A stretch of 64,000 nt of DNA, taken from Azolla caroliniana. Its lineage: Eukaryota > Plantae > Polypodiophyta. Within the stretch, counting starts at the first letter, position 1. Every line of letters begins with the position of its first letter. Below are positions 1-64,000 of the stretch, one piece after another. The position numbers and the translations under genes were made by a program. The stretch is taken from positions 9,610,001 through 9,674,000 of the forward strand of contig JBHGNT010000007.1 of assembly GCA_043228905.1 (NCBI GenBank), read 5' to 3'. Under the pieces are notes generated by a model. That model was given only the letters and a program-made list of their open reading frames with translations, ran no database searches and had not been told where the DNA came from.

Positions 1-3000
1 AGCTCGGGGGGCTTGCTTCAAGCCGTAAAGCGACTTCTTCAGTCGGCATACCGCCGACTTGTTCATCTCCGATTGAAATCCGGGGGGCTGAGTCATAAAG
101 ACTTCTTCTTCAAGCTCTCCTTGAAGGAAGGCGTTCTTCACATCCATCTGGTGGAGTGCCACCCCCTTGCCGCAGCAACCGCCAGTACCACACGAACCGT
201 CGTCATCTTCGCCATAGGAGCGAAGGTCTCGTCGTAGTCGATTCCGTGGGTCTGCGCGTATCCCTTTGCCACTAACCGGGCTTTTTACCGGTTAACAGAA
301 CCGTCGGCGTTGTACTTGACCTTGTACACCCACTTGCATCTGATCGGGTTACAGTGACGGGGAGGATCAACTAGGTCCCAAGTTTCGTTGGCATCGAGTG
401 CCCGCATTTCTTCGTCCATAGCAGCACGCCAATTTGCGTCCTTTGTCGCTTCTGCGTAGCTCTCCGGCTCACGCACTTCTGTCACCTTAGTCATGTACGC
501 ATAATGATGCGCCATGTATTCATTGTACCCGTAACGTATGACGGGATCCTTCTGGCGGGTTGATCGGCGCAACACACCGTCACCTGATTTGAGGCCCTTC
601 TTGGCCAGTTCGGTCTTCGTTGCCGAAGATCCACCTTTCTCCTTTCCGGAGTCGGATACGCACCGATCCGACTCATCGTTGCCGGTTTCCAATTCCGGCA
701 TCTTCCTCTTCCCCTTCTCTTTGCGCGTGAACCGTTTCCTCGGTTCCTTGCGCAGGGAGAGCACGGCAGAGTCTCCACCACTTGCCTCTCTTTATCCGAC
801 TGGTCCAACCGACTCAGTCGCTCATTCGGTCCACTCAACCATAACGATTCCGGACTCTCATCTTGAGTCCCGGCTTCGTCATCCTCTGCCAGGGCTGATT
901 CAGACTCATTGGCCTGAACTTCCGGCATTGGGTCGGGATCAGAAGTCGGAGTCGGTACGAAGTACCAGGATGCCGATTCATCGAACTCGACATCCCGGCT
1001 AACTCGAACTTCCTTCGTTCGGGGGTTAAAGCACTTATACCCCTTTTGCTCTTGAGCATAGCCGACTAGAATGCATTTTTTCGATTTTGCATCCAGCTTT
1101 CTCCGCTTCTGATCCAGCACATGCACATATGCTATGTTGCTGAATATCCGAAGGTGTCTTAAGTTCGGCTTGCGCCCGAAATACAGCTCATGAGCTTACA
1201 CCTTGTCACCAATGCGGTTTTGTATGTAGACGGCCGTCCGGACTGTCTCCGCCCAGTAGAACCGGGGCATGCTCTTCTCCTCCAGCATTGCCCTTGCTGC
1301 TTCGACGAGTGTCTGGTTCTTCCTTTCGGCCACACCGTTTGCTCCGGTGTGTATCTGCAGCTGAACTCTCGCCGAATTCCCTTCTGCTACAGATAACTGG
1401 TGAATTGGCCGAAAAAATACTCCTTTCCGCCATCCGACCGAAGACATTTGATCTTCCTCTCCGATTCCCGTTCCACCATCTTCTGGAGGCTCCGGAAACA
1501 GTCGAAGACTTCGCTCTTCCGCTCAATGAGGTAGATCCAAGTATGTCGAGTATAGTCGTCGATGAAGGAGACGAAGTATCGGCTCCCGGCAAAGCTTACA
1601 CTTTGTGCCGGTCCCCACACATCCGAATGGATGAGATCGAGCTTGTTATGGCTCCGGTTCCGTTCGGTGGGGAATGGAAGCCGGTGTTGCTTCCCAAGTT
1701 GGCAGGCTTCACAAATTTCGGCTCTCCGGCCGCTGAACTTCGGCAAACCGAAAACGACTTGTTTCGTTTGCAGGTCTTGAAGCCTCCGGTAGTTGACGTG
1801 GCCTATCCGCTTGTGCCATAGGTCGATGTCCGACTTAACCTTTTGTCGTTTCGCGAACAGAGCGGTGCCAAAGTCATTGGTGTTGAGGATAAACATCCTC
1901 CCGTCTCTGCGCCCTTCCGCAATGACTTCGCCCTCATCCTCAATGAAGCACCCGAGGTGCGTAAACCGCACCTGCATCCCCTGGTCGACAATCTGACCGA
2001 CGGACACCAGGTTCTTCGTGATTGTCGGAACGTGTAATACGTTCATCAGCTTCCCTTTCTGTCCGACGTGGCTTAGAGGGACTTCTCCGACGTGCACGAT
2101 TGGGTGAGGAGTGTCATCTCCGGTTTCGACTACTCCTGGTTGATCCGGTTTCTCCAGAAAGGAGAACCACTCTTTGTGGCTCGTCATGTGGTTCAACGCG
2201 CCGGAATCAACATACCACACTTCCTCCGTTTTGGAAGTGGTCTTCTTCATTGAGTTTGCCTTGTGATTCATCACCAAGGTTGGCCCCTTACCGGCCTTTC
2301 CGGTTCCGGATCCTCCTGATCCGTTTGCGTAGTGCGAGTTTTGTCGGCCATCCTTACCGGTCTTGCCGGATCCGGATTTGTCCGAATCGGCACGCTTTCT
2401 CCATCACTCGCTTTCCCTGTGGCCTTTTTTGCCACAGTACCAGCATTCCGTAGAGGATTTGTCTTGTCGGCCTCTAACACCGCCTTGACTCCCCCTGCTT
2501 GTGGAAGTCCCAGAACTGCTGTCGGCACACTCATAGTGCCTCCGTTCCTGCTCTTGCCGGCCGCCTCCATTGCGTGCCGACCTACCTCTTCCACCACGCC
2601 CACAGTGCCGATCCGTTCTCGTGTACAACATTTGGTTGTCCGGGGATGCACTGGTAGATGCACCGGCGTGGTTCTCCTCTACAAGGAGCATCGACTGTAA
2701 GTCGAAGAATGAGGGGGTATTCTCCCTTGTACACACCGCAGTCCGGAACGCTCCGAACTTGGACGCCAGGCCTCCGAGACATACCTGCACCATCTCGTCT
2801 TCCTCTACGGTAACATTGATAGAGGCGAGCGAGTCGCAGATTTCCTTTATTCGGCCCGTGTAGTTTGCCACGGACATGTTCTTCTGTCGAACATTGCTCA
2901 ACTCCTGTCTGAGTTGCAGCTTCCAGGCAGTGGTGCTTGCGGCGAAAACCTTTTTCAGGTTCCCCCAAGCATCCTTTGGTATCTTGGCGTCACGGATGTG

Positions 3001-3234
3001 GCAGAGCAGTTGATCGCCGACACTGGACGCGAAGCAGTACATCACCCTGCTTGCCGCCTGTTCCCATACCGGGAAGTCCTTGTGTGTCGAGTCGGGCGCC
3101 GCATCATTCGCTCCTTCGACATAACTCCAGTACCCGTGTCCAAGCAGGTATTGGTGCATCTTGTAAGACCAGGATGCGTAGTTGCTCCTGTCGAGCTTCT
3201 CCACCGGGAGCGACGTAGCCATGCCTCTATCCAT
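1..3234 (-). pseudogene. Frameshifted copia gag-pol polyprotein (element A)
   Basis: Split across ORFs 2404-3372, 1387-2277, 1196-1447, 491-1126 and 285-764 by stops and frameshifts. Gag start MDRGMATSLP at 3234. Confidence 0.9.
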
Positions 3235-3310
3235 GTCTTCTACTGTGTCTGTTTTCGACCTGTTAGGGTTTTCTTCACAAGAGTAAATGTCTGCAGCAGA
3301 GGTTCTCAAC

Positions 3311-3328
3311 CCTCGCGCTCTAATACCA
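3311..3328 (-). promoter_or_regulatory. Primer-binding site (tRNA-iMet type) of element A
   Basis: Minus strand TGGTATTAGAGCGCGAGG directly after the LTR end ...TTTACA; one mismatch to the TGGTATCAGAGC consensus. Confidence 0.9.
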
Positions 3329-3729
3329 TGTAAACGTAAGTGTTTGCAGAAGCGTAAAACAGAGAACAACAAAGAGAGAGAGAGGGAGAGACAGAGAGAA
3401 CAGAACGTAATTTCAAAATTATATCAAGACTCTATCTACACATTGTGCTAAGTAGCACTATTTATACAAGTCCTCTTGGGACTGACAGAAGTACCATGTA
3501 CTTCAATGCTCACACGAGCATCTAACACTTACTACGAGACTATAGCTACCTAGTAGTCTATCCAATACTAGGCTTCCGATTGGACCTCCGGTTACGAATT
3601 GCACCCGGCCTCCACTGCTTGCCGGTTCGGTTGCTCACCGTCATACCGATTTGTTTCACCCGATCCGTCTCGCTTACCGGCTCCGGCTTATTCAGCCAAT
3701 CCGGCTCCGGTTGAGCTTGCCGCTCAACA
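3329..3729 (-). repeat. 5' LTR of element A
   Basis: TGTTGAG...TTTACA termini on the minus strand, adjacent to the PBS; similar to the LTRs at 42209 and 48027. Confidence 0.88.
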
Positions 3730-3771
3730 ACATGTAAAAGTACAATGATAGAAATATAATTTCAACTAAAT

Positions 3772-3835
3772 AGCATGGCTTAATGGTAAGCCAATTGACT
3801 CATAACTCGGAGGTGCAAGGTTTGAATCCTTACTT
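3772..3835 (+). pseudogene. Degenerate tRNA-Met-like sequence (possible SINE head)
   Basis: A-box-like TGGCTTAATGG, anticodon loop CTCATAA, B-box-like GGTTTGAATCC; stems poorly paired. Confidence 0.4.
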
Positions 3836-4279
3836 CCCTTCCTTGTATATGTATATTTGAATATATATTTATATAGTCGCCGTCGCCAGATGCCGTCGGT
3901 TCACCGTCTCCATCGTCGGTCCGGTTTTGGTTGGCCAAAACCCTTTACGAGTAGCTAGCCCACCTCCACTCTTAGTTCAAGCTACCTTGAACTCTCTATG
4001 CTCCACACATAGACACAAAGATAATATCTTTTGCTCCACCTTATATATGATGAGAGCCGTATTTGTCGTGCCTACGTGGGATATCTCACAATTTTCTCTT
4101 TTCTTTTCACAAACTTTATACCCTCATATCTTGACATTTAGTTGTCCATTTCTCGTGTAATAAAGTGCATTCGAAACCTCCATCATTTTGTACTTAGATA
4201 TTAAAAATGTTATCTTCACAATTATTGTATTATGTGATTCTTACTCGATTTCGTACGTTTTATGGGATTTTCACACTAT

Positions 4280-4930
4280 TGCCGAAAATCTTCACGACAA
4301 CGTACTAAATAGATAGAGATTCAAAATCACTATGGTCATGAGCTAATAGATAATGAGAACGTTGAGCTTTAGTACTGTCTGACATTAGCGAATCCTGCAA
4401 ACATCTTCACAAAGGCTCTTGGAGTAGGACAACTACAACACCTTCAATGACTTGGAGTTGCCCCGATGCCAAGTCAACTCAATGGGTTGACCATTGAGGG
4501 GGGTGTTAGATATAATCAATGATCAACCCCAAGTCATCAATTCATCCCCACATTTATTCTTAGAGTGCCCATTTTGTGATAGTACCCCAAATGAGGAGTA
4601 ACTATTGTGCAACCCAACTATATGGGTCGACAAGGTTTCAATGTAGGAAATTGTATATGAGTATGACAAAATGTATTTAGGAAAGAGGGAAGTAGGGTTA
4701 TAGGATTGACTATCCAGGTGAACTAGAAGAATATTTAGTGAGCAAGTTAAGATGTACTTAGTCTTGAAGTATGTGCCATTAACTTTAAGGAGCACTAACT
4801 TGTATCTAGGGAACTAGGTCATATTAAATGACAAGTCAGTTGTCAGAAAAGGAATATCCCCATTATTAGTGTTGGGTAAAGTCTCTAGCCCCTATTGGAA
4901 TTTTTTCCTGCTTCTTATGATCTTAACCAG
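4280..4930 (+). mobile_element. Old copia relic: RNase H end, PPT and start of a 3' LTR
   Basis: Decayed RTKxIEIQxH...ANIFTKALG, then PPT GAGGGGGG and TGTTAGAT at ~4504. Right boundary uncertain. Confidence 0.6.
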
Positions 4931-5072
4931 AATTCAAAAATTTTAATCGATCACTTTCCTACAAGCAATAATGTCAACCGAGACATGTTGAAAAAAATAA
5001 TTTAGTGCATACCAAATCAAATATATATTTTTTAGCACATACCAACTCAAATAAATTGCAAAATTTTGGATC

Positions 5073-5107
<35 letters not shown>

Positions 5108-8100
5108 CAAAAAACGTTTACTAACTTTGTAAACAAAATTCACTTTTCAAAACTTTGTAACTCACATAAGCAATGTACTAGATTAAATTCATGTATCAAA
5201 TCTATCAAAAAATAAAGAAGAAAGAGGAAGGCTCGCATTAGTTTACACACACATGCAAATCCATTTATGTAAATGTAAAAGAAATTAAGGGAACAAATAT
5301 ATTGCAAACAATATTGAAGGAAAAGATCAAGAGAAAAAAAGTAGTGTATATATTAAAATAAGATGACAATACAAATGAAAGGTAATAATGCAAGACAATG
5401 CAATATACATGCCTCCTTGTGATTTATTCTTGTTTATTCTCATCATCTTTTTGTGCTTTTTTTGTGCTAAGATAATTTGTTGTACATAATTTCCTCCCAT
5501 TTTTCAACCTATCCTCCAGTACATGTGTTTGAAATACATGTTGATTCTCATCTCAATTTTGTTGATTCATCTAGTTATGTTGTAGTAAATTAATAGTATG
5601 TCAGTTTCGTCTAATTTGTTTATCATAGTAGCCCCTTGATGATGATGAGGAAGAGAAAATATCTTTCCACACCGAGATGTGCTTTGGTTGCTTGGAGGCT
5701 CTTGTGGTCCGCTCAATCTGGTTGAGATCGGACTCTCTTTGAGTACTGACCTTAGTTGATCATCGTTTTCTGTGTTGTTGAGGTCGTTCGTAGATGGCTC
5801 GAGAGGAGTCGGCTCGGGTTTGTACCATGATGTCGATTCATCACAGAAGACATCCCGACTTACACGAGTCTTCTGAGTAGAGGGGTTGAAGCACTTGTAC
5901 CCCTTTTGCTCTAGTGAGTACCCCATGAGGATGCACTTCTCTAATTTTGGGTCAAGCTTCTGTCGCTTCTCATCGGGTATGTGCACGTATGCAACGGAGC
6001 CGAATATCCTTACATGGGATAGATTCGGCTTCGTCCCATAGTATTTCTCGTGCGGGGTGACCTCGTGCACTCCGGATGTTGTGCACCAGTTCATGAGGTA
6101 GACTGTGGTATTTGGAGCTTCTGCCCAATATGACTTGGGCATATGCTTCTCATTTAGCCTGACCCTTGCTACTTCGAGGATGTGCCGATTCTTTCGTTCA
6201 GTTACACCGTTCAGTTACAGTGTGTGTCGGCAAGTGAATTCTTGCCGAATTGCTTCTTGTCGAAGGTATGCCGTGAACGCATCGGAGAAGTATTCCTTTC
6301 CTCCATCCGACCGAAGACATTGTACATGGTGGCCAGTTGTCTTTTCGACTTCGCTTTTGAAGTTTTGGAAGTGTGTAAACACTTTGCTCTTCATCCTCAT
6401 GGGAAAGATCCATGTGTATCTAGAGGAGTCGTCGATGAAGGTAACATAGTATCGACATCCTTTGAATGTGGTCGTCTGTGCCAGTCCCCACACATCCGAG
6501 TGGACTATGTCCAATAGGCCTTTGCTCACGTTCCTCTCCTTCAAGAACGGGTGTCGATGTTGCTTGCCGAATTGGCATGCTTCACATACTCCTTCAATCT
6601 CTTTCTTGTTGAAGGTCGGGAGCCCAATGACGACTCCTTTCAATTGCATCGCCTTGAGTTTATTGAGATTGATATGGCCGATCTTTTATGCCATAGCTCT
6701 ATGTCGGTGTCGGATTTGAGGCCATTTGCGTACATGGCCAATTTCACCTCGTTTGACTTGAGGATAAACATTCTACCTTCCCTTCGACCCCGAGCGATGA
6801 GTCGGCCTTCCTTCTTGATGAAGCAACCACTTGGTTGAATCGAACTTGCATCCCTTGCTCCACTATTTGGCCGATCAAGACCAAATTCTTCGTTATGGTG
6901 GGCACATGTAATACATTTTTTATGCAAGTTTCTTCGCCTTCTTTCCCGAATGGGACATTGCCAACATGCCGAATCGGATGAGTAGTGTCTTCTCTGGTCT
7001 CGACATAACCTGGTCGATCCAGCTCTCGAAGGTCTTTGAACCATTCTTGATGGGACGTCATATGGTTCGAAGCACCGGAGTCGACGAACCATACATCGTC
7101 CGGATTGGAAGCATTAGTCGAAGTAGAGGCTGACATAGAATTTGCTCTATCTGTCATTACAAACATTCCACCATGATCTTCATAGTCAAAGTTGGTGCCA
7201 TAATTGGTGAGTTGTCGACAGGCTTGTGGAAGCCGACTCGCGCTTCTTCTTTCGGCACTCTTCTTCATGGTGGCCGATTTTTCCGCAATAACCGCATTCG
7301 ATCGAGGTTTGTTGGCTCAGACTGGAATGGAAGATCCCCCTTCTTCCGAAGGTTCCTCGATGGCTTCCGATTTGTTGTTGAAATTGGGAGTTGTTGCCGT
7401 AAGTCGGACCTTGTCCGCCTCGTCCTTGGCCAAATCAGCCTCTTGCTCGGCCGCGTCCTCTTCCTCCATTCGAATGTGTGTTGATCATGTGTCCTTCCGA
7501 GGTGTTGCTCCTTGTTCGAACATGGTTTTCTTCAACCAATAACATAGATTGAAGATCGAAGAAGGATGGTGGAATCTCCCGTGCTAGTACGACAGTCCAC
7601 ATCACGCCAAATCATGGTGCAAGGCCGCCGAGGCATATTTGCACCATTTCATCATCCTCCACATTGATGCTTATTGAGCCAAGTGCATCACAAAGCTCCT
7701 TGATCTTCAAGGTGTAGCTTGTGATGGACATGTCCCTTTGTTGGATGTTGTTCAACTCTTGGCGGAGTTAAAGCTTCCTCGCGGTCGTGTTGGTGGTGAA
7801 AATATTTCGTAGATTTTCCCACGCTTCCTTCGGCGTCTCGGCTTCTCGAATGTAACCGAGCATGTGGTTGTGAACACATGTCGCCAAACAATACATTACT
7901 CGACTCGCCGCTTGCTCCCATGTTGCATAGTCGGCGCCTTCCGGGTCGGGCCGGTTTTCTTGTGCTTCTTTGATGTAGCTCCAATAGCCTTGACCGACAA
8001 GGTATTGATGCATCTTGTACTCCCAAGATGCAAAGTTGTTTCGGTCCAACTTCTCACTAGGGAGAGCGCTCCCCGTTTGAGTATTCATGGTGTTTGATGT

Positions 8101-8314
8101 AGATTTCTTCCTTCTTCTCTCTCAAATACGTGCTATGTAGTCGCACTACGATAGCAATGAGGCGGTTATTCTTGAACGTCGGCATAGAACTCAACACATG
8201 CGGATGGGCGAGATCAAGCTACCAAACCTCTCTGATACCATGTAAAGAATCGATGGTGATTCTTGTGCAGCAGAATAGACTAGAGATATGTGTTGTGAGT
8301 GTGTGTATGAGAGA

Positions 8315-8354
<40 letters not shown>

Positions 8355-11300
8355 CAAGATAGATTAGAACAACAATAGAATAGTCAAGAAGATGTATGTT
8401 ACAAAGGAGATTAATCGACCTAATTACAAAGTAGGAGGAGAGTTCTTTATATATTGAGCATCGCAAGAGTTGTATGCCAAAGGTTATGCAAGCTCGTAAA
8501 GACGGGCATTGCGCCTTTTATTGAGATGGGTGAGTGATCATAAATGATCGAACTACTAATTGACGGCGTGTGGCCCATGTGACAAAAAACACACTTAGGA
8601 TGACCTTATGGAATTGTAACGGCGCACTCTGGACACACCCCGACCGCCTAGAGGAGATATTAAAGGAATCAGATATAGTTTGCCTAGTAGAAACACACCA
8701 AAGCCCAAATAGGGGACTCCCACGAGTTGAAGGATTTCGTTGGGAGTCGGATTTTAGACAAACCTCACGTCGATGCACTACCAGGGGATCTGGATGTGTC
8801 GCAATATTGTTTCGGAGGGAGCTACATAATAGGATAAATACTGAGCACAGACTCAGAAGCTCGTTTTATGTGGGTGAAAGTCTCCACAAGCAAGGACAAG
8901 GCAGTATTTTTCGCCATTTGTTACTTTCCCCTGAAGGGCTCTCGTTATAATCTTGCTGGCGAGGCGAGATTAGTTGATGAAGGAGTGCCACATGGGCCTT
9001 CCCCATATGAACCTCTATCAGATGACATAATCCGATATTCTTCCCAAGGAGAAGTATTCCTTTTAGGAAACTTTAATGCAAGAACCCAATTCCGACAATG
9101 CACAATATTTCAAATGAATACAAACCTAGAAATGGTAAATGTTGATCCTTTAGACATAAACACCACATGTAGATCAAAGGATCAAGGTGCGGACGCCACG
9201 AGCTTTGGCCATCATTTGCTCGAACTTGGTAGTCGACACCAGATGGTCATATATAATGGTTTAGCCAAGTGGCAAGGTTCGGAAGAGCTCACATGTTTCC
9301 CACATGGAGGAGGGGAAAGCACAGTCGATCATCTAATAGGACGCCCTGAAGCTACCCACATGATTAACTCCTTCTGAGTGGCCCCATGTCCTATTGGCGC
9401 GGACCATAGTTTCTTATACTTCGAGCTAAAATGTGATATCTCTAACGTCACCAACTCTAGTCAACCACGCCATGACATCACACTACATTTCACACATGAG
9501 CTCTCTGACATATATGCTCGACATGTTCAATCCCATCTCTCCTCCCTTGATCCCTCCCTACCTTTAGAGAGCCTTAGTACGAAACTCACACACATCCTTC
9601 ACTCTGCAACAGTTAGCAATTTCCCATACACGAAACACTCCAATCAAGGTAAAGTAGGATCTATGCCACAAAATAGATGGTATGATGAGGATTGTGGGTG
9701 CTTACATAGACAACTTACAATATCGTAACTCAGTGGTAGTATTACCTCAATACAAGCTCGTAAAGAAATGCGCAAGATGATACGTCGTAAGAGACGAGCA
9801 TGGGAGGCATCCGAATATTGGGAACTCTACCATATGTTCATGAGTAGTGATTGTGCCACTGCATGGAAGAGATTACAGGAACCAAGACCACAAACACCCA
9901 TCGAAGATCCCGAAACTTGGCACACTTATACAGAGAAACTTTACCAAATCCCAGACCAACCACCCATTCCAATGCCTTCTACACCCCGACCTACTGTGGG
10001 GACACTCTTCACGACCTCTAGGGTCACGAAGGTCATAAAGAAATTACAACATAGGAAGTCCATGGACCACACAGGATTGCGAGCAGAACACATCATATAT
10101 GCAAGAGAGTGCCTAGCTCCCTTGCTAACTCTAATCTTCAATCGTGCCCTCGCAGAGGGTTTTCCACCACAATGGACCATGAACACAGTGGCCCCCATAC
10201 ATAAAGGGGGGGACCCCATGGACCCAAATACTTATAGGACCATTATGATAGGTCATACCCTTGCTAAATTATATGGTGCAGTAATGGAGGCAGAGCTTAG
10301 CGATTATATGGAGACCTTAAATCTTCGTGCACCCGAACAGGTTGGCTTTAGACGAGCCTTCTCCACTATTGATCATATCTTCACACTTAGATGCTTAATT
10401 GACCAGACTAAGGCTTGCAAGAAGAAACTATATTGTTGTTTTGTGGACTTCCGCAAAGCCTTTGACACGGTCCCTAGAGAGCGGTTGTTTGATAGGCTTA
10501 AGAGCTTGAGGATACCAGATGACATGGTTTGGGCCATCTACGCACTATATGAACAAGTGTCCGGGTGTGTTCGATGCCCATGTGGCATATCCGATAGTTT
10601 CACTAGCACCATTGGTGTAAAACAAGGTTGCCCCTTATCTCCGACTCTTTTTGGGATCTACATTGATGAGATCACAGATTTTATTGCTCGTAAGGGACGC
10701 AATGGAGTAGTCCTTGGGGATACGCAGGTACGTATCTTGCTCTATGCAGACGACATAGTTTTGCTCTCTGAATCCAAACACGACCTACAAAGGCACCTTA
10801 ATGCCTTAGATGACTTTTACACACAACGAGGATTGGTAGTGAATCTAGGGAAAACTAAAATCCTTATCTTCCACACGTCAGCCCAAGTTAGAGCTAAGTG
10901 TCACCTAACTATCTCCCATAGCCCAGTTGAGGTGGTTGGATCATATGTCTATCTCGGAGTCACTTTCAGTGCCCGCTCAGGTAAATTTTCGATGACACAA
11001 GCAACGAAGGATAGACTTACAAGAGGACATGCATCCCTCTCACTCCTTGAGAGACAATGCCACCAAGCATACTTCTAAGAGCCACGAACTAAAGGGTGGC
11101 TCTTTGACTCATTAGTGACTCCCTCTCTCATGTACGCAGCGGCGGTTTGGGCTCCAAGACTACCATCTTTCATGTGGACGCAATTAGAGAGACCATTGGT
11201 GATGATGTTATCACGCCAACTCCGAAGCAAATCTTCGGTCCCACATGACATTATTAGGGTTGAGTTCACTCTACCCCCTATGTTAGTAGAAGCACTTTTT

Positions 11301-11916
11301 CAACTTGGAGTCTTTATCCACAGGATACATAACCAACCACTTGATAGAATATCCCATCAAGCCTTTAAGGCTTCTCGAGCACTGTATGAGCCCGACTATA
11401 CTAGCTCATGGTATGGCATGATGGTGAGTTGGCTTCTTGCCAATGGTCTAGACATTAATAACCTCCCCCCCCTTAAGTACGACCACACGACTGATAACAC
11501 TTTAATCTCTCATGAGGACCATAATAAAGTAATACGCCAAGAAATATGGCAAAATTATACTCGGTATAAATGGATCACCCCACTAGAGGCACTCCCATCT
11601 AAAATGTCGTACTATAAGGAACACTTTATGCACTTCTCTAAGTTAGGTTTTATCACGCGAACAAGATATCTAGATGTATTCTTACCACATGCACTAAGGG
11701 TTGCCATTGGTCAACTTAGAATATCATCTCACCAACTTGAGATTGAGAATATGGATGTACAAATGGAGACCCTAGGGAGGAAAGGATATGTAGGTTATGC
11801 CACATAGAGATAGAGGATGAGTACCATTTTACATGCAAATGCCCCACCTATGCCGAGATAAGGGCAAAATACCAAGACATACTTGGTTCCTCTCCCACCC
11901 TCCCTAAACTATTAGA

Positions 11917-12349
11917 TGTCATGGCAAGACTCGAACCCATGACTTTATGCTACATGGGTCGAGCTCTTACCATTAGATTAGGAGTTGTATTTTGTAGGAT
12001 ATTATTTTCATTTATACTTTATCATAGAAAATTGATGTATATTCCAGATCTCTCTGGAACATTCTAGAAGCTTCAAGATTATTCCTAAAAACACTATAAA
12101 AGGAGGCACAAGGCATTGTTTTGAACCAAATTGGTTCAACGCCAGTCTTAAGCCTCTTAGCCGCTTGTACTTATCTTTTCACATAATATATAGCTGCTGT
12201 CATCATCTCTCTCATTCTCGCTATCTCTCTCTCTCTCTCCTCTTCTCACTTCCTCTCTCGGGAATCTTACGCAGTCCCGTCCTCTTAGTACTAATAGTAC
12301 TGCTGTTCTTAGTACTAATTCCATCTCTGTTTTAGTACTATTCCTGACA
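11917..12349 (+). repeat. 5' LTR of the gypsy element
   Basis: TGTCATGG...CCTGACA; TATAAAA at 12095; matches 17156-17588. Confidence 0.97.
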
Positions 12350-12351
12350 GT

Positions 12352-12364
12352 TTGAACCAATTTG
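12352..12364 (+). promoter_or_regulatory. Self-priming PBS, complementary to 12127-12139 in the LTR
   Basis: TTGAACCAATTTG is the perfect reverse complement of CAAATTGGTTCAA, ~30 nt downstream of the TATA box. No TGG-type tRNA PBS is present. Confidence 0.85.
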
Positions 12365-12417
12365 TCCTCTAACCTACTTGTCACTCTCCCTCATCCTCCT
12401 ACCCTTTTCCCTATACT

Positions 12418-13575
12418 ATGGCTACTGTTAGCGCCCAAGAATACCAATCCGTTTTCTCCGAGCTACAGTGCCTAAAAGAAAAGTTTGTTGCCCTGGAACA
12501 AGAAAACCAACGGCTGATAGGGGATCTGCAACAAATCGCTCTAGAAAAACAACAAACGCAACAACAACATGGGGAGTTAGCGTTACGGGTACAACAACTC
12601 GAAGCAGCGTTGCAACAACAAGGATCCAGTCCCCAAGGATTTCATAAAGAGCCCAAGATTGGACTTCCTGTGAAATTTGATGGAACGCGTTCGCAATTCT
12701 GAGGATTCCTTAATCAGGTACGCTTAGTCATCCAGATGCATCCTTCCCGATATCCCACTGATGCATCTCGAGTCGGCCTAATAGGCACGCTACTTAGCGG
12801 CTCAGCCTTGGCATGGTTTGCTCCGCTTCTAGAAAAACAATCACCCTTACTTAATAACTTTGAAGATTTTATTGGTGAGTTTAAAGCCTGCTTTGGAGAC
12901 ACCGACAGCATCAGGACGGCGATCAACAAGATCCGGCGATTGCGTCAAGGCGATCGTCCAGCCTCTGCCTACGCGGCGGATTTCCGCCTACTTGCTTCAG
13001 ATATACCCTGGGATGATCAAGCACTAATGGAGCAGTTTCGCTATGGCTTGCGAAACGATGTCAAAGATCTACTTCTAACTTTCCCCGAAGAACCAAAGTC
13101 TCTTACGGAGGCAATCAGTCGAGCAGTTCGATGTGACAACCGCCTTTTTGAACGGCGTTCAGAACGTCAATTACAGATACCACGCTCTAGGCCAGAGCCC
13201 ACTTACGCCGCAGTCGCGGCTAAACCGTTTGCACGAGACACACCTCAAGCAAATACTTCGACACCGATGGAGATCGATACCATGCGTCGACGCGGCCCGT
13301 TATCGGAAGAAGAAAAGCAACGACGACGTGCCAATCGATTATGTCTTTATTGCGGTGGACCAGGACATATCGCCATCAATTGTCCCCATAGGCCAAGAAG
13401 ACAGGTAAATCAAATCGTCGCCTGTACTAAACCCGAGTCAATTCTTCCCTTTGGAGTGTCTGATAGTATTAATAGTACTAATAGAGTGTCAGATAGTATT
13501 CATAGTACTAATAGCCCAAGTATCTCAAATAAATTTGAAATCCTTAGTCAATTAGATGAAGAGTTAAACGATTGA
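12418..13575 (+). pseudogene. Gypsy gag with one in-frame TGA at 12700-12702
   Basis: ORFs 12418-12702 and 12736-13575 share a frame. Coiled-coil N-terminus, KFDGTRSQF*GFLNQ, PMEID and CLYCGGPGH zinc knuckle. Confidence 0.88.
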
Positions 13576-13643
13576 GTCCAGCCAAAATAGGAGCCATTTG
13601 GTTGGACAGCAGCCCTAGATCTGTACAGCCCATTAGTGGTTCC
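13563..13643 (+). promoter_or_regulatory. -1 programmed ribosomal frameshift signal (slippery site plus H-type pseudoknot)
   Basis: G TTA AAC in gag frame at 13563-13569, 6-nt spacer, stem 13576-13586/13597-13607, loop GGAGCCA pairing with TGGTTCC at 13637-13643. pol lies in the -1 frame. Confidence 0.8.
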
Positions 13644-16600
13644 ATTCCTTCCAAGCAAGTTAGCAATGTGTTCCTAGCCCAAGTCATTGTTAGTATTAAA
13701 AGTACTCCCCCAGTACCCGTCCTAGCACTTTTAGATTCCGGAGCTAATTCCTGTTTCATGGATCGAAATTTTGCCCAAGCTTCTCAGATATCCTTAAGAA
13801 AACTTCCTTGTCCCGCATCTGTAGTGGTCATTGATGGTCGTCCCATTGCTTCCGGGAATATTGTAGAAGAATCAGAACCCATTCAAGTTGTCCTAGGTAG
13901 TTTTGTGTGTATAATATCATTTAATATAATTAGTAGTCCAGAGCATCCCATTGTCCTAGGATTACCTTGGCTTGAATTACATAATCCAGCCATAGATTGG
14001 AGAACAAGAGAAGTCCGATATCGACCACCCCAAGAATCAACTCACCGAGTTTCGACCATTTCACTCCATCAACTACGCGAAGAAGGACCCAAGGAGGCAA
14101 TGTTCCTATTTGCCATATCAGTACATCCTTCTAGCACTATTAAGAAGGACTCCTCAATACAACTTCCGGCAAAATATCATCCTTATGCCGATGTATTTGA
14201 CAAGGTAAAAGCCGGTACCCTTCCTCATCACCGTCCCTATGACTGTCCCATCGATTTACAACCAGGAACCGAGCCACCATGGGGACCAATTTACAACTTG
14301 TCACCCACCGAGTTAGAAGTCCTTCGAGCCTACATAGAGGAGAACTTGGCAAGCGGGTTCATCCGTCATTCGAAATCTCCGGCCGGTGCACCCATCTTCT
14401 TTGTCAAGAAGAAAGATGGCTCACTTCGTCTTGTCGTTGATTACCGCGGATTGAATAAAGTCACCATCCGGAATAGGTATGCACTTCCTCTTATATCAAG
14501 TCTTTTAGAGCGAGTTAATGGTGCCAAGTTTTTTACTAAAATCGACCTACGAGGAGCGTATAATCTCGTGCGGATCCGACCGGGAGATGAGTGGAAGACC
14601 GCTTTTCGCACGCGGTATGGGCATTTCGAGTATACTGTTATGCCGTTTGGCCTAACCAATGCACCCGCAGTCTTCCAACACATGGCAAATGATATATTCA
14701 GAGAACTCTTGGATATCTGTTTGATCATTTATCTGGATGATCTGTTGATTTATTCGAAGACCCAGGAAGAGCACGATTCTCATGTACTATTAGTACTAAA
14801 GCGACTCCGCGAGAATGGTCTTTATGCCAAGCTAGAGAAATGTAGCTTTGACTGCAAGCAAGTGGAATTTCTAGGCTACGTCATCTCCTCAAAGGGCATC
14901 GCCATGGATCCAGCTAAAATCCAAACTGTACTAGAGTGGCAAATTCCACGGTCGGTACGAGATGTACAATGTTTTCTAGGCTTTGCTAACTTCTACCGTA
15001 AGTTTATACAGGATTACTCGAAGATTATTTTACCTCTCACACAACTTACGAAGAAGGGCCAAGCATTTCTTTGGTCCATCGAAGCAGATATGGCTTTTCG
15101 GCATCTTAAGAAAGCCTTTACATCAGCACCGATTCTAGCTCATGTGGATACAAGCAAACCATTCATCATGGAGGCCGACGCATCAGATTTCGCCCTCGGT
15201 AGCATCCTTTCTCAACAAGGCGATAAAGAAGAGTTGCATCCGGTGGCTTTCCATTCGCGCAAATTCAATGTCGCAGAAATCAACTACGAAATACATGACA
15301 AGGAGTTATTAGCCATCGTGGATTCATTTGTACAATGGCGGCATTTTTTAGAGGGCTCTCCACATCAGGTCATTGTCTTTAGCGATCATAAAAATCTTGC
15401 TTATTTTCAGAACGCTCGCGTACTAAATCGACGGCAAGCTCGGTGGGCGCAATTCCTCACGCGTTTCAACTTCGAAATCACATATCGACCGGGGAAGCAG
15501 CAAGGAAAAGCAGATGCACTATCACGGCGTTCATATCTTGCACCTCGTCCTGGTGACGCAACATTTGATAATCAAAAGCAAGTAATCTTGGGACCAACAC
15601 GATTGCACACGACGCGGATTTTTCACACCCCGATGGATTCACGGATTACCGATGACATACGTGCAACCTTGAAGACGGATAGTTTTGCTCAAGACATCCT
15701 GGCGCACATTGATACTTCTCGGGCATCCTGTTCTCAGTCTCAACAACCAGGTATTGACTACCGACAATTCGAATATCATGATGGTTTGTTATTCTTTAAA
15801 AAGCGCGTATATGTCCCCGATTGCTCCTGTCGCCTTCAAATCGTCCAACATTGTCACGACACCCATACGGCGGGACATTTCGGTAGTACCAAGACGTTGG
15901 AGTTAGTGCAGCGATCTTTTTGGTGGCCCCACATGCGCCGTTTTGTCGACGACTATGTTCGGACCTGTGATGCTTGCTGCCGAGCAAAGATGCCACGACA
16001 CCATCCATATGGCTTGTTGGAACCTTTACCAATTCCAAGTAAGCCATGGCAGTCTATTTGTCTTGATTTTATTACAGATCTGCCGGTCTCGAAGGGGTTC
16101 GATGCTATTCTAACCGTCGTCGATCGATATACGAAGATGGCACATTTTGTGCCATGTACTAAAGCCATCACTAGCGAGGAAACCGCCGCTCTTGTTATGC
16201 GTGAGGTATTTCGGCATCATGGCCTACCAGACAGTATTATCAGTGATCGAGGCCCACAATTTGTCTCCAAATTTTGGCAGCATCTCTTCAGGATGCTCAA
16301 GGTCTCCTGCAACCTCTCCTCCGGCTATCATCCTCAAACTGACGGACAGGCGGAACGAACAAACCAAACGTTGGAGCAATATCTCCGGTGTTTCCTGAGT
16401 TATCAACAAGACGATTGGGCCGAGATTCTCCACTTTGCGGAGTTTGCGTATAATAATGCTATTCACTCCTCGACTCGGGTCTCCCCATTTCTCGCTTATA
16501 CCGGTTTCCATCCTCGCTGGTCGGTGATCGACACTCCGGAGCTACCTACCAACCCTCGTGCCGAGGACCATTTGCAGAGGCTACGCAAGATCCAGATGGA

Positions 16601-17144
16601 TCTCTCTACTCACCTTCGTCATGCTCAACACACACAGAAGACTTATGCGGATCGTCATCGGATTCCCTCCTCTTTTGCCATCGGAGATCGAGTATGGCTC
16701 TTACGTCGTCACATCAAGACTACTCGACCGTGCGACAAGTTGGATTATCGACGACTCGGTCCTTTCCGTATTACGAGGAAGATTAATGATGTCACCTTTC
16801 GCCTGGATCTCCCTCCGCAGCTTCAGATACATCCGGTTTTCCATTGTTCTCTTCTTGAACCTTATAAAACAAACACCATTCCCGATCGTGTGACACCACC
16901 GCCGCCCCCGCTGGAGTTGGACACCGGCCCGGAGTATGAAGTTGCTGCCATCCTCGATTCCAAACTTGTTCGCAACAAACTTTATTACTTGGTCGATTGG
17001 CTCGGTTATAGTCCGAGCGAACGTACTTGGGAACCCGTCGAGAATGTTGCCAATGCACAAGATCTTCTTGCTGATTTCCACCGAAAGTATCCGGACAAAC
17101 CCGGTCCGCAGTTAGCGCCGACTCGTTCCACTCGTCGTCTTTAA
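13572..17144 (+). CDS. Gypsy Pol: protease, RT, RNase H, integrase, chromodomain (uninterrupted, 1190 aa)
   Basis: LLDSGA; KTAFRTRYGHFEY; IYLDD; ADASDFALG; HHCC zinc finger; SDRGPQF; GPF; YEVAAILD..YLVDWLGY..TWEP chromodomain. Confidence 0.96.
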   Translation: MSPAKIGAIWLDSSPRSVQPISGSIPSKQVSNVFLAQVIVSIKSTPPVPVLALLDSGANSCFMDRNFAQASQISLRKLPCPASVVVIDGRPIASGNIVEESEPIQVVLGSFVCIISFNIISSPEHPIVLGLPWLELHNPAIDWRTREVRYRPPQESTHRVSTISLHQLREEGPKEAMFLFAISVHPSSTIKKDSSIQLPAKYHPYADVFDKVKAGTLPHHRPYDCPIDLQPGTEPPWGPIYNLSPTELEVLRAYIEENLASGFIRHSKSPAGAPIFFVKKKDGSLRLVVDYRGLNKVTIRNRYALPLISSLLERVNGAKFFTKIDLRGAYNLVRIRPGDEWKTAFRTRYGHFEYTVMPFGLTNAPAVFQHMANDIFRELLDICLIIYLDDLLIYSKTQEEHDSHVLLVLKRLRENGLYAKLEKCSFDCKQVEFLGYVISSKGIAMDPAKIQTVLEWQIPRSVRDVQCFLGFANFYRKFIQDYSKIILPLTQLTKKGQAFLWSIEADMAFRHLKKAFTSAPILAHVDTSKPFIMEADASDFALGSILSQQGDKEELHPVAFHSRKFNVAEINYEIHDKELLAIVDSFVQWRHFLEGSPHQVIVFSDHKNLAYFQNARVLNRRQARWAQFLTRFNFEITYRPGKQQGKADALSRRSYLAPRPGDATFDNQKQVILGPTRLHTTRIFHTPMDSRITDDIRATLKTDSFAQDILAHIDTSRASCSQSQQPGIDYRQFEYHDGLLFFKKRVYVPDCSCRLQIVQHCHDTHTAGHFGSTKTLELVQRSFWWPHMRRFVDDYVRTCDACCRAKMPRHHPYGLLEPLPIPSKPWQSICLDFITDLPVSKGFDAILTVVDRYTKMAHFVPCTKAITSEETAALVMREVFRHHGLPDSIISDRGPQFVSKFWQHLFRMLKVSCNLSSGYHPQTDGQAERTNQTLEQYLRCFLSYQQDDWAEILHFAEFAYNNAIHSSTRVSPFLAYTGFHPRWSVIDTPELPTNPRAEDHLQRLRKIQMDLSTHLRHAQHTQKTYADRHRIPSSFAIGDRVWLLRRHIKTTRPCDKLDYRRLGPFRITRKINDVTFRLDLPPQLQIHPVFHCSLLEPYKTNTIPDRVTPPPPPLELDTGPEYEVAAILDSKLVRNKLYYLVDWLGYSPSERTWEPVENVANAQDLLADFHRKYPDKPGPQLAPTRSTRRL

Positions 17145-17155
17145 GGGGGAGATAG

Positions 17156-17588
17156 TGTCATGGCAAGACTCGAACCCATGACTTTATGCTACATGGGTCG
17201 AGCTCTTACCATTAGATTAGGAGTTGTATTTTGTAGGATATTATTTTCATTTATACTTTATCATAGAAAATTGATGTATATTCCAGATCTCTCTGGAACA
17301 TTCTAGAAGCTTCAAGATTATTCCTAAAAACACTATAAAAGGAGGCACAAGGCATTGTTTTGAACCAAATTGGTTCAACGCCAGTCTTAAGCCTCTTAGC
17401 CGCTTGTACTTATCTTTTCACATAATATATAGCTGCTGTCATCATCTCTCTCATTCTCGCTATCTCTCTCTCTCTCTCCTCTTCTCACTTCCTCTCTCGG
17501 GAATCTTACGCAGTCCCGTCCTCTTAGTACTAATAGTACTGCTGTTCTTAGTACTAATTCCATCTCTGTTTTAGTACTATTCCTGACA
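17156..17588 (+). repeat. 3' LTR of the gypsy element
   Basis: Matches the 5' LTR; followed by TSD TTAGA. Confidence 0.97.
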
Positions 17589-18879
17589 TTAGATACACTA
17601 GATATAAAGAAATTAGGTAGATACATCTTAGAATTGAAACAACACAGAGAGAATAAGTTACAAAACGTTGATAATAATGTTGCTAATGTTTACCAACATG
17701 TAACAAATGAAGTTTTTCAGGAATAAGGGGAGACAATGAATGTCGACACACCTACACCACTCGGGCTTTTCCTTGATGAAGCAGAAAATCAAAGAAGAAC
17801 CAAACGCCCTTGGATGTTGGGTTTCAAAGCAACTCGACGAGATGTAGAAGCAATAAAGAAAATAAGGGAAAGTGAACTACACCGCCTAGAAGCCATGGCT
17901 AGGGCACTCTATGCATGGGGACCATGGGTCACACCCACACCAAAAACTTTTGACCTCCCACTTCTTTTAGAGAGACTTGGGTGGAAATGAGATTAGGCTT
18001 AATGCAAAGTTTTGTACACTTAGAACTTTCTTAGCTTAAGCTATTTTCTTTTATTTTAGTTTTGATGATTGGATAAACACTCATTTTTGTTGTAAACCTA
18101 TTGTCTCATGGGCCAAATTTGGCCTTAGAAGACGTTAATATTTCTTTCTTTCTTTCTCTTCATTAACTACCGAAACTCATGGGTCATGGGGAATGTGAAA
18201 ACTCATTAGTTATGTGTCATAGAATATGATTCTATGACACATAGTTAATGTGTAGATAAGAGTGGTGACTTTTGACCTTTGAGTGCACACTCTCAAGGGT
18301 GTGTTCACACACTAGACTAGGTTGAGCTTGATTCTCAACAAAAACATATCCTATAATAAGAACATTGCAGTAGACTATCTTTCGAACGGGAAGCATAAGA
18401 AACAATTCATGTATGTGACTTCATCTCCAGAATTTCGTTGAAGTTGCATCTTCTTGACTTGATCAACGCATCCTCACCTTACTCCTCTTTTTGCTTTTTC
18501 AAGTGATCCAACATGTCAACTATTCATATGAGATGATCCCTTTACATTGCATATGTTGTAAACCTTCGAACTATCATGAAGACCAGTCATGCTAGTAACG
18601 CCTTCCATGTCACCACATCACGAAACGAGACCTTATGGACTATATCTCTGACTTGATCAATCCCAACAGCTTTTGAATACATATCCATTAAATAAAAAAC
18701 AATACTCTCCATTGCCTCTGTAGGTGTTGCATATGTACAAGCCAAACTTCCCATGTTGCCCTAGAGCTGTTTCCTTCAATCGCATTCTGTTAAAGTTCTG
18801 AATCGCAGTCTTTTGGATATAATAATTCGGAATATACTTCGTCGAATACAACAGACACATGCAAAAGAAAATGCTTTTG

Positions 18880-21800
18880 ATTTCGTCGTTACTTTAATTA
18901 AACAATATACCTCTTACCTTTCATACGAGTGTAAATAAGTTGAATAAGCAATTATGTTATACTTTATGTTATAGAAGGCGAACTTTTCATCAAATTCAAA
19001 TCATTATCGATGATTGGTAATAGACTCGATAATTGTAACCCATTATAGCATATAAGATTTAATAAGATATTTATGGTAAGACCTAATTTTGAATTGACTA
19101 TGATTGGGAATAGAGTCAATAATTCTAACCCACTATAGCATACAAGATTTAATAATTATAGTAAGACCTAACCTTAAATTGAATTTTCAAAATACGAAAC
19201 ATTTTTGCCCTAAGATATCTAGAAACATGATATCATCCTTGCATTGTCGTAGTGGAAGCCAATTTTCTTCGGTGAAAGCTGAGTATCCCATCCAACTAAA
19301 CTACAATGCAATTTTCTCTAGTGAAAACTGAGTATCCCATCCAACTAAACTAGAATTGACTCGCACGAAATAATTGAATATTCTTAACACATAAAATATG
19401 TCACGTATCGAGTAAATGCATAGGACACATGATACACTTTACGTTTTTGAACATGTATTTTACTTTTAAATTCAATACCAATGGATATTTGGAATTAGAG
19501 GCTAGAATTGTAACCCAATACATGTAGATTATGTCATTAGAGGAGAGCTTGGTTTACTAAAGGAGAGCTTCAAGTATGTTTCCATTTAAGTGAAATGTGA
19601 TTTTATCCTCTTTTATGAATTATCGAGAAAAGTCGTTACTTTACTCAAACAATATACCTCGTACTTTTCATACAAGTGAAATTGAGTTCAATCAGCAATT
19701 ATGTTATACCGTATGTTATAGAAGTCGAACTTTTCATCAAATTCAAATCATTATCGATGATTGGGGAAAAACTCAATAATTCTAACCCACTATAGCATGT
19801 AAGAGTTAATAAGATATTTATGGTAAGACGTAATTTTGAATTGACATTGATTGGGAATAGAGTCAACAATTCTAACCCACTATAACAAACAAGATTTAAT
19901 AAGATATTTATGGTAAGACCTAATCTTGAATTGAATAGGTAAGATTTGGAACATTTTTGCCCTAAGATATCTAGAAAGATGACAGCGTTCTTCCATTGCA
20001 ATAGTGGAACCCAAATTTCTCCGATGCAAGCCAAGTATCCCATCAAACTAAACTACAATACAATTTTATCCGGTGAAAGCCGAGTATCCCTTCCAACGAA
20101 ACTATGACGGACTTGTTAGAAATAATTGAATATTCTGAACATGTAAAATATCTCATGTATCGATTAAATGCGCAAGACACATGATACGCTTTAGGTTTTC
20201 GACCATGTATTTTACTTTTAAATTCAATACTGATGGGTATTTGGAATTAGAGACCACAATTGTAACCCAATACATGAAGATTATGTCATTAGACATATTC
20301 TATGGTACCACAAGGTTTAATGTCTTGTATTCCCAATTATGAGAAATTTTTCCTATAAGATGCCACCTGAACTCGACTTGATGTTTCCATTGTTGGACTT
20401 CAACCCAGGTTGCTTGGGTGAAAGCCGAGTATCCTAACCAATTAGACTACAATGGACATAACAAAGTTAAAGAATTTTTCTCTAAAGTAAAAGAAAATGT
20501 CAATTAACCATAAATTGCGGAAACGCAAGATGACACATGATATCCTAGTGTTGCCTTCGTGGTTGTTGGTTTTCTAAAGGAGAGCTTCAAGTATGTTTCC
20601 TTTTAAGTGAAATGTGATTTTATCCCCTTGAATCAATTATCGAGAGATGTCGTTACTTTAATTAAACATTATACCTCATACCTTTCATACGACTGAAACG
20701 GAGTTCAATCGGCAATTATGTTATGCTTTATGTTATAGAAGACGAATTTTTTATCAAATTCAAAGAATCATCGATGATTGGGAATAGACTCAATAATTCT
20801 ACCCGAGTATAGCATATAACATTTAATAAGATATAGATGGTAAGAACTAAATTTGAATTAACTTTGATTGGGAATAGAGTCAATAATTCTAACCCACTAT
20901 TAAGAATTAATAAGATATTTATCATAAGACCTAATTTTGAATTGACATTGTAAGATACGAAACATTTTTGCCCTAAGATGTCTACAAACATGACATCGTC
21001 CTTCCATTGTCATAGTGGAACCCAATTTTCTTCGGTGAAAGCCAAGTATCCCATCCAAGTAAACTACAATGCAATTTTCTCCGGTGAAAACTGAGTATCC
21101 CATCAAATTAAACTACAATGGACTTGTTAGAAATAATTGAAGATTCTTAACACATAAAATATGTCACGTATCGATTAAACAATATACCTCATACTTTTGA
21201 TACAATATACCTCGTACCATTCATACGAGTGAAAATGAGTTCGATCCACAATTTTGTTATACATTATGTTATAGAACGCGAACTTTTAATCAAATTTAAA
21301 ACATTATCGATGATTGGGAATAGACTCAATAATTCTAACCCATTATAGCATATAGGATTTAATAAGTTATTTATGGTAAACCCTAATTCTGAATTGACTT
21401 TTATCTGGAATAGAGTCAATCATTCTAACCCACCATAGTGTACAAGATTTCATAAGATATTGATGGTAAGACCTACCTACTCTTGAATTGAATTTGTAAA
21501 ATATGAAACATTTTAGCCCTAAGATATCTAGAAACATGACATCGTCCTTCCATTGCCAGAGTGGAACCCAATTTTCTCCGGTGAAAGCCGAGTATCCCAT
21601 CCTACTAAACTACAATGGACTCGCTAGAAATAATTGAATATTCTTAACACATAAAATACATCACGTATCGAGTAAATATGCAAGACACATGATACCCTTC
21701 ACATATTGATTAAATACGCAAGACACATGATACACTTTAGGTTTTCCAACATGTATTGTAGTTTTAAGTTCAATACTGATGGATATTTGGAATTAGAGGC

Positions 21801-21930
21801 CATAATTGTAACATGTAGTTTTAAGTTCAATATTGACGGATATTTGGAATTAGAGGTTACAACTTAATATTGATGGATATTTGGAATTAGAGGCCATAAA
21901 TGTAACTGTATACATGTCGATTCAATACTG
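18880..21930 (-). repeat. Left tandem array of the tRNA-Glu-derived repeat (minus orientation)
   Basis: Reverse complement of the units at 41095-58437. One type-A tRNA-Glu copy (20385-20456) and four type-B copies (~19240, ~19992, ~21002, 21548-21619), three with partial internal duplications. Confidence 0.9.
20385..20456 (-). pseudogene. tRNA-Glu(TTC) pseudogene, type A
   Basis: TCCATTGTAGTCTAATTGGTTAGGATACTCGGCTTTCACCCAAG...CAATGGAA; T-arm damaged. Confidence 0.8.
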
Positions 21931-22330
21931 ATGTTGGAGCTTTTGTGCAGCCGTATTGGCCGCAAAAATCTTCTTGAGATTGGCCCACGCTTCTTTCGAC
22001 GTTTTCGACTCTCGAATATAACCGAGCATGTGATGATGAACGCATGATGCAAGGCAATACAACACACGGCTTGCGGCCTGCTCCACGATGGGTAGTCGGT
22101 GTATGTTGGGTTGGGTTGCGTTTCGTGAGCTCCTTCGATATAGCCTCCAGTAACCTTAACCGACAAGGTATTGATGCATCTTACATATTCCCAAGATGCA
22201 AAGTTTGTTCTGTCGAGCTTCTATGTAGGAAGAGCGATTCCCATCTGAGTATTCATGACGTCGATTACTTTCGATGTTGCTTGAACCGGTTCTGACGATT
22301 AACACAATTGAGCGAGTTTGATCAGATAAG
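21930..22330 (-). mobile_element. Copia 5'UTR/gag N-terminal fragment (family of elements B/D/E)
   Basis: MNTQMGIALPT*KLDRTNFASWE..KMHQYLVG...ANTAAQKLQ, fused directly to the array. Confidence 0.8.
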
Positions 22331-22341
22331 CACACGCTCTC

Positions 22342-22383
22342 ATATATACATATATATGTATTATATATACATATATATATATC

Positions 22384-22442
<59 letters not shown>

Positions 22443-22511
22443 TATGCAGGATCATCCAACCTATTACTACTATTACTAGAGTCTCTACTACTATTTCTGC
22501 CACTACATACA

Positions 22512-22542
<31 letters not shown>

Positions 22543-22553
22543 GCTACATACAT
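22342..22553. repeat. Compound microsatellite (TA)n-(GA)n-(TAC)n-(TACA)n in the NUP107 proximal promoter
   Basis: Directly visible; ends ~110 bp before the ATG at 22660. Confidence 0.9.
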
Positions 22554-22659
22554 ACTGAGAAAAGAGCTCCTCCAGCCAAAACCCTTTTTTTCAGGAGAAG
22601 AACCCTCCCCTCTCTGAGCAGAAACCTAGTGCACAATCTCCATCTCCATCGCCATCTCC

Positions 22660-22758
22660 ATGGCTGGAGGGTTCATCGAAGGTTTCCTGGAGCAGACTCC
22701 TCTTCTTCACGGAGGAGAACGCGAGTCTTATCGCAGATACAGGTAAAGTGAAAATTCC

Positions 22759-22797
<39 letters not shown>

Positions 22798-25700
22798 TGC
22801 CTTTCTTTGTCGTTAGAAAATAATCTCTGTCTGTTTTAACTGTCTTCTTCTACGCCATTCTAATATGTGATTCTTCTTGTTCACATTGACCTTAGACTTT
22901 ATTTTCTTAATCTCCTTTTCTTATCTTTCTGTTTCTGTTTCCGTGTGCTCTCACATGGAAAGTTGAATCAATCTTCAATTCGTTTTACATTTGTCTACCT
23001 CGAAGCTTTAGGAAATGTTATATATGAAGATTTAGAAATTACCTCGGGAAAATTTAACAAATTGTGTGAAGTTTTAGAAACGGTTTTGGGTTCTATTTTA
23101 GAAAATGCTTATAGTCACATTCTTGTGTGGAAGTCAATCTAGAAAATTCTCGTGAAAAATATAAACTCTTTTTTGTGAAGGTTTAGGAAATGGTTTTGAA
23201 AATATGGATCCGAAAAATGTAGATGTGTTTTTAAATTTGCAATTTTTTATGTACTGCAATAAATTGTTTTGAATCTATTCATGACTAATGGGTTGTGAAC
23301 TGTTTTTCAGATTTAGGGCAGTTTTCGTACATTTTGCTGGAATAATGTGAGATTGAATATAAATCCTATCAATAATAGATTCATGCAACCAAAATAAATT
23401 TAAACCTGTTTTTTGATCCTTCAATCTTAAGGAAAATTTGGTAAACCGACTGTTAGTGGTAATTTGCTGGAAACATGAAGCAAATCATTACATATGAAAG
23501 TATGATCTTTAGAGTGTGTGTAGGCACAGTTTATTGTTTGTAACTTTGATCATATTTGGTTAATAAGATATATGTATGTAAGGTAGATCTGGATTCATCA
23601 CTAAGTTTAGAAGTAACAAAGGCAGGACAGTGGTTTGGAAATTAAAATACCTTGAAGTTGTTAAGAAGTAACCTCCATGCTCATTAAGAATGCAATGGAG
23701 GCTGGTCGATTATACCAAGTGTATTATAGAAATAGGTCTAAAGCATGTAATGGCATGAACATTAAGAATGCAATGGAGATTGGTCAATTATACCAAATGT
23801 ATTATAGAAATAGGTCTAAAGCCTGTAATGGCATGATCCCATCTACATATAGTTTCTGTCTTCTGAATCATGTCATGATTTCTATAAACTTCATAACCGT
23901 CACCCGTGCAAACTATGAGTATGATATAAGATTTATGAACTTTTAAGGTGGGTTGAAAGAGCTCTAAAACTGATTTGTACTGTTGCAATAACTTCTTTAT
24001 CAATTTAGCCTACAATGCATTTGAATTTCAATTGAATCTGTTGTCTCCCAGGAAAAGGAGATCATCTGCAGGTTTCATGTTCCCTCAAGAAAGTGGAGTA
24101 GGTGACTCATTCACGTCTGCTGACACTGTGAAAGAAGAAAATGATCCTGAAGAAGAGCGAGTAACATACATGAGATATAGCCCTTCTAGTAGTAGAAGAG
24201 TGAAATCACCTGGTTCTGACTTACGCGACGGGCATATTCCTATAAAAAGTCTCTATGAAGATGATGAATTCTCTGTACCTGTGACAGGAGGAACAATGCC
24301 ATCTCTCCAGCTTGTAAAACAGGTTTGAAGATGTCCTTGTATTTGAACATGAGAGGTTTAAAATCCAAAAAGGTTGATAGTTACTTGTCTGAAAAACATT
24401 GTTGTGTCTTGAAAGTTTCCATGGTTGGTTGTTCATCAATTTTAGTGTGTAGGAACCCGAGGAAATCTCTGACAGTGGAGAATCATCCTTTTCTCGCTTT
24501 GGTTCTGTATTACAAGCTGCTTTACAAGGTATTGGATGGGAATGGATCAGGATTTTCATTTTGTTTAACTCCCTTTTTAGAAATATAGTGGTTAATGCTT
24601 GTTCTGAAGCCAAGCAGTAAACATAGTAGATGCAACTAGTGTAATTGGAGTTTGTGGCTCTTACTAGTTGTATCTATGCTGCTGGGTTATCATTCTAACT
24701 AGCCTTCATATTAAGATTGTATGAAAGTATTCTCATATATTCTTCGATTTCAGAATGTTTTGCAGTTCTTCGTTCATCTCTTCTATTTCCTTTTTTCTTT
24801 GGCTTGTTATTAGAGTGAGCAGAGCTCCACCTGTAGTGTTCTCTTTTCTTTTTTGTTGTTCTTGAAACACACTAGTAGAGGGTAATGCATACACTCCTTA
24901 AAGCACATATATTCTGGATCTGATTTTATAGTCTGTTAGTAAATTTCAATGCGTTCCTTTTCCTAAGATGATACTTTCATTTTAGGTTATATGCCCTTCC
25001 CAGATCTGATACTTAAATTTGAGGCCTGCTGCAAAGATCTTGCTGAGCATGTAAGGTATGCCACTTGACATATTTTTTATTGCAATTATCCAGTCAGATA
25101 ATAGACAATTTCTACAGTCTCATTCTTTGGTGAAGAATTTTAAAGATTGTGCAATGATGTGAAAGAGGAAAATATCAACAGATGGAGTTGTAATGCCAGG
25201 AGTTCTACTAACAAATAGGATGACTGAATAGTGTGATTCCGCTGGTAAACTACATATAAAACCAGTGTAGTCTGTTTCTGATAAAAAGGTAATCAATTTA
25301 GTTAGTACACAATTAGTGATAGTTTCCCAATTGTATGGGGAAAATAAAAGAAAATGTCAAGTAGCTGTTTCTTACGTAAAACAGGGAAGAGGCGCTGAAA
25401 TGCTCACAAGTTTTTCTTTGTTTCTCATATGCCTCTGAGCTTTCCTTATTTATGAAAATTCCTGATGTATCCTTCTAAATCAGCAGAAAAGTCTATAAAA
25501 CCAGTGTAGTCTGTTTCTGATAAAAAGGCAATCAATTTAGTTAGTGCACAATCAGTGATAGTTTCCCAATTGTATGGGGAAAATAAAAGAAAATGTCAAG
25601 TAGCTGTTTCTTATGTAAAACAGGGAAGAGACGCAGAAATACTCACAAGTTTTTCTTTGTTTCTCATATGCCTCTGAGCTTTCCTTATTTATGAAAATTC

Positions 25701-28700
25701 CTGATGTATCCTTCTAAATCAGCAGAAAAGTCTATAAAACCAGTGTAGTCTGTTTCTGATAAAAAGGCAATCAATTTAGTTAGTGCACAATCAGTGATAG
25801 TTTCCCAATTGTATGGGGAAAATAAAAGAAAATGTCAAGTAGCTGTTTCTTACGTAAAACAGGGAAGAGACGCAGAAATACTCACAAGTTTTTCTTTGTT
25901 TCTCATATGCCTCTGAGCTTTCCTTATTTATGAAAATTCCTGATGTAGCCTTCTAAATCAGCAGAAAAGTCTCATTTCAACCTAATAGCTTTGAAAATAC
26001 TAGGCAGAAGATTTGAAGTGCATTTAATATGTGTTAATTTCAATCAGTTTCACAAACATTTTCTAGAATGCAGTCTAAATATGGACTTCTTGTTTTAATC
26101 GGACTTCTTTTCTCAACAACAGACATTGACGTAATGACTCTAAGCATTTGCTTGTAACAGCTTGCTCCGTATATACTCAAATAGTTAAAGTAGAATGACC
26201 ATTGAATGTGAAACATCTAATTTCAGTAGTAAATTAGAATGTAATATTAACTAATGAATTATACATCTCTAAATAGGAGGACCTGTGTGGGTATCTTGTC
26301 GTTCTTTGTTGCACTGTTACTTCAGCATGATGCATTTGGTGTGTATGCATTTATCTAGTGTTATTCATGTCATATTATGATTCTGGCTCAAAGGGAATTC
26401 AAGTTGTGATCCTTAAGTCTGCAATTTCTAATTTCTGATCTAATTGTAGTCTATATTGTGAACTGTCTATAGGTATATTAGTTCCCATTGTGAATGAATG
26501 CACATTTTATGAGATTGGATGAACAGCTTATTCATTAATATAGAGCAAAAGTTTCAAATAAAACGACAATTCATGCTCTTTGGTGGTTTTACATATTGTT
26601 TTGAAATGTTGTAAAACTTAATATCATCATATTTTGTATGAAAACCTTGTAGAGAAGAGGCTACTGAACGGCATAGAGCCATAGAAGATCGTTTGATGAG
26701 GCAAAAAGCTCAGATGCTACATGATGAAGCTGCAACATGGTCACTTATTTGGCATTTGTTTGGGAAAGGTAATCACCTTACTATTTGGGATGCCTTTTAC
26801 AGCCCTTACCTTGCTATTTATTTCTTTTCTAGTGCAAATGGAAATTTGGTAATGCATAATGAAACAACTGTTCCTTTTCAACATTTCAGCAGTATCATAG
26901 TAATTGGAATTTTCTTGTGCAGGGGCTTCTGAGATGGATTTGGAGGAAAATATTCTGGTATTTGATCATTCTATCAAGAATCAATATCTTCAAACAATGT
27001 TTTTACTGAAAGCATGTCGACAGATAATTTTTTTCTCATTTTGATATTTTGGTTAGTCCACATCTCAACATGAAGCTTGTGAGTTTATAGCAACTGATGA
27101 GACAGCACAACTTTGCTTTAGAGTACTCAAGTGGTTGGAAGGGTTGGCATCCAAAAACCTTGAGCTTGACAAGAAGGTGTTTTTTGCTTCATTAATATTG
27201 ATACGTTGCACTTTCTGTAGTAAAAAAAATAAATAGATTTTTATGTTGGATTTTGTGACCAGCACAAAGGTTGGTATGCTGGATCTTATCTACAGAAGCT
27301 TGGTGTTTGGCATCAGACTCAGCGTGCTATCAGAAAGATGGCTGGAAAAGCACTTTTAGTTCAGCACCTCGATCCTGATGCACCCACAAGGGAACAAGCT
27401 CGGCTTCAGGCAGAAGATCAGGTTGCTATTTGAGTGTCAACTTCTGTATGTGTGATGAAACTTCTCTTAAAATATAGGTGGAGATTTACATGCACAAGGA
27501 AACACCTCAGTCCATCTCCCATCTCTTCTTTTATGTTGATGAGTGCCATTGTGAAATTTGAATATGCAATCAAAATGGGAATCATAAAAGTATCGTTGTG
27601 ATTAATTGTGGTGGATGAAATTGTGCAATTGAAGTTTTGAAGATAAATATCAATGTAATCTTTGATGAAGCATATTAGATAGATGTCATGGTTGATAAAA
27701 TATGGTAACTAAGTATACGAACTGCCATTTCTTTCCTGTGTCATATTGAATAGCTGTACTTGATGCATTGAGCTTGCCTATTGCAAAATTCATCATCTTT
27801 GTATTTTTTCGTTAATTTTTTTCCTTTAACAAATTCTTCAGTGCTCCTCTTCATACCAGTCTCACTTTCTGAATCTTGTCAATTTATGGAATGCATTTCT
27901 AGAAACTAGAGGAAGAATTGCTTGAGGATATCTGGAAGCTACTACAAGCAGGAAGGCTTCAGGAGGCCAGGCAACTTTGTCGATCAGCTGGCCAGGTAAA
28001 ATTCTGGCTTCAGCTTTTCATTAGTTGCATATATAATTTAAAACTCTGAGATTGTTGAATGACAGTCATGGAGAGCTGCAACTTTGGGTGGGTGCAGTGA
28101 TTTAGGTTCTTCTCCATCACCAATGTCTTTAAGAAATCAAGGGAAAGACATGGAATTACAAGCAGTTGAACTAGAAAGTGGAATGGGTCATCAACGCCGA
28201 CTATGGAAATGGGCATGCTATTCAGCATCTGAGGTAACCTCTTCTTGTCAAGTATTTTTTCTTTTTCTTTTTTGCATTATGTAAATGCTTGATCCTAAGT
28301 AGCATTTGAGATATATGTGTATTATGTATCATGTGTTAATGTAGTCCGGAACAGTGATTACCCTATGTCTCTTGAGTTCTAGCAAGAAAAGTCCGAGGCA
28401 CCGTTGGTCCTCATACTCCATTACTTGAGTAGTGGGCCAAAGCCTTGTTTAAAGAGGCAATGCTATCTCCCTCTGATTTCATAAAAGACACTATAGTGAC
28501 AACCATAGTGTTCTTTGGATTCCACTCCTTGATGTCACAATTGCCAAATTCCTTCAGGTATTCGTGTATGCCCACCTCAATCTGTAACTGATGTGATGAA
28601 GTTTGCAGCTGCCCTATCACATTGCACAGCGCATTGGATAGATTTATGTCCATATAAGGTGGCCTGATGATGAATCCATCCTCCGATGTGTGTAAGAAGT

Positions 28701-31700
28701 GTGTCTTGTAGTGGGCCCATCTTCGTACCAAATGAGATTTTGGGGCTGATCCATGTTATCTTTTAAGAGGCCAAAATGGCCTGTAATACCAACCAAGTGA
28801 TTAAAATATTTGCAATGGGGTTTAGGGTAGGAGGTAATGAATGGACGTGATCACCCTCAGGTACTTCGATTATAGTCATATCTACTCCTTTATGTTTCTA
28901 ATTTTTGCATATACTTCAAAAGATGGAATATCATGAATCAGAATACCATAATTTCCTGAAGTCCTCTCCTAAATGTGCAAACTTTTTTAACAGCCATAAC
29001 AGCTGATAATATGTAGAGCCTGTTGACCCAATTTTAATTGACTTATCAAAAAACGGAATATCATACCCCAGGATACCTGTAATTTCATGATGTGCTCTCA
29101 TAAACATGCAAGCATTTCTGAACAGCCATAACAGCTGATGGTATGTACAACCTGTTGACATGGACTGAGGAGACAGTTGCTTCACAATTTTTTGAACTTG
29201 ATTTGCTAACACTGCGTCCTGTAAATTTACAAATATGGTGATGATATTTGAATGTACTAACACTCACAGTTTCTTACCTCTGTATCTAATATTTATGATA
29301 GTGTTCACATCTGATATATGAAAGTTTCATTTTTGGGCAGAAAATATCTGAAAATGCTGATGGAAGTAGATATGAAGCTGCTATATATGCTGCACAATGT
29401 GGGAATATAAGAAGAATGCTATCTGTTTGTAGGGATTGGGAGGTAAAGTGGAGGGAAAAGGCTTCTTATTTGATTAATGGAGCATGTATAATATGTTGCT
29501 AAAAATTCTCATACCTTTTGAAGTGAGGAAAGTAAGATTAAAGTTGGAGCATGTATAATATGTTGCTCGAAAAATCTCATATCTTGTGGAGAAAAAAGTA
29601 AGAATAAATGTCTGATTAGGGTCATAGTACAATCTAAAACTTCAGCAAAATAAATACAAAATTTCAGTCGATCCCGTAACATGAATTTGTTTATTATATC
29701 TTGTGGCTGTTAATTCTTTCTTTCAAAAATTTTGAAAGATAGATTATTACAGCCCACAGAATCTGAAAGATGTCGTCTTATCGAGTACAAAATGTGTATT
29801 GAGCTATTGGGGGCATCTCATACAAATCAAAACAATAATATGATTGTGCATTTTGGTGTTTTGCTCATTTTAATAATAGAGTAGTCACTTTATCTTGCAG
29901 TAATTCAGGCTAGTTGTAGGTATTTGATACAAAATAGCATTTTTAAGAGTAAGAGTCAACCTTTGTACCCTTTGTGCTGTTGACACTCATCGTCTACAGC
30001 TGCAAGGTTTAAATTTGGATTCCTTTAGGTAGGATCCTTTGTCAAGAGTGTCCATGTACATAGTTTAGTTTTCATTCACATTTGATTGTTGAACCAGCTG
30101 TGTGATTTAAATTTGGATTCGTATTAGTAGGCTCCTATGTCAAGAGTCTCCATGACCATAGTTTATTTTTCATTCACATTTGATTGTTTAACCAAATGTG
30201 CACATATGCGGGCATACAATCCTAAGTCATCCAATTCCAGACACATTTTTTCTGTCCTTTAGGCCTGTGAAAAATCCAGTTTAAAAAAGTTAATGCCGCT
30301 CAAAGTTTTAGTAGGTTACGAAAAACTCAACAAGTATATGCTATACAGAAGCCTACAGGGAAAAAATTTGGATCTTACATTCTGAAATCAAGAGCTTCCT
30401 CATCCCTGACACCGAACTGTCTTCAGAAACTACAAATCCTCAGTATCTTTTCAATTTCCTAAGAGAGTCTAGCATTTAACTGTGAGGCCACATTTAAATG
30501 CTTCAGGCTGTGTTTTGCTGTTTCTGAGGATAGATATGCTGGTTGATGTTTCAGTTTTACTGTTTCTTTTATTGCTTCTATTGGTTCTTGATCAGCTCTC
30601 CCCTTGGTATTATGTCCCTTCTTGTCATAGCTTGCTGCTTCGGCCCTGATTAGTTGCTTTGTGGTGGAATCTTGGAGATTGAACATCACATTTTATCTGT
30701 TATGGTTGAAAGATTTGTTTTCTAACCATGGAACTTACGTTTTTACAAGAAACGACGTATTTTGCAGTGTTCTTCTTCTAGGAATCTCTTTATGATTAAT
30801 AAAAATTCAGTGGCTATAACTTCAAAAAGTGGATACTCCACAAACAATTCAATGAATGGTGTGCAATCTGATGAGAGTGAAATATTTTTGTGTTTCCAGT
30901 CAGCATGTTGGGCTCTCGTTAAATCTTGGCTAGACGTGCAAGTGGACATGGAGCTTGCTCGAGTTCATCCTTCAAAAGCAGACCAATTGAAAAGTGATGG
31001 AGAGTTGCCGGAAATGAGCGAGTCTATTGTCGAATTCAATATTGGTTCCATGAGAGGACCTGATATGTGGCCTCAGCATGTTCTAGATCAACAACCTCGG
31101 GATCTTCCATCTTTGTTTCAGAAATTGGTGTCTGGGTAAGCTAAAAGCTGATCATGATTAAAATATAACATTATCAAACAATAGAATTGAAGTAGGTTAT
31201 TGCTGCACCTGTCTTCAAGTGAGTATATCGTTCTCTAGTTCTCTGAAATATTTGTAGTCACTAAAATTTTTAGTCATGTTTCGGATGATTTATTTATATA
31301 TTTCTGAGATCCATGCTCATTAATATGGATATCCTTCAGATGGTTATGTATTAATATTTAATTGATAAGTTCTCTATTTGATCCAGTATTACTGTACTTC
31401 TGTAATATGCAAACTAATCCTGAATGTTTTTTTTCATGTCAACAATGACCGAATTTTATTATATCGAATACACACTCTTCCTTTGGCTTATAATGTTTAT
31501 TGCGTTTTAACATAATTTTCTTTCATGTATGTGTGACCTGTAATGGAGATGTAGGTGTGCTGGTTGATTTTGGAGTTTTCTTATTGCTCAGTTCAGAATA
31601 CTTTGTCCTGAACTTAATGTTATAGAATGCATGTAATTTTATATTAGAATCATAATGTTATAGGTGCACTCAATGTCTCAATTTTAATTTTATTGTCATC

Positions 31701-34700
31701 CTTTATGGGTTTGAAGGTGTTTCCCTTATTGTTGTGACAATATAATGGGGCACTCTGTTTAAATATTGGTATAATGCAGGGATCTTGTGCATGAGAATAT
31801 TAGCAGGAGTTGCAAGGACCAGCAACGCCAAATTCAGGTCTCTTGTCTCGTTTTACTTTATGCTACTTTGTTTATGACAAGCTACAGCTAATAAAAAGCA
31901 GCATGCAAAAGACTAAAAGAAACTATGCAAACATTATATGTGGATTTCTTTTACTTTGCTAGTTTTGACAAAGGCATTTGGTTTTGAAATCTAGATCAGT
32001 ATTATTCTTGGGGAAGTTGGACATCTATTGGATCTTCTAAGATCTTGGATTGTTCCTCCTGAACACCAAAATGATCATTGGAGGTAGATCGAAACTTCTT
32101 TATAATCTACTAATTTTCTGATATAATACTAGCAAAGTTTCTAAGAAACTTGTTTCTTGTCCTTTGGAACAGGTCACATGGCCATCCACAGATGATTCGT
32201 TTTGGAGCTCATTTAATACTTGTGTTGCGGCATATCCTTGATGAGGATGTGAAACAACAGTTTAGAGAGAAGCTTTGGCTTGTAGGAGACCTAATATTGA
32301 ACACGTGAGTGTTTTGGAGATGAACTTAAAATTGGATTTTTTTTTCTTTTTTTTGAGAGAGAAGGAAGAAAGGAAGAAAGAAAGATATATTAACATCTTT
32401 TACGAGGCCAAAATGGCCTATAAGACCAAATAAGAGATTACATCTTAAGTGTTGTCTCGTCTTTGAGAACAAATCAAAATAAAATAAATATTACACAGTA
32501 AATATAAAAGTAAATAACATGAAAAGAAAAGAAATGAGGGAATCTGGTTTTTGGCACATGTGAGAACCTCAAGTTAGGTATATTGTAGCTTTTGTCTTCG
32601 AAAGATCTCTAGCATAGGTCGATCCAGAATGGAAATGTCTCCGAAGTGAGGGAAGCACTTACAGTGGCGGGAGATAATGGCTTTTATCTGTCAATGACAA
32701 GGGTGTCGAGGTCGTGGTCCATGGGGCCGAGGCCTACGTGCACGGCAAATTACCATTGCCCGATCAATTGTAACCCCTTTGTTATGTCCTGGTCTGGAGC
32801 CCATTTGTGTATCCCGTGATGGACTTATAGGAGTAGGAGTGATGGGGCTAAAGAAAGTTGTGATTGTTCTTTGTGGATGAGCTTGTGTGGCTGTATTCTT
32901 CAACAACTTTTCCCGATGTCTCTTGAGCTCTAACAAGAAAAGTCCTAGGCATCGTTGGTCCTCATATTCCATTACCTTGCGTAGTGGGCCAAAGCCTTGT
33001 TTAAAGAGGCAATGGTATCTCCCTCTGATTTCATACAAGACACTACAATGACAAACATAAGTGTTCTTCAGATTCCACTCCTTGACGACACAATTGGCAA
33101 ATTCTCTCTTCTAGAGGTAGTCGTGTATATTTGCCTACCTCAATCTGTAGCGGATGTGATGAAGTTCGCAGCTGCCCTATCACACTATGCAGCGCATAGG
33201 CTAGATGTATGTCCATATAAGGTGGCTTGATGACAAATCCATCCTCCGATGTATGTAAGAAGTGTCTTATAGTGGGCCATCTTTGTACCAAGTGGTATTT
33301 TGGGGCTGATCCATGTTATCTTGTTTTCCAAGTTAATAATATAAGTTCGGATCACTCTATTCTTTTCCACTTTGGTCATATTTAGATGGGGACAGTCCAA
33401 GCTATATTGGAATGGGGGTAGTGCATTTATACTCATGCCATGTGACGCGAACCAATGCTGCATTTCAACATACCAACAATGAGTGTCTCCATTTTCAGTC
33501 AGTTGTTTTGATGACATGAGTGCCAACCTTGGGTACTTTCGTTTAGGGAGCTCCCAAAGACGTTGGATAAATGTCATTGATTGGAACAACGCCTCGGTTA
33601 TTATAGGTGCTGCTCCCATCTTTGTCCGGATTATATCGTGGGGCACCGATGCTTTGCTCCTTATCATGCGAGCAATCATTGACACTAGAGAGAGAGAGAG
33701 AGAGAGAGAAAGAAAGATATATTAACTTCTTTTAAGAGGCCAAAATGGCCTATAAGACCAAATAAGAGATTACATCTTAAGTGTTGTCTTGTCTTTGAGA
33801 ACAAATCAAAATAAAATAAATATTACACAGTAAATATAAAAGTAAATAACATGAAAAGAAAAGAAATGAGGGAATTTGGTTTTTGGCACATGTGTGTGAG
33901 CGAGAGAGGTCTTATTATTTTCTTTGGAAGTCAAATAGGACCCATGAGACAAAGATATAATATTTTCACGTAATACATGTGAGCGACTAGTGACTTTGGA
34001 TGTTCAAGAACTTTGCTAATGAATGCCGCAATTGAGAGTGCACACTATGATTGTGAGAGAAAGCCGCAATTGAAAGTGCACACTATGATTGTGAGAGAAA
34101 GCCGCAATTGAAAGTGCACACTATGATTGTGAGAGAAATTCGTGCAAAGATTAGGTTTGGTCGAAGATATGTGGAAAGCATAGCTGAATGTTATCAAAGG
34201 TAGAGCAGAGGTCACTTATGACCCATGAGACCAAAGATTTAACATTTTCATGTAATACATGTGGAAGTGACTAACGATTCTTGATGTTCAAGAACATTAC
34301 TAATGAATGTGACAATTGAGAGTGCACACTAGGATTGTGAGACATTCATGCAAGGATTGGGTTAGGTTGAAGATATGTGGAATGCATAGCCGAATGTTAT
34401 AAAAAATAGAACATTGTATCAAAGTGTCTTAGACTCCCAAACTTGTTTAGGGAAAAGTGTGCAATTCATCACTTTTGCCCCAATGCCCCCATCTTACATC
34501 GTAGTGAGTGTGCGCTACGTCGCCTGGAAGCAATAGCTTGGATGATAGATAACAAGATGGGCTCTTAACATATATTGACATGTGCTGTTTCCTTGTTTGG
34601 CGAAGGATATGCGTTTGTAGTTTGGTGTTACATATGTAGTATAATGTGTGAATCATTAGCCTCCACATTTTCCTCATATCATGATACATTGGTGTTGAAA

Positions 34701-37700
34701 AAGGCCTCATTTTCACAAAGGAATCTATTGATGCATCATGAAGCAAGTATGTTAAATATTTTTCCATATCTTGTATCCAATTGGAACACAGAATTTTGCT
34801 TTTATGTGTCTTTTGGATCTTTTTGCTTGCTTCCCATGTGATTCTAGGAAGTCGATGTGAGGGATGTTCTTGACTCTTTTCATGGACAAGATCTCAATGG
34901 AAAGGATCCCATCTCAAGAAGTAGGATTGTATATGGTGTTTGTTTTTTGCCTCGGAGAAACTTTATAAGAAAATGCTTTTGGACATTTTCAAACTTTCTA
35001 GGTGGACTTAGGGATGTGACCACCCCGTACTTTCACCTTATAAAGTAAGGATGTCACCAAAGTGTTGAAAGGGTATTTCTTGAGGACCCACCACTTACAT
35101 ATGTGTTCTCAAATTCATAATATGCTCTCGTTCTCACCTTTAAGAAGCCGATAGCTCGTTCCTTCTATCTAAAGTATTTGAAGTCAAGGTATAAACCTTT
35201 TCATAGTTTCAAGTGGCTCATTATTGTACATAATATATGGTTTATCCTTAGTTTGGCTTTGCACATGCATAATCTTTGTTCTAGAGCTATTGACGCTCAA
35301 CTTAGAATGCATGTAAAACTCTTCCAATGCCCTCATAAGCTTTTATGCATCTCCTAAAAATATTTGCAAAATCCACCACATCATTTGCATACAACAAAAG
35401 CATGATGACTAACATCCTTTATGACAAATTCTTCAATGCCTTTTTCGTCTACAAACTCTGCAACCATTTGCTCTAAATCATCAATGGACCGACCAAATCG
35501 AGTTGGTTAGGGTGGGCATCCTTTCTTAACAGCGACATTTCATCACCAAGTTATTCAATGTGCCTTTGAAAATATGCACGAGGCACCATATCAACAACTT
35601 TCTTCAGTGCATGAAGCAACAATATAGACCCTTACCTCTCAAGAGACTTTCTTCCATTAATACTATTAAGGTTGACAAGGTGATCGATGATGCTATGGTG
35701 TTTTCAAGCTAGCCTGTCCATAAGCTGTCTTACCATTTTTTTATAGCCCATGCACTTCCCTTTGATTCTATTATATATCCAAATAGTTTTTCATTTAGAG
35801 AGCTGGCCATATCTGATAATTGTTTATTTTATTTACATTTCCACCTTTATGCAAAGTTTGTAGTCCAATCGTAGGGCTTGCCATGCTGGGTCTGAAGTGA
35901 GGGGAGCACCTTTGGTGTTGGGTGTAATGGAATGGATTTGTCTAGAGCAGGGGTGTTGGGGCTGTTTCTTTCCATTCTGAGGCTTTTAAAGTTGACTTCA
36001 AATTTTGTGGTCTTCGAATGGGCAGGACTTACAACCTTAGGAGTATTCACATGGTTAAAATTATTAATCTTCAATAGTCGTGCTACACATGACCAAAAGA
36101 AAAGGATTGTAAGCTGCCCGAAGTAACTCGGTTGCTTCGATATGAAGTTTATTTAAAAACTTTAGAGATAAGAGAGAATGCATTAAGATTAAACTCCAAT
36201 GAGCCTAAACTAGATGCAAGTGGAGAGGAGATGGTTAAGAAAAATTGTAGTGTTTTAAAGTTTTAAGGGTATTAGGGTTATAGGGTTTGAGGAGAGTAAA
36301 AAGATTTGGGATTAGATTGTAGGGTTAAGATTTGGGATTTAGGGTTAACGATAGTTGGAATTAGTGTCCAATCACTAGGCCATAAAAGGAATTGAAAAAG
36401 ATAATCTAATGAGAATGAGAATGAGAATGAGAATGGAGAAAAAACAAATTAATACAACCAAGGATAGAAAGTTTGAAACTAATTAATTAAACAAACAAGT
36501 GAACTAATGAAACTAAAAGATCAAGAGATGGAAGACAAGTAGCCAAAAATGCTAGTAACTTTATAAGGGCAAATGCATTTTCCCTCATAGAGAGGCTCCA
36601 CAATGCCAAGAAATTATGGCTGTATTTGCAGCTGGCAGATCAGTGTGTATTCTGTTAAGAATTTAGAATAGCTTTTGGATGTGTGCAGGTATGCCATTTT
36701 TCTTTTTACACAGAGAAGAGAAGAGCTTGTGGGCATCTATGCATCTCAACTAGCTCCATACTTGTGTGAAGAGCTGTATTTGCACATGATGGAGCTGAGA
36801 CAAAATGAGAGGTGATACATTTTACATTAATTTATTTTTCTTCCACTCATGATACTGAACGTTCTGATATTTATTTTAACATTTAGAACTTTTATTGTTT
36901 ATATAGCGAACTTGTCAAATATAAGATTTTTCGATCAGCTTTGGAGAATCTTCCATTTGAAGGGGACCCATTGAAAGGATGTGTTTCAAGCATTCTTGAT
37001 CGGTGACTTTTTCAATCTCATGGGGACTCATTTATTGCGCCCTACTTAGTGATTTATTTACTGCGTAAACATACTTGTACAGGGTTTTAAGTAGATCCAG
37101 GGAACCAGCAAAAGTCCAACTCAAAGGTGAAGAGGTTGAAGAACGTCTAGAGCATGAAAGATTGCAAAAGGCGATTGCTGCTCAATGGCTTTGTTTTAGT
37201 CCTCCTCCGAGCTTGGAAAGTGCAGAGCTACTACGTGTGGAGCTGCTTGCAAGGGCTGTTCAACATAGGTTTCATACCAAATATTGATTGCACTAATTTA
37301 TATAGTGGCTGATTGAAACTGTATAATAGTGACGTGATGTTCAATGTCTGTTTATGTATTTTCCAGCAACATTCTTCTTTGTGAGTTTGCACTTACTTCA
37401 CTTCAAAGAAATATCAGGATGCCTGTTGCTGCACACATGCTATTGGGATATCTGGTTGAGCCATTGAAACAATCTGTTGAATACTCTTTATATCCTCAGC
37501 ATATTCTGAAGGAGAATATTGATGAGATTCAGGAATGGGTAATACTTCTTATTGATGATATTTATTTCAATATGAAAAATTCTTTCTGCAAAAAGGGGGT
37601 CATACATTCAAGATCAAAATCTTTATGTAATTTTTATTCTGTGAAGTCATATTTACAAGTTAGTTTTAATTTAGTAGAATAGCAATGCATTTTAAGATGT

Positions 37701-40019
37701 TTCCATGCTGTCTTTTGCTTCTTAGCGGGAATATTTTACCTGTGATGCACTGTACCGTAATTGGTTGAAAATTGAAGTCTCAAACACACAAATCACAGCT
37801 CTATCTATAGAAGAGAAAGAGATAGCCTCTGCTGCTGCCACAGAAGCTATTGGTGCAGCAACTTCATTTTTGCAGAGTATGATTTCTCTAGTCATGTCCC
37901 ATCAGTTCAATAATTCTTTATCAATGTCTTGGCTTATTGTATGCTTCATTTGAATTTGTAGGGAGAGGTTCCACATGGATGTCAGGTCAAGAATCATTGC
38001 CTGATTTTTATCCATCCCCTGCGTGGATTGAGCTGCATGCAGTTGGGGTACTTATTTCACCGTCTGGACAGTGTGTGGTGCCTGATGCAGCAATATGCAC
38101 AGCTTTAAAAACCTCTCTTTATTCTTGTGTGGATAAGGAAATTGGGATTCTCCGACAACTACAGGTATGGATTCTCCCGTGGTCCATTCTTTTCTCTTCT
38201 TTGGTTCCAATATAGATAATCAAATATCAAAATTTAATGCATAGCAGTAGTAAAGCATGCATAAAAGAGAGCCGGAAAACAATATCACAAAACACCAGGC
38301 TGACTGTCCTTCTGGAGTGTGCTACAAGGGTTGGATACATTAATTGGATCACATCTATAAGGTAAAGCATGACGGAAATCAATATGCATGAGTTGATGGA
38401 CAGATTATCATGAGAAAAGTGATGTAACGATGACAATATGTGTTTTTTGAGAGGGATATACTGTATGTTTCCATGCAAATATGTAGTTTGCAGTTGAACA
38501 TTGTATGTGCTCTCCTAGTTCCCTTGAACTAGCCATGCACATGTGTTGCATAGGTATTCACAACTTCATTGTGATAGTATTTTGAGTTGCTTGAACTTGC
38601 ACCTTTTCTAGTAGTGTGGAGCTCTAACTGCTACCTCGAACATCTCGGACCATAAATCTCTTTGCTAGTGCTCCATCCTAGTGTCATAGTGTGGGCATCT
38701 GAACTTAACTGCAACAGTATAGGAGTTAACCCAAGTTTGTGTATTACACACAATCAAGTTAGTATGCATAAGTTAACTTGGTTTACCTTAAAAGTACCTA
38801 TAGCATGTGAAGTTGAGGGAAAATCAACAGCACGGATCCCGCTGACAATTTTTAAGGTTTGATGATGAAAAAGGAACTCACTTTGGGTTGCCATTACAGA
38901 ATTTTCTTTTTCTTTTCTATGAAGTAAGTATTGTGTGATGCTGAAGCTTTTGGCTTTCAAAATGATGTTATGTAGGTCTATGAATTGGACTTCTGTATGA
39001 ATAAAGCTCTTGTTATTTCTTTAGGAAGGTTATAAGCAAAATAAGCTGTCGGCATAATTGATGCCCTACTTGTGTGCCTAGATCGGGACTGAAAAGATAA
39101 TTTCTGAAACACTATATGATACTATAATCAAACATGAACATTTTTTCACCACGACTCACGAGTCTGTAGAATCTGAAGTGCGAATTTGAATTGATTTTGT
39201 TTCAGGTTGAAATAGCGGAGTGTGGAAGTGCAAATGCTATCAATGTGCACTTACGATGTCTCTCTGTGAAGGGGGATGAAATTCGGAGCTCTTTAGATTC
39301 CAATGGTGGTCTGCTTGCAGCAGTTTTATCAACTTCAGTCAAAGGTGATTTGAATAAAAATAAAAAGTGCTTTACCTTCTTTAGCTCAATGAATTTATGA
39401 TTCGTGTTCTTGAAATTGATAGATTGTTGAGTCGGTGAATGTGTTTGAGGAAGAGTTGAAATGCTATTTTGTTCTTGATGGTGAATCAGGAGAACTAGAT
39501 CATTTTCGAGCAGCTTTGAGTATTTCACGATTGGATGCTTGGTTTGTTGATAAGGACGAAAAGTATCTACCTGCTGCTTGTATTAAACAAGGTCTATGCC
39601 GTCTTTGTTGCCTTCCAGAGCTTATACTACGGTGTATGCAGGTAGAAAATACACAAAATTAGGGTCACTTATGGCAAAAGTATACTTTTGACGAAAAATT
39701 GTTCACTTAATAAAAAGGATAACAAATATACTAAATTGATGGAGTTTTTATAGATGAGGGTTTCGCTACTAGAGTCAGATTGTCTGGTAAATGATGATGA
39801 TGATCTGGTTGAATACGTTGCATCATCTGAAAACAATATACACCAATTCTTCAGTCCGCAACAGTTGCAGGTGATAGATCAAACCCTTTTTTTCCTTGGC
39901 ATGTCTGAACTCCTTACAAATGTTTATACAAATAGTTTTGTTACTTGATGTAGGAATTCTTGCTCTTGGAACGAGAATACACATTGCAAATTATGGACAT
40001 GGCAGAAAGCGATAGCTAA
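22660..40019 (+). CDS. NUP107: Nuclear pore complex protein NUP107, 25 exons, ~1070 aa
   Basis: GT-AG exons with consistent phases: 22660-22742, 24052-24322, 24453-24528, 24986-25055, 26653-26768, 26923-26957, 27057-27176, 27263-27421, 27903-27995, 28066-28233, 29341-29442, 30900-31135, 31780-31837, 31995-32083, 32173-32304, 36689-36811, 36907-37002, 37083-37268, 37367-37538, 37726-37876, 37962-38164, 39206-39344, 39490-39641, 39754-39870, 39954-40019 (3213 nt). Motifs recognised from plant NUP107: EDRLMRQKAQ..EAATWSL, HLDPDAPTRE, LCRSAGQSWRAATL, RRLWKWA, WPQHVLDQQPRDL, MIRFGAH, CCLPELILRC, FSPQQLQEFLLLEREY. Confidence 0.93.
23683..23836. repeat. 78-bp tandem duplication in NUP107 intron 1
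   Basis: ATTAAGAATGCAATGGAG...GTAATGGCATGA at 23683 and 23761. Confidence 0.85.
25255..25972. repeat. 239-bp tandem triplication in NUP107 intron 4
   Basis: ACCAGTGTAGTCTGTTTCTG at 25261, 25500 and 25739; units nearly identical. Confidence 0.93.
28355..28795 (-). mobile_element. LINE fragment (RTE/RTEX-like) in a NUP107 intron
   Basis: HYKTHFLHTSEDGFII..IGQLQTSSHQLQIEVG, homologous to 11600-11750 and 33043-33291. Confidence 0.85.
32357..33893 (-). mobile_element. 5'-truncated LINE (~32357-33685) plus a second copy of its 3' end (~33686-33893) in NUP107 intron 15
   Basis: SKASVPHDIIR, IGQLRTSSH, ERICQLC..ESEEH. 3' end GGCCATTTTGGCC..GTTAATATATC followed by (TTTC/TC)n on the minus strand; 33709-33893 repeats 32377-32561. 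Confidence 0.9.
34025..34138. repeat. 38-bp x3 minisatellite inside a ~280-bp degenerate duplication (33938-34400)
   Basis: GCCGCAATTGA(G/A)AGTGCACACTATGATTGTGAGAGAAA at 34025, 34063 and 34101. Confidence 0.88.
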
Positions 40020-40894
40020 ATCCTGTGTTTTTGCATATATCATCAAAAGGGATTTTGTGCTTTCTATTGAGGTGAAGTGTAAACTATGGTATAACATGGA
40101 TTCAGGGGAAAATTCCATTTGAAATGGGTACGGAGTGAAAGAAACTACCATTCATGTAAATGATGACATCTGGTGATGAAGACAGGAATACAAAGTTGAG
40201 AAACATGATGCATATGTAACTTTTTGTATATGGATTATTCTCTTAACGTTTAATTCTACCATATGGTAAGTTTTTAGACTGTAAATCTTGCATTTAAGAT
40301 TTTCTTACCCAATTCGGTCTGTATGCCTGATGTTAGATAAATAGCAATACGTGATTGGTCGAATTGCATAGGTCAATTGGAACAAGTGAATATACAGGAT
40401 CATTTCCATCCGTTTCATCTTAGGTAAGAAAGTTCACAAATGCTTGCATGACATTCCCAATCCATCACCCCTTCCCCATCCATATTGCTCATACCCATAT
40501 GAGTTCACTTGGTTAATTAATCAAGAACATTCGAGAAAATGCCACTGATTGGTTATAATTCGTTAAGGCCCAAGATCATAGTGATATGTATTATTCTATA
40601 ATAGGGCTCTATTATGGGTAGGGCTCTATTATGGGGTTTCATATTTAGGAGTAGCATTTATAAGGTTTCGATTTTCCTTAAACCCAAAACTCAAAACTTG
40701 TCTTTCCTTGGCCCTACTTTGAATGCTCATGGTGGCTCCTCGAGGTCTAATCCTGTTGTCTTTCCGTGATCCCTATATTGGAAAAAACATATGATGCATA
40801 TCAATATACAATTGAAAAAATTAGAACACATTTATTCTCAAGAATATACATAAATGTCACAAAAGGAGAGAGAAAGCGCAAAGATCATGTATAT

Positions 40895-41082
40895 TAAATG
40901 CAAAGAATCCTCCCTCCTTTGATCTCCAGTCGATGCTATTGGTCAAAGAAAATCATGTCCGAATGAGCAATGCATTGGAAGTACACATGCTCTACTCACA
41001 CTCGGATGGAGGAAGAGGATGCGATCATGCAAGAAGAGGTTGATATGGCTAAGGATGACGAGGGACAAGTCCAATGTGTCCT
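40895..41082 (+). mobile_element. Copia gag internal fragment (family of elements B/D/E)
   Basis: DLQSMLLVKENHVRM..HMLYSHSDGGRG, homologous to the gag region at ~7440-7580. Confidence 0.7.
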
Positions 41083-41153
41083 TTGGTTCTTGCGCATTTA
41101 ATCGATACGTGATGTATTTTATGTGTTAAGAATATTCAATTATTTCTAGCGAG

Positions 41154-41225
41154 TCCATTGTAGTTTAGTTGCATGGGATACTCGACTTTCACTAGAGAAA
41201 ATTGGGTTCCACTCCGGCAATGGAA
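41154..41225 (+). pseudogene. tRNA-Glu-derived copy, type B
   Basis: TCCATTGTAGTTTAGTTGCATGGGATACTCGACTTTCAC...GGGTTCCACTCCGGCAATGGAA; acceptor stem kept, B box altered. Confidence 0.7.
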
Positions 41226-41673
41226 GGATGATGTCATGTTTCTATACATACATCTTAGGCCAAAAATGTTTCGTATCTTCTAAAGTCAATTCAAAATTAG
41301 GTCTTACCATCAATATCTTATTAAATCTTATATGCTATTGTGGGATAGAATGATTGAGTCTATTCCCAATCATCGATAGAGATTTGAATTTGATGAAAAG
41401 TTTGCCTTCTATAATTGCCGATTGAACTCATTTTCACTCGTATGAAAGGTACGAGGTATATTGTTTAATTAAAGTAATGACATTTCTCGATAATTCATTC
41501 AAGAGGATAAAATCACATTTCACTTAAAAGGAAACATACTTGATGGTCTCCTTTAGTAAACCAAGAACCACGAAGGTAACACTAGGATATCATGCCTCAT
41601 CTTGCGTTTCCTCAATTTATGGTTAATTGACATTTTCGTTTATTTTAGAGGAAAATTCTTTAAATTTGTCAAC

Positions 41674-41746
41674 TCCATTGTAGTCTAGTTGGTTAGGATA
41701 CTTGGCTTTCACTCGAGCAACCTGGGTTCAAGTCTTGGCAATGCAA
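41674..41746 (+). pseudogene. tRNA-Glu(TTC) pseudogene, type A
   Basis: Plant tRNA-Glu-like body with several stem mismatches. Confidence 0.8.
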
Positions 41747-42085
41747 GCATCAAGTTGAGTTCAGGTGGCATTTCATATGAAAAAAGTCTCATAATTGAGA
41801 AATACAAGTGATAAAACCTAGTGGTACCATAATATATGTCTAATGACATAATGTACATGTATTGGGTTACAATTGTGGTCTCTAATTCTAACTATCCATC
41901 AGTATTGAATTTAAAAGTAAAATACTGTTCAAAAACCTAAAGCATATCATGTGTCTTGCACATTTAATCGTTGAATTTAAAGGCTAAATAGTGTTCAAAA
42001 TCCTAAAGCGTATCATGTGTCTTGCGCATTTAATCGATACATGACATATTTTATTTGTTAAGAATATTCAATTATTTCTAGCGAG

Positions 42086-42157
42086 TCCATTGTAGTTTAC
42101 TTGGATGGGATACTCGGCTTTCACTACAGAAAATTGGGTTCCACTATGGCAATGGAA
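42086..42157 (+). pseudogene. tRNA-Glu-derived copy, type B
   Basis: Same subtype as 41154-41225. Confidence 0.7.
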
Positions 42158-42208
42158 GGATGATGTGATGTTTCTAGACATCTTAGGGAAAAAATGTTTC
42201 GTATATTA

Positions 42209-45200
42209 TGTTGAGAGACAAGCTCAACATCGGCCAGTTCGGCTGAAGAAGCCGAGGACCGGATCGGTTGGGACCGATCGGTTAGGCCGAGTGCGTACAC
42301 CGGGAGGTCGTTAGGAAAGATATTCCGTGAAGAATATATTTGGGAGTTAGTGTAGGAGCTCTTGATGAGGATTGAAGTACTATCAGTACTTCGGTCAGTC
42401 CTTCTAGGACTTGTATAAAAATGTTCACTGAGCACGTCTTATGTACAAACTGAGTATTATTGTTGAATATAGCTTTTTGTGTCTTCTCTCTGTCTCTCCC
42501 GCGTATACCGTGTAAGCTCAAGCTCTCCATTGAACCTGAGTTTCCTTCCTTCTGTTCGGTCTTCATACTTGCTTCCGCACGTTGCTTTCTACATGGTATC
42601 AGAGCGCGAGGGTTGAGAACCTCTCTGCAGCCGACACAGCTTGACGAAGAAGAACGAGAAGAACGATGGATAGAGGCATGGCGAGCTCGCTTCCAACAGA
42701 GAAGCTCGACAGAACCAACTACGCGTCTTGGTCCTACAAGATGCACCAGTACCTGCTCGGGCACGACTACTGGAGTTATGTCGAAGGAGCTAATGACGCG
42801 GCACCCGAATCAACACACAGAGACTTCCCGTTGTGGGAGCAATTTGCGAGCAGGGTATTGTACTGCTTCGCGTTGTGTGTGGGCGAACAACTATTGAGCT
42901 ATGTTCGGGATGCAAAGACGCCGAAGGGTGCGTGGGAAAATTTGAAGAAGATTTTCGCTGCGAGCACCACAGCTAGGAAGCTTCAGCTCCGACAGGAGTT
43001 GAGCAACCTACGACAACTCGACTTGTCGGTGGCGGACTATACCTCGAAGATCAAGGATATCTGCGACTCCCTCGCCTCCATAGAGGTGAACTGTTAGGAA
43101 ACAGGTCCCTCCGGATGGGAAGGGAGAAGAACAGTGCCGACGAACAAACTCGGCCGAGGCCGACAGGCCGAGACCGAAACGGTATGAACCGGATGAGGAG
43201 TACCCGCATGCGGAGAGCCGGATGGTGTAGGCCCGGTATGAACCGGATGAGAAGACATATTCGTAAATATGTCTCTGAGAGCCCATCGAGGCTACGTTTG
43301 TAAATAGCCGAAAAGTCATATTAGTATGAATATGACTTAGGGCAAACTTTTATGTGTGTCGTTTTGTTGTTGTCATTCTTGTTGTTGGTGCAAGAAGAAG
43401 AGTGAGCGCATAACTGTACAGAGTGAGAGAGAGAGAGAGAGAGACGAGGTCGTTGCCTCTGTTGTAACCGCCGCCTGTGGCGAAGATCTGAGAGCACGAG
43501 GTCGTTGCCTCAGTGAACTCACTGTTGTATATTCTTACATAGTGACAGTTTGCAGCCCATGGGCTGCCGTGGTTTTTCCCCTATTTTGGGGTTTTCCACG
43601 TAAACCTCCTGTGTACCATTTCTTCCCTTTGTGTCGCGTTTTTTTTATTACCTGTTTTTCTTTGTATGAAAAGAATCTCGGTTGTGGCCGAGCGTCGGAC
43701 ATAAGGAACGTCGAGTTCTCAACATGAACATCGAGGAGAGCGAGATGGTCCAGATCTGTCTCAGAGGTTTGGCGTCGAAGTTCGGAGCGTTCCGAACAGC
43801 TGTGTGTACCCGGGAGAATAAGCCGTCCTTTTTCGACTTACAGTCGATGCTCCTGGTAGAGGAGAACCACGCGGGTGCGTCGACGAGCACGCACACCGAC
43901 AACAAGATGTTGTACACGGAGGGAGAAAGGCCCCGTGGTAGTGGCGGACGAGGCGAGTCGGTACGCAATGGAAGCGGCCGACGAGATCAAGGAAGAAGGC
44001 ACCAAAGTGATGCCGACAGCAACTCCGGACCCTCCGGAAACAGAGGGAGTCGAAGCGATGAGAACCGGCAAGGGAAGGCCATCGCGGAGTGCTGGTACTG
44101 TGGCAAGAAAGGCCACAGGGAAAGTGAGTGCTGGAAGAAGCGCGCCGATTCGGAGAGAACTGGTTCTGGAAACGGCTCCAGACATACTGACAAGGGAAAT
44201 TGGCAGCGATCGCACTACGCCGAAGACTCCGGGAGAGCCGGAGAAGGGCATGCCTTCGTGATGAGACACGAAGCAAACTCAATGAAACAAAGCACCCCGG
44301 GATCGGACGAGGTGTGGTACGTAGACTCCAGCGCGTCAAACCACATGACGAGCCATAAGGAGTGGTTCTCGTACCTTGAAAAACCGATAGAACCTGGAGT
44401 AGTCGCAACAGGAGACGATACTCCGCATCCGATCGCGAATGTTGGAGAAGTTCCCCTTAGCCATGTCGGGCAGAAAGGGAAACTCATGAACGTGCTGCAC
44501 GTCCCGACAATCACGAAAAACTTGGTCTCGGTCGGACAGATCGTCGACCAAGGGATGGAGGTTCGGTTTACACACCTCGGGTGCTTCATTGAGGAAGAAG
44601 GCCGTGTGATTGCGCAAGGGCGCAGAGACGGGAGGATGTTCATCCTCGACTCCACTGACGGCGGCACCGCAATGTTCGCGAAGGAACAAAAGACCGAGTC
44701 GGACATCGACTTGTGGCACAAGCGGATAGGCCACGTCAACCACCAACGACTTCAAGATCTGCAATCGAAACAGGTAGTGTTTGGATTGCCCAAGTTTAGT
44801 GGCTGAAAGGCACAAGTTTGTGAAGCTTGCCAACTCAGGAAGCAACACCCACTTCCTTTCCCCAACGAGCGAAACCGGAGCCAGAACAAGCTCGACCTTA
44901 TACACTCCGATGTATGGGGACCGGCACAAAACGTTAGTCTTGGCGGGAGTCGATATTTCGTCTCCTTCATCGACGACCACACGCGACACAAGTGGATCTA
45001 CCTCATTGAGAGGAAGAGCGAAGTCTTCGACTGTTTCCGGGACCTCAAAGGGTTCGTGGAAGCCGAAACGGGACGAAAGATCAAGTGCTTGCGGTCGGAT
45101 GGCGGGAAAGAGTACTTTTCCGGTCAAGTCAACGGTTACCTACAACAAATGGGAATTCGCCGCGAATTCAGTTGTAGATACATGCCAGAGCAGAACGGCG

Positions 45201-48200
45201 TGGCCGAGAGAAAGAATCGGTCAGTTGTGGAAGCGGCACGGGCAATGCTGGAGGAGAAGAGCTTGCCCAAGTTCTACTGGGCCGAGGCGGTAAGGACCGC
45301 GGTATACATCCAAAACCGGATCGGAGACAAAGTGTCGGCGCACGAGCTATATTTCGAAACGAAGCCGAACTTGCGACACTTGTGGGTGTTCGGTAGCATT
45401 GCGTATGTGCATGTACCGAAGGAGAAAAGGAGGAAGCTGGACGCAAAGGCCGAGAAATGCATCTTGGTTGGTTACTCGGACGAGCAGAAGGGTTATAAGT
45501 GTTATAACCCTCGCACCAAACAAGCGCGTGTTAGCCGCGACGTTGTGTTTGACGAGTCCGCGTCCTGGTACCTGCCCCCGACTACGAACCTTGACTCCAA
45601 TCCGAGCTCTGACGATGAGGTCAGCGAGGCCGAGATGCCTCCGGATGAGCCCAAAATCGAGACCCGCGAAGAGAGTCCGATTTCGCTCTGTTTAAGTGGA
45701 CCGATTGGACGACTGAGTCGGTACGACCAGTCCGATGAAGAGACGGCGAGTAGTGGAGACTCGGCCGTGCATTCCCCGCGCAGGAGGCCGAGGAGATGGC
45801 TTACGTGCAAAGAGAAAGGGAAGAAGAAGGTGTCGGATTCCAGCACGGAAAGGAACGAGTCAGACCGACTCGAGTCCGACTCCGAGGGAACCGGTGACGG
45901 GTCTTTAAAGGCGAAGGCCGCGTCGACTGAGAAGGCCTCGACATCGGCTAATGTGAGATTACGCCGATCTACCCGCCAGAAGAATCCTGTTTTGCGGTTC
46001 GGATACAACGAGTAAATGGCGCATCATTATGCGTACATGACCCGTGTAGCGGAAGTGCGTGAGCCGGAGAGCTACGCAGAAGCGGCGAAGGATGCGAATT
46101 GGCGCGCCGCGATGGAGGAAGAGATGCATGCGTTGGCGGAGAATGAGACCTGGGACCTGGTTGACGCACCAATAGGGGTAAAATCGATCGGGTGTAGGTG
46201 GGTGTACAAGGTCAAGTACAACACCGATGGCTTGGTCAACCGGTACAAGGCTCAGCTAGTGGCAAAGGGCTACGCGCAGAAGCACGACATCGACTACGAT
46301 GAGACATTTGCGCCGGTCGCGAAAATGACGACTGTCCGTGTCTTGCTCGCAGTAGCCGCGGCCAAGGGGTGGCACTTACATCAGATGGATGTAAAGAATG
46401 CGTTCCTGCAAGGTGACCTTGAGGAACAGGTGTACATGGTACAACCCCCCAGACTTCACTCTGGAACGAACTCCTCGGCAGTATGCCAACTAAAGAAGTC
46501 CCTTTACGGATTGAAGCAAGCCCCGCGTGCCTGGAACGCGAAGATCACGCAACAATTGCGTCGGATGGGCTTCGTCACGTCAAAATCGGACTCTTCCTTG
46601 TTCATCCGGAAAGGTCGACTCGGACCGGTTAGTATTTTACTGTATGTTGATGACTTGGTCATCACCGGCGCCGACCTAGGTGAAATCGACCGCGTGAAGC
46701 TCCAGCTTGCGGCATTGTTCGACATGAAGGACCTGAGAGACCTTCATTACTTCCTCGGGATCGAAGTGATCCGTACCCCCCAAGGCATATTGATCAGCCA
46801 ACGTCATTACGTGCTGAGTATGCTCTTCAAACTCGAGATGGCCGACTGTAAGTCCATCTCGACTCCTCTGGACAGAACCGTCAAGCTTCGTCCCGATACG
46901 GGAAAGGTATGCGACCCGACGAGGTTCCGACGAGGTTCAGTGTGCGCAACATGTACTTCGGTACGTAAGCGGCACTAAGGACCACAGACTGCTATATCGG
47001 ACCGGTGCAACCGCGCAGTTAATCGGCTACACCGATGCTGATTGGGCTGGCAACACCGTCGATCGCCGATCCACGTCTGGATACGCGTTCTCCCTCGGGA
47101 GTGCCGCGATTGCGTGGTGCAGTAAGAAGCAGCCGACAGTTGCTCTGTCGAGCACCGAAGCTGAGTACTGAGGAGCGGCTGTCGCGACATGCGAAGGCAT
47201 ATGGTTGAAGCGGCTACTTAAGGACCTGCAAGAGGAGGTGACCGATCCAACGACGATCTACTGCGACAACCTCAGCAGCATCCAACTCGCGAAGAACCCC
47301 GTCTTCCACGCACGGACCAAGCACATTGAGGTGCACTACCATTTCGTCCGTGAGCGTGTCCTTTCCGGTGAAGTCGAACTTCAGTACGTTCCGACGGATT
47401 GGCAGGCTGCCGACATCTTCACCAAGCCTCTTGGTCTAGACAAGTTGCGGCAATTCTCAGGTGCGCTCGGGTTGCGTCACCTTGACGTGCCAAACTTGAG
47501 GGGGAGAACAGTCCTGAAAGAGCAAGCAAGGCAGCAGGAAAGGAGCGGACACCGCGACACCGAGTCAGTTGACAAGTTCGACATCGGATTGGCTGAAGAA
47601 GTCGAGGGCGGACCCGCGAAAAAGTTCGGAAGCAGACAGAAGGGGAGCAACCGAAGGAGAGAGCCGAAGCCAACCACGCATGGGGAAGATGACGCCATCG
47701 AAGGCGAGAAGACCGAAGACGAGTTGGAGACAGCCAACTCGGACAAGAGCGAAAACCGATCGGAGGTAGCCGAGTCGGTTCGGATGTTTGATTCAGACAC
47801 ATTGAATCAACCGAGGCCCAAGCGGAAGAAAAGGCAACAGAAGAAGTGTCGACACCGCAATAACAGAAGAGCTGATAAGGGCCGCATGAGCAGACGAGCC
47901 GACCGGAAGGGTCGAAGTGCGCGGAGTCGAAGAGGTCGAGGAGCGCGAGCGAGGCGTGAAGCCAGGAGGAACCAGAGCTGTGAGCCCGAGGATCCCGAAG
48001 AGCCTCGAGTTGAGCTTGAGGGGGAGTGTTGAGAGACAAGCTCAACATCGGCCGGTTCGGCTGAAGAAGCCGAGGACCGGATCGGTTGGGACCGATCGGT
48101 TAGGCCAAGTGCGTACACCGGGAGGTCCTTAGGAAAGATATTCTGTGAGGAATATATTTGGGAGTTAGTGCAGGAGCTCTTGATGAGCATTGAAGTACTG

Positions 48201-48411
48201 TCAGTACTTCGGTCAGTCCTTCTAGGACTTGTATAAAAATGTTCACTAAGCACGTCTTATGTACAGACTGAGTATTATTGTTGAATATAGCTTTTTGTGT
48301 CTTCTCTCTGTCTCTCCCGCGTATACCGTGTAAGCTCAAGCTCTCCATTGAACCTGAGTTTCCTTCCTTCTGTTCAGTCTTCATACTTGCTTCCGCACGT
48401 TGCTTTCTACA
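42209..48411 (+). mobile_element. Ty1/copia element C with both LTRs, decayed
   Basis: 385-bp LTRs at 42209-42593 and 48027-48411 (~11 substitutions by eye). TSD TATTA. PBS TGGTATCAGAGC at 42594; PPT GAGGGGGAG at 48018-48026. gag-PR-IN-RT(YVDD)-RH with stops and a deletion near 46930. Confidence 0.97.
43092..43724 (+). mobile_element. Solo LTR (Tnt1/Tork-like copia) inside the gag of element C
   Basis: TGTTAG...CTCAACA with TSD TGAAC (43087-43091 and 43725-43729). gag reads ..SIEVN|IEESEM across it. Shares the CCGTGGTTTTTCCC..GGGTTTTCCACGTAAA motif with the LTR at 60432-61090. Confidence 0.92.
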
Positions 48412-48916
48412 TATTACACACTCAATTCAAAAGTAGGTCTTACCATAAATATCTTATTAAATCTTATATACTATAGAGGGTTAGAATTATTGACTCTATT
48501 CCCAATCAAAGTCAATTCAAAATTAGGCCTTACCATAAATATCTTAATAAATCTTGTATGTTATAGTGGGTTAGAATTATTCACTCTATTCCCAAACATT
48601 TATGACTCTTTGAATTTGATAAAAAAATCGTCTTCTATAACATAAAGCTTAACATAATTGCCGATTGAACTCATTTTCACTCGAATAAAGGGTACGGGGT
48701 ATATTCTTTAATTAAAGTAATGACATTTCTCGATAATTCATTTAAGCGGATAAAATCACATTTCACTTAAAAGGAAACATACTTGAAGCTCTCCTTTAGT
48801 AAACCAAGAACCACAAAGGCAACCCTAGAATATCATCTGTCCTCTTACGTTTCCGCAATTTATGGTTAATTGACATTTTCATTTATTTAAGAGAAACATC
48901 CTTCACCTTTGTCAAC

Positions 48917-48989
48917 GACATTGTAGTCTAGTTGGTTAGGATACTCGGCTTTCACTCAAGCGACTTGGGTTCAAGTCCCGACATTGGAA
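48917..48989 (+). pseudogene. tRNA-Glu(TTC) pseudogene, type A
   Basis: A and B boxes present; acceptor and anticodon stems mismatched. Confidence 0.75.
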
Positions 48990-49593
48990 ACATCAAGTCT
49001 AGTTTAGGTTGCATCTCATACAAAAAAAAATCTTATAATTGATTGACCAATGCAAGACATAAAACGTTGTGGTGACATAATCTACATGTATTGGGTTACA
49101 ATTGTGGCCTCTAATTCCAAATATTCATAAGTATTGAATTTAAAAGTATAATACATGTTCAAAAACCTAAAGCATATCATGTGTCTTGTGCATTCAAAAT
49201 TTGGTCTTTCCAGAAATATCTTATTACATCTTGTATGTTATAGTGGGTTACAATTATTCACTCTATTCCCAATCATCGATGGGTCTTTGAATTTGATAAA
49301 AAATTCGGCTTCTATAATACAAAGCTTAAGATAATTGCCGATTGAACTCATTTTCACTTGTATGAAAGGTAAGAGGTATATTGTTTAATTAAAGTAACAA
49401 CATTTCTCGATAATTCATCAAAGATGAAAAAATCACATTTCACTTAAAAGGAAACATACTTGAAGCTCCTCTTTAGTAATCCAAGAACCACGAAGGCAGC
49501 ACTAGGATATCATGTGTCATCTTGTGTTTCCACAATTTATGGTTAATTGACATTTTCTTTTATTTTAGAGAAAAATCCTTCAACTTTGTCAAC

Positions 49594-49666
49594 TCCATTG
49601 TAGTCTAGTTAGTTAAGGTACTCGGCTTTCACCCGAGCGACCCGGATTCAAGTCCCGGCAATGGAA
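49594..49666 (+). pseudogene. tRNA-Glu(TTC)-like copy, near intact
   Basis: Acceptor stem TCCATTG/CAATGGA and anticodon arm CTCGG-CTTTCAC-CCGAG are perfect; D-loop GG and one T-stem pair are mutated. Confidence 0.8.
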
Positions 49667-49804
49667 ACATAAAGTCTAGTTCAGGTTGCATCTTCTACGG
49701 AAAACGTCTCATATGACAAATACAAGACATAAAACGTTGTGGTGACATTATCCACATGTATTGGGCCTCTAATTCCAAATATCCATAAGTATTGAGTTTA
49801 AAAG

Positions 49805-49862
49805 TGTAAAGAATCAAGAGATTGATTCTTGTGAAGCAGAAGTGATATGAGTTATGTGTGTG

Positions 49863-49907
<45 letters not shown>

Positions 49908-52900
49908 AGGAATACACAAGGTAAAGGTATATTGACAAAGGAGAAAGACTCAACATTATACAAGGTGGGAGGAAGGCTCATGGAGCATGGGGAATGTGAA
50001 AGCTCATAAGTTATGTGTCATAGAATATGATTCTATGACTCATACTAAATGCTAGAATACAAAGTGGTGACATAATGGTGACTCTTGACCGTTGAGGTGT
50101 CTCTTCACTCTCAAGGTGAGTTCACACACTAGACCAAGTTGAGCTTGATTCTCAACACGCCCCCTGAAGCTCAAGTCGGGTCAGTTTCAGACGGTATCCG
50201 AAATCCGCTTCAATTCACGTTCGGGAGTCCGCGTCGACTCGCTTTATGTGGAGTTGCGGAATCTGTGCTCCAGTTGTGCGTAGTTACGAAGTCTGTGCTT
50301 CGGCTTGCGTGCGTAGTTGCGAAGTCTGTGCTTCGGCTTGCGTGCGTAGTTGCGAAGTCTGTGTTTCGGCTTGTGTCTTTCTTCGCGGCTTTGCGCGGTA
50401 GATCGGCTCTTTGTTGCTACGGTGTGTGGTTTCGGAATCTACGCGTTATTGCGTAGTGTCTTCAGTACTCCCCCTCAAGCTTGGCAGATTAGGGATCGTC
50501 AATCCGAGATCGGTCATGAATTGCCATAGCTTGTCGGCTCCTAAGGCTTTAGTGAAGATGTCGACCGTTTGAAGATTGGTGCTTATGTGTTGTAGATCGA
50601 CATCGCCAGCCAAAACGCGCTCTCGGATGAAGTGATAGTGCACTTCGATGTGCTTTGTCCTCGCGTGGAACATCGGGTTCCGAGCCAGATAGATACTGCT
50701 CATGTTGTCGCAGTAAAGGGAAGTCGGATCCTTGATGGGTACGCCCAGATCCTTCAAAATCCTCTTGAGCCATACGGCTTCACACGCAGCTACGGTTGCG
50801 CCCCTGTATTCCGCCTCCGTACTCGAAAGAGCGACGATGGGCTGCTTCTTGCTACTCCAGAATAATTCTCCGCTGCCAAGGGAGAAAACAAATCCGGAGG
50901 TTGATCTTCTATCGGCTTTGTAGCCGGCCCAATCGGCGTCTGTGTACCCCTCGAGTCGTATTGGCATCGCGGTCTTGTAGAGGATGCCGCAATCCATTGT
51001 GCCGCTCACGTACCGTAGAACTCGCTTAGCGCAATCCAAGTGAGTATCACGCGGTGTTTGCATGAATTGGCTAAGGAGACCGACCGGATAACTGAGATCG
51101 GGTCGAGTGATCGTGAGGTAGATGAGACTCCTGATGAGTTGCCGATACTGAGTCGGCTCACACGCTTTGGTGCCGGAGTTTGCATCTAGTTTGAGATTAC
51201 GATCGAGCGGGGTTGCCACGGATTTGCACTCAGCCATCCCGAACTTGTATAATAAGTTGAGGATGTAGTGCCGTTGAGAGATCATGATTCCGGCCGGAGT
51301 CCGAATTACCTCGATGTCGAGGAAGTAGTGGAGCTCCTTCATGTCTGTCATCTCGAACTTGTCGGAAAGGAGGGATTTGACCTTATTGATTTCGACGAGA
51401 TGCTCACCTCCAATGACTAGGTCATCCACATATAAAATGATGACGATCGGACTTGCGGAATCGCTTCGTATGTAGAGGGAGTTGTCTGATTTTGACATAC
51501 GGAAGCCGATTTGATGAAGATATTGCGTTATCTTCGAGTGCCAAGCACGCGGTGCTTGCTTGAGGCCATAGAGTGGCTTCTTGAGTCGGCATACAACTTT
51601 CGGATGGGTGCTCGAGTTGAAGCCGGGTGGTTGTAGCATGTACACCTCCTCTTCTAATTCGCCTTGTAGAAAGGCGTTCTTGACGTCCATTTGATGGAGG
51701 TGCCACCCTTTCTCCGCGGCAATCGCAATTACGGTACGCACCGTCATCGTCTTTGCCACTGGGGCAAAGGTTTCTTCGTAGTCGACGTCATGTGTCTGAG
51801 CGTATCCTTTCGCTACGAGTCGAGCTTTGTAGCGGTTGACGGAACCATCGACGTTATACTTCACCTTGTAGATCCCACGTCTCGTTCTTCCGTAGTGCCT
51901 ACATCTCCTCATTCATTGCTTCGATCCATCGAGGGTCCTTCACGGCTTCCGAAAAGGTTTCCGGCTCCCGTACTGTCGCTACTTTCATCATAAAGGCGTA
52001 ATGGTACGCCATGTAATTGTTGTAGCCGAATCGACTTACGGGGTTCTTTTCACGAGTGGATCGGCGGACCTTTTCATTTGCAGAGATGAGGGCTTTCTTT
52101 GCTCCGATTGGTACCTCGAAACCGCCGAACTCACTGTCGAGTGAGTGAGTTGACTCATCGTTGGTGAAGCGATTGTCTTCGTATTCCACCATTTTCGCCT
52201 TGCCTTTGTCCATCTTCGGGCTAGGCCGTGATGTGCTTTGATCGCTCAAAGGCTCTTGTGGTCCACTCAGTCGGGTCGTGATCGGACTTTCTTCGAACAT
52301 GCGCGTAAGGTGATCTTCATCCTCTATCTCTTGTTCGATGGATTCCGGGTCGAGCGGGGTCGGAGTCGAAGTTGTCTCTGGTGCGTACCAGGATGCAGAC
52401 TCGTCAAAGACGACGTCTCGACTTACTCGAGATTGTCGAGTTGAAGGGTTGTAGCACTTGTACCCCTTTTGCTCCAGTGAGTATCCTACGAGGATACATT
52501 TCTCCGACTTCGGGTCGAGCTTTTGACGCTTCTCGTCGGGGATGTGCACGTACGCAATGGAGCCGAATATCCGAACATGTGATAAGTTCGGCTTCTTTCC
52601 AGATGTCGTGCACCGGTTCATTAGGTAGATGGTCGTATTTGCCGCTTCGGCCCAATATGACTTGGGCATATGCTTCTCGTTCATCATGGCCCGCGCTACT
52701 TCGAGGATGTGCCGATTTTTGCGCTCGGCTACTCCGTTTTGTTGCGGAGTGTGTCGGCAAGTGAATTCTCGTTGAATTTCTTCCTTTCGGAGATATGCTG
52801 TGAAATCGTCCGAGAAGTACTCCTTGCCGCCATCCGATCGAAGGCATCGTACATGTCGGCCCGTGGCTTTCTCGACTTCATTCTTGAAATTTTGGAAGTG

Positions 52901-54947
52901 TCCGAACACTTCGCTCTTTTGCCGCATCGGGTAGATCCAAGTGTGCCTAGAAAAGTCGTCGATGAAGAGCACGTAATAGCGGCATCCGCCGAATGTCGCC
53001 GTTTGAGCTGGACCCCATACATCGGAATGAATTACGTCGAGTACGCCTTTGCTCACATTCCGCTCCTTCGGAAATGGGTGTCAGTGTTGCTTGCCGAATT
53101 GGCACGCTTCGCATACACCTTCAATCTCCTTCTCTTTGAATGTCGGGAGTCCGATGACGACTCCTTTCGATTTCATTGGTTTGAGTTTGTTGAGATTGAT
53201 GTGGCCGATTCGCTTATGCCATAGCTCTATGTCGGAGTCGGCTTTTGTGCTTTTCGCGACCATGGCGGATTTCATCTCGTGCGAATTGAGAATGAACATC
53301 CGGCCCTCTCTTCTTCCACGTGTGATGATTCAGCCTTCTTTTTCGATGAAGCACCCTTCTTGGTCGAATCGTACTTGCATCCCTTGCTCAACCATTTGGC
53401 CGACCGAGACCAAATTCTTTGTGATGGTGGGTACATGCAAGACATTTTTAATGTATGTTTGTTTACCTCTTTCACTGAAGGGAACATTGCTGATGTGCCG
53501 AATCGGGTGCGTAGTGTCATCTCTGGTTTCCACATAACCGGGTCGCTCCGGCTCTCGAAGTTCAAGAAACCATTCTTTGTGGGATGTCATATGGTTTGAG
53601 GCTCCGGAGTCAACAAACCATACGTCTTCCGGACCGGAGGCACTAGTTGAGGTAGTGGCTGACATAGAGTTTGCTCTATGTTTCATCATGAACATTCCGC
53701 CACGGTCGGAGTTGTGCGCATACATTCCGCCACGATCTTCGTAGTCGGAGTTGTGTGCGTAATTCGTGAGTTGTCGGCTTGTGGAAGCCGATTCACGCAT
53801 CTTCTTTTGGCACTCGTCTTCGTGGTGGCCGAGCTTTCCGCAATATCCACATTCGGTTGTGTTTTGACGGCTCGGGCCGGAGTGGAAGCTCCCCCTTCTT
53901 GCGAAGGTTCCTCGTTGGCCTCGGTTTTGCGACCGAAATTGGGAGTTGCTGTTGTAGGTCGGACCTCATCATCATCTATACTTACGCTTATTGAGCCGAG
54001 CAAGTCGCAAAGCTCCTTGATCTTCAAGGTGTATGTCGTGATGGACATGTCCCTTTGTTGAATGTTTTTCAACTCTTGGCGGAGTGGAAGCTTCCTCGCG
54101 GTCGTGTTGGCGGCGAAAATCTTTCGTAGATTTTCCCACGCTTCCTTCGGCGTCTTGGCTTCTCGAATGTAGCCGAGCATGTGGTCGTGAACACATGTTG
54201 CCAAACAATACATCACGCGGCTTGCGGCTTGCTCCCATGTCGCGTATCCAGGAGCCGCTTCGGCGGGTCGGTCTTCATGCGCTCCTTTGATGTAGCTCCA
54301 ATAGCCTTGTCCGACAAGGTATTGATGCATCTTGTACTCCCAAGATGCGAAGTTGTTTCGATCCAACTTCTCGGTAGGGAGAGCGCTCACCATTTGAGTA
54401 TTCATTATGTCAATTCTTCTTCTTCTTCTTCTCTCTTCGAATGCGAGCTATGTAGCGAAGCTACGATAGCTATGAGCCGGTTCTTGGTCGTCGGCGTAGA
54501 TCACAACACACGATCACGATGAGGCGAATGGGCTAGATCGAGCTACCAAATCGCTCCGATACCATGTAAAGGATCAAGAGATTGATTCTTGTGAAGCAGA
54601 AGTGATATGAGTTATGTGTGTGTATGAGAGAGAGAGAGAGAGAGAGTGAGAGAGACAAGGAATACGCAAGGTAAAGGTATATTGACAAAGGAGAAAGACT
54701 CAACATTATACAAGGTTGGAGGAGGGTGCTTTATGTAGTCACTCTCTCTCTTCATTAACTACAAGGCTCATGGAGCATGGGGAATGTGAAAGCTCATAAG
54801 TTATGTGTCATACAATATGGTTCTATGACTCATACTAAATGCTAGAATACAAAGTGGTGACATAATGGTGACTCTTGATCGTTGAGGTGTCTCTTCACTC
54901 TCAAGGTGAGTTCACACACTAGACCAAGTTGAGCTTGATTCTCAACA
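49805..54947 (-). mobile_element. Ty1/copia element D with both LTRs and small internal deletions
   Basis: 3' LTR 49805-50157, 5' LTR 54565-54947, TSD AAAAG (49800-49804 and 54948-54952), PBS 54553-54564. ORFs: gag 53686-54405, protease 53330-53800, integrase 51899-53056, RT/RH 50446-51912. Confidence 0.97.
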
Positions 54948-55405
54948 AAAAGTATAATACGTGTTGAAAACCTAGAGCGTATCATGTCTCCTACGCATTC
55001 AAAATTAGGTCTTACTATAAATATCTGATTAAATCTTGTATGTTATAGTGGGTTAGAATGATTCACTCTATACCCAATCATCAATGACTCTTTGAATTTG
55101 ATAACAAATTTGTCTTGAATAAAATAAAGCTTAACATATTAGCCGATTGAAGTCATTTTGACTCATATGAAAGGTACGAGGTATATTGTTTAATTAAAGT
55201 AATGACATTTCTCGAAAATTCATTCAAGGGGATAAAATCACATTTCACTTAAAAGGAAACATACTTGATGCTCTCCTTTAGTAAACCAAGAACCACGAAG
55301 GTAACACTAGGGTATCATGTGTCATCTTGCGTTTCCTCAATTTATGGTTAATTGAGATTTTCTTTTATTTTAGAGAAACATCCTTCAACTTTGTGAACTC
55401 CATAC

Positions 55406-55478
55406 TCCATTGTAGTCTAGTTGATTAGGATACTCGGCTTTCACCCGAGTGACCCGGGTTCAAGTCCCGACAATGGAA
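55406..55478 (+). tRNA. tRNA-Glu(TTC), best-preserved copy, probably a pseudogene
   Basis: TCCATTGTAGTCTAGTTGATTAGGATACTCGGCTTTCACCCGAGTGACCCGGGTTCAAGTCCCGACAATGGAA: cloverleaf except D-loop GG>GA and one T-stem mismatch. No adjacent oligo-T terminator. Confidence 0.55.
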
Positions 55479-55973
55479 ACATCAAGTCTAGTTCAAGTTG
55501 CATCTTATAGGAAAAAAGTCTCATAATTGACAAATACAAGACATAAAAGCTTGTGGTGACATAATCTACATTTATTGGGTTACAATTGTGGCCTCTAATT
55601 CCAAATATCTATACGAATCGAATTTGAAAGTATAATAATACGTGTTGAAAAACCTAAAGCATATCATGTGACTTGCGCATTCAAAATTAGGTCTTACCAT
55701 AAATATCTTATTAAATCTTGTATGCTATAGTGGCTTAGAATTATTCACTCTATTCCCAATCATTGAGGAATCTTTTAATTTGATAAAAATTTCGTCTTCT
55801 ATAACATAAAGCTTAACATATTAGCCGATTGAACTCATTTTCACTCGTATGAAAGGTACGAGGTATATTGTTTAATTAAAGTATCGACATTTCTCGATAA
55901 TTCATACAAGGAGATAAAATCACATTTAACTTAAAAGAAAACATACTTGAACCTCTCCTTTAGTAAACCAAGA

Positions 55974-58285
55974 ACCATTGTAGTCTAATTGGTTAGGATA
56001 CTCAGCTTTCACCGGAGCGACTCGGGTTCAAGTCCAGCCAATGGAAACATCAAGTGTAGTTAAGGTTTTAGCTTATACGAAAAAAATCTCATAATTGAGA
56101 AATACAAGACATAAAACGTTGTGGTGACATAATCTACATGTATTGGGTTACAATTGTGGCCTGTAATTCCAACTATCCGTACTTATCGAATTTGAAAGTA
56201 TAATACATGTTGAAAAACCTAAAGTGTATCATGTGACTTCATAATTAGGTCTTACCATAAATATCTTATTAAATCTAGTATGTTATAGTGGGTTAGAATT
56301 ATTCACTCTATTCCCAATCATTGAGGAATCTTTTAATTTGATAAAATTTTTGTCTTCTATAACATAAAGCTTAACATATTAGCCGATTGAACTCATTTTC
56401 ACTCGTATGAAAGGTACGAGGTATATTGTTTAATTAAACTATCGGCATTTCTCGATAATTCATACAAGGAGATAAAATCACATTTCACTTAAAAGGAAAT
56501 ATACTTGAAGCTCTGCTTTAGTAAACTAAGAACCACGAAGGCAACACTGGGATATCATGTGTCATCTTGCGTTTCTGCAATTTATGGTTAATTGACATTT
56601 TCTTTTATTTTAGTGAAAAATCCTTTAACTTTGTCAACACCATTGTAGTCTAATTGGTTGGGATACTTGCATTTCACCCGAATGACCTGGGTTCAAGTCC
56701 CGGGAATGGAAACATCAAGTGTAGTTCAGGTTGCATCTTACACGTAAAATGTCTCATAATTGACAAATACAAGACATAAAACCTTACGGTGACATAATCT
56801 ACATGTATTGGGTTACAATTGTGGCTTGTAATTCCTAATATCCATACTTATCGAATTTGAAAGTATAATACGTGTTGAAAAACCTAAAGCATATCATGTG
56901 ACTTGCGCATTCATAATTAGGTCTAACCATAAATATCTTATTAAATCTTGTATGCTATAGTAGGTTAGAATTATTCATTTTATTCCCAATCATTGAGGAA
57001 TCTTTTAATTTGATAAAAAAATTGTCTTCTATTACATTAACCTTAGCATAAAATGCCGATTGAACTCATTTTCACTCGTATGAAATTTATGAGGTATATT
57101 GTTTAATTGCTGGTTAGCGGGAATATTTTACCTGTGATGCACTGTACGGTAACGAGGTATATTATTTAATTAAAGTAACAACATTTCTCGATAATTCATT
57201 CAAGGGGATAAAATCATATTTCACTTTAAAGGAAACATACCTAATGGTCTTCTTTGGTAAACCAAGAACCACGAAGGCAACACTAGGATATCATGTGTCA
57301 TCTTGCGTTTCTGAAATTTATGTTTAATTGATATTTTCTTTTATTTTAGAGAAACATCCTTCAATTTTGTCAACGTCATTGTAGTCTAGATGGTTAGAAC
57401 ACTCGGCTTTCACCCGATTGACCCGGGTTCAAGTCCCAGAAAGAAGCTAAAGCGTATCACGTTATTTCGCCATTTATTGTTAATTGAGATTTTCTTGAAT
57501 TTCAGAGAAAAATCCTTTAACTTTGTAAACTCTGTTGTAGTCTACTTGGTTGGGATAGTTGGATTTCACCCAAACGACTTGGGTTCAAGTCTCGGGAATG
57601 GAAACATGAAGTGTAGTTCAGGTTGCATCTTACACGAAAAATGTCTCATAATTGACAAATACAAGACATAAAACCTTGCGGTCACATAATCTACATATAT
57701 TGGGTTACAATTGTTGCCTCTAATTCTAAATATCCATAAGTATTGAATGTATTGGGTTACAATTGTTGCCTCTAATTCCAAATATCCATAAGTATTGAAT
57801 TAAAAAGTATACTACGTTACTTGTTGAAAAACTTAAAGCGTATCATGTGTCTTGCATATTCAAAATTAGGTCTTACCATAAATATCATATTAACTCTATT
57901 CCCAATCATGGATGACTCTTTCAATTTTTTAAAGACTTTGTCTTCTACAACATAAACCTTAACATATTAGCCGATTGAACTCATTTTAACTCGTATGAAA
58001 GGTACAAGGTATATTGTTTAATTAAAGTAACGACATTTCTCGATAATTCATTCAAGGGGATAAAATCAAATTTCACTTAAAAGGAAACATACTTGAAGCT
58101 CTCCTTTAGTAAACCAAGAACCATGATGGCAACACGAGGATATCATGTATCATTTTGCGTTTTCACAATTTATGGTTAATTGAAATTTTCTTTTATTTTA
58201 GAGAGACTTCAACTTGATCAACTCTAGTTGGTTAGGATAATTGGATTTCACGTGAGTGACCTGGGTTCAAGTCCTGGCAATGGAA
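55974..58285 (+). pseudogene. Five further degenerate tRNA-Glu copies (55974-56046, 56639-56711, 57375-57437, 57531-57603, ~58223-58285)
   Basis: Each keeps recognisable A-box/anticodon sequence and GGGTTCAAGTC, with stem mismatches or truncations. Confidence 0.75.
57109..57152 (+). other. NUP107-derived filler sequence inserted in the array
   Basis: 57114-57147 is identical to 37722-37755 (intron acceptor TTAG plus the start of exon 20), flanked by a ~20-bp duplication of array sequence. Confidence 0.92.
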
Positions 58286-58437
58286 ACATTAAGTCTAGTT
58301 TTGGTTGCATTTTATACGAAAAAAGTCTCAGAATTGACAAATACAAGAAATAAATCCTGGTGGTGATATAATCTACATGTATTGGGTTACAATTGTGGCC
58401 TCGAATTCCAAATATCCAGAAGTATTGAGTTTGAAAG

Positions 58438-60431
58438 TGTAAAGAATCGGTTATGATTCTTGTGTAGCATAAGAGATGTGTGTTATGTGTATGAGTGAGA
58501 GGAATTAGAGGAGAGATGACGAAACACAAGATAGATAGAAAAAGGAATACTCAAGAAGAAGGTGTATATTGCACAAGTAGAATAAGAATTACAAAATGTA
58601 GCATAATAAGGAGTCACAACCGACTTAGTATGAAGTGTGAGGAGGGTGCTTTATATATAGTCACCCTCTCTCTTCATTAACTAACTACAACAACCACTCT
58701 CTCTCTTGGGGAATGTGAAGACTCATAGTCATGGGGAATATGTAACTCATTAGTTATGTGTCATAGAATATGATTCTATGACACATAGTTAATGTGTAGA
58801 GGGTGGTGGTGTGTCTGTTGACCTTTGATTCTCAAAAGGTGTGTGCACACGTTGTGCTATGTTGAGCTTGATTCTCAACACGCCCCCTGAAGCTCAACTC
58901 GGGTCGGTTCCTTTTGATTGATGTCCGCTTCGGCTGGTATCCGGTTCGGACGATCTCCGGTGTCCATTTCGGCTTGTAACTGGTTCGGACGGTATCTGGT
59001 TCTCGCTTGTACTCCCCCTCAAGCTCAGCAAGTCAGGGATCGTCAATCCAGTCATCCAGAACTTTTATAACAAGTTGAGGATGTAGTGCCGTTGAGAGAT
59101 CAAAATGCCGGTCGGAATTCGAATTACTTCTATGCCAAGGAAGTAATGGAGCTCCTTCATGTTCGTCATCTTGAATTAGCCGGAGAGGAGGGACTTGACC
59201 TTGTTGATGTCGACTAGACTTTCACCTCCAATGACCAGATCATCCACGTATAGGATGATGACAATTAGGCTTCTAGAGTCGTGTCATACGTAGATGGAGG
59301 TGTCGGATTTCGACATTCGAAAGCCGTTTTGATGAAGATATTGCGTAATCTTCGAATGCCAAGCACGTGGTGCTTGCTTGAGGCCGTAGAGTGGCTTCTT
59401 GAGTCGGCACACGGCTTTCGGATGAGTACGCGATTCGAAGCCGGGTGGTTGTACCATGTACACCTCCTCTTCTAATTCGCCTTGAAGATAGGCGTTGTTG
59501 ACGTCCATTTGGTGGAGGTGGCACCCTTTTGTTGTTGCAAGTGCAATCACGGTCCGCACTATCGTCATCTTTGCCATTGGGGCAAAGGTCTCTTGATAGT
59601 TGATTCCATGTGTTGCTACCTTCATCATAAAGGCATAATGGTATGCCATATAATCATTGTAGCCGAATCGGCTTACGGGGTTCTTTTCACGGGAGGATCG
59701 ACGGAGCTTCTCGTTTGCGGATACTACAACTTTCTCCGCTCCATTTGTCCGGATCTCAAGGCCTTCGAACTCACTGTTGAGGGAGTGAGTCGATTTGTTG
59801 TTGTCGAAGTGATCATCTTTATACTTCGGCATTTTTGCCTTCCCTTTGTCCAGCTTCGGACACGACCGAGATGTGCTTTGATCGCCTGGGGGCTCTTGTG
59901 GCCCACGTTGCATAGTCGGCGTCTTCCGGGTCGGGTCCGTTTTCCTGTGCTCCCTTGATGTAACCCCAGTAGCCTTGGCCGACAAGGTATTGGTGCATCT
60001 TGTACTCCCAAGATGCGAAGTTGTTTCGGTCCAACTTCTCGCTAGGGAGAGCGCTCTCCACTTGAGTATTCATTGTCGATTAAGCTTCCTTTCTTCTTTT
60101 CCTTCTCTTTCAAACACGAGCTATGTAGTGGTATTGCGATAGCGATGAGCCGGTTCTTCTTGAACGTTGGCGTAGAGCACAACACACGATCACGATGAGC
60201 CGAGTGGGCTAGATCGAGCTACCAAATTGCTTTGATACCATGTAAAGAATTGGGTATGATTGTTGTGTAGCAGGAGAGATGTGCCTTATGTGTATGAGTG
60301 AGAGGAATTAGAGGAGAGATGAGAGAACACAAGATAGATAGAAAAAGGAATACTCAAGAAGAAGGTGTATATTGCACAAGTAGAATAAGAATTACAAAAT
60401 GTAGCATAATAAGGCGTCACAACCGATGGAG
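58438..60431 (-). mobile_element. Ty1/copia element E, internally deleted (non-autonomous); 5' LTR interrupted by element F
   Basis: 3' LTR 58438-58880, PPT at ~58881-58890, PBS 60229-60240, 5' LTR from 60241 matching 58438. Gag N-terminus is fused to the post-integrase linker, with partial RT. Confidence 0.9.
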
Positions 60432-63400
60432 TGTTGAGAAATCGATGCGGAATAGATCACAATAAATGAACTACGCGCTGAAATACGAATTATAGAAATA
60501 TGCCAAGAAAAAAAAGACAATGAACAATGATGCACAGAGATTTACGTGGAAACCCTAAAACGGGGAAAAACCACGGATGAACAGAATCTTCACTATACAA
60601 AGTGGATATACAACACTGAGAGGAATACAACACTCTGTTGAGTGTATCAGCCGCACAAGACTCTTCGCGTCTGTTGTTACTCACACAGCTATGGTGCGGC
60701 TCACACACACACACTCTCTTTTCGCTCTCCTGCACAGTACTCTGTTCGTCTCACTGACACACAAACCAAAAGTTTGCATTAGTTTCATATATACTTACGC
60801 AACTTTCTGGCTATTTACATACCTAGCCCACATGGGGAGCACATCTAGATTATTTACAATTATAGTCTCCCGAGTTGGCTATGTACACGATTCCGGTTTC
60901 GACCGAGGCCCATCAACTTGGCTCTTCTCTCTCCCCATCCGGAGAGACATGTTTCCTAACATCATCATTATTATTACCATAATAATAATAGCCGAATTCT
61001 CAAACAGTCGACTCATTGTTTTCGACTCTTCGACTGTCGGCTTTCCGAATAGTCGGCTCTTCCTTCCACTGGAGGGGCATATTCCCAACAAACTCCCCCT
61101 TCACTCCTGTGGGAGGAAATCTGTCAGTCCTGTATTTTGTCGACAGACTCTGAGTCTGTCCATAGGTAGGTTCTTCGTTAGCATGTCAGATCCATTGTCG
61201 TCGGTATGGATCTTCACAAGGGAAAACTCTCCTTCTTCGACACTCTCCCACAACCAGTGATACCTTCTCTGTATGTGCTTGGTCCAGGAGTGGTATGCCG
61301 CGTTCTTGGCTAGGTGTATGGTGCTTTGATTGCCATAGTGAAGCAAGAAATCCTTTTGCTCCATGCCTAGTTCGATGAGAAAATTTCTCATCCAGATCAG
61401 CTCTTTTCCGGCCTCTACCGCCGCGATATACTCTGCCTCTGTAGTCGACAAGGCTATAGACCTCTGCAGTCATGATTGCCACGACACTGCTCCCCCTACA
61501 TAGGTCATCATGTACCTTGACGTGGATTGGCTTCAGTCGGTATATCCAGACATGTCCGAATTAAACCTTCCAGCACAGGTTTTCCGACACCATACCTTAG
61601 GCACACCTCTGAGGTGTCTTTCAGGTACCTGAGTATCCACTTCACTGCTGCCCAATGTTCTCTCCCTAGATTACTCATATATCGGCTTATTGCTCCCATA
61701 GCAAATTCTATGTCCGGTCTCGTACAAACCATAGCATACATTAGACTGCCGACGGCTGAGGCATATGGTCCCTTCTTCATCTCAGCCTTTTCCTTCTGCC
61801 CTTTCCGACACTGCTTCGCATTCAATCTGCAATTTGTCGGCAACATTGAGCCAACCGGCTTTGCGTTCGACATGTTGAACCTTTCTAGGATCTTCGTCAC
61901 ATACTTTTGTTGTGACAACCATAGCACCTTTCGAGCTCTGTCTCGGATTATGTGCATTCCTAGGATTTGCTTTGCCGGTCCAAGGTCTTTCATGGCAAAT
62001 GATTTGCCAAGAACTTTCTTCTAGCTTCCAATCTTCCTTGTGTCTTGACCGACTATCAACATATCATCAACATATAGCAAGAGAATCAAGAAATCTCCTT
62101 CCTCGTACCTTTTGATGAACACACAGTGATCAGCCTGTGTTTTCTGGAACCGATGTTCCATCATGAAGGACTCGAATTTCTTGTACCATTGGCGTGGAGC
62201 TTGTTTCAGTCTGTACAAGCTTTTCCTCAGTTGACACACCGGATTCTCTTTCCCTTTCTCCTCAAAGCCTTTGGGTTGCTGCATGTAGATTTCTTCTTCT
62301 AGCTCCCCGTGCAGAAATGTGGTTTTGACACCCAACTGTTCGATCTCCAGGTCCATGCTGGCCGCTATGCTCAGAATAGTTCGTATGGATGTCATCTTCA
62401 TGACTGGTGTGAATATTTCGTCAAAGTCGAAGCCCTTCCTTTGTTGGAAACCCTTCACCACTATGCAGGTTTTATACCTGGGCTCGCTGTCGACTTCTCT
62501 AGTCTTCACCTTGTAGACCCACTTATTCCTGAGTGCTCTCTTACCTTTTGACAGCTCTACTAGGTCATAGGTGTAATTCGCGTGCAAGGATTCCATCTCC
62601 TCTTGCATCGCGCTCGGCCATTTTTCTTTGCTCTCGTCGGCAATGGCTTCTTCATAGCACTCCGGTTCACCGTCATCAGTCAAGAGGATGTATTGACTGG
62701 AATATGTAATCGGTGCCTTCCTTTCTCTGAGTGGTTACCTTCGTCCACTCGTTGTTGGCTCTTTTCTGGATGTCTTTGCCAACTCTTCTCTTTGCTCGGG
62801 ATTCTGTTCATCAATCGGCATCTCTAGGTTGGACAACTCCAACTCATATTCCTCAATTGATTTTAGCAGGTCTGCCGACTCAGACTCATAGTCTTTCAGT
62901 TTTTCTGAGTCGACTGACTCGGATTCGGCTCTGTCGGCCAACTGTCTCCTTACAGCTGTCGGTGACGACTCACTTGGCCTTAAGTCGATGGTAGTCAAGG
63001 TTGACTGGGGAGTCGGTTTCAACTTCTGTTGCTTCTAGTCTTCAATTGTCTTGTCTTCTAGAAAGACTACATCCTGACTTCTCACTACCTTCTTGTCGAG
63101 TAAGTCCTAGAACCTGTAGCCGAACTCATCTTCCGAGTATCCCATGAATATGCATGCTTTCGACTTGCTGTCGAGCTTTGACCTCTGATCTTTTGGTACA
63201 TGCATATACGCCAAACATCCAAACACCCTCAGGTGTTGGTAGGAGACATCCTTCCCTGTCCACACCCTTTGTGGGACATCAACCTTTAATTGCACTGAGG
63301 GAGACCTGTTGATCAGATAAAAAATTGTGTGCAACGCCTTAGCCCAATAGGATTTCGACAGTTTCGCATGAGAGAGCATGCTCCTGACTCTCTCCATGAT

Positions 63401-64000
63401 CGTTCGATTCATCCTGTCTGCAAGCCCGTTCAACTTTGGGGTCTTTGGTACGGTGTATTCAATTCGAATACCTTGGCTCTTGAAGTATTCTTCGAATTGC
63501 CCTCTGTACTCTCCACCGTTGTCGGTTCGAACAACCATCAGTTTCCGACCTGACTCTCTTTCGGTTCTTGCCTGGAACTCCTTGAAAACCAACAATACTT
63601 TCTCCTTCGTCTTTAGGACAAAGGCCCATGTCTTTTGACTATGGTCATCAATGAATGTCACGAAGTACTGTCCACCTCGATGCGATGGAGCATCCACATA
63701 GCACACATCCGTGTGTACTAATTCCAGTGCAACTTCTCTTCTCCTCGGTGGTCTCAAGTCGAATGCCGTCCTGTTCTGCTTTCCGGCTAAGTAGTCAACA
63801 CACTTCTCCAGGTGCACTCCCTTCACTTCTGGTAGAAGTTTTTGGTCTGCTAACAGGTGCATTCCCTTCTCAGTCATGTGGCCTAGCCTTCTATGCCATA
63901 TCTCCCCTGCAGAGTCGGCTGCCATGTTTACTTCCGATTTGCACAGTCGGGCATGCATCATGTACAATGTGCCTTCTTTCTGTGCTCGGGCCACTATAAG
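60432..64000 (-). mobile_element. Tnt1/Tork-like Ty1/copia element F (3' LTR 60432-61090; continues beyond the window)
   Basis: Integrase (LVHTDVC, RTDNGGEY), RT (NKWVYK, LLYVDDML) and RNase H (STTEAEY, TKHIQRRYH); PPT GAAGGGGGAG before TGTTGGG; frameshifted. Confidence 0.93.

What the first reader, a model, noticed from the sequence alone, without database searches (positions are those of the whole stretch)
49790..58445. Two different copia subfamilies inserted at the same nucleotide of the tRNA-Glu repeat unit: possible site-targeted retrotransposon/tRNA-array system
Seen: element D sits in ...GTATTGAGTTTAAAAG^TATAATAC (junction 49804/49805, TSD AAAAG). Element E starts after ...GTATTGAGTTTGAAAG^ (58437/58438), the homologous base of another unit, in the same orientation and ~140-150 bp 3' of a tRNA-Glu copy. 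Each element's two LTRs resemble each other more than the other element's, so these look like separate subfamilies and separate events. Both occupied units carry a GAGTTT variant where the empty units I read have GAATT. A third copia (C) lies ~50 bp 3' of a type-B copy. Established: Pol III-gene targeting is known for yeast Ty1/Ty3 and Dictyostelium TRE elements; I do not know of nucleotide-precise targeting by plant copia. Inference: either targeted integration into these arrays as a safe harbour, or duplication of one occupied unit followed by replacement of the element through recombination between related LTR ends.
Basis: partly seen in the sequence, partly recalled or inferred. Interest (0 to 1): 0.85.

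Follow-up and report, generated by a model that had tools for sequence, protein, structure and literature searches.

The report
Two copia insertions, same satellite site
Two different copia retrotransposons did insert independently at exactly the same base of two copies of a tRNA-Glu-derived satellite repeat. About 100 other insertions of the same LTR lineage lie at unrelated places, so this looks like a coincidence helped by a weak sequence preference, not a dedicated targeting system.

Summary
Copia D (49805-54947, minus strand, TSD AAAAG on both sides) and copia E (from 58438) both follow GTATTGAGTTT[A/G]AAAG. They sit at the homologous base of a ~683-bp tRNA-Glu unit, in the same orientation.

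They are separate events:
- LTR-pair K2P is 0.021 for D and 0.062 for E, against 0.33-0.37 between D and E.
- Each element has closer LTR relatives at unrelated loci. An AU test rejects a D+E clade (p=1.4e-4).
- The two flanking units are not sisters. Their private branches (0.07, 0.09) are longer than either element's age.

So duplication of an occupied unit is rejected.

Targeting is not supported. I found 79 unique right flanks and about 27 left flanks of the same LTR lineage in 324 kb of plant contigs. All differ, none holds the satellite, and no whole tRNA gene lies in them. The lineage has only a weak target consensus (A-W-W-W-not-A, then AT-rich), under which this site ranks 40-70 of ~680. 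The chance of a same-site, same-orientation pair is ~0.003, or roughly 0.05-0.1 after allowing for the other arrays scanned in this genome.

With n=2 a local hot spot cannot be excluded. E's far junction lies outside the window, behind a nested copia.

The parts
49147..49804 (+). tRNA-Glu satellite unit left of D (D_left). It holds a well-kept tRNA-Glu(UUC) copy at 49594-49666 and ends in the target AAAAG (49800-49804).
   Evidence: ARAGORN; Rfam tRNA 56 bits; unit HMM hit 49149-49804
49805..50157 (-). Copia D, 3' LTR (353 bp; reads TGTAAAG...CTCAACA on the + strand). PPT complement follows at 50158-.
50158..54564 (-). Copia D internal region with several frameshifts. On the minus strand: gag (53686-54405), Pol_BBD (53330-53800), integrase rve+SH3 (51899-53056), RVT_2 (50446-51912). 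The PBS complement at 54553-54564 reads TGGTATCGGAGC on the element strand.
   Evidence: ORFs; Pfam; sequence
54565..54947 (-). Copia D, 5' LTR (383 bp). It is followed by the second TSD copy AAAAG at 54948-54952, then TATAATAC.
54948..58437 (+). Five whole or rearranged tRNA-Glu units between D and E. Their copies of the site are empty, at 55630/31, 56198/99, 56863/64 and 57807/08. The last unit (E_left, 57808-58437) ends in GAAAG (58433-58437), and its tRNA remnant (to ~58285) is decayed.
58438..58880 (-). Copia E, 3' LTR (443 bp). PPT complement follows at 58881-.
58881..60240 (-). Copia E internal remnant (~1.35 kb). Only a partial RVT_2 ORF remains (59284-59985). The PBS complement at 60229-60240 reads TGGTATCAAAGC on the element strand.
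60241..60426 (-). Copia E, 5' LTR, first 186 bp only. It is broken at 60426/60427 by a nested element.
60427..64000 (-). Nested copia F (integrase and RVT_2 ORFs on the minus strand). It runs off the window and hides the rest of E's 5' LTR and E's far flank.
42209..48411 (+). Copia C, a different family with LTRs 97% alike and TSD TATTA. It is inserted at another place in the array, 51 bp 3' of a type-B decayed tRNA copy.

Best explanation
D and E are two ordinary Ty1/copia LTR retrotransposons. They belong to two subfamilies of one very abundant lineage whose LTRs read TGTTGAGAATCAAGCTC...ATTCTTTACA on the element strand.

Shown:
- They integrated at different times. E came first and D roughly three times later, judged from LTR-pair divergence.
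- They used the homologous 5-bp target ([A/G]AAAG) of two units of a tRNA-Glu-derived satellite that had already diverged from each other.
- The lineage as a whole is not aimed at tRNA genes or at this satellite. Its integrase shows only a weak target preference: A-rich first TSD base, A/T in the middle, non-A last base, then AT-rich G-poor flanks.

Inferred:
- The shared site is a coincidence made somewhat likelier by that weak preference, and possibly by local chromatin. It is not the product of a dedicated site-targeting mechanism.
For: Independence of the two events:
- LTR-pair K2P is 0.021 (D) and 0.062 (E), against 0.33-0.37 for D versus E.
- In trees of both LTR ends, D's two LTRs pair at 100/100. 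E's two LTRs group with L096 and L083, which come from unrelated loci.
- AU tests reject a D+E clade (p=1.4e-4) and a D3'+E3' clade (p=2.8e-5).
- D_left and E_left share a single exclusive character, no more than random unit pairs do.
- Their terminal branches of 0.068 and 0.09 exceed the per-lineage LTR ages of 0.010 and 0.031.

No general targeting:
- 120 contigs carry the conserved LTR end. They give 79 unique non-PPT right flanks and about 27 left flanks, all different.
- nhmmer with the unit profile finds no unit in 324 kb. ARAGORN finds only one partial tRNA-His at a contig edge.
- Laid contigs of four runs show LTR word depth ~1e5 against 1e2-1e3 over the units. 33-59 contigs per run (X1, X2 and X12; no such row is listed for X3) run on into unlike sequence behind 54947.

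Weak preference only:
- Under a symmetrised weight matrix from the 79 flanks, the site ranks 40-70 of ~680 positions, with P about 0.004-0.005.
- The collision probability is ~0.006, or ~0.003 with orientation.
- G at -10 is not preferred in other flanks: 3 of 30 on the left, no bias at the mirror position.

Pol III link: the tRNA copy beside E is not detected by Rfam at E<=1.
Against: - A same-base, same-orientation hit has p about 0.003 per pair.
- Both occupied units, and none of 11 empty ones, carry G at -10 (Fisher p about 0.013 before multiple-testing correction).
- The flank sample comes from low-coverage metagenome assemblies, which under-assemble satellites. Insertions inside arrays are therefore under-sampled.
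- I could not reach other arrays of this genome to test for a positional peak.
Confidence: 0.55

Rival explanations
1. There is a genuine local integration hot spot. Something about this position in the satellite channels copia integrases of several subfamilies to this base, about 140-150 bp 3' of the tRNA copy. Candidates are phased nucleosomes on the array, a TFIIIC/TFIIIB-bound A/B-box remnant, or DNA bendability of the AT-rich stretch. The elements would still insert elsewhere in the genome without such precision.
For: - Two independent events share base and orientation: 2 of 13 site copies are filled, with p about 0.003 per pair.
- Independence is firmly shown.
- Both occupied units carry G at -10.
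- A and B box-like motifs survive in both neighbouring tRNA copies (sequence).
- An unchecked scan note (s1-497455) reports three retroelements clustered in another part of the unit in a different window.
- Known precedent: the integrase C-terminus steers copia Tal1 into centromeric tandem repeats through CENH3 chromatin (PMC11735389).
Against: - There are only two events.
- C and a 20-nt LTR-end relic seen in a contig of run X1 lie at other unit positions.
- The tRNA copy next to E is decayed.
- Nucleosome- or factor-based hot spots are usually tens of bp wide, not one base.
- None of ~106 lineage flanks elsewhere lies near a whole tRNA gene.
Confidence: 0.3
2. An older element sat at this site in one unit. 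The occupied unit was duplicated. The residents were later replaced by D-type and E-type sequence through recombination or gene conversion with ectopic elements or their cDNA, using homology of the related LTR ends.
For: - The extreme LTR termini are shared by all subfamilies: TGTAAAGAAT at one end and 20 nt ending CTCAACA at the other.
- G at -10 is shared by both flanks.
- cDNA-mediated conversion of resident elements is established for yeast Ty1 (from my own knowledge, not checked here).
Against: - Subfamily-specific differences begin 11 nt from the outer LTR end. That leaves almost no homology outside the converted tract.
- Two separate whole-element replacements would be needed, because both LTR pairs (0.021, 0.062) are much younger than the split of the flanking units (path 0.16).
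- The units show no sister signal beyond one character.
Confidence: 0.07
3. There was a single ancient insertion. The occupied unit was then duplicated, and the two LTRs within each copy were homogenised by intra-element gene conversion.
For: The divergence of the flanking units (path 0.16) is of the same order as, though smaller than, the D-E divergence of internal regions (77-84% identity).
Against: - Intra-element conversion cannot make D and E each resemble copies at unrelated loci more than each other. D's 5' LTR is 95% identical to L118 and E's 3' LTR is 95% identical to L096.
- AU tests reject a D+E clade (p=1.4e-4).
Confidence: 0.03

Closest known systems
Ordinary plant Ty1/copia LTR retrotransposons with short LTRs and a tRNA-iMet PBS (proteins of this kind are labelled RE1/RE2/TNT1-like by databases)
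   Same: - TG...CA LTRs of 350-440 bp, a 5-bp TSD, a PBS complementary to initiator tRNA-Met, and a PPT.
- Domain order gag, protease region, integrase, RVT_2.
- Weak, roughly palindromic AT-rich target preference.
   Different: Nothing essential differs. D is frameshifted, and E is internally deleted and carries a nested element. The lineage (Ale, Ivana, etc.) was not determined.
Tal1 / ATCOPIA93-type centrophilic copia of Arabidopsis lyrata (integration into centromeric tandem repeats via CENH3 chromatin; PMC11735389)
   Same: A copia element found inside a tandem repeat array. A region-level bias is set by the integrase C-terminus.
   Different: Tal1 puts most of its new copies into the satellite. 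Here 0 of 79 sampled right flanks of the lineage lie in the tRNA-Glu satellite. No nucleotide-precise position within the monomer is claimed for Tal1 in the passages read.
Pol III-gene-targeting retrotransposons: yeast Ty3 (at the transcription start), Ty1 (upstream window), Dictyostelium TRE5/TRE3 and DGLT-A (PMC5911963, PMC5006619, PMC6101501; titles and abstracts seen)
   Same: D and E lie at a fixed distance (138 and 152 bp) 3' of a tRNA-derived sequence, in a fixed orientation.
   Different: Those families show the distance rule at essentially every copy. Here none of ~106 flanks of the lineage has a whole tRNA gene nearby. The tRNA beside E is decayed. The fixed distance follows simply from both targets being copies of one repeat unit.

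Membership tests
Ty1/copia LTR retrotransposon | Two direct LTRs bounded by TG...CA and flanked by a 5-bp target-site duplication | tested here: met
   D has LTRs at 49805-50157 and 54565-54947, with AAAAG on both sides. For E, both LTR starts and the left target copy were seen, but the far TSD is not in the window.
Ty1/copia LTR retrotransposon | Integrase encoded upstream of reverse transcriptase (gag, PR, IN, RT-RH), with RVT_2-type RT | tested here: met
   On D's minus strand: Retrotran_gag_2 at 53686-54405, Pol_BBD at 53330-53800, rve+SH3_retrovirus at 51899-53056, RVT_2 at 50446-51912. E keeps only an RVT_2 fragment.
Ty1/copia LTR retrotransposon | PBS next to the 5' LTR and a polypurine tract next to the 3' LTR | tested here: met
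   The PBS reads TGGTATCGGAGC (D) and TGGTATCAAAGC (E) on the element strand. The PPT complement CGCCCCCT follows both 3' LTRs. The match to tRNA-iMet is from my own knowledge of the canonical TGGTATCAGAGC.
Pol III-gene (tRNA)-targeting retrotransposon (Ty3, Ty1, TRE, DGLT-A kind) | Most copies of the family lie at a characteristic distance from tRNA or other Pol III genes | tested here: not met
   ARAGORN on 120 contigs (324 kb) holding LTR ends of the lineage found one partial tRNA-His at a contig edge and no tRNA-Glu. The flanks are all different.
Satellite-targeting (centrophilic-type) copia such as Tal1 | Strong enrichment of the family's insertions inside one tandem repeat | tested here: inconclusive
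   0 of 79 unique right flanks lie in the tRNA-Glu unit (upper 95% bound about 4%). LTR depth is ~100-fold above unit depth. However, low-coverage assemblies under-represent satellites.
Sequence-specific integration (one defined target sequence) | A strong shared motif at the insertion sites of independent copies | tested here: not met
   Only a weak A-W-W-W-B plus AT-rich pattern appears in 79 flanks. The D/E site ranks 40-70 of ~680 in its unit. G at -10 is not shared by other flanks.

The most novel reading that the evidence does not exclude
The tRNA-Glu satellite holds a true, nearly nucleotide-precise integration hot spot about 140-150 bp downstream of each tRNA copy. Several copia subfamilies use it, set by Pol III factor remnants or phased chromatin on the array. 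This would be the first Pol III-linked or satellite-phase-linked positional targeting of LTR retrotransposons described in a plant.
Probability: 0.15. Interest if true: 0.75.

Novelty: new member of a known kind. Interest (0 to 1): 0.3.

Why it matters
If a positional hot spot were real, it would give a plant counterpart to the tRNA-gene 'safe harbour' targeting of yeast and Dictyostelium retrotransposons. It would also offer a handle on how integrases read chromatin on tandem repeats.

As it stands, the locus is a clean example of homoplasious insertion: two independent LTR-retrotransposon insertions at the homologous base of paralogous repeats. That is a caution for anyone who treats shared insertion sites in repeats as evidence of common descent or of duplication.

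Tried and rejected
1. Duplication of an occupied unit: rejected by the LTR trees, AU tests and divergences.

2. A relic satellite unit next to the third LTR end of the lineage (18150-18340, flank AAAAC ATATCC...): the unit HMM finds nothing there.

3. A possible unit next to L106, a D-clade LTR whose flank holds TATAATAC: nhmmer --max is blank, so it is not a unit.

4. Reaching other arrays through ORFs that run through the unit. Two protein searches (window:58248-58529:- and window:57569-57799:-) found no candidate. These blanks mean only that such short ORFs are not on record.

5. Exact look-up of D's RT ORF: not on record. The close protein relatives P0042 and P0009 sit on contigs L001 and L002, which hold no flanks.

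6. The species could not be named. Run and organism names are coded, and the closest proteins come from unnamed ENA metagenome contigs.

7. Read laying at 80% likeness showed diverse loose ends at the LTR end. Most loose-end rows are not shown, so a positional peak within the units could neither be seen nor excluded.

8. Literature searches found no description of this satellite or of tRNA-linked copia targeting in plants.
Full report
**What is there**

The window is plant DNA, dense in transposable elements. It holds arrays of a ~683-bp tandem unit built around a tRNA-Glu(UUC) copy. The arrays lie at 18885-21922 (minus strand), 41073-42208, 48417-49804 and 54948-58437 (plus strand). The tRNA copies range from well kept to undetectable. 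The copy at 49594-49666 scores 56 bits and the one at 55406-55478 scores 59.5 bits, while the copy in the unit just left of E gives no match at E<=1. Earlier notes of this scan describe the same satellite in several other windows of this genome (s1-509377, s1-497353, s1-504147, s1-512358). I treated those notes as leads only.

**The two elements**

D spans 49805-54947.
- Its LTRs are 49805-50157 and 54565-54947.
- Both sides carry AAAAG, and the right flank continues TATAATAC, exactly as in empty units.
- D is encoded on the minus strand, in the order gag, Pol_BBD, rve+SH3 and RVT_2.
- A tRNA-iMet-type PBS abuts the LTR at 54565, and a PPT abuts the LTR at 50157.
- D is therefore a Ty1/copia element, now frameshifted.

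E starts at 58438, directly after GAAAG, in the same alignment column and orientation.
- Its 3' LTR is 58438-58880.
- The interior is reduced to ~1.35 kb with a partial RVT_2 ORF.
- Its 5' LTR begins at 60241 and is cut at 60426/60427 by a further copia (F) that runs off the window. E's far junction therefore cannot be read here.

C (42209-48411, TSD TATTA, plus strand) is another copia family, inserted at a different unit position 51 bp 3' of a type-B decayed tRNA copy.

**One event or two?**

LTR-pair divergence is K2P 0.021 for D (7 differences in 343 sites) and 0.062 for E (11 in 186). D versus E LTRs differ by 0.33-0.37.

I scanned the metagenome collection for the 20-nt LTR end that is invariant in D, E and a third copy. 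The scan returned 120 contigs of plant DNA, L003-L122. Trees built from these gave:
- Last 200 nt of the LTR: D's two LTRs fall in a starred clade with L015, L118 and L106. E's LTR falls in a starred clade with L096, L083 and L088.
- First 186 nt: D3'+D5' pair at 100/100, and E3'+E5' group with L096 (96/91).
- AU tests reject a clade of all four window LTRs (p=1.4e-4) and a clade of the two junction-side LTRs (p=2.8e-5).

So each element has closer relatives at unrelated loci than it has in the other element. Gene conversion within an element cannot produce that pattern.

The flanking units give the same answer.
- The unit tree is a star. D_left and E_left are neither joined nor excluded as sisters (p-AU 0.39).
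- Their terminal branches are 0.068 and 0.09, several times the per-lineage age of either element.
- They share exactly one exclusive character, the G at -10, which is no more than random pairs of units share.

I conclude that E inserted first and D later, each into a unit that was already a separate lineage. Duplication of an occupied unit is rejected. Replacement of an older resident by recombination is unlikely, because subfamily-specific differences begin 11 nt from the outer LTR end, and because two whole-element replacements would be needed.

**Is the lineage targeted?**

After removing internal (PPT) junctions and non-LTR matches, the 120 contigs give 79 unique right flanks. A search for the other LTR terminus gives about 27 further left flanks.
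- All flanks differ, including those of the nearest relatives of D and E.
- A profile HMM of the unit finds no copy in the 324 kb, and ARAGORN finds only a partial tRNA-His at one contig edge.
- Contigs of four public runs, laid at 80% likeness on 54600-58800, show LTR word depth near 1e5 but only 1e2-1e3 over the units.
- In that same call, 33-59 contigs per run (X1, X2 and X12) continue behind 54947 into unlike, mutually different sequence.
- The unit is held by organisms A and B but not by organism D, which holds only the tRNA part.

The flanks show a weak target pattern: A at TSD position 1 (49%, T 9%), A/T at positions 2-4, A-poor position 5, then three AT-rich, G-poor positions. Under a symmetrised weight matrix built from this pattern, the D/E site ranks 40-70 of ~680 positions in its unit, with probability 0.004-0.005 against 0.0015 for a uniform model. 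The probability that two insertions into a unit collide is ~0.006, or ~0.003 with orientation. G at -10 is not favoured in other flanks.

**How to read the coincidence**

For this window alone the coincidence has p of about 0.003 for the D-E pair, or ~0.009 if C is counted. The scan has notes on more than a thousand windows of this genome, and at least eight hold the satellite.

With only two events I cannot separate 'chance plus weak preference' from 'a real local hot spot'. I rate them 0.55 and 0.30.

Against a precise Pol III-linked mechanism:
- The tRNA beside E is decayed.
- tRNA genes are absent near the other copies.
- Insertions exist at other unit positions. C is one. A 20-nt A2-type LTR-start relic inside a unit variant, seen in a contig of run X1, is another (table 5c).

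In favour of a hot spot:
- The coincidence itself.
- The shared G at -10.
- An unchecked note of three retroelements clustered elsewhere in the unit (s1-497455).
- The precedent that a copia integrase C-terminus can steer integration into tandem repeats through chromatin (PMC11735389).

**Limits**

- The flank sample comes from low-coverage assemblies that may be of a close relative rather than the same strain, and such assemblies under-sample satellites.
Two protein-word searches with unit ORFs came back blank.

Noticed in passing
window 60427-64000: A further copia (F; integrase and RVT_2 ORFs on the minus strand) is nested in E's 5' LTR. Its LTR seems to end near 61084, just before a PPT-like C-rich run. 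It runs off the window.
   Followed up: partly
window 5672-8455 and 18150-18340: A D-like copia (A2) has its 5' LTR (from 8241) broken near 8456 by a LINE-like element with an endonuclease-type ORF start. The LTR tail at 18150-18340 (ending CTCAACA, flank AAAAC ATATCC) may be the rest of that LTR, about 10 kb away beyond nested insertions. The flank is not satellite.
   Followed up: partly
window 11913-17588: A young LTR element whose LTRs (11913-12349 and 17153-17588) are 99.8% identical. It is probably the most recent insertion in the window.
   Followed up: no
window 21952-22270 and 40913-41072: The inverted satellite arrays (18885-21922 minus, 41073- plus) each abut a fragment of copia internal sequence, and the two fragments are in opposite orientations. 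This suggests an inversion or rearrangement with breakpoints in a copia element. A scan note says a NUP107 gene lies between the arrays.
   Followed up: no
window 49865-49905 and 54625-54655; 54724-54763: D's LTRs hold a (GA)n microsatellite of different length in the two copies. The 3' LTR lacks 40 bp that are present in the 5' LTR.
   Followed up: yes
run X1 contig laid at 56333 / 55373 (table 5c): A satellite-unit variant elsewhere in the genome carries a 20-nt match to an A2-type LTR start (TGTAAAGAATCCATGGTGAT) in place of about 24 nt of unit sequence upstream of the tRNA. It may be the relic of an insertion that was later deleted, at a different unit position from D and E.
   Followed up: partly
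window 25255-25972: Three tandem copies of a ~240-bp repeat, 97-98% identical.
   Followed up: no
laid runs X1-X3 versus X12: The satellite spacer is present in organisms A and B. In organism D only the tRNA part and the copia LTRs find matches, so the satellite is lineage-restricted while the copia lineage is older.
   Followed up: partly

Follow-up and report, generated by a model that had tools for sequence, protein, structure and literature searches.

A NUP107-derived filler between duplicated motif copies in a tRNA-Glu array: a probable scar of templated break repair

One unit of a degenerate tRNA-Glu array carries a 39-bp segment that is private to that unit, derives from an intron–exon junction of the neighbouring NUP107 gene and lies between two near-identical copies of an array motif. 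We consider it likely that this arrangement goes back to one templated-filler event in the repair of a break in the array, during which the target was duplicated as well, and that it persists today as a neutral scar; within this reading we infer the enzymology, the one-step origin of duplication and filler, and the neutrality. As judged from its sequence, the scar belongs to a known kind, error-prone break repair with templated filler, and documents it well. It is a clean natural case, in a plant-type genome, of such a filler accompanied by duplication of the target; the donor is known to the base and the template was unspliced. Scars of this type record both the DNA that lay near a break and the germline repair route. 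Taken alone, this one is no more than an ordinary neutral scar, and it would carry more weight only if the array acted on NUP107 through the filler.

The window (the whole stretch of Azolla caroliniana DNA analysed here, 64,000 nucleotides long) was searched against itself with BLAST to delimit the array. The insert lies in a plus-strand block at 54940–58480; further plus-strand blocks lie at 41090–42160 and 48400–49830 and an inverted, minus-strand block at 18880–21950. LTR retrotransposons and the NUP107 gene lie between these blocks. The array is a degenerate tandem with one tRNA-Glu(TTC)-like sequence per unit, in which units are about 560–850 bp long and 79–89% alike. ARAGORN called six tRNA-Glu copies in the window and Rfam seven, with several others too decayed. 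The insert-bearing unit and its downstream neighbour (56436–58023, plus strand, from unit homologies of 82–89%) hold two tRNA-related sequences: a degenerate tRNA-Glu-like copy at 56638–56710, missed by ARAGORN and Rfam alike, and a weak tRNA-Glu(TTC) at 57374–57447, called by ARAGORN and scored by Rfam at 29.7 bits against a cut-off of 29. A literature search for a tRNA-Glu satellite yielded nothing useful.

The donor is a multi-exon, plus-strand gene situated between the inverted array blocks, and homology identifies it as NUP107, a Nup84/Nup107 nucleoporin. Exons were searched singly: all four exon pieces matched Pfam PF04121 (Nup84_Nup100), three of them above the gathering cut-off and one at 20.9 bits against 22.5, and the two later exons matched the solved NUP107 (9sob_L) with E-values of 5e-8 and 4e-9. 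The exon at 37338–37538 corresponds to residues 613–672 of 9sob_L and ends in ...IQEW, while the exon at 37726–37886 corresponds to residues 674–721 and starts R-EYFTCDALYRNWLK, with EYFTC... aligned from residue 674 and EYFTCDALYRNWLK aligned with EYYSCDAKYRNWLK of the solved protein. Because these two exons abut at residues 672/674 and both are phase 0, the bounds of the intron between them are fixed at 37539–37725 (187 bp, GT..AG, with the GT at 37539 and the acceptor ...TTGCTTCTTAG immediately before CGG). The donor segment (37715–37760, plus strand) comprises the last 11 nt of this intron and the first 35 nt of the following exon, with the exonic codons R-E-Y-F-T-C-D-A-L-Y-R. Donor exon and intron are both intact and conserved, so the segment was copied, not cut.

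Positions 57114–57147 are identical over 34 bp to 37722–37755 on the same strand (TTAGCGGGAATATTTTACCTGTGATGCACTGTAC), and the window contains this 34-mer at these two places only. In blastn the match extended to 46 bp (57107–57152 against 37715–37760) with three mismatches (93.5% identity, E 1e-13), the donor lying 19.4 kb from the filler, in cis. Exact search and blastn between them reproduced what the original prediction had described, a same-orientation match of 34 exact bp within 46 bp with three mismatches, some 19 kb off. Chance was ruled out as the source of this match: in 50 order-1 Markov simulations of the gene region (19 kb), exact matches between array and gene reached at most 13–16 bp, against the 34 bp observed. 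Filler and donor differ at 2–3 of 39–46 positions, and these differences crowd towards the two ends of the insert. At about 7% divergence a perfect central stretch of 34 bp has a calculated probability of about 0.07; it is thus unsurprising, and the mismatches may have arisen as polymerase errors or by mutation afterwards. The sole candidate second template found for the mismatched junction bases was a 9-mer, TTGCTGGTT, the reverse complement of 37103–37111, which is too short to decide the matter.

The uninterrupted state of the recipient site was reconstructed by alignment of ten other array units, which give the consensus ...CGTATGAAAGGT-ACGAGGTATATTGTTTAATT-AAAGTAAC... without a break. The unit at 57.1 kb instead reads ...CGTATGAAATTT-ATGAGGTATATTGTTTAATT, then the filler GCTGG-TTAGCGGG...CTGTAC, then GGTAA and finally CGAGGTATATTATTTAATT-AAAGTAAC. 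When the array blocks were scanned against each other for coverage, no other unit covered the filler (57109–57147, plus strand), and its flanks were covered by 11 and nine units; the coverage scan, the exact 34-mer and blastn together define the filler and its origin. Its first five bases (57109–57113, GCTGG) match the gene (GCTTC) at three positions of five.

On the left, the motif copy ATGAGGTATATTGTTTAATT (57089–57108, plus strand) aligns to the single motif of the ten other units; its certain core is 57091–57108, its left edge may reach about 57085 if GGTA counts as duplicated, and array homology from this side stops at 57108. On the right, the alignment of empty sites places the second motif copy ACGAGGTATATTATTTAATT at 57152–57171 (plus strand), followed by the normal continuation AAAGTAAC. 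The five nucleotides GGTAA (57148–57152, plus strand) are ambiguous in both the alignment of empty sites and blastn. Read from the gene they correspond to CGTAA, with one mismatch, and read from the array they correspond to the consensus GGTA-C, with one extra A; in blastn, array homology begins at 57148 and gene homology runs to 57152. The two readings together make these bases an imperfect microhomology of 3–4 nt at the right junction. Since GGTAA can be read either way, the gene-derived part measures 39–46 bp and the duplication 18–24 bp.

The duplicate copies (57091–57108 and 57154–57171) are identical at 17 of 18 positions, with one G/A difference; with the preceding dinucleotide (A followed by T or C) included they agree at 18 of 20, the added difference being C/T, a CpG-to-TpG change. 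At position 57087 all four read sets described below have G where the window has T; this G brings the left copy (..TGTATGAGG..) nearer to the consensus GGTACGAGG, which tips the balance a little towards the longer duplication. At the left junction, ...AATT of the array and ...TTTT of the gene, just before GCT, have TT (2 nt) in common, and the right junction shows an imperfect GTA/GTAC microhomology of 1–4 nt, depending on how GGTAA is assigned; each is compatible with a templated filler but too short to be significant alone. What the original prediction termed a repeat-spacer-repeat geometry stands as regards the two flanking motif copies, both of which are present where it placed them, and comes down to a plain target duplication with filler.

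Copying ran from gene to array, as none of the other array units has the sequence, which is conserved coding sequence of a nucleoporin; the reverse direction is ruled out on the same two grounds. The copied segment includes at least four and up to 11 intronic nucleotides upstream of the acceptor, in addition to 30–35 exonic nucleotides. With intronic bases present and the splice site fixed by the exon alignments, an mRNA template, or a retroposed mRNA-derived fragment, is ruled out, and the template must have been genomic DNA or unspliced RNA. The original prediction had argued the same from an intronic acceptor within the insert, and the back-to-back alignment of the two exons to solved NUP107 confirms the splice junction on which that argument depended.

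We propose that a tRNA-Glu array unit was broken at or close to the motif GAGGTATATTGTTTAATT, the break being staggered or resected, and that a free 3′ end then primed on NUP107, 19.4 kb off in cis, where the intron that ends at 37725 has its acceptor. About 39–46 nt would have been copied before the end was let go, and the released end would have joined, or re-primed on, the array 18–24 nt upstream of its departure point. Rejoining that far behind the point of departure would leave the array motif on both sides of the filler. The likeliest form of such an event would be fill-in of the overhangs of a staggered break, followed by polymerase-theta-type end joining with templated insertion; an SDSA-like excursion would be the alternative form. 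Templated insertions mostly come from within tens of bases of a break, and a donor at 19 kb is less usual.

Several features agree with this proposal. The insert is absent from the paralogous, uninterrupted sites, and its template is intact and matched beyond chance, as expected of a templated filler. Pol-theta end joining in Arabidopsis has such fillers as its hallmark, and other donor molecules can supply them (PMC10923293). The insertions described there resemble the present one in being short, with an identifiable template, an intact donor, junctions compatible with microhomologies of 1–4 nt and mismatches near the junctions, and in that the donor can be other DNA nearby. Unlike them, the present insert is natural, old and fixed rather than induced; its template lies 19.4 kb off rather than in the immediate flank, and the break site bears a duplication rather than the usual deletion.

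Staggered breaks with complementary overhangs that are filled in before joining give rise to short tandem duplications, and fill-in of overhangs by Pol alpha-primase/CST has been shown (PMC8355091); a patch-mediated model from rice and paired-nick experiments in plants, as cited in PMC8355091, likewise concern small tandem duplications. Here too a direct target duplication of 18–24 bp, with near-identical copies, adjoins the junction, and other small duplications occur in the same arrays. Fill-in followed by NHEJ yields a clean tandem duplication, whereas in the present case a foreign 39-bp filler separates the copies. In natural footprints of rice, SDSA fillers of 1–123 bp are common (PMC4423477). 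The SDSA-type fillers at double-strand-break and transposon-excision footprints of grasses (PMC4423477) compare with the present case in that a foreign genomic copy patches a break, its size falls within this range and a gene fragment has been moved without its function; they differ in that no transposon takes part here and the duplication at the flanks greatly exceeds a target-site duplication in length. The attribution to SDSA or polymerase theta made in the original prediction holds at the level of the general signature, which agrees with all three of these sources (PMC10923293, PMC4423477, PMC8355091), but the exact pathway is not legible in the sequence.

The same anatomy is predicted by a replicative template switch (FoSTeS/MMBIR), in which a stalled nascent strand would have left the array, copied about 40 nt at a fork or single-stranded stretch nearby within NUP107 and returned 18–24 nt behind its departure point. 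A same-orientation templated insert, microhomologies of 1–4 nt and a flanking duplication would all follow, the return behind the departure point creating the duplication; a donor 19 kb off in cis could be reached by neighbouring replication forks, and forks may plausibly stall in a repeat array. Such switches resemble the present case in drawing templated inserts, in direct orientation, from kilobases away in cis. They are usually invoked for larger, complex rearrangements, and at this site no sequence feature separates them from end joining (TMEJ) or SDSA. The experimentally documented plant source of short fillers, however, is Pol-theta end joining (PMC10923293), and we regard replicative switching as unlikely.

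The intronic bases also leave room for an RNA template, with unspliced NUP107 pre-mRNA copied, under priming from the right break end, by a reverse-transcribing repair polymerase or the reverse transcriptase of a retroelement. The insert is in sense orientation and includes intron, as pre-mRNA would; a GTAC/GTA microhomology may have served at the right junction, and LTR retrotransposons lie within the array. Genomic DNA explains these features equally well, however, and a nascent transcript 19 kb off is no better placed than the DNA itself; the insert is 39–46 nt only and bears neither poly(A) nor a signature of reverse transcription. We therefore consider copying from RNA very unlikely.

All array blocks of the window (about 9 kb) were scanned for private segments of at least 6 bp, block edges excluded. 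The scan returned four: the NUP107 filler, a 22-bp tandem duplication (21180–21201), a 27-bp diverged segment (57438–57464) and a 6-bp segment (19542–19547), and it found no templates elsewhere for the last three. The roughly 9 kb of array in the window thus contain no foreign insert other than the NUP107 filler, a result that does not bear out the suggestion that arrays of this kind routinely capture pieces of neighbouring genes. Several other small tandem duplications occur in the window's arrays, one of them at the motif GAGGTATATTGTTTAATT.

In the minus-strand unit at 21.2 kb, the same motif has undergone a 23-bp tandem duplication (21173–21215) with no foreign filler, and directly after it the unit switches into another part of the unit via TTTAAT. 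The existence of this duplication indicates that the motif can duplicate on its own, and so lends something to a two-event history in which a small tandem duplication came first and the filler was later inserted exactly at its junction. Such a history requires a second break to fall exactly on the junction of the duplication, and the two duplications have different boundaries and are separate events; the empty state of the 57.1-kb site, for its part, is that of ten paralogous array units rather than of allelic or orthologous sites, which tells against certainty in a single step. On balance two successive events seem decidedly improbable. The cases at GAGGTATATTGTTTAATT offer hints of a locally fragile site, although three cases do not establish one.

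Under the preferred reading of one repair event, the differences between the duplicate copies (1/18, or 2/20) mean that the event is not recent and that details of the junctions may be blurred. Array units differ among themselves by 11–21%. From these values, together with the 2–3 of 39–46 positions at which filler and donor differ, the event postdates amplification of the array yet is of some age, which fits the presence of the insert under two organism labels.

A role for the filler in regulating NUP107 was also considered, the original prediction having raised the possibility that siRNA or Pol III read-through RNA from the array targets the gene. As a trans-acting element, the array would direct such RNA at the NUP107 splice acceptor through the insert. 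Perfect identity over 34 nt suffices for small RNAs of 21–24 nt, and the insert is unchanged under the two organism labels. Under the inverted-duplication model, miRNA and siRNA genes arise from inverted copies of target genes that form a foldback. Here, by contrast, there is a single sense copy with neither an inverted partner nor a hairpin: folding of 57040–57220 (181 nt) was no better than that of shuffled sequences (z 0.43), and revealed no hairpin or other structure around the insert. Three T4 runs (56978, 57003 and 57069) lie between the tRNA-like copy at 56638–56710 and the insert, and these runs, together with the degenerate state of that upstream copy, make it unlikely that Pol III read-through would get as far as the insert. 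None of the runs recorded as RNA carried the stretch, and NUP107 is intact, with conserved exons. The array is also less depleted in CpG than the gene region (observed/expected 0.79 against 0.36) and so, by this measure, gives no sign of long-standing heavy CG methylation. These observations speak against the targeting proposed, and a functional trans-acting element appears extremely unlikely.

A bolder form of the same idea makes the array a source of 24-nt siRNA whose 34-nt NUP107 segment would direct, in trans, methylation or a splicing effect at the 37725 acceptor; in a weaker form, GAGGTATATTGTTTAATT would be a recurrent fragile site that samples nearby chromatin at repair. The weaker form counts the present event, the 23-bp duplication and a deletion junction in other units at GAGGTATATTGTTTAATT. 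Were the bolder form true, a repair filler would have wired the silencing machinery of a satellite to an essential neighbouring gene; we hold this to be highly improbable.

Excision of a DNA transposon, leaving a target-site duplication (TSD) and filler, or capture of the fragment by a Pack-MULE, Helitron or LINE, would also place gene sequence within a duplication. Most transposon excisions examined in rice leave fillers (58/94; PMC4423477), and retroelements have hit this array repeatedly. A duplication of 18–24 bp exceeds any DNA-transposon TSD, and the private segment derives from the gene throughout and lacks terminal inverted repeats, transposon ends and poly(A); these points leave a transposon footprint only the slimmest of chances.

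Lastly, repeat arrays misassemble easily, and the window does depart from all four read sets at 57087 (T against G), yet an assembly or chimeric-read artefact has a negligible probability here, as both junctions occur at single-copy depth in contigs from three independent studies. Logan contigs (k=31) from four runs were compared with the window over 56800–57500. In two runs, X2 and X3, a contig covers 57056–57143 with one difference, 53 and 35 of its letters bridging the left junction. In three, X1, X2 and X3, a contig covering 57118–57194 or 57118–57210 without any difference includes 30 letters of the 34-mer and then runs on into the array. The former contigs stop at 57143 and the latter begin at 57118, just as expected, because k=31 unitigs break at a 34-mer common to a second locus: 57143 is where the first 31-mer with the private base 57113 comes to an end, and 57118 is where the first with 57148 starts. 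The junction contigs have depths of 16, 45–55 and 10–12, equal to those of neighbouring single-copy contigs, and the independent studies that contain the insert number three, with two organism labels (A and B) among them.

Raw long reads had been named in the original prediction as the check for an artefact; on short-read contigs the insert proved to be present. The one apparent empty allele, joining 57078 to 57152 in X2, was rejected on the grounds that its letters are those of the paralogous unit at 48.7 kb. In X3, the contig that matches the insert continues into TTGGTTGAAAATTGAAG..., which is the gene itself.

NUP107 lies between inverted blocks of the degenerate tandem tRNA-Glu array, one on the minus strand to one side of the gene (18880-21950) and one on the plus strand (41090-58480). 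LTR retrotransposons interrupt the plus-strand block between about 42.2 and 48.4 kb and between about 49.8 and 54.9 kb, the second interruption with LTR-like repeats at 49813/54573; a further element, with LTR-like repeats at 58483/60286, starts at about 58.48 kb. CpG observed/expected stood at 0.79 in the array blocks (GC 32%) versus 0.36 in the NUP107 gene region (24000-40000). As CpG decay is thus weaker in the array than in the gene, a long-methylated satellite is a poor fit to the array.

At the left junction of the filler, the segment copied from NUP107 into one array unit, the 9-mer TTGCTGGTT (57107-57115) is the exact reverse complement of 37103-37111, a site within the gene that precedes the main donor by 611 bp. 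This 9-mer covers both mismatched bases of the junction, and 37103-37111 may have served as a short initial template in a two-step switch, although nine bases are too few to decide.

The motif that flanks the filler on both sides is also rearranged in a different array unit, on the minus strand, where it is duplicated in tandem at 21173-21215 (23 bp; ATGAATGGTACGAGGTATATTGT / ATCAAAAGTATGAGGTATATTGT), without foreign filler. The second copy resembles the unit variant ..CTTATCAAAAGT|ACGAGG, observed solely at the loose ends of read contigs, and owing to this likeness may have been templated by a different array unit. Directly after the duplication (21150-21192, minus strand), the motif end ..GTTTAATC passes into GATACGTGACAT.., which belongs to another part of the array unit (compare ..CATTTAATCGATAC at 41088). 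This third rearrangement junction at the motif looks like a deletion via shared TTTAAT.

The 5′ portion of the NUP107 region also has array-like sequence: each unit of a tandem repeat there (three copies of 239 bp) carries a match to the array consensus in reverse orientation (25341-25360, 25580-25599 and 25819-25838; 20 nt exact, 22/23 overall), with its counterpart just upstream of the tRNA (TTGACATTTTCTTTTATTTT). These 20-nt matches exceed the longest array-to-gene matches in simulated gene regions, yet are AT-rich and of low complexity, and could reflect either chance or reciprocal array-to-gene filler.

About 550 bp downstream of the filler, the same array holds a 52-bp tandem duplication (57698-57800; 98% identity), evidently young; duplications of 49, 66 and 90 bp in the arrays are older and common to different units. 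A 27-bp segment (57438-57464) that overlaps the 3′ terminus of the 57374-57447 tRNA had no coverage from other units under the blast settings used; it looks like a strongly diverged form of the usual ..CCTAAAGCATATCATGTG.. spacer rather than foreign DNA. Position 57087 is T in the window and G in contigs of all four read runs, reflecting either a difference in the source individual or an assembly consensus error.
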